A stretch of DNA of 50,948 nucleotides from Folioceros fuciformis. Its lineage: Eukaryota. This document shows positions 1 through 50,948 of this stretch, piece after piece. The notes below the pieces were generated by a model that made no database searches, was not told the DNA's origin, and saw only the letters and a program-made list of their open reading frames with translations. The stretch is taken from positions 282,234 to 333,181 of the forward strand of contig JBNGIO010006382.1 of assembly GCA_049999805.1 (NCBI GenBank), in the 5' to 3' direction. The translations under genes and the position numbers were made by a program. Numbering within the stretch: position 1 is the stretch's first letter; each line of letters begins with the position of its first letter.

Positions 1-615
1 TCAAGGACGTGGAGGTGCTCACCAGCGCGTGGGACCTGGTGAGAAGCTTGCGCGGCTTGCTTGCTTCCCATGTCGTTGTTGCCCTCGCTGGAGCATGAGC
101 TGACCCGGGCGGGCCTTTCTGTCGCAGGTCGTCAGCTGGATGAAGGATACGAGTGGGGATGCAGACAGCGACCCCGAAGACAAGGCTCAGCCGGCATCCT
201 TGCCGCCAGCTTCTAGGCCACCCAGGTTTCCAAGTGGAATGATGTGAAAGTTGTTGTAGAAGAACGGACAGCAGGGTCTCTCTAACCCATGTCTGCTGCT
301 GCTGGCTTCAGGGTGGGATTGGGAGCCAAGAGTTTGCTGCAGAAGCAGAAACAGGTTGAAAATCTGAGCCCTCTGGAGAAGAAACTCAAGGCCAAACTGA
401 AAATCCCGCCTACACATGGCGGCCATCACGGGCAGGCGCACAGCAAGAAGAGAGTTTTATCAGATGAGGAGGGCAAGGTGAACGATGGTTCCGGCGATGA
501 AGGCCTGGAAAGTAGAGCCTCTGCCTTTCAGCGCAGGAGCCAGATTTCACCCCACACCATCCTTCAGCCAGATGCTACACAAGCTTCAAGAAAACGGAAG
601 AAAAAACACAAGTAA
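1..615 (+). CDS. 3' part of an uncharacterised conserved protein (DUF3245-like, RPxRxGLGAK motif, basic C-terminal NLS-like tail); 5'-truncated by the window edge
   Basis: Exons <1-38, 128-225 and 312-615 join in frame over GT-AG introns: KDVEVLTSAWDL|VVSWMKD...PPASRPPR|VGLGAKSLL...RKRKKKHK*. Family assignment is from motif memory only. Confidence 0.65.
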
Positions 616-746
616 CTCATGTCCCTGAGCATGTACATGAGTGGCTCTTCTCATCGGAGGAAAGGGGAGACGTCGGCAGGTTGCAGCAAGTGCACAAGTA
701 TAGCATTGTTGGCGATTGCTGCGGAGGAATAGCATGTGGTGTGTCA

Positions 747-1328
747 TCAAATGCGCCTGTCCGAATCCCTGAAGCTTCTAGAGATCTGCACGTCCAGTGA
801 AAGAACAAACTTAAGCCTCTGTCAGGTGAAAGTTTCGGAGGTATCAGGTCACGATGGAGAACACGCTCACCTCTGCCCTCAAGCTTTCAGAGAACTTCTT
901 CACTTGCTCGGCCACGTCCGCTTTAGTTTCTTGGCCTGTCAAGAGGCATCAGATTGAACATCTCGGTTAGCCATCGAGCTGGCATATTACACACCGCCAC
1001 AGGACTCTACGCTTTTGCTATCGTCATCATAATACATAAATTCCCGTTCGAAGCTAAGCTAACCTTTCAGTGCAAGCTCTTCAAGCTTCTTCGACGACTG
1101 CACAGCAAATCGTTGAAATGAAGGACTGCACATCCCACCAACCATCATCCACATCAATCTCCCCCTGTCACTCGAAAACCATTCGTTCTGCCAAATACCT
1201 TGCGGAAGGTCAGCAACAACAGATTTAAAGAATTCTCGCAGGCACACGTACTTGTTGGCAAGCCGATCTACCAGCAACTCGTTCACCACATACTGCATGA
1301 CCCTAGCGAGGAAACCTCTGCCAGACAT
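747..1328 (-). CDS. Small (80 aa) NCBP2-AS2-like conserved protein
   Basis: Exons 1328-1252, 1125-1064, 935-871 and 785-747 (243 nt, all introns GT-AG): MSGRGFLARVMQYVVNELLVDRLANNPSFQRFAVQSSKKLEELALKGQETKADVAEQVKKFSESLRAEISRSFRDSDRRI*. The LANxxxFQRFAV motif is typical of this small plant/animal family. Confidence 0.75.
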
Positions 1329-2691
1329 CTTGCCGAGATGTCAATTCCAAACTGCAGGGACGCACAAACAGAAAATGACGCGAAGAGTAAGCCCAGGACA
1401 CCGATAGATCGACCATAACCGAAATGAAATTCAATCCATGCCCTCCACGCATAGATTCGAGGAGGATTCGGACCCAAACCCTACAAGCGGGGCGTGGATC
1501 CTTCGATGCTGCAGAACTGCGTGGTGGGCACGGCGCCGGCTCGGCGAAATTGTTTACCGACTACAAATCAGCCACACCGGCGAACCCTGCCTGATCCAGA
1601 ACAATCCGACAAACTTCTGAAACCTGAACGGGGTCATTGACAACGTGGAAACCGTATCACTTATATAAGAGTTCAAGTCGGCAAAAGTAGCCTTCCTCAG
1701 TGCCCTGTCTGCTGGAGGTCTCAGCTACAGCACCCTGTCGCGACAATCAGACAAAGCTCCTGAGGAACACAGTGTGCGTGAGAGCTTCAACGCTGCGCAA
1801 AACAAGATGCAAGCTGAAGCTACTAGAAGAACGCAGAGACGGGGGTGGGTTCGACGAAGTGAAGATGTATCTGCATCTACTTCGACTCTTTGGAGCGAAT
1901 GGCTGTTAATTATGGTGGGATTGTCTGCGTCCCCTTGACCAAGCTTCCTTGAGTTTCGAAACCTGACATTGCGGCGGAACGGGACGAGCCAAAGAATATC
2001 TGTGCCCGCAGCTCAAAGAATTGGACCCTGTAACCCTACATCGGCTTCGAAGAAAATGCCAGCTCTTGAAGGGGGTTGAATGGGTACCGGGCGGCAGGGA
2101 AGTTGGGACATGGATTTGCACATAGTGGCCTTTCTACACAGTTGGTCTTACTGGAGGCGCAGAGTGGTAGGGACGAAGGACAGGCGTGGCGTGAATTGGC
2201 AAAGGAGAGGGACATCTTCAAGAGCTGAGGCTTTGTCACCGTCTTGAACGGGGCCTTCAATTTGCGGATGCTTGTGGGAATTTCTGTTCATCAGGGTGAT
2301 GCGGTGAGCAATCTTGCGAAGGCTGTGTGCACTCTGTAGCCCGTTTGGTTCGGCTGCCTTATTTCCGTCTTCGTTGTTCAAACGACGATTGTCCAATTCT
2401 TGTGTGTGGAAATTGGGAGAAGATGTAGCAATGATGAGTGTTAGCTTTCACACATTCATTCCGGTGTGTGACTCATGCCTGCTGAAGTCAGGAGTTGTGA
2501 TTCTGGTAGCTTTGCTGAAGTTGGCTTGACTGTCTGGTGTGCCCTTTGGTCTACGTACCTCAGAGACAGGCCTGCCCACTGACCTTAATCTGGTTGGCCT
2601 GGCAGCGTTGAATGTTTTTTGGATTTGTGATCTGAGCTCGATTGTTCATTTGGAATACCAGGACCAAGTCTTTACTTCTCAAGAGCTTGCC

Positions 2692-4167
2692 ATGTGGCCT
2701 TGCATAGTTCCTCCAGCTGTACAAGATCAGAAAATGCCTGATCCTGAGGAGGACGACACCATGGACGGGGGATTTCAAGCAGAGCTGCTGGATCAACCAA
2801 CTGTTTCACATCCGGCGTTTGAGCAGGAGGCTACGACCAGTATACACAGGGCTCTTCCGCCCTCAAGAAGCCGAGGTGGGCTGTCGACAAATGACCAGAG
2901 ATTCCTTCTTGTATTCATCCTGGGAGGCTATTTTGGACCAGACTTACGGAACGACGCAAATCGAAAGTCTGCTTTGCAAAGGAAGGCTACGCACACACCT
3001 ATGTACACAGCAGATCTGCTGGGTGGTTCTGTGTTCAAGCTCTCTGAAATCGAGAGCATATACTATTATTTGCTCCGGAAGTCGCACCCAAGTGCAAGAG
3101 TGAAGCTTCAGTCGTTGTATAAGTTCTTGCATGGCCATTTGACACCTCCTGTGAGGGAGACTTTAGATGATGATCGGCAGTTTCCGGATCTGTTTCCAAC
3201 ACTCTTGCACAAGCAATCTAGGTACAAAGGCACTTACAAAGTTGTGGAAAGCATCGTTTTTATTGATGACCCAGATGTGTCCTTCATGAAGCTGGAGGAC
3301 ATTAGCAGGTTCAAACATCTTAGTGGTCTGAGTGACCTTGCAGTTGACAGAAACGCAGCAAGGTCATACGCGCATGGTCAAAGGGCAGACAGGGATGACG
3401 AAAGGCAGGCCCGTCTTATGGAAGTTCATGCCCAAGGTTTGAAGAGTCAAGGTGGAGTTGACGCTGGCGAACCCAATGGTCGTGTGAAAAGGAGAAGAAA
3501 AAAAGGGGAGGTGGAGACCGCACTCTCGCAGAGTCCACTGGTGGCACAGCACCTAGAAACAAGTCAATCTGCTCCACGTACGGAAATCGGTGCTGCAGTG
3601 TTGCTTCTTCCTGGTGTGCCTTCAGCAGAACAGTGGAGTAGTGTAATAGGTGCAATAAAGCCATCGATAGTACTCACTGGAACTGCAGCAGCTCGTCAAA
3701 CTGGTCCTTTGGTTGGACTGGTCGACATTGGGGATTGTGAGGACGCTTATCTGTTCCGTTCGGCCTTACCAGGAGTGAAGAAGGAAGGTGTGTGCTCGAT
3801 TTTGTCTGTTGCTGTGAGATACTGCGATTTCCTTGTCTTTGTGACGTAATATCAGGGTAGACTTTGACGTTCACTCTTCCGTTGACAAGCAGGCGATTTC
3901 CATTGTGAAGTGGAATTTGACGGGAAGGTGACGATCAAGGGCACTACCACAACTGGAGAGGCTAGAATTGTGAGGGATGCCAGAGTATTCAAGATGCAGA
4001 GTCAGTACCTGTGTCCTCCGGGACAATTCACGGTATCATTCTACCTGCCTGGACCAGTCGAACCTAGTCAGTTCACTGGAACGTTTGGCTCAGATGGTAT
4101 TCTGGAGGGCCTTGTGTTCAAACAGAGAGTGAGAAGTGGTGCTGCAGCTTTGACGTTCGAGTCCTAA
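2692..4167 (+). CDS. IDM2/IDM3 (Increased DNA Methylation)-like protein with a C-terminal alpha-crystallin (HSP20-like) domain
   Basis: ATG at 2692; exons 2692-3787 and 3893-4167 (phase-1 GT-AG intron). N-terminal DQRFLLxFIxGxYFGPD block and ACD motifs GLVDIGDCEDAYLFRSALPGV, GKVTIKGTTTTGE, LCPPGQFTVSFYLPGPV and DGILEG. Confidence 0.85.
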
Positions 4168-4511
4168 AGGTGCGCGTCAGTGGCTTGTGTAGAAAACGTC
4201 CTTAGTGGGTGGATTTCCCGTGTGCATCGATTCTTATGATACGCTGTTGATGTTTGTACACGCGAGCTTTTGCTCTCCCCAACCAGCTTTTGGCATTCAT
4301 TCTTGCCAGAAGTCTGTCGTGACGGTTGGTTGTTAAGAACTGCATACCGTACGCTGTCTCATCCTTCGTGATCCCATATCACCACATCTGCATGTGGGTA
4401 GAAAATTTCTGGTAATTTCAGATAAGAGACAGACATGAACGTGTCCAACCTGGTAGCAGTTTTTAGCGGAATCGTTTCTGTTTGCTGTTCACTCGTCGAA
4501 TATTCTTGAGA

Positions 4512-4700
4512 CGAGCGGCGAATGCACTAGTACCGAGTCCAGCAGAGAACGCACTACTACCGAGTCGAGCACCGAATGCACCAGTACCGAGTCGAGCATC
4601 GAATGCACTGCTACCGAGTCGAGCAGCTCATGCACTACTACCGAGTCGAGCAGCGAATGCAATGTTACCGACTCGAGCCTCCAATGCACTGCTACCGAGT
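4512..4700. repeat. Degenerate 27-bp tandem repeat, 7 copies (consensus CGAGCAGCGAATGCACTACTACCGAGT)
   Basis: Seven contiguous 27-nt units can be read directly, with no spacers; the array lies between convergent gene ends. Confidence 0.95.
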
Positions 4701-4840
4701 CGAGAACATGCGTCCATCGTGTACCCTTAGCGATGGAGGTGAAAACAGGAAATGCTCGATGCTTAAGGCAACGGCAAACTGGCTAAGACCAGTAACACCC
4801 TAGGGTTGTTAGCACGGCCATTCGCCCTCCCCATAGCGTG

Positions 4841-7160
4841 TCACCTCACCAGGGTTCTTGAGTCGAAGCTGACGCTGCTGAGCGAGGTCGTGTTGCTATG
4901 CTCACCGCCGAGATCCTCGGAAGTGGAGTACAGGCCGCTTCTAGACTGGTACGAAAATGGAGGACTCTCCACTGGGACAACACCCTCCAGCATCTGCAGC
5001 ACAAGCCTCATGGTCGGCCTGAGCGACACGTCTTCTTGGATACACCATAGAGCAATCCGGCACAGCAGCTTCACCTGTTCTACGTCAACAGTCCTGCCCA
5101 TGTTCCATTCGATTTGCAAATCCTTGTCAAGTAGGTCTACAATGTCACCCGTCTCTAGTTGCTGATGTACCCATTCGGGGTAGATCATCTTTGCGTCATC
5201 CACGGTGTCAGGGTCAACGTCCAACCTCCCACTAACCATCTCCAGCAGCACCATTCCCCAGCTATAAACATCACTCTTGTGGGTAATGAACCGTTCTCCC
5301 ATCGTCCACTCTGGGGGCAGGTACCTGTGGGTACCACGCAAGGTAGACACGAGAGGGACCTTATCACTGTCCATGAGTTTGGTAAGTCCATAGTCAGTTA
5401 CCTTAGCTTTAAAGCTGCTGTCCAGCAGAATGTTGGCAGGCTTGATTCCATAGTGGAGTATCTGCTTGGGGCAACCTTCATGCAGGTGGTGCAGCCCCCT
5501 TGTCGCGTCTACCGCAATCCTGAATCTCTGGATCCACTGAAGAGATGGCAGCTGCTTGTTTGAATTGTCAGAGCGGAATATATACTTGTCTAGAGAACCA
5601 TTTACCAGGAACTCGTACACAAGTAGCCTATGCGATCCCTCGAAACAGTATCCTAACAGCCTCACCACATTGTTGTGTTGGATGCTCCCCAAAGCAGCCA
5701 TCTCTGCACGAAATTCTTTCTCCTCCTGCCTTGATCCTTGCAGTTGCTTCACTGCGACCGTCTCTCCAGTGACAAGAACCCCTTTATGAACCACTCCGAA
5801 ACCTCCCTTGCCCAATTCTTCACAGAAATTGTTGGTAGCGGCCACTAGCTCCTTGAAGGTAAAGCGAAGCGTTGCTTCCATGACAACATCATTCAGTGTA
5901 AAACCTTCAAACTTCCCTTCCAACCCATCGTCGGTAGGGAGACGGCGTCTCCACAGCAAAAACCCAACAAGGCCCCCAACAAGTATTACTATAGGAACTA
6001 TAATGCCTGCCAATGCAGCGATCATGTGTTAGCCGTGAACAAGAACGACCTTCCTGCGGGACAAGGCTACTGCATATATGGTGGTACCAACAGATTGAAA
6101 AAGAAAAAAAAAAAAACTAACCTAACACAATCGGCGTAACAGACGCTGCCCGGTTCTTGGGGTTCGGAGAGCCTGTAGGTAGTGCAAAAAGCAATGCGAT
6201 CAACGCCAGTCACAAGGCAAACCTGAACTCACAGACAAATTGGTGGCAAGTCCTTATAAGCTGCTTACGTGCGGAGGGGGGAGACAGGGGCTGAGAAGGG
6301 GAGCCAGGATTGTCGGGCTGAGAAGGGGAGCCACGAGAGTCTGGCACCGGTGCTGGTGCTGGTGCTGGATTCCCAAGAGGACAAGTTGCGTTCTGTATCA
6401 AGCCAGCACTGCAGTAACAGAGAAAATTCTTGGACGATTGGTCATAGCCACAAACACCGTTGCTTGCTGTGCAAGTGGCGCATTGCTTGCTGGTTGTGAG
6501 TATTGCATCCCATTGCATCTGATATCCGTGCACCCAATTTGCAGCATTGTCTCCCGGTCTGAGGTTTACCACGGAGGTATAGCCCAAGGTGGGACCATTG
6601 GAGGAACAATTCAACGCCTGCAGATTGATGCTGTCCGCTGGACTTGCTTTATGAGTGCAGCAGCCAGGAAATCGAAGGGGCGGACCTGCTCCACATTTCT
6701 CATATGCCTTGCATGCATCGCTGGAAAAGTTGCAGAGATAGTTTCGGGAACCTGTCAACAACGGACCATTGCTGCTGTCACAAGCTGTGAAGAGAAAGAC
6801 GGTGTTGAAGAGTTGGAGAGGCCCGCTGGAGTTCACAGCAAAGTTCCGATCAGAGATGTCCTTAAAGCAGCCCCTACCATTGGTGAGGAAGGAATCACTG
6901 ATCACCACTGTACGGTTCGAATAGTTGAGGGACTGTACAGAGTAAGATCCAGATTGTACCGTCATATTCAAAGCTCCAGAGTTGCATGTCAGCAGGCCTT
7001 GAAAATCAGGATGCCCGCAGCCAGGACTCAGGGCAAACGGATACGACACGGATTTGCCTCCGCAGGTGGACTGGCAAGGAGAAGGAGGAGCAGCAGCACC
7101 CCCTTCCAAACATAGAGCGAGAATGAGAAGGAAAGAGAAGATACGCTTGGGCCCGTGCAT
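4841..7160 (-). CDS. Receptor-like kinase: signal peptide, GUB_WAK/WAK-association Cys-rich ectodomain, Pro-rich linker, TM and LRK10L-2/SD-2-type kinase domain (catalytic Asp absent)
   Basis: ATG 7160 (MHGPKRIFSFLLILALCLEGGAAA); exons 7160-6269, 6172-6122 and 6006-4841 join in frame. Ectodomain CGGKSVSYPF...GCGHPDF and CATCTASNGVCGYD...FLCYC; TM IIVPIVILVGGLVGFLLW followed by RRR; kinase LGKGGFG, VAVK, HYGIKPAN, DYGL, PPEW, SDVYSWG. Confidence 0.9.
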
Positions 7161-10100
7161 TGCTCCAGGAGGCCGCCTGCAGCACAAGGGACGGGAGCAG
7201 AGAAACAGCGTATCCACAAAACAGGAACTGCGTCCGCAGGCAGGATCCTGCAGCTCAGAAAATCTCTCCCTGACGACGGCTTCCTGCGACTTCAAAACTG
7301 TTCCACTCCGCGCTCAGGAGGCGCCATCGCATAGCAAATCTCCCAACGCAACAATTGGAAGCCGTCCGATCCACGTGCTTCCTGCTCCCAGTCCACTACG
7401 CTACACCCCACGAGACCAAATACGAGGAACATTCGACGACGACACTGAGAAAGCGCTGATGAAGAGCATGAAGATTCCCGACCGATCTACTGGTCTTGAT
7501 GAACGAGAAAGAAAAATGATGCTGAAAAACATGGCAGTGAATTCAATTTGGCGCCACTGGACGGAGCCAGAGCAGGCAAAGCTTCCAAGCTGCTCAGACT
7601 CGATCAAGCAGCGGCGCCAGCATCACAATCCTTCTACGCTGAAACGAGCATGCCAACACAGTCCCTGGCAGGGAGAGCAAATTAAAGCACCCCGGAAACT
7701 CCCTGTAGACATCACAGTAGCAGTGTGCGGCAATGCGCCACAAAATTCGATCACACCGCTAGAATTCACGGGGCAGCCGCGTGCTTCTGTGCGCTACAGC
7801 GCTCGAACAGCCATCGATCCGTGAGAGACCCAAGACTGCGTCCACAACCCGACCTCGCCTCGCCTGGAGAGACGCGGGTCGAGTCTCCAGTCTAGCGGAG
7901 CTTGCCACACAAGTTAGGCTAACCAGCTGCGACAACGCTTCGTTCAGCGAAGCCGACTACACCGGTGTGAACAAATGCGAGGGGAAGGAAGGGGGCGCGA
8001 AAGCGAATGGCGCGAGTCTCGCCAGCTGTCGGTGGCGACCCGGGTTTCCATGCAGCTTGTGGCCACCTCGCCCAATGATCGCTTCCAATACGCGCTCAGT
8101 GGGTCCCGTTGGATCGTGAGCCACGGGTTGCGCCCTCTTACCGATGTTTCGCCGCTTGTATAGCCGAGGGTTGCCATTAACGGAAGGCTGCGTTGTTTTT
8201 TTCCCACTCCTGAGTTGCGCACGATGGATCAAATTGGCCCAACCAGATCCTTTCCCGCCTGAGCCGCTCTTCTGGCAGCTACCTGTCAAGCCCGATCGAA
8301 AAATTCTTATCAAATGCCCAACGCGATTTCCTTTCCCTGACTCGGTTGCACTGTTCATTCAAACTCTTCACCGTCGTGATCTGATCGGTCTTACAGCTAT
8401 GCCACCCTACTTTCTTCCTCCTCTGGCCTTGTCTGTAGAGCAGATCACAGATCTATACTATGGTGATGGATGTCCCTCCTTCTAGAACCCAGCTCTTGTC
8501 ACGGAAGGCACAGCTTAATCGCATCCTGACAGCCTTGGTAGCACATGAGACGGCAAGGAAGTGAACATACAGTACCATCGTTGTGTGAGCAGTCTAGTCT
8601 ACTTCTACTTGAGACAAAACAAGGATTGATATCTGGACATTTCTAAACAATTCACTTTCCCTGTCCTGTGCTGAATCGGGTCTTGTGCTATAACGCATAT
8701 ACGAGCATTTGCGTGCACTTCTGCAGCAGCGTCTCGGCCAGCGAGCGTCGGTGAAGCATTCGGGAAATCATCATCAATCGATAGTGGAAAGCAACCAAGA
8801 CGAGGAAGATGCTGATTCGGTTGGTAGCTTGACTGTTGCGCCTCCTCACGGCTCGCCATCCGCCATAGCCGGAAGGAAGTACACGGTTGGAGCGCCAGCC
8901 GATGTAGAAGTCCCTGTTGCTATCCTGTTTTTTTTTCCTGATCCCCGGCCCAGGCCCCGGCCCCGTAACAAGATGCATGTGTCTCGAGGCGCGGGCCGGG
9001 AGCAAGCCATCATCATTGGATCCGAGGGCTTGCTGTACCTTGTGTGCGGACTACCCAGGTGGAGATTGTGTGTGACGAGATGAGGAATCTGCATCTGGCA
9101 GCTGCAGCTGGAGTCGTAAGCGTAAGCGTAAGCACGGCTTCGTCGCTAAGGACTCTGTGAAATGGCCGATAAAGATTAGGACAAGCCACGCGGTCTGGGA
9201 CACTCATGCCAACGCAGGCAGACTTGAGAGCTCAGTACAGTGTCGTCAGCGAAACCAAAACCGTTGGCACTCATTGTGATGAATCCCTTAGCCAGAGCTC
9301 CGCAATGAACTCGTCTGCCTCCAGAGTTCCAGTCTGTGAGGAAGAGCCGTGGCCGCGTTAGGGATTGGAATTCCAAGTTGGCAGTGGATCATTCGGTGAG
9401 CTTGTCCGCGGAATGTTGCATCGTCCTGACACGCTTTGCAGGTACGGTACAGCTTCGTCAGGCTAGGTCTGATGAGACGGCCGCTGGTGACATAGCGCGT
9501 TCCTTCCTCACGACATCAGCGAGGAGTGACCACTTTGTTGTGTGCGGACGTGATGTAGGAAGCGTAGCGCTCCCTGCGTGTGCAGTTCGTGAGGCTTGAT
9601 GATGGAGCAGGCAATAGACTACCTGGCTGTGAAGATGGTGGTGCTTGCCGAGAAGATGCAAGGGATAGCAACAGCAGTAGCAGGGATGAGAAATATCCAA
9701 AGGCCCGTGGATGGCTTTGAAATTCCGTGCCTTGGAGCGATGGAGCTTGCGCCACATGGTGTCACGTCGGGTTTTTCCGACATCCCTTTTCAAGATTCAT
9801 TACGCCTCGTGACGTTGGCTTGCGATGGCACCGCCCAAGTTGCAATATAGATATGTATGTGATTTCGGAATTTCCTTAGGCTATGGGTTATGGATGTGTT
9901 GGCGTCGACGTGGGGGCCTGTGGCAAAACCGTACATGGACGGCGACACATATGTATGTAGACAAGTAGCGAGGCATTGGCCACTTGGCCACGTGTGCGAT
10001 TGAGGTGGGCAAAGGACGGGATGGAACAATCCTTGCAGTTCCACTACAGTCGTGACTCATCACCTCTTCTTCCTCTTCGCACCGGCACCGGGAGAGGCAC

Positions 10101-10424
10101 CGGGACAAGGCACCGGCAGGGAGGGTCCTCAGGGGGTCAGGAGCACCGGCAGGCTTGGGTCCTTCAAAATGGACCCCAGCCTCTCTAACAATTGACGCAT
10201 TGTGAGCTGTGGTCTGTGACCGGCCCTTGTTGATCGTAGCTGTCGATCCACACCAGCTATGCTTCGCACGGTCACATCCGAATTGTGAATTCCGTTGCGA
10301 CCAAGAGACGAGGACGGGGGCTGGCAGCTTCAGCTTCAGCTGGCTGCTGTCGGAATTGCTTGTTCCCTTGGCATTTGCTTTGCGTGTGAGATCTATCTGG
10401 TGGAGGAGGTTCGTGACAGGCAGC

Positions 10425-11274
10425 ATGGCAGACGAGCATGCTCCCACTCCGACTCGGATACTGTTGGCAGTGAATAAGTCGTACAAGGGATATCCCCTGC
10501 CGGCCATCAGCAGTGAGCATGCGTTCGGGTGGGTGCTGGAAAAGCTCATTCCCAAGGGTTGCGCCCAGCACTACAAGCTCCTGATTTTGCACGTCCTGGT
10601 GAACGACGAGGATGGTGAGTTGAAACATGCATTGGAGGTTGCAAACCCGCGCGGACTAGCCTGGCTACGGGTGGTTGTTACTTCATTCACCGTCAGAACT
10701 TCGATCTTTGTAACTGCTGCTTTGCTCATCGCCGGAAGGCATACTCCGCAGGCTTTGATGACGTGGATAGTGTTTACGCCACACCAGACGATTTCCATGC
10801 GCACAAGCAAGCAGAAAAAACTAGGGGGAAACATTTTCTTGAAGAATTCGTCCGAAAGTGCAAAGAGGCTGAGGTCCGAGGCTTGCTGAGTGTTTGCAAT
10901 GACAGAACTGGCCAGGAGATTTGCGTCCCAGGGCTGACCGTTAGCTGGATCAACCTGTTCCAGGTACCTTGTAGAGCGTGGCTCAAGAAGGGTGATCCTA
11001 CAGAGGTTATCAACGCGGAAATCCGACGGGTGCAGCCAGACTTGCTGGTTTTGGGAAGTCGAGGTCTTTCAACGATTCAGCAGTACGTTTTCCTTCTGCC
11101 CATTGTTTACCAGTCGCACTCTTGACTTTACAGAGTCACGCAGCCATCTTGCTCTTTGTTTGCAGGATGTTTGTCGGCAGTGTGAGCGGGCACTGCTTCA
11201 AAACTGCAGAATGTCCTATTCTCATCGTGAAGCGACCTCCCAATCTCGCCCCGGACGATCCACTTGCCGATTAG
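10425..11274 (+). CDS. Universal stress protein A-like (USP domain)
   Basis: Exons 10425-10614, 10752-10873, 10964-11082 and 11166-11274; motifs RILLAVN, GDPTEVI, PDLLVLGSRGL, FVGSVS and CPILIVK. Confidence 0.92.
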
Positions 11275-11424
11275 ACGCTGTGTGTGCAGAACATGTTCTA
11301 AAACATAACTTTGATGCAGATTGACTTATCTGTCCCTGTCATTTACTACAGAAAAATATGTGTACAACATTTCGTTTATTTTCAAGAAATTTATTTCTTC
11401 ACCGATCTTTTGATCATCAAATTT

Positions 11425-14400
11425 TCATTGTGCTAATGCGGATTGTAATGCAAATTTTTCCTTGGTGCAAAGATCCTGCATCATACAGAGTCTTCTCTGT
11501 CAGACCACTCGGCTGAGTAAGGCAAAACTTAGAGACGATGGAAAGAACAAGCCGAACCCATTTCTCAGAGGGCTATACAGGGTCCTCTACTCGGATGACA
11601 ACAAATCCAACGCAGTACCTCGCAAAGTGCCTCAAACGCTCTCCTATCCCTTTCTGCAAACTGCTTGATGAAGTCTACTATATATGCTGCCAAATTGATC
11701 TGCATCCAGCCACTCAGAAACGTTGAAGCACAGAACATACTCGTAGGCACATCCCTTGAAAATCCATCCATCACAGATCAAGTAGTGAGTGACTACAAAA
11801 CCATCAATCTCCCTAACCCCAAACCAACCTGCCTTATCCAAAATTTCCGCGCCCACTGGTTGCCTAATGTTGGCACCTGTAGGGCATGTTTGGAATTTGT
11901 AGGGCCCCAGCTGTAAGAGCCCTGTGTTGACTGCTGAACGTAAGTGGAAAGCCAGTACAGTCAAGCATTGACCCATATCCAGGAAAACACGACCTCCAGA
12001 TTGCAGAGCATCTTTTCCCTATCCCTACCTGATTAATTGGATCATTGCTCGCATAGGCGTCCTCCATATCGACAATGTCATCACTCTGCAGCAAATCAAA
12101 CTTTTTCAGATTTTCTGGAAAGCCGGCACATGATAAGCAGAATTAAAAGCACATCTGGAGTTCGGGTTACCTCACGATCCACCAAGTGCTGCGCCAACTC
12201 GAGAGGTTGAAACACCGACTTTTCCTGGGCTTGTATCGTGTTCTCCATGGGTTCCAAGTCCAGATCTTCGTCATCAGATAAGACCTCATCCCAGTCATCA
12301 TCATCCTGTGTATTCCAAACACGTTAATCAAGTCAAGCTTCTCTGCCATCCTTGACTACATTCTTGAACGGCAAAAGATTTAAGGAATGCATGATTCAGG
12401 AGATACTCACACTAGCTACGCCAGCTGCACTTTGCTCCTGCATGTCAACCAGCACATCTGCAAGCAAGGAGAGCAGCTGCAAAACCAGATTCGCAAACCC
12501 TTACCACTTGCCATCAACCAAATACAAACACTGTGCACCAAAGAGATCATCCATTTTCAGTATGAGAAACCTTGGCTGGGAGGGCAACTGAAGTCCACTC
12601 GGCTGCAGCCTTAGATCTAGATCGGGTTACAATTCCACCTTCCGTTAGCTGCACAGCAACCACAATATTTCCTTAGCTAGCTCACCAGTCTCCACCTCAT
12701 CACACAAAATCTCCTTCCAAAAAACCAAGTTCTCTAATTATCTACATTAAGGTCAGCTTCTCTTCAGGAATTTCAGATTGCAGAAGCCTGCTGAATACAA
12801 TGTCTCGCCTTTTGTCGCCCTGGGACGTGTATATTGGCAAGTTGTGGATGCCCTGTTGATAGTAACAAAGCTAAAGCTACCGTACTGACTTTTATCTTGT
12901 AAGCACCTTGAATATCCCCTGCATACCGATTTCCCCTCAGAGAACCAGGCAGATCTATCTTTTTCATTTCTCCCATTACAGATTGGAGCAACAGTAAAGC
13001 CCATCTAAGTGAAATGATGTAGTAGAGTTACCTTGATGCTTCGTCCATTCACACATAACAAATGCCAATGAATTGTCAAAGCCTTTAGCAGGAACACTGA
13101 CAAGCAAGTCGATAAATTGCTCCACATTTGGTGCACTCATATGTATCTGCTTTCATGTGACAAGTGTGAACACAAGCCTGCCCACAGATTGAGCTAAATG
13201 GGACTCCCCAGGCAGAATCAATGTTTCTCTCGCTTTGGGGCTTACCAGCCTGGCAAATACTAACAGCAATGAGCTCTTCAGGCCCACGAGTTGCGCAGTC
13301 TCCATACGTGCTACAAGGGCGGAGATCAGCTCCCGAACATGAGGCGCCATTTGAGCAGAGAGGTGCTGTACAAGGGACGTTACCAAACTCCCAACAAAAA
13401 GAGATGCTGAGTTCTCCATCTCTGGATTCAATAACCTGTCAACCCCAACAGAAAACTCTGAGATCACTTGTACGTGTCGTGGAAGCTCTATGACATTGGC
13501 AGGGACATCTAAAAATGACAGACACCTGGCAGCAGCATCCAAAAGAACTTTCATGGACCGATCAGGATCCCCACTCCAACCAAGCAAAGCTTCTCTGCCA
13601 CCATTGACAAACGCAGCAAGACACTCCGTGCCATTCTGCAGAAATTCCCTGAAATCCCATTAGTCATCAGAAATTGCCTGCTATCCCAGTATGCTTTCCC
13701 ATACAAGCACATGCTTAACTTCTGCAAGTAGCTAAAAATGTACAATCTTGCATGATCTTTGTGAGAAACAAAGAAGCTGAGGCTCATTACCTGTATCACT
13801 GAATGGTCATCGCTAACCACAACAAGATTGCAGATTGCAGGAAATGTTGCATCGTGCACAGTATGGATGATCTCAAGTGGTGCATCCTGCAGTGGAACAA
13901 CCATCCACACCTGCAACTGTGAGCTTTTGACAAGCTACTTTCGCAGCATTTCTCACAATTACTAGCTGTCCTCACAGAGAGAACCATCTGATGCACCCTG
14001 CATCGCAATGAAGTGCTCAGTGCAGAGTTAAGAAACATGGGACGGCTGCGCATACCTTGAGAAGCATTGTTATCAAGTCCAATGCTCCTGCTACCAAGCC
14101 TTCGGATGAAGGGCGAGGCTGCACCAGAATCCAAACACAACGTGAGTAATTACTAGAACCATAGCACAAGAGGGTAGCAGACAATGGCACGAGAAGCAGT
14201 AAGAGAATGGGATGCAGCCCACATTAGCCAGAACGGGAGACAAGACAAGCAATGCACGATGTGCCAGAGGCTCCCAACATCCAGGAACTTGACTAATACC
14301 CTGAATTCACAACAACAACGACCTTCAGTCTGTCTTCAATGATTAAAGAGTATGCTGCGAAGACATTCTATGGCCAGACGACCTCAAGTATCTCCAATGC

Positions 14401-17400
14401 ATCGATAGAAATCACTGGATCTTGAACATTTTGTGCCCAAATATTGAGAACCAAAGGTGAAATTACGGACTCCACAGCAGCTGTTGCCTGCGCATCTGCA
14501 TAGGTTTTTATGGACAAGTGATGGAATTCAGCTGAAGTGAAACAAAGATTGTCATGACAGCCTGTTGTGAACAGAGTAACAACACACCTACACTCACAGC
14601 ACACTGTAATGTTTCCAGCACCAAGTGCAGAGTTTCGTCTGACGCCTGCACAGTAACGACAAAATTAGCATAATCGTGCTAAAAAGAATGCATGATTCAC
14701 GTTGCTTAGGACGTAGAGATCCTGTCTCTAGTGCCAACATCTACATCACCCTACTCTATAATCGAGACAGAAGAGATAGGTGTACATACCTGCAGTGTTC
14801 ATGTCGTGAAAGACAAAGCTTAAAGGTAGGGTGACTAACCTCGTGCAAAAGCTTTCCAAGGGCATTGAACACACTTCCCAATTGTGGTCTTAGGAATGCC
14901 AAGTCAACTTGAGGAAACAGTTCTGCTATTGCTCTACACGAACCCACCTTGATAGGTGCTGGTCTGCAGGTATGACCTTAGTCAAGCCGTTTAGCATTGT
15001 AAAGACTGATGAGGCGAAAAGCAATCAACGCACAAAAACTTACGCTTCAGAGTTTAAACCCTCCATAGCAGAAAACAAAAACTGTTGAGACCTCTCGGCA
15101 TTTATCTGTCAGTGAAATTAGGTGAAAAATTACTGGGGCAGGGTTGAATTCAAACTGTATCACCGCACACTGTCTGGAAATCTGGGAAGAAAAACACTTA
15201 CAAGAGATGCAAACTTTGCAGCTGCCCATAATCCTCGGCCACGAAGAAAGGGGCACTGCGCCATGCCTGTGGAGGAGGGAGAACACTGCTGTTAGTTGGA
15301 TCGACATTTACCAGCAATCTGTCACTAGCCCGCATAAAGGTCCCATCAATCACATCGATTAGTTTCACGTCAGTTCGAAAGAGGTTGACCCTGTTGGGAG
15401 AGGACAAGTACCCTCCAAAGTCGACAGGGGTACAGAGGGTTGAATGCTCAGACTAACCTGCACCTCCTAAGTCCTCAATGAGAACACTTTCAAGAAAAGC
15501 TTCCAACCGAAATTCACCAGATCTTGCTTCTTCCTGGACAAACAATGGCAAGTTGTCAGCTTCAACAGTGACGTGATTCGACCCCGCCCTCCAAGAGGAA
15601 AGAATCCCTGTGTTCAGGCAACAAATCTACCCGTGCTTCAAGGAGGGCATCTGCAACGCTTCCAAAAGCCAAAATTGACGCCTCCCTCAACTGTTTCAGA
15701 AAAAAATGATTAAAATTAAAGGTATTACAGAAGAGGCTGTGAACAAGCTGGCCACTTTGACCTAGCTTTAGATCTGCGTCAGAAGATCTTGACACACCAC
15801 AAGTGCCCAAAACGCAGGCCCACCAAAATGGTAAAGAAACAACAGGTCTTGAGCACACCTTCCACCAAGCTGTCTGCCCCAAAGCCTTAGCTTTACTAGA
15901 TTCCTCAAGCCGTTGTTGAACAACATCCGAAAGTGACTGTAAAGCTTTCAGACCAAAGGCTTGTACTAGCTCCTCCAGGAGCAAAATCCCTGATCCATCA
16001 TTGCTCAGTTGCAAAGTCAGTCAAAACCAACTGTAGTACATTAGTACCGAAACGCATTATGTAGAAGGGCTTGATTGTTACACCTGAGACTCTGCAGCTG
16101 TACGTCACATCATCTTCATCTGCCACATATTGATTGGGATCCGTGGACCAGGTTTGCACCTGCAAACACAGCATCAGGTCAGTTTCTTCCACGACTGAGA
16201 ACAAGAACAGCAGTGCACAGCTAGGCCTCCAAAAACAACGTGGTGACCACGTAGAACTCGGCCAAATAACAGGTGTACTTCCAGGACTAGGCAGGAAACC
16301 ATGAAGATGCCAAAAACTGGTAAAACCTTGCCTGATCCTCAGTCATTTGCATATACCCAATTGTAAAGTAGATGAGGTTCCCAATGTGCTCAGATATCAC
16401 CTGCAACAACAGAGTTATGTCTATGAAACTCTGAATTGCAGGTTATGAAGCAAGAGAAAGCGGCCAATGGATCATGAAACAAGACTGAAAGTGTCAAATA
16501 TGATCCATACCCTGTTATAACGAGGGCTCCCAACTAATGCCAGAAGGAACTCAAAAAGCTACATCCAAGGGAAAGGTCAATGTCGTGAGGTACAGATAAA
16601 AGAGGGAGGTACAGAACAGGTATTGCGTATCCCTTCACCACAGCATGGCTTAAATCACCTGGATTATAAGAGTCTCTAAGCTCTGATCACTGCCATCTGA
16701 ATCAGCATCATCTGCAAATGACTGTCTCGCTTGGTGAATGCAGGCTATCTCGTAGACCTGAAGGCCTGAGACAACAGTCTGCCACAAAGGACCAAGCACC
16801 ACTGGACATCACCAGCACACTACATTTAGCACACAGTGCCCAACACACCACCAGTGCTCCAAACTCGCCTTCTCTATCAGTTAAATTCATATGTCCACCA
16901 ATGCCTTAGCTCTAACCTGGCAGATCTGTTCCTGCTAATTTTGGGAAATTGTGTACAATGTGGAGCAGACACTTCAGAGTCTGCAAACGAGAGATGCTTT
17001 GTGTTAGACGACTGCATATCATTTGAGCTGACTGTTGATGCGTTAACGACAAGTACAACTTCACCTCGATTCTCAAACACCAATCTTTAGGATCATCTAG
17101 CGGAACCGGTGGAGAAAGGATGAGAGCAAATTGTTCCATCCAAGATTTGAGCATGGGTGCCATTAAATTCCTCGTTTCTGACTGCAGGACATCAGACATC
17201 CTTAAGAGGTCCCCAAGCTGCCTTTAACAACTGGATGTAAATAGCAGGGAAATGAGAATGGGAGATGGCTAGCAGAGCCCAAGACCTGAGCTTGAAAAGG
17301 AAACCAAAACAGAGAACCCCCACTAGTGAAAACTCACGATATAAGCCCCACTCATCACGCCAAGAGTAGCTATGCAGCTGTGAAGGACCATAAGAGCTCG

Positions 17401-18683
17401 GCGCGTCATCCCAGAGTCATATTCCTGAAGATGTCAAATAAAGATTGTGTCACATACTCGTCAAATTTTCACGGCCTATCCAAAAGACAGAGGAAAGACA
17501 AGAGCCTCACTTTCGTTGATATTATTTCATAGAGTACAGGAAAGAGAACGGGTACAAGGGAAGGCACTTGTGAGTCATCCAAGTCACAGGCAAATAGAGA
17601 TAGACACCTCAGAGCTCCATGGACTGCACAACATGAAAGCCGGTGCACATTTTGACAAAAGTTTGAAACGGATGCAATTAACAGTTACAATTTGAACAGC
17701 TGCAAAAACACAGGAGTTGTTTTGACAACGGCCTGCAAATTGCCTATGAGTTCATCAGCATATGATCAAAATAACCCTGGTTTCTGACACACCTGTGTTT
17801 TGATCACCTTTGGCACTGATAGAAGCCACAAGGTAATCCATGAGATCAGGCCATTCCTCTGGCCAGTCATGGACTGCGATAGCGGCAATTGCCATCCCAA
17901 TCGCAGTTCGTATTTTCCCAGACGGGTCTTCTAAAGCTGGTGGCAGAAGGCTACGAATGGCTACCTGCAACACCAGATTTATCATGAGTAGAGCTTCGTG
18001 TTACGACACTCTGAGGGCCGTTTACGTTGACTGGCAGCAATGAGGGCAACGTTCAGTGGCTCCATTTGATTCGAAAGGTGAGCGTACCTTATCCTCAGCT
18101 GAGGCCACGGGTGGCACATAGTTGGCATCATCTTGCTGCCAATGCTGCTTGACGAATTGTTTCAATAGCACTGCAGCTAAGTGGGACAGTTATGGATCCA
18201 ATGCCATGAAAGTAAGAACTCCCTACGCCTTGGAACACTCCCCTAGACATTAATCAAATCTGTACCGCACACAAAGATCAACAATGACAGCAAGACATAA
18301 CACCGTATCTGCGTCTCTCTAAATAACTTCTGCCGAGGATATTTGCCGCAGGCCCAATTGTACTTCCTTGTTCACAGTGACTTTGGCAAGGGCCACTCCA
18401 TAACCTGAGACAAACGCCAGGCAGTTAACTCCTCGGAGTCACGGACAAAAGAGTGACCGTGTCACCCAGGACTGTGCAGGGTCCAGGATGATACAGCCAG
18501 CAGAAAGCTGAGAGCCTGTGCAATATCTCAGAAGATGGTCTAGGCGATCACACCTGGCTGCGTCGCTGCTTGCTTGAGAGCGTCCTCTGCAGCCCATCGT
18601 CTCTCCAAGCCGGGGTCCAGTGAGGCGCTGAGGCAGTTTAACAGCCACAGCTGGCCTTCATCTACACTGGGAGGAGTATTCAT
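11425..18683 (-). CDS. IPO9: Importin-9 (karyopherin-beta family), many exons
   Basis: Starts MNTPPSVDEGQLWLLNCLSASLDP; exons give LAAVLLKQFVKQHW, IRTAIGMAIAAIAVHDWPEEWPDL, DPNQYVADEDD, PFLRGRGLWAAAKF, IQGAYKIKVSTVALALLL, GIVTRSRSK and DPINQINLAAYIVDF; ends DLCTKEKFALQSALAQ* (TGA 11427-11425). Not every internal junction was verified. Confidence 0.92.
18181..18342 (-). other. U12-type (minor spliceosome) AT-AC intron in importin-9
   Basis: Donor ATATCCTC, branch-like TCCATAAC close to the 3' AC; removal joins ...LGLRQ|LAAVLLKQF in frame. Confidence 0.88.
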
Positions 18684-19574
18684 GGTCTCCCTCTGACTCT
18701 CCTCTTTACCCTGAGCTGCGAGTCCAGGTCCAGCTTCTACAAATTTGAGCTACCATAATCCGCACCCGGCACTGCAATCCAATGTCACAACCGCTCACAA
18801 AGACACACACTTCTTACCACTCGAGCCTCCTTTCGACGTGGGCGGTCGATCAATTTCCACCAGCAGGCCAATCCTCTTAAAAAAATCTAAGACAAACGCA
18901 GCTGGATTCCCCTTACTACAAGATTCCCCTCAATTCAGCGCCTGCGGCGCAGAAGCAATTCCAGAACCGCCCCAGAAATTTTCGACCGCTGGCAGCAAGA
19001 ATTGATCGACAACGCAGTGGCACTGAGCTCGGGCGATCTTGCATCCAGAGCCTACCAACAGCCACGACTACATGGCCATCGCTGAAGTTGCGAAACGCTT
19101 TAAACCCTGGAGCGAGGGAAGAGTGGCGGCGCAACTGCCGCATTCTGCCGCCCCGGTTGCGCCCATGGTTGTTAGCCGGCGGAACCCGGGCAAACCTCCC
19201 GGGCTGTCCTGCATCGGCTATCGCCAGAGAAGGGTTCTCGTTTCGCCGCAAGAATTGCGTCTTTTCAGCTTCCGGGGAATGAACCGTTGGCCAGGGGCAA
19301 TGTGAAACACGGGTCCGGTTACCGAAACCCCTGGTTGCTACTCCGTAGGCAAGCAACCGCGCTATGCGGTGTCACAAGGGGTGAGAATCCGCGTTGGAAA
19401 GTGGGGCCGTGTAGAGCAGTCGCCTGGCCTAACGCGCGAAGCCTCCAGAGATCGAGGCGGGGAATGCTGCGGAGGTTTTCGAGCTGCTGGCGCCGTGATT
19501 CCTGAGTCGTGCATGCGAGTGCGATTCAGCTCACATTGCGCATCTGCCGAGTGGAAGGAGAGGCGGCGACCAAA

Positions 19575-20820
19575 ATGCAGTGCGTCCGCAACATTCTGAG
19601 TGATTTGCAGGTCTTGCGATCCATATGGTTTGCCAAAATCGAAGGGGAGTCGCATAAGGAGCGGCTGGAGTCGTTCTACGGGCCTCAAGCGGATGCCTGT
19701 GAGTGCCTGCCTCCTCACGGCCGCGGGGCCTGGTGCGATCGGCATGACTTTGGCAGGGTTATGACGGAGTTTTGGATTGCTGTGCAGATGATCACTTCAG
19801 GGCTAGGTTTCTCCACGGCAGGGCTGGCCTACTCAAGTCCTGCGCAGCTCGGTTGGAGGCGCTGGCCGACCGAGGGGGCTTAGTTTGGGTGGACCTCGGC
19901 GGTGGCACGGCTGAGAACGTGGAGATGATGGGACGCTATTTCGATCTCAACAAGTTCGAGAAGATTTACGTGGTGGACATCTGCGGCCCTCTTTGCGATG
20001 TTGCCCGCAGGAAGGCTCAAATCCGAGGTTGGAGCAATGTGGAGGTTGTGGAGGCGGACGTGTGCTCGTTCGAACCGGAGGTCGGGCCGGCCAAGCTCGT
20101 CACTTTCTCGTACTCGCTTTCCAGTTGAGTTGTCATCGCATCCCAGAACGTGATGCAAGTGTTGGATTTGCTTCGGCACTTTCTCCTCTCCCGCGCGATT
20201 TCCAGCCATGTTGTCTGTATGATCAGATGTGTAAAAGCTAGGTCTGCTGTGTGTTACGGACCTTCGCGAGGAACGTTTCCACCAGACTTGCCCTCCTTCC
20301 TTGATTTGCTGACCTGGTGGCCGTTTCTCCGCAGTGATTCCTCCTTTCATGGACGCTGTCGACAAAGCAGCATCGTACCTGAACCAGCAAGACGGCATCC
20401 TTGGCGTCGCAGACTTCTTCACTTCGCAGAAGTTCGACTCCGCGGAGAGGCAGCACGGCTACTTCACCCGGTGGTTTTGGAGCACTGTCTTCGATTTGGA
20501 CGGCATCGACTTATCTCCTTCGCGGAGGCTTTACCTAGACCATCAGTTCGAGCAAGGCGAGTAAAACCCCTTCCACACTCAACTAACTCGTTTCCTTCCC
20601 TTTCTCGGTGGATCATGTCCCTCCATCTGGTCACTTTCCGTGTCGCTCGTGTGCGTCTGGACCGTGACCCGACCTCATCACTTTCTCCCGCACTGCAGTG
20701 TACGAGAGCAACTCATCCGGCGGCATCCCGTATGTGCCGCTGCTCAAGGTGCCCTACTACATCTGGCTGGGCAAGAAGAGGTCGGCCTCAGTGATGAACG
20801 GCAGCGGCAATCATCTGTAG
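19575..20820 (+). CDS. btaB: Betaine lipid (DGTS) synthesis SAM-dependent N-methyltransferase, BtaB domain only (corresponds to the N-terminal half of algal BTA1)
   Basis: Exons 19575-19698, 19788-20123, 20335-20556 and 20699-20820 (third intron GC-AG). Motifs RLESFYGPQADAYDHFRARFLHGR, WVDLGGGT, IYVVDIC, TFSYSLSMIPPF, GVADF and IPYVPLLKVPYYIWLG match the BTA1 methyltransferase domain; stop TAG 20818-20820. Confidence 0.88.
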
Positions 20821-21215
20821 AGGTCAATTCGACGAGGCAGTGCACCACCTCCGGCCACCCCTCCATTCCACCGCACAGTGCACTGAGACTGCGAGGGAGA
20901 CTGCCACTGCCCATGCTATCCATCCGACACGATCCGCATCCTCTCAAGGTATCCACATTTTCATCATATCAGGCACTGGCTGAGGACGCAGGTAGCCTGT
21001 CGGCGTGGAAAGCGGAGAGCCACATGCTTTCTTCACGTTCCTCTGCAGAGAGTCGTTTTACTTTGCCCCAGCTGACACAAGAAGATGCCGGCAGCAAGGC
21101 GAGCAGCGTTACGGTGCTGTAATTGGCCATGGTATGATCGCCGTGGTGCGCAATGCCGTCCACAGCGATGGCATGCCGTCGTGCGAGAGGCATGGTTAGG
21201 TAGTGCTGTGTAACG

Positions 21216-21250
21216 GAATTGGAATTGGGATTGGGATAGGGATAGGGATG
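21216..21250. repeat. Short hexanucleotide microsatellite (GGAATT/GGGATT/GGGATA)
   Basis: ggaattggaattgggattgggatagggatagggatg. Confidence 0.6.
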
Positions 21251-22473
21251 AGAGTATGTTATGTCCATACATATTTGCGCAGTACGGGGTGTAACGGTGC
21301 TCAGTTCCCCCACCGGTCAACGGCAACAGGATGCCGGGCAACAAGAAAAACGGCGAAACGGGAAAACGCGACGCGTGCACGCGAGGAGCCAGTTGGCATG
21401 GGAGGCCACTTGTGACAACGGCGCAGGAGCTTGGGGTGTTTTGCGGCTCCGAAGCTCATCCCATGGGATACTGGCGGGCCAATCATGTCCAGGCGAGGTA
21501 TGCGAGGCCGCAATTAACCATGCATGGTGTATGATATGAAGCGTGCAGGTTAGGATTGGTGACCTGTTGTAGGGGTGGGCCCGGGGTGCTTGTGGGGCCT
21601 GTAGAGGGGTTGTGCCGGGAAGGGGGTTTCGCCCGCCCGCGTCGTCGACTGGAGGAGCGGAGGCGGGGAGTTGATATCGAGGAGGGAAGGGGAAGGGGTA
21701 GAATGGAAGAGTGGGGACGGAAGCAAGAGAGTCGCGGTGGAAGACGAGCTCGAGGCGTGGCCAGATCCGATCGGTTAAAGGCGAGGTGGAGCAATCGCGT
21801 CGGCTCGGCAGGGGAGGAGGAGGCTGGAGGAGAGGAGCGGAGTGGCCCGGCCTGGCCTGTGATTGGGCGGCTGGGCGGTGCGGAATTGCAGTGTGGTGAA
21901 GAGGAGCTGGAGCCTGGCAGGCCCCTGGGCCATGGCACATTGGAGCCCCGCGGCAGCCGTAGCGTCCTATCAGCGCTTCATCGGGCCCTCCTCCGTCTCG
22001 CTCTCCGCCTCCCACGTCTCTGGATTCTCGCTCGCCTCCGCGCTCCGCAGCTCGGTGGGCCTCTCCACCTCAGCCTCATCTTGAGGAGGCGCATTTTGGT
22101 TCGGAATGCGGGGTGGGGGATGGAGGGAGACCGTGGTGGTGTGTGGGGGTGTGTGGGCTGTGACAATTTTGCCATCCCGTGGTTCTTGTTCCTGTGGGGT
22201 CGGTGGTGCAGAAGCAGCTGTCCCTGTTTTCGAACCATTGCCTCTGCATTTGTTTGCTGAGTGAACCGAGGTGTCGGTAGCAGCGTACAGCCTTGGCTGT
22301 CTGAAGAGATTGCGTCTTATCGTTGTCGGTTTGATGTTGTTGTTTGCATTTCGCACCCCCGTCCCTGCGCGGGTGAGCCCTCTCCCGGTCTATGCTCTTT
22401 GTGGGACGGGGGGAACCGAAGAATCAGGCCACTAGTCTATGATGCTGGTTAGGGTGTTGCAAGGCTGTAGGTG

Positions 22474-23715
22474 ATGCGCGCTGCTACTCGCAGTTCCGAT
22501 CGATGTCAATGGTGCTTTCTGCGTAATTTCGTTGCACAATGGAGGGTGAATCCATCCAGGATTGGCCCGAATTATGTTTCCACCTAGGTTTCAGCAGCCT
22601 GATGCTCGTTGTTCCTTGTTTTTGCAGTTGGTGAGCTTCAGTGCTGCTAACGTGGTGGCACAACAGGGTTCAATGAACTTTCCACCTGCCCAGTTTCCTG
22701 ATCAGTAAGCTGTCCGACCTTGGCCCCGCTCCGGTCTTTGTCCATCTCGTCATGTTGGCTCTTTTCTGGTTGAAGGACATGTTGACGCATGGGCGGGGGT
22801 ACTTAATTGGATGAAAGGACTCGGTGGGGGTGCCGCTCGTAGACCTTGTTTGTGTAACTTTGTCGTCTTGTTTGCCTTGTCGATTTCAGACCCAGCCCAT
22901 GGAGGTTTGTACGCTGGCGTAAAGCACAGGAAAGGCAAAAACCTGTCGCGCCTTCCAAGAAATGTACGTCTGTGCTTCGTCTCCTGATGCCACTATCTAG
23001 AATCGTGTGCTTTCCCTCTCTTCCTCTACCGACATCTCTGTATGTAGCAAAAGCTGAGCGTTTGCAATTCGATGGTGGTGGACAGCTGAACAGAAGAAAG
23101 GGAACTTCGTGTATAAAGTCGTACCTGGTGAAGATCTTGCGGATGTTGCGGCTAAGTTCAACACTTATGTTGAGGTTCTCTTGGAGGTATGGCCCACAGT
23201 TTGTGTCCTTCGGTGATTCTCGCTTACTTTGAAGGATGCTGAACGTCCTGCGTGTGTGCATTCCTGCAGGCAAACCGCATTCTCAATCCAGAGAATGTTG
23301 CCCCTGGCCAGCTTCTTTGGGTTCCTCTGACTTACCAGATCAAATGGGTAAGTAATACAGTCGGACTTGCTCCGGACGGCTTGTCGAGCAGCTTTTTGCC
23401 TGCAGAGCGTTTGAACGTGATTTGCCTTCTTCCTTGCTTGCAGGGAGATACCTTGTGGTCTCTGTCCCGAAGATTTGGTGTAAAGATCGAAACAATTCAG
23501 GCAGCCAACGGCATCCAAGACAGAAACTTGATATTCGCAGGTAATTGAGGGCGGCATCTCCCAGTTCATCCATCCATTCCGCACGCTCCTGACTATTTCG
23601 CATGGCCCATCAGCATGCATCCCCCTATAGCGTACCTAAAATCTGAATTTTTTTATGGCATCTGATGGCAGGTGACATTATGGTTATCCCAGACGAGCCA
23701 CTGGCCGCCTATTGA
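22474..23715 (+). CDS. Small protein with two tandem LysM domains and no obvious signal peptide; alternative last exon at 23777-23835
   Basis: In-frame exon chain 22474-22545, 22628-22704, 22890-22963, 23086-23186, 23270-23347, 23444-23540 and 23672-23715. LysM1 YKVVPGEDLADVAAKFNTYVEVLLEANRILNPENVAPGQLLWVP; LysM2 YQIKWGDTLWSLSRRFGVKIETIQAANGIQDRNLIFAGDIMVIP. The start codon is uncertain (an in-frame ATG in exon 2 is also possible). Confidence 0.8.
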
Positions 23716-24619
23716 TGCCCGGACCCTCGTCTTGATTCTAACATGATTGCTATTTGGCTATGGCATCATGTGGCAGGTGATATCATCGTCATCCCAGATG
23801 AGGCCCACATTGACGAGGTTGGGATGGTCGATTAGAACTACACACAGGGTGGGGTATAAGTTGCTTGCCCTTTGTACATTCCAATCGTACCACATTCACG
23901 GACACCTAGCTACTGCCCAGTTCCCAGTCCCCGCAGATTGACAACCACGTCGTCACTGTCCAGCTACGAACCCCATCGATTCTGGTGTTTGTTGTACATG
24001 TACAACCCTCGTAGTCAGTATTGGATCCCAGTGAATTGAACCTTGGCAATGTTTTGTTTGAGACATTTCTGTTGCAAGCAATCCGCGGATTGGATTTCAG
24101 CGCAACCTCCACTGTCCACTGCGCTGGGTGCCTTTACCGATGCCTTGACCGATGTGTCAACACACCCACGTGACACCAGGCGAAGTGTCCAGTAGAATGT
24201 TGGCGCGCTGCCCCTGCATTTCGTCATGCACACAGGCCGGGAATCCGGAACCCGAGTTAGGCCAGGTGGTTTTGTAGGGCCTTTTTTCGAGCCCGTCTGC
24301 CGGCGACCTTCCGGTCGAGCTTCCTTCTTGCAGCATCCTGCTCCTTTTTTAATAATTCTTGGCTTTCAAAATCGAGCGAAGCTGCCGCTCGATGACATCT
24401 CCGGATCGCTTGGGCTGGAGCAGAACAAGTGCAATTTCGCCTGCAGGAGTGACGGTTCTTGTTGGCTTTGGTAGGAATTCTGTTTCTGCTCGGGGAGCCT
24501 CACATTTCTTGATCACGGAGGTGCGGAATCCGGCGTTGTTGACGGGAGTCAGAATTGTGCGCTCGGGAAAAGCACGGGGAGAGGAGGAGACGCTGGTGGT
24601 GTAGCATTCGGGAACCAGG

Positions 24620-26882
24620 ATGGTCGGGCACAAGGATGGCAGCGATCCTAACACCTTGGGCCGCCATATTGCACGCCGGCTGGTGGAAGTGGGAGTGAGA
24701 GATTTCTTCAGCGTACCTGGGGACTTTAATCTGGTGCTACTGGACAATCTGATAGCAGATCCGGGCCTGCGTATGATCGGCTGCTGCAACGAGCTTAATG
24801 CCGGCTACGCAGCGGATGGCTACGCCCGGGCTAAGGGAGTTGGCTGCGTGGTGGTCACTTTCACCGTGGGAGGCCTCAGCGTCATCAACGCCATCGCCGG
24901 CGCGTACAGCGAGAACTTGCCGGTGATTTGCATCGTAGGGGGGCCCAACTCTAACGATTTTGGTACCAATCGGATTCTGCACCACACCATCGGCACGGCA
25001 GATTTCTCGCAGGAGCTGCAGTGCTTCCGGCAAGTCACGTGCTACCAGGTGCGCTGCTTTACCGCTTGCGGATTTGACTCAGGCTTGCTGGCAGAAGTTG
25101 GAATTTTTTGTAGATTCCACTTGCTGATCTTGTACTGGTAATGTCTTTTCTCTCAGGCCGTGGTGCAGAGCCTGGACGAGGGACACGAGCTTGTAGACCG
25201 GGCTATCTCGACTGCGATAAATGAAAGCAAGCCAGTTTACATCAGCGTCAGCTGCAATTTAGCGGGGCTGCCTCATGCCACCTTCGTCACGGATCCTGTG
25301 CCTTACGCGCTCACGAAAAGGTGCGGTTGGGACGCTTCTGACTTGGAAAAAGCAAGCGATTGCTGGGTTACACCTGCGGCTTGCCTGCTCATCTGTTTGG
25401 TTGACGCGCAGGACTAGCAACGCGCTGAGCTTACAGGTGGCGACTGATGCCGCGGCAGAGTTCTTGAATGGAGCCGTCAAGCCGGTGCTGGTGGGGGGGC
25501 CAAAATTGCGTGTGGCCAAGGCGGGGAAGGGATTTGAAGAGCTTGCTACTGCTTGCGGTTACCCGGTGGCTGTGATGCCCTCTGCCAAAGGCCAGTTTGA
25601 TGAGGAGCACCCGCATTTTATCGGCACATACTGGGGAGCCGTGAGCTCGCCGTATTGCTTGGAAATTGTGGAATCCGCGGACGCCTACCTATTTGCAGGC
25701 CCAATCTTCAATGACTATAGTTCTGTCGGATACTCCCTGTTGTTCAAGAAGGACAAGGCGATCATTGTCCAACCTGATCGAGTCTTCATTGGAAATGGGC
25801 CCGCATATGGATGCGTTCTTATGAAGGAGTTTCTGCCCTTGCTTGCCCAGAAGCTGAAGAAAAACACCACAGCTTTCGACAACTTCAGGCGCATTTACAT
25901 TCCTCCCGGGGTGCCTGTGTCGGCAGAGAAGGATGGTCCGTTGCGGGTTAATGTTATGTTCAAACATATACAGGTTGGTATTAGACAAAAGCATCTTTGG
26001 CTGTCATATGCGTGCCGCCCACATGAGCTTTATCCCAAGCGTGATGCTTTCCACTTTTGCAGCAAATGCTCACGGGAGACACAGCAGTGATAGCCGAAAC
26101 GGGAGACTCATGGTTCAACTGTCAGAAGCTGAAACTGCCACATGGATGTGGGTGAGTCACATATCCCGCATAACGTGGTTCACATAAAGTACCAGTGGTC
26201 ATGTTGGATTCTAAGCTGCACTGCAGGTATGAGTTCCAAATGCAGTATGGATCAATAGGGTGGTCGGTGGGTGCCACTTTGGGATATGCTCAAGCGGCTA
26301 CGGAGAAGCGAATCATTGCTTGCATTGGAGATGGAAGTTTCCAGGTGTGTTTCCGAATGACTTCGGTCTTCCATTTATGGTGTCCTATATTTTTCAATTA
26401 CTCATGCTTTGGCTTTCATCACGTGCAGGTGACTGCACAGGATGTCTCCACTATGATCCGGTATGGACAGAAAAGCATTATTTTTCTGATTAACAACGGC
26501 GGTTACACGATTGAAGTGGAAATTCACGATGGACCATATAATGTCATAAAAAACTGGGACTACACTGGTCTCGTCAATGCCTTCGTCAATGGGGAAGGCA
26601 AATGCTGGACCACCAAGGTACGATGCTCCCCGACCGTATGGCGCCTGTTGATTGTTGTTGTCTTCTGTTATTGGCAACAACAGTTGTGATAAGAACTTTC
26701 AAAATGGGTGTCAGGTTCAAACCGAGGAGGAACTGGTTGAAGCGATACAGACAGCACATGACAAAGATGATCATTTGTGCTTCATAGAGGTGATTGTGCA
26801 CAAAGATGACACCAGCAAGGAGCTGTTGGAATGGGGATCAAGAGTTTCTTCGGCTAACAGCAGGCCACCAAATCCACAGTAG
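24620..26882 (+). CDS. PDC: Pyruvate decarboxylase (ThDP-dependent)
   Basis: Exons 24620-25048, 25157-25320, 25412-25973, 26063-26151, 26227-26344, 26429-26617 and 26715-26882; motifs [43 protein letters not shown]...NNGGYTIE and C-terminal [10 protein letters not shown]. Confidence 0.96.
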
Positions 26883-27796
26883 TAGCGCCGGGTGGGCTGG
26901 ACATGGTGCGGTCCAGCAAGAGTTCGCTTTATGCCGCGCCTCGAGCCAGGTAATTCTCTCCAGATGAGTTTGTCATCGAAGTACATTCATTTAGACCTTC
27001 TCCGTATTGCAATTTAATTACATTAATACTATTTCGTGTGGAATTGGTCTTACTCCCTCTGTAATCGTTGCAATTTGCAAAAGTGAACGTTGGCCCCGAT
27101 TTTCGTCGCATGCTATTTCCGAGTGACCTCGTTAGTTCTATTACCATTGTCCAAAAAAGTCAAATTCCGGCAGACTGGAAAGACCGTCCACGCGACAGTT
27201 CACCAACAAAGCAGAAACGCGTATGACGTCGGTACGCTTGTATGAGACGGGAAAGATAAAATGGAAGTAAATTACCCTTTGAAGAATGAAACTGGACAGC
27301 CCTCAACGCCGCAAGCATTGAAGGGGCGCCAGAAATTTCTCTCAGAAATTTCAATCAAGAAATTTCTATCAAAATTGAAGTGGCACAAGCAAACCCGGCC
27401 ACAGTTGCTGGGTGCACGCAGGCATATACGAGGATGACAAGAAACCCAACCGTCGTTTGTGAACCAGTCTCAACCTTCTCCAGCTGAATATTTGATCTGA
27501 TTTGCTGTCAGATTATTCTACAAGGACAGTTCCACCGGTGATCAACTTCAGCATGAGCCAAGTCTGCCGTTCACAACTGCATCACAGAGAAAGTCAGTTC
27601 TGTCACTACACTTCCCAAAATGTATACTCGTGCAACACACAAGCTTGGAACACACAGACACACACACGTCACACCCAAACTTGCTGCTATGTCTCTGAAC
27701 TTCTTAAGAATGTTCATTCCCTTCAGGACTGTTTCACCTTTGGTAGAGCAACAACGGGGAGTTATTCCTAAGACAAGCCCCTCACGGTTTCTGGAT

Positions 27797-29073
27797 TCAC
27801 CTAACACCCGCCGAACCATGCGTAGCCCCCAGCAGCTGACAACCAGAGCCAAAAACGTAGCCTTTCAAAAAGGGCAGTCCGGTTACAGAGACAGAGAGTG
27901 GGCATGCGTTGGCAAGCTCCCATGACAACCTGGTGGCCGCCACACACTCACTGCACAGTGAAGCACGATACGGAACGTAAGCGTCACAAATCTTGCTTGC
28001 CAGATGTCAAATGTTAACTTCATCTCAGTCGAAACAAAGATCCCTTAGCCACGGGCAGTCACACAGAGGCACCTGAACACCAGGAGGCATAGACCCCATA
28101 GCTCCCTCCCTTTTCCCAGATGACTGATCCCCTCCGCCTTGTTTACTAACAGACCCCTTGTCGCCCTAACACCGTGAGTAAGGTTGGGGCCGTAAGAAAA
28201 CGAGCGGCACGATAAAACAGGATGAAGTGACAGAAACAGAAAACAGGCCATCGAGACAGATGCTCACCTCAGTCTTCAGGAATCACATCATCGCGGTTGG
28301 AACGCACATCCCACACCACACAAGGCAAGAATAACACTAAAATCAGCAATCGGCGAGGAAACCAAACTAACTTCAACGGCATCAGCCCTACCGCCGCAAC
28401 ATACCTCCCTATACTTGTGCAGGTAGATTTTCAGAGGCTCCACGTAGTCCTCAAACCCTAGTGTGCTCATAGCCCATAGCAGATCATCCCCATTGATGGT
28501 TTTTCTTCTTTCTCGTTGACACTTGTCACTGGCTCTGCCGGAACCGAGTCAAGCTTGCCACACACCTTCTCAAGCGCCCCTCTCCCACCTCCCTCACACC
28601 CTAACTAACACATGCAGCGGCAGAAGCAGCGGCAGCCACCCTAACTAGCGCCCCAAAAAGGATACTCGCTGGTAATGAAACTGATGAACTCGGACACGCA
28701 CTCCTGCACCGTCTCCTTGGCGTCCTTGGCGATCTTGGCGTTGGCAGGCAGCACCCGCTTCATAATCCGACTGACGTTCGCAATGGGAAGGAACCGGTCC
28801 TGCTCTCGCACATTATGGTTCTCCTCGCCGCCGTGGTGATTCCCATAGTCCTCCCCGGAGTCCTGGCTCCCGGCACTGATGTCATCTGCCAGGGCGCCGC
28901 CTGCAGCGGCCCTGTCAGCACAAACTCCCGCCCACACCCAGCCCTTGCACCCAGGCGACACAACACGACAACGTACCTAGCCCGGAAATTGAAGGGTCCA
29001 GGCTGGTCCGGGCCTTCTTCGAGGCCACGCGCATCTCGGGGTCCTCCGGAGCTCCTTCCGGCTTCCTCATCAT
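27797..29073 (-). CDS. NF-YB: Nuclear transcription factor Y subunit B (histone fold)
   Basis: ATG 29073 (MMRKPEG...) splices in phase 1 to [10 protein letters not shown]...[17 protein letters not shown]...[39 protein letters not shown]...YRE|TE|GDKG.... The last exon and stop (placed at 27797) are uncertain. Confidence 0.88.
28268..28273 (-). other. 6-nt micro-exon (ACTGAG, Thr-Glu) of NF-YB
   Basis: Minus-strand context cctgaag|ACTGAG|gtgagc; inclusion restores YRE-TE-GDKG. Confidence 0.75.
28535..28665 (-). other. Probable U12-type GT-AG intron in NF-YB
   Basis: Donor GTATCCTTT is the U12 consensus; branch-like GCTTGAC near the 3' AG; splits the Glu codon of ITSE. Confidence 0.75.
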
Positions 29074-29955
29074 CCTGGCTACGAGGCAGAACCGGCCTCC
29101 CGGGACAGCAAGGGGAAGTAGGCGCGATGGAGTGAAGTGAGGCGAGCCGAGGCGAGGCGAGGCCGGGAGAGGACAAGCGAGAATGGAGGCGCCCAGCAAC
29201 AGGAGTAGAATCAGTTACAAGCAGTGCAAGCGAGCTCTAAGCTGCAGTCCAGAGGCAGCAAGGTGCACGCTGGGTAGCGCGGTAGGCAGGCAGGCAAAGA
29301 GTATTCAGAGTGAGGAAAGAGAGAGATCCTGGCGGGCGGAGGCGGACGCGGACGCGGAAGCAGAGGCTGCAGGCGCCGGCATAGCCATGGATGCTGTGCA
29401 GGGTATGGATGGCGGGGCACGCTCTTCCTCGCCGCCGTTGGATGTGCTCTCCCTTGTACCGCTGCTTTTCAGCCCGGCACAAGCCAATCCACCGTCAACA
29501 GAGTGAAATGGCTCCCTACTAATAACCCCCCTCACCCCTCACCCCTTGCCTCCGCCCAACTTTTTTCACCTCGCCCTTCGTCTCGCCCATTCCCTTCCCT
29601 TCCCCCACCTTCGTCGCCCCTTCCTCCGATTCTCCCTTAGGCCTACTAACAAAGTTAGTTCGGACACTTTGTGGAAAAAGATAAAATATCTTTCCCACAA
29701 CACACAAACTATCCACAAAGTTGACTCACCTCAGAAGGACTAGTTCAAGGAATAATTATCGTGTTCAAAATTAAAGACAACATGCAATACTAGGTTGGGA
29801 AGTCGAAAGGTTTACCTCTCTCAAAGTTGTTGACGTCATCTATTGTTGCCTTGTACACTCTCGTCCTCGCCGTGGCTTTGTACACTTTAGTCCTCTTAAA
29901 AGCACTATAGTAACCATATGTAATATACAAAAAATATATAACATATGACATACTA

Positions 29956-32407
29956 TAGTCAGACCCCTCTAATTGGGACCCTTATAAATAAGAACCCCCT
30001 TTAAATGAAAGTCAGACCCCTCTAATTGGGACCCTTATAAATGAGAACCCCCTTTAAATGGAACGCCCGGGCTTACTCCCTTGAATGTGCTACATACTAA
30101 ATGGAAAACCCCTCTAATTTGTAAATGGGAATATGTCTCCCAAACATTCAATGTAAGTACACCTTTGTAAAAAAGAAAATACATATTAAAAAAAATAATT
30201 GAAGAAATTATCTTATCGAGATTAAATTATGAGTTATTGAGATGATGTCAAGTTAAAGGCTATCGAGATTATATCATAAAACATAGACAGTCGCGAGAGT
30301 AGTTCTGTACACTATGCTTTGTGATCATAAGCATTGTTCCTAGTACATGAGTTGTTTCATTGTACAAGTTGTCTTATGGAGTTGTAAGTTGTGTTATGGT
30401 GTTGTAAGTTATGTTATGGTGTTGGAAGTTGTTGTCTTGCTGTGAGATATTTTGTATGTGTTCCTTACCCATTCTCTTTGACGTGTAGGAACAATGCCGC
30501 CCAAGCTGCCGCGCAAGCATGCTACCCTAACAAAGCAACAAAAGAAAGAGGTTTGCGAATATTATGTCCAATAGTCTTGCACACTTAAGGAGTTGACTAG
30601 ATGGATAACAAAGAAGTTTTCAATAGCAGCTTCTAAAAGTGCATTGTCTAGGATTGTGAAAAACAAAGACAACTGGTTGGACCCTGCCATTGGTCCAACA
30701 ACTAATATGGCAGGAACGAGGGATAGACCAGTCGTATGCCCACAGGTTGACCACGTAGTACACGTTTGGGCTCTTGCAATCCAAGCTCAAGGTGCCATAA
30801 TTTCAGATGACTTGCTTCGTGAGATGGCTTCCAAATTCCACGAGAAGATTTCTAAAGATGAGAGACCAAAAATGACATACCATAGAGGTTGGGTTGCTCA
30901 CTAGAAGGAAAGGTATAATTTTAAATTAGTTGTCAGACATGGAGAGGTAGGGAGTGTTGACAATATAGAAGCAGTGAAGGTAGCTATTAGAGAGCTGCAA
31001 CTTCAAGTTCTTGATTATGGAGCTGCAAATGTTTTTAATATGGATGAGACTGGTCTTTCTTCAGAGCACCGCCAAACAGGACACTTGCAACAATGCGTAT
31101 TGCAGAACGAAAGTAGTTTAAGGACCGGTTGACAATTGGACTGACAACAAATGTTGATGGATCTTGCAAGTTGTCATCTTCTGTGATTAACAGATATCTT
31201 AGGCCTCGTGCTTTCTCTATCAGGAATGTTCAAAATCCCGAGAATTTAAATATTATCTGGTATGTAAACCAAAAGGCATGAATGACAATAGAGTTGTTTG
31301 AGAAGTTTTTGCTAGATTTTGACCAGAGGATGGTTGCATCAGGGCGGACTAGAGTGTTACTTATAGTGGATAATTGTCCAGAGCATCGGTTGTAATGCAA
31401 CTCAATTGCAAGTTACAAAGGTGGTTTTCTTTCCACCTAATGTGACAAGCGTATATCAATCTTTGGACCAGGGGATCATCTGTTCTTTCAAGGCTCAGTA
31501 TTGTAAGTTGATTTCATACCAATGCAACCTGATCATAGACAATGCTTCTACAACTATCGATGTATATCAAGCGGTGGTTATGCTGGTAAAAGCTTAGACT
31601 TCATTAGTTAGTCCTCATACCGTACGCAATTGTTGGAGGCATAGCACTTTGGATGCGGAATTGCGTGCACAAGATGCTCAATTCTGTGAGTCTTTGGATC
31701 TAAACAGCGCACCATATGATCTAGAGAATCCATTGTTGGATCCTCAAAATCACTCTAATTCGTTGAAAACGTAGGTAGAAGAGCTACAACAGTCTATGCG
31801 AAGCTTAGCATTATTAACATCTAAGGATATGACAGGAATTGCTGATGTTGGATATCCAACGATGACAGGTGAAGAGTATCTAAACTTTGAGGAGGATGAA
31901 GGATTGGAGACTACGTATATTCCTACAGAGGACGAAATATGGCAAGCATTAATCCCTTCGCCTGTCAATGAGGAGGGTGAGGAAAATGATACAGCGTCAG
32001 TGGAGACCATAGCGCCAAGACCGCGTACGACAAAGGATGCTGTAGATAATGCTATGAGCATAGCGAAGATGTTTTTGGAAGAGATGCCATATAATGCTTT
32101 GAAGTTGCATTCTCAGTTGGAAAAACATATTGCTAATCATTAGATGAAAGCAACTCGTCATCAATCAAGGATTGATGGTTATTTTAGCCCGGCAAACTAG
32201 AATTAGGTTGGCAGCTATGTAGTATGAGGGAGCATTTTGGATTTTTTGGAAACTTTTAAGCTCTTTCAAATTTTTGATTAAAAGGATTTTTTTATTTTTT
32301 AACTATTTTTATTTTCAAAAAAAAGATGAAAATGCCTAAATGGGAACCCCTCTAAATGGGAGGATTTTTGCTACTCCCAATTGTTCCCAATTAGAGGGGT
32401 CTGGCTG
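29956..32407 (+). mobile_element. pogo/Tigger-like (Tc1/mariner superfamily) DNA transposon, full-length but decayed
   Basis: TIRs (T/C)AG(T/C)CAGACCCCTCTAATTGGGA at 29956 and, inverted, ending at 32407; flanked by TA (29954-55 and 32408-09); internal subterminal CCCCTCTAA(A/T)TGGG-like repeats. Confidence 0.92.
30494..32200 (+). pseudogene. CENP-B/pogo-type DDE_1 transposase pseudogene
   Basis: MPPKLPRKHATLTKQQKKEVCEY, HTH-like region, NVFNMDETGL, KDRLT, KA*MT, LLIVDNCPEH and FFPPNVTSVYQSLDQGII; several in-frame stops and frameshifts. Confidence 0.9.
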
Positions 32408-32874
32408 TACATGCAGTCCAAGTACAGCTATGTTGTGATGTTCATGCGAAGGGATAAGCCTTCTAGTGTGCAGTCAAAGAGGATCCTAGTGTGTCATGAG
32501 CTCTTGTGGAGTGGAGGCTAGAGTAAAGTTCCATTCCATTTTTACTACTAATAATAACGATTGTAAGGTAGAATAGTCATTAACATTCATAAAATGCAAC
32601 ATTTAGATTTCAAACCATGACCCTTATGCAGCCATTAAGCGATAGGTCTTTTGTAAGGTGATGAATACTCTAAAAAAAGACCATATCTCACGACCAACTC
32701 CAGTCTGTCTATTGTCTTATGTCTTGGTGCAAGTTTTAAGAAATTTGCAGGATACCTTGTACATGGCCCTCATGTCTGAGAAACAAAGGGGCATGAAAGT
32801 ATGCCTAACCACATGGGGATGACAACCACAGAGAGTTGAGAATGACATACTAACCATACATACTCGACAGGTGG

Positions 32875-35165
32875 ATGAGGTGGCATAAGCCACCTCTAGC
32901 CTTGTTGTATTCGATGCATATATCAGCTTACCTACTCCCTTTCTGTAAGGTATCTTTGACATGTGATCCTTTTCTGCCTACGTAGAAGAAGACATACTCC
33001 GACTGAGCTTAAGTCCTGTGGGCAGAGGGGTAGAAGTGGACTTTGCATCCTTAAGGCCTAACTGTTCAGCACTATCTATAGTGTAAGGCCTTTCTCTTAG
33101 TGAAACCTAACTTCAGCAACTCCGTATCTAAGGCTGTGTTCCACTTCATAGCTAACTGCTTCATACCATACAAGCATTTAATCAGCCCACAAGCATGATT
33201 CTCTTTTTCTTTTACCTCATAACCTGGAGGCTGCTGCATGCATATGTGAGTGTCAAGTTTCCCATGTAGGAATGTTGTTTTGACATCATACATTTGCAGT
33301 TCATAATCATAGTGTGTGGATATGGCAAGGATTGTTCTGAGGGTGGCAAGCTTGACGATTGGAGCAAAAGTTTCAAGATAATCCAGTCTTGGGACTTGAG
33401 AGAATCCCCTTGCGACCAAGCGAGCCTTGTACCTATCAAAGGTACCATCTGGCTTTACTTTTAATTTGAAAACCCATTTGCACGAAACCAACTTTCTGAC
33501 TGGTGGCAATTCTGCAAGCTCCTATGTGCCATTTTCGATTAAAGAGTCATATTCTGACTGAATAGCTTTCTCCCACTCAATGTGGACAGGTCTACTCAAC
33601 GCCTCTTGATAAGATTGTGGTTCTATAGGATCCAGGGACATGGTCGTATTAACTTCCACATGTGAAGAGGTGACTCTAAAATCAGGTGCACGATAGTAAT
33701 CTGGAGGTTGCCTCTGACGAGATGGGTATCATCGAGATGGGTCTATAGGTTGAGATCCTGTACAGGCTAGGTAGAGACAGGATCAGCATCATCATCATCC
33801 ATCTCCAGTACTGTATTCTGTCCTTCTTCAGGAGCGGGAGTATGTTGTTCATGCAAGACTGGCGGATTTGGATCTTCAAGCACAGGTATGGGGCAGGTTC
33901 AACTACACCTGCCTCGTTAGTATCTACAAAATCAAAATTTGCTATGTCTTCTCCACCTGCAGGAACAATGTTCTCAGGTCGAACATGTTGAGTTCCATGA
34001 TCAGTTTCATCAAAATAGGAATCAATAAAACCTGTTGAGTCTTCATCACTGTTGAGGACAGGATCCTCAAGAGACTCCAATAATGCCCAGGTGTGACTTT
34101 CATCAAAGGTAACACTACGGGCATACACAATCTTGTTCTTACGGACATCATAAAGCTTATAGGCTTTGATTCCTTCTGTGTAACCTAACATGAGAAGTTT
34201 TTTAGCCTTATCTGACAACTTTTTCCTCTTCTCCTTAGGTATGAAGGCATAAGCCACACAACCAAAAGTTTGCAAGTGTTGAACTTATGGTTTGCAACCT
34301 ATGAAGGCCTCATTGGGGGTTTTGCCTACAATAGAAGTTGAGGGTAACCTATTTCTAAGGTATGTTGAAGTCATAATGGCTTCTGCCCAATATGTCAAGG
34401 GAAGCTGAGTAGAATGTAGCAACGAAGATGTCATTTCCTGCAAAGTTAGGTTAAATCGCTCAACAAGTGCATTCTGTTGAGGGGTATAGACAACTGTTAG
34501 TTGTCGATCAATACCTTCAACCACATAGAAAGCTTGAAGTTCATTGGGGGTAAACTCTCCCCCATTATCTGATCTTAGGGTTTTAAGCCGCTTTCCAGTC
34601 CACCTTTCAACATACTTTAGATAATCTCTAAAATGTCTAAAGCATTCACTTTTTTGCTTTAGAATGTAGGTGGTGACAAACCTGGTTTTGTCATCTGTAA
34701 AAGTAAGGAAGTATCTCCCACCACCTATGGATTCCTGTGAAAGTGGGCCACACAAATCTGTGTGCACAAGTTCTAAAACCTCTGAAGCCCTATGAGGTGC
34801 TTTATTCTTAAAAGCAGCTTGATGTCTCTTAGAAAGAACACAGGACTCGCAAAGTGGGAGTGGAGCCAACGTTCCAATTGGTCCATCTTGATAAAGGTCA
34901 CTAACAGCTAACCTCTGTAGTTTTGCTGTGTGAGGGTGACCTAGTCTTGCATGCCATAACTTAGACTTGTCTATTTGCAGTGCAGATACAGTGGTGACAT
35001 CTCAAGTGAAGTGAGAAGTTGGAGCACTACTACTTGTATGAAGACGAAATAAATCATGGTCTTCAGACCCATAGGCAAGTATTTTTCTATGGTCAAATGT
35101 ATCAAGCAGTTGACACTCAGTTCTTGTGAATAGCATGTGACAGTTGTTGTCAGCATTCAACTTTC
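32875..35165 (-). mobile_element. Ty1/copia element A, 3' part (pre-integrase, integrase, partial RT), decayed and 3'-truncated
   Basis: WHARLGHP, CESC, LVHTDLCGP, LRSDNGGEF, WAEA, CKWVFK, YKARLVARGFSQ, DVKTTFLHG and PYRKGVGKLIY; homology ends near 32875. Confidence 0.9.
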
Positions 35166-35394
35166 TATTGAATAGGTGTTGATTCATTAGAGTTTGATAT
35201 TACCTAGATATATGTGGTGTGTATATAGATTTATTTTAGCTTACCCTTTCATTAGGGTTACGCCCCTTATGAAGAGTTATGTCTTTTCATTTTTAGATTA
35301 AGTCTAGCCTTTCTTGGTTATTCAATTAATTCATTCATATAAAAACATATATATATATAATGTAATTGATCTACACCATTTCCATATTTGGTCA
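35166..35394 (+). repeat. 5' LTR of copia element B
   Basis: Near-identical to 42122-42361 and directly followed by the PBS. Confidence 0.95.
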
Positions 35395-35754
35395 TGGTAT
35401 TAGAGCCATGCTAGGCGTAGATTGCATTCATGAGATGCACATTAAATTCTACACATGTAGATGTGCATATATAAATTTTTATATTGTTTCTTGATTAGAA
35501 AATAGCTTCTAATCAGAAATATAGAAAATGTTCAAGAAAATAAATTGTGATTTGCTTTCTTGATTTTTATTTAGAAAATTTTGCTTTTCTAGGGATCACC
35601 CCTAGTGCACCTGCTGTCAAATTGCTGCAAAGCAATTTGATATCAGGTACACTAGAACGACTGCCTAAAGAGGCAAAAATTCTTTATAAAAACATATAGA
35701 AATTACAATATGCTTCTTGAAGCATTTCAAAAACATAAAAATGTTACCATGTGA

Positions 35755-36487
35755 ATGGCTAATCTACATGGAGGACAACAATGGCAGCCTCGCCCTGCTG
35801 AGCGAGTTCCACAACAGAATCGCAGCCGGGGAGGTGCACAAGTAAACAGGCACAACGTGGCTGGAATTCTCCATCACCTCACCCAAGAATGGATGATTCA
35901 GACACAAGATCAACTTGTACTTGCGCTGGAATTAAGGGAGTCTTTCAATACTAATTGAAACCCTATTTCCTGACCAACGTCACCTTGCATTCATTCCTCC
36001 ACCTACAAATCCTAATCAACTCCTAGAAATACGTGTACAGCGTGCATTTGATGGAAATGGTCACCCTAGAGGTTTCCTAACCACACATGTCACACCACAC
36101 ACAAGTGTTACACAATTTATTGATAGGATTGAAGCCCATCAGCAGCATGTCGACAGGAGATTTCAAACAATCAGCTACAGGCTTGCTGCATCTAGTGTTG
36201 ATATGCGAGACATTGTAGAAAAGATAGAGCACCTGGATTTTAAACTACTTACCTTGTTGAAGCCTGCATTACTTGCAAACCCTGCAACCAGAGGCACTAC
36301 ATGTAAGAAAGCAAGCAAAACAGATAGGTTTCACATGTTTAATACTCCAAACTCGTGCCCATCTTGTTCTACATACGCATTCAATAGATGGGAAAGTAGG
36401 AAACAGAAAATTGAAAACAGAGTCAATATGCAAGCTGCTAACCTACCTCAGGCTGACAGACTTGCTGACCCTGCTGAACCCTTGTAG
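35755..36487 (+). pseudogene. Extra ORF upstream of gag in copia B (coiled-coil-like segment plus C-x9-H-x7-C-x2-C motif), one frameshift
   Basis: Frames 35755-35958 and 35936-36487; homologous to 44286-43811 in element A. Confidence 0.75.
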
Positions 36488-38833
36488 ATTTGCTGCAGTT
36501 AGTAGCTTACCCCTAGATGCGACAATAGCATCTTACCCCAACTCTTTCTGTCCAGAATCATCAGCCCTGTTGACCTGCACAGGATAGGTCAGACAGGTGC
36601 ATTAAACCAACAGTCATAAGATCCTAATTTTTAGGAAGGGCTAACGTTAGTCCTAGACATGGCTGACTCGAACAACTCGAGTATTGATGTATTCAAGGAA
36701 AAGGACAGATTTGGGGGATCAGACTACGACATATGGGTCATGCAAATGCGTGGAGCATTGCAACATAAGCAGCTTTGGAGAGTGGTGAAGGGTGAAGATA
36801 AATACCTTGCTACTGTATCTGCAGACTCTTCCCCTTAAGCTGCTGAAAAGAAGTTGCAGGATGCTTGGACACTCAAGGATGAGTCTGCTCAGTACATCAT
36901 CAAGAGTGGTCTAACCTCTGGCATGTTAAGACAAACTTCAGGTTGCAAAACTGTAGCTGAGATATGGTCCAGACTCAAGGATCTGTATGCAGGAGTTAAC
37001 ACAACAAGTCAGATGGCAGCAATCCGCAATCTTCAAAACTGCAAAATGAGAGATGGGGATACAATCGAGAAACACCTTAGATACTTTACATCTTTGGTGT
37101 CTAAGCTCGAGAGTGCAACACAGGAGCCGGTCTCTGAAGACATGCTCATATTGTATTTTGTAATGTCCCTACCAGACTCGTAGTCACACTTTGTGACATC
37201 TTATAATGCCTCACAACTTCAAGGAAAGAAGATTGCAAAGGCTGCAAATGTCGCATTGCCCCAAACAACATTTTCAGAGTTAGTGGGAGCTCTCCTCCAG
37301 GAGGAAGCTACAAGAGGATCAAACAAATGTGCTGGCAAGCAGCAGGCCTTATACACCAACAACAAAGGAAAGGGCGGGAAGCCCAACTTCAGAGATAAAC
37401 ACAATACCTCAGGTGCTAGCAGCTCTTAAAAGGCTACTACACAGAAGAAGCCCAAGAAGGCTGGAAAGTGTAACTGGTGCCAAATTCCAGGCCATTGGGA
37501 GAACAAGTGTCGTAAGAAGCAGGCCCGAGTACCTCGCAAGGAGGCGAACTCCCCTTCTCAGACACATGTTGTGGTGACAAAACAAGGCTCTCCTTCAGCC
37601 CTAATAGTAGGGAACAGGAAGTTTATTCACCCTCTTGCTAACCCCACTTGTCTATCAGCAAATACACAAGGCAAACCCATACAGGAGTGGTTCCTTGATA
37701 CAGGTGCACCAGCACACATTTGCTTTGATAGAAATGCATTCGTCACATACAGACTAGTTGAAGATCAGTTCGTTTACCTAGGTGACGATAGCTCACTTGT
37801 GTCTCTAGGTTGAGGCACAATAAAGCTTCCAGTTCCTTCAGGCATTACACTTCTCCTCACAGATGTGTATCATGTACCTAAAATGACAAGGAACGTAATC
37901 TCTATTAGGAAGTTGAACATGGATAATAATACTCATATCTTATTCACTCCAACAGAATGTAGGATTATAGATGCTTTTGATCATCGTAAAATCCTAGCTT
38001 ATGGGTCATCAGACCATGACCTCTTCAGGCTGCACACTCACCTTAGTCATGCCAAAGCCAATTTATCTTCCCAGTCGCCAGAGACAGCTGCAAAGCAGGA
38101 AGAAAAGGCTATGTTATGGCATAAATGCTTAGGTCACCCTCACAGTGCTAAGCTGCAGAAACTAGCAACTAGTGACCTGTACAACGATGGGAAAATTGGC
38201 AGTTTGCCACCCTTACCCCTCTGTGAAGCCTGTGTGCTGTCCAAACGCCATCAAGCAGCCTTCACGAACAAAGCACCTCACAGGGCCTCTGAAGTTCTTG
38301 AGCTCGTACACACTGACATATGTGGGCCTTTTTCGCAGCCCTCTATTGGTGGTGGCCGATATTTCCTCACATTCACAGACGACAAGACAAGATTTGTCAT
38401 TGCTTATATCCTTAAAGCAAAAATTGAATGCTTTTCCCTCTTCAAGGACTATCTGAAGCTTGCAGAAAGATGGACAGGGAAACAGTTGAAGACTCTGCGT
38501 TCTGACAATGGGGGGGAATTCACATCTAACGAGTTCCAAGCCTATTGCAGGAATGAGGGGATAGGAAGACAACTTACAGTTGTTTACACACCGCAACAGA
38601 ACGGTGTTGCTGAGCGCTTGAACCTGACTCTGCAAGAGATGATTTCATCCATGCTCCATCAAGCCTCCTTGCCACTATCCTAATGGGCTGAAGCCCTTAT
38701 GACAGCTGTGTATCTATGCAACAGGTTGCCTACAACTGCTGTAACAGGGCAAACTCCCTATAAAGCTTTCTATGGCAGAAAACCAGCTATTCTACGTCTT
38801 TGTACTTTCGGATGCATTGCTTATGCCTTCATC

Positions 38834-38952
38834 TACAAAAACAGGAGAAGCAATCTCACTTAGGAAAAATGATCACATGTATCAAACAAGCAAAANNNNN
38901 NNNNNAGTTGTTGACTAGCTGACGCTAGACTATTCCTAGGCTTCACTTTGCA
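38834..38952. mobile_element. Ends of a further nested insertion (LTR-like) spanning the assembly gap
   Basis: Begins TACAAA and ends TTTGCA; 5-bp TSD TCATC at 38829-33 and 38953-57; excision restores AFIPKAKRSKL. Confidence 0.8.
38896..38905. other. Assembly gap (10 N)
   Basis: Run of n bases. Confidence 1.
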
Positions 38953-41900
38953 TCATCCCTAAGGCCAAGAGATCCAAGTTAGTTGACAAAGCCCAAAAGC
39001 TCCTCATGCTAGGATACATTGAGGGAATCAAAGCCTACAAGCTTTGCAACGTACCTCAGAATAGGGTTATATATTCCCGTAGCGTTACTTTTGATGAAAG
39101 CCGGACTTGGCAGCAAGTGGGAGCTGTTCCCACCTTAGAGGAGGACTTTGACCTATCTGTCCTGCCAGACGTCACCATTTCAGGAGATTGCTCCTGTAGG
39201 GGGGGGAAGAACAATAGCAAAATGACGATCAGCAGGAACAGGCAGATGAACAGGAAGACAACAATGTTTTTGTTGATGATTTGCAGCAGCAACCTCCTCC
39301 AGAAAATGTAGAACCTGATCCAGACATACCTGACCCTGATCCTGATTTGGACGAGGACGAGAATGATCCTTCAGATCCTCCTGATAGCGATTCAGAAGGT
39401 GAACCTGATGCTCAGCCCTTGTTGCCTGAAAATCCACCACAGCCTGAGCGCCATTACCCTACAAGAGATAGATGGGCACCAAACTATTATTAGTCACAGG
39501 ACTTTAGAAGAGCAACTGCTAATGCTACCTACCTGGACCCCATTGAACCACAGTCCTATGAGGACAGGTATAAGGCACGACTCGTAGCTCGTGGTTTCTC
39601 ACAAGTACCTAGTCTGGATTACTTTGAAACATATGCTCTTGTGATGAAGCTGGCCACCTTTCGCACAATCTGTGCCCTGGCAGCACATCAGGACTATGAG
39701 TTAGACATGTTCGATGTTAAAACAGCGTTCTTACATGGCAAGCTAGATACGGAAATCTACATGCAGCAACCTGCAGGATATGAAGTGAAAGGCAAAGAAG
39801 CTCCGACAGCAGCTTATATGTCTGTAGATCTGGTGATGTGGTGTGCTATCTCGCAATATATGTCGATGACCTGATTTTATCCTGCAACAGCCCCACATTC
39901 ATTACCAAGATCAACAAGTTGCTGGCCACCAAATTTGAAATGACAAATCTTGGAGCCCTTCAGAGCTGTCTGGGAATCCTCATTCAGAGAGATAGGAAAA
40001 ACAGATCTATATCTCTCACACAGCCTAGATACCTGTTAGAATGTGCTGAACAGCTTGGCTTGAAGGATGCAAAGCCAGCAGCTACTCCATTACCTTCTGG
40101 ACTGAAGTTTAGCAGATCCATGTGTCCTGAAACGCAAAAGGACATAGATGAAATGAGATCTGTCCCTTACAGGAAGGGTGTTGGTAAACTAATCTATGCC
40201 GCTAATACAACCCGACCTGACGTTGCCTACACCACGAGTGTTCTTTCTCAATACCTCGAGAACCCTGGACAAACACATTGGACTGGTGTCAAGAGAGTGG
40301 TTAGGTTTCTTAAGGGGACATCAAACATAGGAATTCGGTTCAGACACATACCTGGTATGCCGCTTGAGCTTGATATCTATACTGACTCTGACTATGCAGG
40401 TGACATAGACACACGGAGGTCAGTATCTGGCTATGTTGTCATGGTGGCTGGTGGGCCTATATGCTGGTCAAGTAAAAAGCAACCTACAGTTGCAACCTCT
40501 AGCACAGAAGCTGAATATCGTGTACTGATAGCTGCCGCTAAAGAAATAGCCTGGTGCAAGCTAATGTTTAAGGAGCTGGGACTTCCTCTCCCTACTTGCA
40601 CAACCATTAGAACCGACAACCAAGGGTCTATGAATCTGGCCAAAAACCCTATTTTTCACTCCCATACTAAGCACGTGGAAGTGGAATACCATTTCATAAG
40701 GGATCTTATCAAATTAGGCCAAATTATGCTGGAATACGTACCAACAGCTAACAACCCGGCAGATTTGTTCACAAAGGCCCTCAGTAGGGACACTCACAAC
40801 AAGCATATGAAAAGTTTGGGCATGGGCAGCCACGAGGGCTACCCAGAGGCCACAAAAAACCAGTCCTAACCTAGCCTACAAGCTAGGTTCAGCCCTAATC
40901 GTTGCTGTCACAATCATCTAGGTCATCATTGTAGCCTGGTGAAAAGCTATAAAGAGATCTCCTACTTACAGATTCAGAGGAGTCCGAGATCTTCTCCCAT
41001 GAAGCGTAACTGTCAGATTTGGACGAGAAGAACTCTCCACCAGAGCGAGGGGAGTTCCTCTTCTTTCTCTCCTGGTATGAAACTCTCTCTTTCGTCTCTA
41101 GGCTCTGCTCCTCATCCAAGCGATCCTCGGATCCTGCAAGGAGCAGAGCAAGTGGGAGATATTAGCAAAGGCCAGAATACATGACTACAGACCTACAGGG
41201 GGCTTTAGGAAGTTAGTATAAACCAGAAATGGCAATAGATCATATCACCACAAGACAGGACTTACTGTAAATGCTGATCATATGGTCTTCAAAGTTTGGG
41301 CAATTATGGATGCGCACACGGACCATCTTAAGCCCAGTTGCATAGCACCTGTACCAGACAGGACTTCCAGGCAGCCGAGCAGAGCCGAGGGTTACAATTC
41401 TAGTCTTGGACATAAAACCTTTGGGCTCGGGAAACTTTGGAGGCACAGGAGGATGCAAATCGCATAGAGCATAGTGGAACTCACCACGTTCGCGCCTGCG
41501 TACATCAAACGCTGCTCTGGTGAAAGATTGGCTGTAGAGGCGTAGGACGGCAAGGTGGCGCTCCCATCCTCGTTGTGGGTGTTGGGGCCTCGGCCCCCTC
41601 AGCTGTGACAGGAGCAGCAGCTGCCCGACGTCGCTCCTCAACCACAGCTCTTGTTGTGCCTTTCGGCCTTCCCTTAGGGTGGACACCTCCAGCAGATGTT
41701 GCGGCACTGCCTGTTGCTTGTGCTCCAGCTATCTCTTTCCCAGCGCGTGACGAGGAGGCAGTCGTTCTAGCTGCAGGAGCAAACCTGCCTAGAGCATCCC
41801 TCTGGTAGACACGGCGCTTGGCAGGTGAAGACAGGTCTGCAGACTCAGAAGACGAAGACATCATGCCTAGGAGCTTTAGTCTACTCTCTAGGAATCGTGA

Positions 41901-42121
41901 CAGAATGAAGACCGGGACGTAAAAGCAAGCTATTATCCTTATGGCACACCTGTATGGAATCGCCTTCACATAGAGCTGTTCCATTACGCTCTTATGGGGG
42001 TTGGTTGCCTGAGGCTGCCAATCTGGTACACACACACAAACTTGATCTCAACAACAGCAGTCTCCACAAGACGCTCGCGGAGAAAAAGACTGTCCTGTAC
42101 GTAATGATCAACAAGTGGGAG

Positions 42122-42361
42122 TATTGAATAGGTGTTGATTCATTAGGGTTTGATATTACCTAGATATATGTGGTGTGTATGTAGATTTATTTTAGCTTAC
42201 CCTTTCATTAGGGTTACACCCCTTATGAAGAGTTATGTCTTTTCATTTTTAGATTAAGTCTAGCCTTTTTTGGTTATTCAATTAATTCATTCATATAAAA
42301 ACATATATATATAATGTAATTACCTAATGTAATTGATCTACACCATTTCCATATTTGGTCA
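42122..42361 (+). repeat. 3' LTR of copia element B
   Basis: Preceded by a purine tract and followed by the TSD; differs from the 5' LTR by 4 substitutions and 2 small indels. Confidence 0.95.
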
Positions 42362-44640
42362 CTTTCTAACTGAAATTAAATTTCTAGTCATGTCTGGCAC
42401 ATAATAACTGTCATGTAGTGTACTACACCTGACGGAACTAATAAGTCTGTTGTGCCACGACCAGGAGAAACTAGGGATATGCCATCTCCTAGGTAAATGT
42501 ATTGATCCTTAACTGACTGATATGTTTGAAAAGATCCTTTGTCAAAGCAAATGTGGGCTGTAGCACCTGTATCTAAGTACCAGTCTACAGCTTGGCTTAC
42601 CTTCAATTTTGTTGATAGGCAAGCAGGATGCAAGTAGGAACTTGCAAAGACTTTTGTACCTACAGTGAGGGCAGAGGGGGTAGGTTGTTTCTTAACAACC
42701 ACGTGGGTCTCAGCAACTGATGAACCCTTCTTGCGAGGAACACTAGCTTGCTTCTTTCTACACTTACGTTCCCAATGACCAGGTAACTTGCACCAATTAC
42801 AAGTTCCTGTTCTTTTGGGTTTCCTTTGGTTGGCTCCTTGTCCTTGTGAGCCACCACCTCTAGATGTACTGCCTCCACCTTTATTGTAGGGTTTTCCTCC
42901 CCCATGACCCCTATTGGATGTGTAGAGGGCTTGCTGTTTTCCATAACATTTAGTGGAACCCTTTGTTGCGTTTTCTTGGAGCAATGCTCCCATTAACTTT
43001 GCAAAGGTGGTTTCAGGAAGTGTAACATTTGCTGCCTTTGCCAGTTTTGAGGTTTGAAGATGTGAAGCATTAAAAGATGTCACGAAATGTGACCATGATT
43101 CTGGGAGATACAGAAGTATAAGGTTAACATGTCTTCTTTGACACTCTCATTTGAGGACCTCTCCAGTTTCGAGGCAAGTGTCCTGAAATGACCAAGGTGC
43201 TTCTCTACTGATTCTCCATCTTTCATCTTGCAATTCTGTAAATTACGCAAGGCTGTCAACTGACTTGTTGTGTTGCTGCCTGAATACAGATCTTGAAGTT
43301 GTGTCCAGATTTCTGCTGAGGTTTTACATCCGGATGTCTGCCTCAGCATATTTGAGGTTAAACCACTTCGGACTAGGAACATGGCAGCTTCATCCTTAGC
43401 CACCCATTCGTCCTGTTTCATCTTTTCATTACTGGTAGGTGTGGTGGTAGTAGCTGGGAAATCTTCATCACCAACAGCTATCTTCCAAAGCTTTTTATTT
43501 TGTAAAGCTCCACGCATTCTGATTACCCATATGTCGTAATCACACCCACCAAATTTGTCCTTTTCCCTAAACCCTTCCCCACCATAGCTAGATGAGGGAT
43601 CAGCCATTTTTCCTCTTTTGTATTCTGGGTTAGCTACTCCCAAAACATTAAGATGCTAAAAATGACTGACCTTTGTAGGTTTGTTTATCTGGACCTCAGG
43701 CACATGTATCTTCAGCAACAAAGTCAGAGAATGTTAGCAACAAGGTTAGACAACCTGTCATCTACAGGTATATTTGCTAACCCATGATGCTGTGCAATGT
43801 TCCCCATTCTCTAGTTTCTAATCTCCAACGTGTTGTACAAATATAATGCGCAGGAAGGACACAAATTTGGACTATTAAACGTATGAGCTCTACTTGTTTT
43901 CTTAGCGTGCTTACAGGCTGCTCCTCTGAATGCAGGATTAGCAAGCAAGGTAGGCTTCAACAAGGTTAGCAATTTAAAGTCCAAATGATCTATCTTTTCA
44001 ATTAGATCATGCAAGTCAAAAGTCATTGCAATTATCCTTTGTGAGATACTGTCAAAGTGCCTGTCAACTTGTTGCTGGTGTGCCTCAATCCTGTTTATTA
44101 ATTCGTCAACAGTAGGTGATTGAGAGAAATGAGAAGTTAGGAAACCTCTATGATTATAGTTTCTTTGTGGCAGTCGTTCTGCTGCAGCATTTCATGATGC
44201 TTGTGCAACGACTTCTGGCCCCCTGCGACGATTCTGGGGTGAATCCGCTTAGCAAGGCGATGCCAGCCATCCACTCGATCGGCCATTCATTTGGCAAGAT
44301 TTTTGTGTTGACACAATTCCTTTTTAAACATTCTGAATTATATATGAATTTCACTAATAATCTGACTATAGATTAGGTAGTTGTCCTAGCGCATTCCTAC
44401 TGGTTTTGCTCAGGTAGCAAATTGGGGGGATTCGTCGGGATCACTCCCTTAATCTAATAGAAATTATAAGTGCATCTATATAAACAATCAACACAAAATA
44501 TGTTCTTTATATTTTCTATGTCTTGATCAAGGAAATTCATCTCTAAATCAAAACAAACAAGAAAATTGTATAAATTCATTCTTTCAAATGCATTTTTAAA
44601 TGTGCATTCATTGCAACACAACTTGCATTCATGACCTATA
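42362..44640 (-). mobile_element. Ty1/copia element A, 5' part (5' UTR, extra ORF, gag, protease); LTR and PBS not seen
   Basis: gag ATG 43607 (MADPSSSY...KDKFGGCDYDIW), zinc knuckle CNWCKLPGHWERKC and protease WYLDTGAT; the reading frame RNLISVRK|LNADNN continues across the element-B insertion. Confidence 0.9.
43811..44286 (-). pseudogene. Extra ORF upstream of gag in copia A (homologue of 35755-36487)
   Basis: RGFLTSH, RIEAHQQQVDRHF, LIEKIDHLDFKLLTLLKP and CKHAKKTSRAHTFNSPNLCPSC; internal deletion and frameshift relative to B. Confidence 0.75.
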
Positions 44641-44649
44641 AACGTTGCC

Positions 44650-47600
44650 CTAGACAAAGAAACTTCGTCGTCGGGCTTCGTTCTTCGGCCTTCAGTCTTC
44701 GCGACACCGCCAGTCTTCACGCCGCTCATCGCCATGCCTGCTGCTCTCCGGATCGGAGCTGGTTATCCACCGCAAGCTTTTCCCTAAGGCTCTCAAGCCA
44801 AGTGCAGCTGCATGCTCATAGTGTTTTACGCGTCCTAGGGCCTTGGTCAAGATGTCCACTGTCATTCTCTCAGTTGGGCAATAGACAACCTGGATAATTC
44901 CTGCTGTGGCCATCTCTCGGACGAATCTATGCTGGATTTTGATATGTTTGGTGCGGGCGTGAAACCTGGGATTCATAGTGAGTGCTATCGCACTCTGATT
45001 GTCACAGAATAGCATGATTGGGAGCTGTTGTTCGAAGCCGAGCTCGCGCAATGCTCCCACTGTCCACACAACCTCCTTGGTTGCTCTTGTAAGACTTTTA
45101 AACTCTGCCTCTGTGCTAGATAGAGCTATGGTGGTTTGTTTCTTACTGCTCCATCCTACTGCAGCGCTTGCCAAAAGAGTAACGTAGCTGGAGACGCTGT
45201 GACGGTCATCTGGGTCCCTAGCCTAGTCGGCGTTGCTGTATGCCACAAGGGTGAGTGGCTTCTCTGCCTTGGAAGTGCCTTGTCGTCATAATCAATGCCA
45301 AGTATTTGTGAATACCCCTTTGCTACAACTCTACCCTTGTATCGCTCGACACTTCCGTCTGCCTTCAATTTTATTTTGAATACCCATTTACAGCCGACTG
45401 CTTTGCAGCCTACTAGCAGGCTGGTTAATGTCCATGTGTTGTTTTCATGCAAGGACGGAAGCTCCGAGTTTATTGCAACCTTCCACAAGTCTGCATCTGG
45501 GCAGGACATAGCCTCCGCATAAGACTGAGGCTCATATAGTTGTGCATTTGCAGCAAGACAATAAGTCAGATGTAACTTTGGATGTCTAAAGTCCTCTGGT
45601 TTGTAGTATTCAGGTTGCCTATGTGTTCTAGTCGATTGGCGAGGTGCCAAGTGTGCGTGCTTGTCCCTTCTTCTTTGCTGTGGCCAGGTTGGAGATACAT
45701 TAGGATTTGATAGGGCATGATCATGTGTAAACCCTAGATCAAACTTGACATGTTGTACTTGAGGTGAGTCAAACAAACTCCTGTTGCTCACTGCTCTTCC
45801 TGGCGTCTTTAGTGGTGTCTGAACACGTGGCGTTGCAGGTACTGGGCCCTAAATAGGTGCAGGTGCTGGTGGCATGACTGGTGCAGCTCCAGTTGCTGCA
45901 GACTGTCCAGGTGGTGCTGACTGTCCAGGTGGTGGCAAAGGCACTCTCACATTGCCTACCAATACTTCGTCCAGGCCATAGTCAGAATCTTCATCTGAGG
46001 AGTCCTCAAAATGATTACTTGAAGCTCCCACTTGCTCACTGAACTCGACGCCTTCCACAAACACTACATCTCGTGAGTGTATGACCTTCCTCGTTTGCTT
46101 GTCCAGAAGCTTGTAGCCCTTAATGCCATCTGTGAACCCAACGAATATACATGGCCTAGACTTGGGCTCAAATTTCTTACGGATGTCCTTGTGTATCTGG
46201 GCATATGGAGGTGATCCGAACACACGCACATGAGCTAAGTTTGGTCTCCTTCCCGTCCATAGTTCATAGGGCGTGGTGCCCGGAACAGCTGCATGTGGAA
46301 TCCGGTTCTGAATATAGTTTGCATAGGCTACAGCTTCAGCCCAGAAAGACTTCGGTAATTTTGCATGCTGTAGCATGCTGGAAGCGGAGGTCTGTAGGCT
46401 CCAATTTTTGTTCTCTACAATGCCATTCTACTGGGGAGTGTGAGGATTTATTAGCTGTCTCAATATGCCTTGGCCTTTGAGAATGCCTGAAATTCACCCG
46501 AAGTGTACTCCCCGCCATTATCCGATCTCAAGGCCTTCAGTTTGCGGCCAGTTTGTAGCTCAGCCTAGCGCAGAAACTCCAGAAAGCATTTGAATGTCTC
46601 TAACTTGTACAGGAGAAAGTACACCACGCAAAAGCATATATAATCATCAATGAAGGTGATGCAATACTCCTTTCCGCCTATGGACTTGGGAAGTGGCCCA
46701 AACAAGTCGGTATGCACCAGTTCGAGTGTTGCTTATGCTCTCATTGGGAAGTCAGTCGGAAAAGAATGCTTCTTGTGCTTGCCGAGGATGCAAGCCTCAC
46801 AAACCCCAAAGTCTTGCAAGGGGTCCGAGGAAATGCCTTCTACCAACTTCGCCTTCTGCATTTGTACAAGCTTCTTATAGTTGACATGGCCAAGGCATAG
46901 GTGCCAGAGATATGCTGGTGAAGGTTGAGCATAGGATTTGCTAACAGCATTTGCCTTGGCTTCTTGCATATCAAGGTGATACAGGTCGTCGTCCTCCAGT
47001 CGTCCAGTGGCAAGCAAGGTGCCAGCTCTAGACTCCACAACACACTTCCCTCCGCCAAAGCACACAAAACAACCTGATTCATCAACCTTCCTTACAGAGA
47101 CCAGGTTTTTGGTCAGTCCAGGTACGTAGAGTACATCATGAATTGCGAGATGTTGTGAGGGCTTGAGGTCTAATTGTATAGTACCTTGCCCTTCAATTTT
47201 GTGCCGGGTATCATCCTCGAGGCACACAAACTCCATAGGGGAGCTCTCTCGCATGTCAACAAAATAGGAAGGATCAAGTGTCATGTGTTGGGAAGCGACA
47301 CTGTCTATGTACCAGGTGTTCTCCTGTTGGTTAGCATAGCAAGTAACCACATTGCATTGTGAGTCCTTAGATAAATGAGTAGGACTTGTGGTATCACCTG
47401 GGGCACAGCTTGTGAGAAAGGCTCTGCTGTACTTGTTCATAGTTACAGCTAGGTGTCCAGAATGGCTGCTGCCTTCGCCTGCAAGGCGTTTCCTACATGT
47501 TTCCCAGGTGTGATTAGTCATTCCGCAATGACCACGTGGCGGCCGACCTTTGGGGTTGTTGTACAGTTGAGGTCTCGCTCCTCCTCGACCACCACGGCCA

Positions 47601-49243
47601 CCTCGACCTCCTCTCACGAAGGGACGGCCACGGCCCCTGCCTCTGAAAGGTTCGTTTGTGTACAAGGCCTTATCTGAATTTACACTTACAGTTGCAATGC
47701 GTTTGCGAGATTCTTCCATAAACATTGCAGCAATCACTCTGTTGACTATAAGGGTTTGAACCTCTTGCGGGCTCTGGACAACTCCAGTCCATGTTTCAGG
47801 TAGTGTGGCCAGGAGTATGACTGCCACCAAATCTTCTTCTAGGGCAAAGCCAGCAGAAATGAGCTTGCCCTTCCAGTTTCGAAACTCCAGGACGTGCTTG
47901 TCTACAGAGTCCGCTTCTGTCATCTTCAGGCCAACAAACTGTTTCAACACGTAGGTTTGTAACATCAAATCCCTCGAGTCGTAAACTTCCTTCGTTTGTT
48001 GCCAATACTCAGCAGCCGTGGTGGCGCCTTGAAAGACTCCAATGTGTGTGCTTTTCACACTCAGCTGTAGCAAGGTGCGTGCAGTTTGATCAGCCTCCTC
48101 CCAGATTGCAAGGTTGGCTGGGTTTGCTGGTTTCGGAATTATGGCTGAAGGTGTCCCCAGATCTCCTACATATCCCCACAAGCGTCGGGACTTCAGGATT
48201 TCCACCATCCTGTCTCTCCAGATGTGGTAATTTGAGCCATGGAATTTATCCTCCTTGGCGATTGTGAGAGCCAAGTTTTAAAAGGCTGATGGTTCATTCC
48301 CAGCCATCTCAAGCAGATATTTAAAGAATCAAGGGTTCGTAGGTCGCCTTGCAGGACAGGGTGCCGTCTTCGTCATTAGCAATACACAAGGTAACCTTCA
48401 ATCTTTCTTGCTTGTTCAAATCCTTCTCAATCTGTAAATATTGTACAAACCGAGAGGTGTATTCATGGATTAACAATGATGATGGTTGTTGATGCATAGG
48501 TTCTCTGCCATAAAGCTCACAGAGATAGCAATAGAATGTTGTGTACAGCTCAGTCGTGGAAATGGGAAGTTGCACAAAAAAAGAGAAGATGCGTGGGAGT
48601 ATCATCTTCCTCAGAGCAGGTCGTCAACTTTGAAGCTGCTCCAGTTGTACCCGTCCAGGGCTTCATATCCTTGGACCACGTTCTGCACCATCAACCACAA
48701 CATGATGCTGATTGTAATCCACACTTGCTCCCAACAGGTTGGGGCAAGTGAGCGATTGTAGTTGTCCTCCCTGGCGTCGATCCAGTCTTGTAAGTCCTGC
48801 CTCCTTCTCGCTCTCCTTGCTAGCCTCTCACGTTTCTTGAGACCAGGCATTTCTGATGTTGCTAATCCTCCTTGCTTGCATTCTTGCAGGTGTAACACCT
48901 GAAGGCATCTGCGCACAAGGTGGATACAGCATTTCAGAAGCATCCGTCCAAGATCCAAGAATACTAGGGCTAGTCATGATGCGAAAAAGAAACATTCAGC
49001 AGATCGACGTGCCAGAGTAGCACACGGCGTGGATCAGAACTAAAGGCTCTGATACCATGATAAGCAGAATGCTAGAATCGATAGAGAAAGCATCGGTCGC
49101 GCGTAGTGCGCCGTGCGTCTTGCAACTGACACTTACACGTACATGTCCCGTGAAAGAGACATGACGGTTATAACGATTAGGGTTAGCTAACCTAGGCTTG
49201 ATCCTAACTAAGGGTAATTAATACCCTATTAATCTATCCAACA
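44650..49243 (-). mobile_element. Ty1/copia element C (different family); 5' LTR and PBS present, RT largely deleted, 3' LTR not seen
   Basis: LTR 49243-49058 (TGTTGGA...TATCA) followed by PBS TGGTATCAGAGCC; gag-pol from 48274 (KFHGSNYHIW, WYIDSVAS, WHLCLGH, CEAC, WAEAV, CKWVFK, SSTEAEF, RTKHIKIQH, DILTKAL). The left boundary is approximate. Confidence 0.9.
49058..49243 (-). repeat. 5' LTR of copia element C
   Basis: TG...CA termini on the minus strand, immediately followed by the iMet PBS (49057-49045). Confidence 0.75.
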
Positions 49244-49566
49244 CATGTATTCCTTTACATGGTGTTCCCTTCATGGTTTATCTCCCTCTCTAGGGATAGA
49301 GGAGTTTTTCTATCTGGTTCTTCTAAAATAAATGAGTTCCTTGTCATAAAAAATCCAAATGTTATGGGCTCAAGAGGTGCAAAAACCCTAGTCATCTAGA
49401 GTCTAAGGGTGCAAAAAAAACCCATGAGTCTAGAATGCGACCATCTATCGGGCTTCAATACCTAGTCCCTGGATTTAAAAGGGCCCTTGATCACTAGCAA
49501 ATGCGGTAAATGAATGTTTGTGCATATACACTATTGCTGAAGGTTTTCTATGAGGAAGGCACCCGA

Positions 49567-49741
49567 AGGAAAACACACCTAGAGGAAAACACACCTAGAG
49601 GAAAACACACCTAGAGGAAAACACACCTAGAAGAAAACACACCTAGAGGAAAACACACCTAGAGGAAAACATCCCATCCAACTGTCTAGTGGATGCAACA
49701 CACCTAAAGGAAAACATCCCATCCAACTATCTAGTGGATGC
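49567..49741. repeat. Compound tandem repeat: 6 x 16-bp AGGAAAACACACCTAG overlapping 2 x 45-bp units
   Basis: 16-mers from 49567 to 49662; 45-mers at 49652-49696 and 49697-49741. Confidence 0.92.
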
Positions 49742-50304
49742 CACCTTCTGCTACAATGAGATCCCCCCTCTTAGGAATGGCGATAATCTACATTACCTTG
49801 TAAGCAGATAACGGTTTGGTGTTGCATTTCTGAATATTGATAATAATTTTTATTTATCTGTGAATTTCAACATTCAAAGCAACATCTAGTTAAGTTTTGT
49901 CGCTTGTTCTATCTCCAAGCCTTGTGAGATGTGCTAATATGTGTTAGATTGTGACAAAACTTCCAGCCTTCCTACCCTTGTCCTTTATAATTTCTTTTCT
50001 CTGGGAATATGCATGTTTTCTCTCTAGTTGGTCACGTCTTCTTTTGTGTCTAATCTATATTGCATGACGTTTATTCTTAGTAAATATATATGATAAGATT
50101 ATTATTATGATTGATTGAATATATTCTTTATTTCTTATATTTAATAAGATATGATTTATAAATCTAAGAGTCTTTGCACATGCTACTTAACAATAGAATT
50201 CAGCTACATAAATTTTCATTGATATTTCAGTCCATCTGAACCTAGCAAAACACATGTATGTAGGTGGAAGGAAACATATTTAAATGGATGTGTGCAAGTA
50301 CTTG

Positions 50305-50948
50305 TATTATTTATTTATTTTATTTATCATTAGGCGTATGCAGCCGTGAGGCTATGAGGCCGGAACGTGAATCAAAAACATGATTGAATGGACACTTTGG
50401 GAAAGCGCAAAAGAAAGAGGATTAGAGCAAACAAAATAGCAAAACTAGATAGCTATGTCAGTAAGCCTAAGTTAAGTAATCGCCAATCGCCTTGAAGTAA
50501 GAGAGAAGTTTTTTCCCTGAGTTTGGGAACACTAAGAAGTTGGCGGATATCGTAGTAAGAGCCTTGAAACATCTGGATCCAAGTGTTGCGAGTGGCCATA
50601 CACTGGCGAAAGATGTGGTGACGAGTTTCTTCTGAAGACCTGCATTTCCGACAAAATGAATCCTCTTCAATGTTGAATCTCCTAAAGTAAGCCTCAATAG
50701 CCATATCCCCAGTCCGAAGCTGGGTGAGAAATGATGAGAGCTTACGGTCATGGAGACCAAGGCGTTGTAGCACCGAGGCCGAAGGGCCACCAAGCACCAC
50801 CCTCTTAAGCGTAGAAGCCTTAGTTGAGGAAACCCACCGTAAACGCCACTCCTGTAGACTTGCAGCATGAATTTGTTGGCGAGCTCTGGACACTGATAGG
50901 ATTCGGTCTTCGCGGGAAATGGGAAGAAGAGTGGCAGCCTTGGCGGTT
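50305..50948 (-). mobile_element. 3' end of a non-LTR retrotransposon (LINE): ORF2 C-terminus with CCHC finger, 3' UTR and (TAAA)n tail
   Basis: TAKAA (likely end of RNase H)...LTQLRTGD...CRKCRSSEETRHHIFRQC...* at 50453; tail read as ATAAATAAAATAAATAAATAATA on the minus strand at 50327-50305. Confidence 0.85.

Follow-up and report, generated by a model that had tools for sequence, protein, structure and literature searches.

A conserved reading frame under purifying selection between the primer-binding site and gag of a Ty1/copia retrotransposon lineage

Introduction

Elements of the Ty1/copia superfamily are usually regarded as encoding gag-pol only. The earlier note on the DNA studied here had stated this for canonical copia elements, which is too strong, since the REXdb survey lists extra copia ORFs (PMC6317226). 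According to the accessible text of that survey, 582 Ty1/copia elements contain extra ORFs with 250 codons or more, which fall into 45 similarity groups, and a 5'-forward class was defined; the survey's authors call into question the function of the extra ORFs of plant LTR retrotransposons (PMC6317226). Almost none of the ORFs catalogued in this way has a known function.

Extra ORFs upstream of gag are already known in Ty3/gypsy elements, and the copia case described here is a variant of that arrangement. Ogre had been named beforehand as the best-known example, and Tekay chromoviruses have to be added (PMC3485330, PMC11728184). Ogre elements (Tat clade) carry their ORF1 upstream of gag, as a 1527-bp ORF in Medicago Mtr70 (PMC2533021, as far as accessible). 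The 5' additional ORFs of Tekay elements (ORF0 or 5'aORF; Retrosat2, RIRE3, RIRE8 and sunflower Tekay group 2) are likewise located on the sense strand in the interval between 5' LTR/PBS and gag. They are described in the accessible parts of the reports as conserved within families, free of known domains, rapidly diverging between families and without an assigned function (PMC3485330, PMC11728184). In the Ty1/copia superfamily, the env-like eORF-3'F of SIRE elements lies downstream of pol, between pol and the 3' LTR.

Small basic proteins are also encoded ahead of the capsid gene or as first cistron in other retroelements. The gene for the virion-associated protein of plant pararetroviruses (ORF III/ORF2 product) directly precedes that for the capsid, and the ORF1 protein of LINEs is encoded by the first cistron. 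Both proteins have a coiled-coil region for oligomerisation and an end that binds nucleic acid.

Here, an extra ORF of a copia lineage is described that is located between the primer-binding site (PBS) and gag. A literature search in full texts, outside most subscription journals, returned no description of a conserved PBS-gag ORF in a Ty1/copia family.

Results

Nested copia elements in the window

The window, i.e. the whole analysed stretch of 50,948 nt, contains two members of the family on opposite strands, designated A and B (Table 1). Of these, B is nested and is a complete copia element, having LTRs, a target-site duplication of 5 bp and a PBS. Between its two LTRs, 4 mismatches and one indel of 11 nt were counted. 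The sequence TGGTATTAGAGCC at 35395, next to the 5' LTR, may be a PBS complementary to the 3' end of tRNA-Met. A similar PBS, TGGTATCAAGAA, is printed for TARE1 in the accessible part of its description (PMC3701649).

The domains of element B are arranged in the order gag, Pol_BBD, gag_pre-integrs, rve, SH3_retrovirus and RVT_2. Two LTRs with a 5-bp target-site duplication, and an integrase ahead of the reverse transcriptase (RT), agree with the Ty1/copia superfamily (Pseudoviridae) and its domain order gag - protease - integrase - RT - RNase H. The gag-pol region is damaged by in-frame stops and frameshifts and contains an 11-N assembly gap. Element B was inserted into the polyprotein of element A: the homology of A to B is unbroken from A 42362 to A 35163, and element A resumes to the left of the insertion at 35165-32717. 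The gag of element A carries a canonical CCHC knuckle, CNWCKLPGHWERKC, separate from the Cys/His motif of the extra ORF.

The extra ORF was detected in both family members of the window (2/2), and nowhere else in it, by tblastn and with an HMM of the pair in all six frames. An ORF upstream in a further element, C (48611-48973), was rejected as a third homologue; it gave only 18-residue matches at E >1 and an HMM domain E-value of 0.17.

Table 1. Positions of the features of elements A and B in the window
Feature	Position	Strand	Basis
Left target-site duplication CTTTC	35161-35165	.	flanks LTR end; read directly
B 5' LTR, 229 nt, termini TA...CA	35166-35394	+	pairs with 42122-42361
B PBS TGGTATTAGAGCC, immediately 3' of LTR	35395-35407	+	read in sequence
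B leader, AT-rich, 30% GC, hairpin 35556-35702	35408-35754	+	composition and folding
B extra ORF, N-terminal segment: begins with conserved ATG; 67 codons (frame 1) up to a stop; Arg-rich and basic	35755-35958	+	frame reading
B extra ORF, main segment: 183 open codons in the +1 frame with respect to the ATG	35936-36487	+	stop-to-stop ORF
B conserved block, 115 ungapped codons, 59% identical to A	36056-36400	+	BLASTP
B heptad (coiled-coil-like) stretch, 48 residues	36116-36259	+	heptad hydrophobicity
B C-x9-H-x7-C-x2-C motif	36302-36367	+	four ligand candidates invariant
Unconserved spacer, extra ORF to gag ATG	36488-36659	+	poor A/B alignment
B gag-pol, degenerate	36660-40869	+	Pfam domains
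B Retrotran_gag_2	36839-37180	+	Pfam
B Pol_BBD, gag_pre-integrs and rve	37430-38680	+	Pfam
B SH3_retrovirus	38940-39308	+	Pfam
B RVT_2	39494-40866	+	Pfam
B polypurine tract	42110-42121	+	sequence
B 3' LTR	42122-42361	+	LTR pairing
Right target-site duplication CTTTC, 5 bp	42362-42366		read directly
A gag with own ATG	43080-43607	-	Retrotran_gag_2 match
A extra ORF, ~187 codons	43724-44286	-	alignment with B, frame reading
A conserved block	43817-44161	-	115 codons aligned to B
A Cys/His motif	43850-43915	-	motif spacing
A heptad stretch	43958-44101	-	heptad count

Coding potential and decay of the extra ORF

In element B, an ORF of about 240 codons had been proposed. The region 35755-36487 comprises 733 nt, which is no multiple of three, and the frame of the ATG closes after 67 codons; the proposal was therefore abandoned in favour of two segments separated by a frameshift within the overlap 35936-35958, of which the second, in the +1 frame, holds the conserved blocks. 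For element A, a homologue at 44286-43811 (476 nt) had been proposed. Its homology was confirmed, but the frame of the ATG closes after 49 codons, and the conserved frame is 44191-43811 (126 codons). Similarity of A to B runs beyond the stop at 43813-43811 up to a stop at 43726-43724. Read from the conserved ATG at 44286, the extra ORF of A shifts frame once relative to B, near 44240, and is interrupted by two in-frame stops, one at 44194-44192 and one at 43813-43811. Both window copies are thus pseudogenised; what is left of the ORF corresponds, breaks included, to about 244 codons in B and about 187 in A, and no intact ATG-to-stop version is present in the window in either A or B.

DNA contigs of the same organism (at least 80% likeness) cover both extra ORFs, with up to 10 contigs in one run covering that of A. 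The stop at 44194-44192 is private to the window's copy of A; a sense codon was found at this position in 2/2 contigs of run X1 and 7/7 contigs of run X2. The other listed differences are synonymous at 44204 and at 36259 (B), and nonsynonymous in a variable column at 43839. Run X4, which may be RNA, yielded no more than two short and diverged pieces that touch the ORFs (35998-36087 and 43891-43943), from which no conclusion is drawn.

Homology and selective constraint

The conserved frames of A and B were aligned by BLASTP without gaps, with 68 of 115 residues identical (59%, E 1e-41). All four sequence blocks that had been quoted as shared, such as RGFLT(T/S)H, were found in both copies, and counting from the alignment gave, as reported before, 8 synonymous codon differences and 2 amino-acid changes in the 21-codon block I(E/D)HLDFK...ANPA. 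The ATG and its context are aligned between A and B as well. In the N-terminal segment, 21 gap-free codons comprise 5 identical, 6 synonymous and 10 nonsynonymous ones.

The purifying selection claimed in the earlier note was borne out. Over the 115 ungapped codons, the Nei-Gojobori method gave a pN of 0.246 and a pS of 0.685, and an omega of about 0.16-0.17, which is a rough figure because synonymous sites are saturated (pS 0.68). Identity at codon positions 1, 2 and 3 was 71, 77 and 50%, respectively, with 33, 26 and 58 differences (total 117; chi-square p 7e-4). Read in its two other frames, this alignment gave omega values of 1.09 and 1.19. None of 5000 random-mutation simulations reached the observed pN/pS, and 4802 of the 5000 gained a stop; the real pair has none over 115 codons. 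All these tests were made on two sequences, A and B.

In the same pair, pN was 0.249 for the extra ORF versus 0.24-0.26 for pieces of gag and 0.19-0.33 for pieces of pol, of which several gave an undefined dS. Judged by this comparison, the constraint on the extra ORF equals that on gag. A and B are two sublineages that have diverged to saturation at synonymous sites.

Leader, spacer and separation from gag

The extra ORF is, as had been proposed, a separate coding region on the sense strand between PBS and gag. With a conserved ATG and a stop of its own, it lies apart from the polyprotein, as do the 5' additional ORFs of Tekay elements. The suggestion that it might be a known N-terminal part of Gag, which the earlier note had raised against its own reading, was not confirmed. 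Under that explanation, the extra ORF would be an N-terminal extension or upstream exon of Gag, and intact copies would join the two through splicing, frameshifting or read-through. Its position directly upstream of gag on the same strand, the start MA(N/D) shared by extra ORF and gag, and an AT-rich tract ending in AG ahead of gag in both A and B would agree with this. Against it, the extra ORF is terminated by a stop in both copies, and the spacer of about 115-170 nt ahead of gag contains in-frame stops and aligns poorly between A and B. Upstream of its ATG, the frame of gag stays open for only 8 codons in B and 16 codons in A. The Gag of A starts at a separate ATG with an N-terminus of canonical type and matches Retrotran_gag_2 from profile position 1; comparison of the extra ORF with gag gave an hhalign probability of 0.4% and a BLASTP E-value of 0.18. 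A candidate splice donor in the leader of B (CAG/GTAC, at about 35645) is absent from A. A Gag part is accordingly considered quite improbable.

The leader flank likewise aligns poorly between A and B, and its GC content is 30% versus 42-44% in the extra ORF. The leader hairpin of B folds with -56.8 kcal/mol (z -8.5), and 0/200 shuffles folded equally well; for the leader hairpin of A (z -2.1), 4/200 did so. Automatic alignment of the two sequences returned no shared leader structure, and no Rfam family reached its threshold; a match of the leader hairpin to MIR8007 was discarded (31 bits vs a threshold of 195). A packaging, dimerisation or promoter signal acting in cis might in principle have been conserved instead of a protein, as the region belongs to the leader of the genomic RNA and long hairpins are present just upstream of the extra ORF. 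These hairpins lie outside it, however, and the concentration of differences at third codon positions, the omega of about 1.1 in the other frames and the 115 codons open in both copies are those of a protein-coding region, so that a cis-acting signal is highly improbable.

Ahead of the start of the extra ORF, 9 ATGs were counted in B (35395-35754) and 11 in A. Between this start and the ATG of gag, there are 14 (B) and 10 (A). Simple scanning can therefore not serve both cistrons from one RNA.

Features of the predicted protein

The predicted protein has about 190-245 residues and a pI of about 9. It comprises a basic, Arg-rich N-terminus, a linker of variable length, the RGFLT(T/S)H block, a coiled coil, the LLTLLKPxLLANPA block and a Cys/His motif. 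The a and d positions of the heptads are hydrophobic in both A and B at 12/14 sites, versus 9/34 of the other positions. The spacing C-x9-H-x7-C-x2-C, as described earlier, is kept in both A and B, and the four Cys/His residues are invariant between these two sequences. It is distinct from that of the Gag CCHC knuckle, C-x2-C-x4-H-x4-C.

The gene might be real and its product have a host factor, not nucleic acid, as its target, for example as a mimic of heat-shock-factor-binding protein or as a targeting or anti-silencing adaptor. HSBP1 (PF06825) shares with the extra ORF a heptad coiled coil and a locally similar stretch. It was the top PDB match of the pair profile (3ci9, E 0.27, 14.1 bits, 42 residues including the FQTIS stretch) and the top Pfam match of the coiled coil of A (E 0.046, 14.0 bits). 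Both scores are far below significance (Pfam cut-off 28.6 bits), and the coiled coil of B gave no match, so that only one of the two copies resembles the family. The coiled coil of influenza HA2 scored nearly as well (E 0.48), which indicates a generic coiled-coil likeness, and the extra ORF has additional N- and C-terminal regions. HSBP1 proteins are not known to have a Cys/His motif, which counts against a relationship. Taken together, action on a host factor is regarded as unlikely.

Database searches

No true relative of the extra ORF was found in an exhaustive HMMER search of 1.84 billion representative proteins. The sole match, P0001, was rejected; its 17 tandem repeats align only to query residues 4-48, outside the conserved block. 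Word-indexed protein searches yielded 57 candidates with B at near lengths, and 48 at near lengths and 1088 at longer lengths with the alignment of A and B; none of these candidates scored. In metagenome contigs, 592 pattern matches were obtained, of which one passed tblastn and none was a true relative; the one that passed (L001), a GC-rich contig, encodes a coiled-coil protein of repetitive sequence and was drawn in by the search pattern itself. No relatives were present among 84 pattern matches in viral contigs with the extra ORF as query, among 119 in viral contigs with an integrase alignment as query, or among 391 in contigs of prokaryote genomes. A full Pfam-A scan gave no match at E <=0.03 for any part of A or B, and the Pfam model of the Caulimoviridae virion-associated protein was not matched. 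Among PDB sequences, the best match (E 0.27) was not significant. The pentapeptide HRGFL is common to the extra ORF and the nuclear localisation signal (NLS) printed for sunflower Tekay (PMC11728184, in part), and is too short to count.

These searches bear on the explanation that the extra ORF is a fragment of a host or foreign gene which was transduced by the ancestor of A and B and conserved for a time, but is useless to the element. Its GC3 of 0.32-0.36 is below that of gag-pol (0.43-0.47), which fits a foreign origin and is silent on function. Some extra ORFs do arise by transduction, according to the accessible text of PMC7264820, and in that of the REXdb survey the function of many is doubted (PMC6317226). 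No host or other homologue was found, however, among the representative proteins or by the word-indexed searches, and neither the omega of about 0.16 nor 115 stop-free codons at synonymous saturation would be expected for useless cargo. Transduced ORFs are moreover described as occurring in one or a few copies (PMC7264820, same text), whereas here two deep sublineages and several contigs carry the ORF. A passenger of this kind is therefore improbable.

Discussion

The extra ORF is coding, is located between PBS and gag and is under purifying selection. It is probably a genuine, lineage-specific accessory gene that a plant Ty1/copia family carries as a 5' additional ORF, forming a cistron of its own and selected like gag. 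With a selection as strong as that on gag across sublineages saturated at synonymous sites, the extra gene would therefore contribute to the propagation of the element itself.

Among described systems, the 5' additional ORFs of Tekay resemble the extra ORF in position, strand, conservation within a family, absence of known domains and fast divergence. They belong to the Ty3/gypsy superfamily, whereas the integrase of A and B precedes the RT. They are set apart further by description only, as about 400 aa long, proline-rich and mostly disordered, and the layout of coiled coil and Cys/His motif is absent from the accessible descriptions (PMC3485330, PMC11728184). Ogre elements, again by description, belong to the gypsy group, exceed 20 kb and have a pol with an intron; their ORF is about three times longer. 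The copia extra ORFs of REXdb share the superfamily, and in the accessible text they are heterogeneous in sequence and have no assigned function (PMC6317226). With about 244 (B) and 187 (A) codons, the present ORF falls below the 250-codon limit of that survey; it differs from eORF-3'F of SIRE elements by its position upstream of gag.

As judged from its predicted features, the extra protein most likely forms oligomers and either binds nucleic acid or serves as an adaptor. It would oligomerise via its coiled coil, and its basic N-terminus together with a zinc-bound knuckle would bind nucleic acid, with either the RNA of the element itself or the Gag particle as the most plausible ligand. The mode of action may be akin to that of LINE ORF1 proteins or of the pararetrovirus virion-associated protein, whose layout is like the one predicted here; the resemblance is functional, and no sequence similarity to them was found. 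As a whole, this mechanism of oligomerisation followed by nucleic-acid binding is a tentative proposal by analogy.

A further-reading interpretation is possible, if doubtful. The extra ORF might be the first conserved and selected accessory gene upstream of gag in plant Ty1/copia elements, and its product the founder of a new family that unites a coiled coil with a CHCC zinc motif and is needed in trans, either as a chaperone of RNA or particle or as a counter to silencing or stress control by the host. The hairpin-rich, AUG-laden leader might then direct non-canonical translation as in plant pararetroviruses.

For the extra ORFs of plant LTR retrotransposons, the present case gives an unusually clear answer on selection, as the ORF is kept as tightly as gag despite synonymous saturation. 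ORF screens with a floor of 250 codons can overlook such genes. The extra ORF is thus a small, concrete and testable candidate for an accessory factor encoded by a copia element.

Reading frames of the extra ORF

Two copia elements carry a reading frame between the primer-binding site (PBS) and gag, here called the extra ORF. Element B lies on the plus strand and is nested in the related element A, which lies on the minus strand and is split by B. The earlier note had described a single ORF at 35755-36487 in B, but the ATG frame at 35755 is shut after 67 codons, and the conserved blocks quoted for it are found in the next frame (stop-to-stop ORF of 183 codons, 35936-36487). The homologue that had been claimed in A holds as far as the similarity is concerned, but not as an intact frame: the ATG frame from 44286 is shut after 49 codons, and the conserved blocks are in the frame 44191-43811 (126 codons). 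Similarity to B extends past the A stop at 43813-43811 (ANIPVDDRLSN in A, ANLPQADRLAD in B) to the stop at 43726-43724. The start codon and its context can be aligned between the two copies. Nucleotide alignment with B places a one-base length difference near 44240 in A, which takes A out of the frame of its ATG and into the conserved one; B has a frameshift of its own within 35936-35958, and its linker is about 220 nt longer. Because of these closures, frameshifts and stops, both copies are decayed remains of an ORF, of about 244 codons in B and about 187 codons in A. Exactly two copies were found in the window by tblastn and by an HMM search over six frames.

Coding status and selection

In an ungapped BLASTP alignment, 68 of 115 residues (59%) were identical between A and B (E 1e-41). 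Nucleotide identity over these 115 codons was 71, 77 and 50% at codon positions 1, 2 and 3, and the 117 differences were distributed as 33, 26 and 58 (chi-square p 7e-4). With pN 0.246 and pS 0.685, a Nei-Gojobori omega of 0.16 was obtained at dS 1.83, a value that is approximate as it derives from one sequence pair with saturated synonymous sites; the other two frames of the same alignment gave 1.09 and 1.19. The same number of random changes was placed on the B sequence in 5000 simulations. The observed pN/pS of 0.36 was reached in none of them (mean 0.88, minimum 0.43), and a stop was created in 4802, against zero within the 115-codon block of the real pair. The purifying selection at the protein level proposed in the earlier note is thus borne out by omega, the third-position excess and the simulations, and the observation is real, beyond chance.

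For the same A-B pair, pN was 0.24-0.26 in the gag pieces, 0.19-0.33 in the pol pieces and 0.249 in the extra ORF. The last value falls within the gag range, and the extra ORF is therefore, as judged from pN, as constrained as gag. The 21 gap-free codons of the N-terminal segment (5 identical, 6 synonymous, 10 nonsynonymous) display a weaker pattern than the main block, which leans towards coding. The leader ahead of the ATG has a GC content of 30% and the extra ORF 42-44%; A and B align poorly in the leader and in the spacer after the extra ORF. GC3 of the extra ORF (0.32 at 35936-36484, 0.36 at 43814-44191) was below the 0.43-0.47 found for gag and pol in these elements, and may reflect a different origin.

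Comparison to Gag, RNA families and databases

That the extra ORF might be a known N-terminal part of Gag, an objection already foreseen in the earlier note, was checked by profile comparison of the extra ORF with gag (probability 0.4%) and by BLASTP against the knuckle-bearing gag part of A (E 0.18). A separate ATG starts gag at 36660 (B) and 43607 (A), the gag frame is shut 8 (B) and 16 codons (A) ahead of that ATG, and A Gag aligns to Retrotran_gag_2 from profile position 1. This candidate was rejected on the basis of the separate ATG, the closed upstream frame and the profile result. Conservation as an RNA signal was likewise rejected, with no Rfam family at threshold.

Pfam gave no significant match for the extra ORF. 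The best Pfam match of the A coiled coil was HSBP1 (14.0 bits, E 0.046, cut-off 28.6), which did not match the B coiled coil; a profile of A and B searched against PDB sequences returned HSBP1 (3ci9) first at E 0.27 and the influenza HA2 coiled coil next at E 0.48. Since the HSBP1 match is sub-threshold, missing in B and nearly equalled by HA2, these scores are read as a probable generic coiled-coil likeness, and HSBP1 is kept only as a lead. No relatives of the extra ORF were found in protein databases or in metagenome, viral and prokaryote contig collections.

Further copies in DNA sequencing runs

Contigs of two DNA sequencing runs of the same organism, X1 and X2, cover both extra ORFs at a likeness of at least 80%. 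Among the 40 differences to the window that were listed, out of more than 2100, four lay within the extra ORFs. The in-frame stop of A at 44194-44192 is a sense codon in all other contigs (2/2 in X1, 7/7 in X2), the differences at 44204 (A) and 36259 (B) are synonymous, and that at 43839 (A) changes a residue in a column also variable between A and B. More copies of the extra ORF therefore exist, and at least one of the breaks is confined to the copy in the window. In a third DNA run, from the same sample (X3), 457 C>T and 506 G>A differences were counted over 35395-44750, with every other class at 59 or fewer; this excess is the pattern of bisulfite-treated DNA, and the run could allow methylation of A and B to be read.

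Predicted product and expression

From the A-B alignments, the product was laid out as MA(N/D) and then an Arg-rich segment, a linker (11 residues long in A, about 75 in B), the RGFLT(T/S)H motif, 48 residues in which a 3-4 hydrophobic repeat continues without interruption, the LLTLLKPxLLANPA motif, a C-x9-H-x7-C-x2-C arrangement whose four candidate ligands are invariant, and a short tail, AN(L/I)P..DRL. Both motifs and the Cys/His spacing, first pointed out in the earlier note, are present in both copies; the spacing differs from that of the Gag knuckle. In the heptad stretch, both copies have hydrophobic residues at 12 of the 14 a/d positions, versus 9 of the 34 remaining ones. The pI of the pieces is 8.9-9.4.

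The comparison shows a separate cistron upstream of gag that selection has preserved in two sublineages with saturated synonymous sites. A retrotransposon gene is exposed to selection only via the element's own propagation, and the product must therefore help the element. The coiled coil would form an oligomer, and the basic N-terminus together with the putative zinc-bound Cys/His knuckle would bind to nucleic acid or to the Gag particle; this combination is proposed tentatively and is rather doubtful. The same layout is known from LINE ORF1 proteins and from the virion-associated protein encoded just upstream of the coat protein of plant pararetroviruses. As the main alternative, the product would be an adaptor to host factors, acting in silencing, stress signalling or targeting.

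The leader contains 9 (B) and 11 (A) ATGs ahead of the extra-ORF start, and from this start to the gag ATG there are 14 more in B and 10 more in A. With so many intervening ATGs, one RNA cannot serve both cistrons by simple scanning; the extra ORF may be expressed by shunting, by internal initiation or from a transcript of its own. Just upstream of the ATG, the B leader contains a hairpin of about 150 nt (35556-35702; -56.8 kcal/mol, z -8.5, 0/200 shuffles) with a sub-threshold Rfam match to MIR8007 (31 of 195 bits). The A leader (44330-44500, minus strand) has a weaker hairpin (z -2.1, 4/200 shuffles) around the same TTTGCT...AGCAAA apex. Automatic two-sequence alignment yielded no shared A-B leader structure.

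Structure and setting of elements A and B

With a length of 7196 bp, element B has the complete structure of an LTR retrotransposon. Its Pfam domains occur in the order gag, Pol_BBD, gag_pre-integrs, rve, SH3_retrovirus and RVT_2, with integrase before reverse transcriptase as in copia. Its gag-pol is broken up into at least seven open pieces. The LTRs are very short (229-240 nt) and both start with TA instead of the usual TG (termini TA...CA at 35166-35170, 42122-42126 and 42357-42361); the tomato Ale-lineage family TARE1 is described with the same oddity, TA...CA termini and LTRs of 194 bp (PMC3701649). From the B pol stop to the polypurine tract, 1.24 kb (40870-42109) contain GC-rich antisense ORFs that match no Pfam family and have no further copy within the window. 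Their position and orientation are reminiscent of the antisense extra ORFs reported for Grande, RIRE2 and Retand (PMC7264820).

B is inserted in the polyprotein of A, on the opposite strand, and homology of A to B runs continuously from 42362 straight to 35163. A is without 5' LTR and PBS, and no trace of its pol was found beyond about 32700. Its leader homology begins near 44640 and adjoins the pol end (stop codon) of the unrelated copia element C, which suggests a deletion or recombination junction at 44640-44692. The host genes around the elements, which encode a WAK-type receptor kinase, a TPP enzyme and an NF-YB, identify the host as a land plant.

Features of elements A and B and of their surroundings
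Feature	Position	Strand	Remarks
Extra ORF of B	35755-36487	+	decayed
Extra ORF of A	43724-44286	-	decayed
B LTRs	35166-35394 and 42122-42361	+	4 mismatches and one 11-nt indel between the two
Target duplication CTTTC			on both flanks of B
TGGTATTAGAGCC			directly 3' of B 5' LTR
Purine tract			ahead of B 3' LTR
Assembly gap, 11 N	38895-38905		inside B integrase region
Antisense ORF of B	41508-42047		180 codons
Antisense ORF of B	41243-41728		162 codons
Element C	44692-48277	-	unrelated copia element
Tc5/pogo-like DNA transposon remnant	29954-32409		25-nt terminal inverted repeats, 92% complementary; HTH_Tnp_Tc5 and DDE_1 fragments (plus strand); 53-nt unit duplicated at left end
WAK-type receptor kinase	4844-7313	-	host gene; GUB_WAK_bind, WAK_assoc, Pkinase
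Pyruvate-decarboxylase-like TPP enzyme	24605-26686	+	host gene
NF-YB histone-fold factor	28644-28976	-	host gene
LINE zf-RVT fragment	50456-50947	-	at window end

Comparison with known extra ORFs

Extra ORFs are already known in plant LTR retrotransposons, and a 2025 review assigns them to most LTR-retrotransposon lineages (PMC12786077). Among Ty3/gypsy elements, an upstream position is described for those of Ogre (PMC2533021) and of Tekay members such as Retrosat2, RIRE3, RIRE8 and sunflower Tekay (PMC3485330, PMC11728184); a further review covers mainly ORFs downstream of pol (PMC7264820). For REXdb, ORFs of at least 250 codons are reported in 582 copia elements of 45 groups, and the main text singles out only the downstream ORF of SIRE (PMC6317226). 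A full-text literature search turned up no report of a copia family with a conserved ORF between PBS and gag.

Upstream extra ORFs are thus already known as a kind, and that of A and B is without detectable relatives. The evidence for selection is clean and comes from two copies. The extra ORF is probably a genuine accessory gene that selection has maintained in a copia lineage, represented here only by two broken copies.
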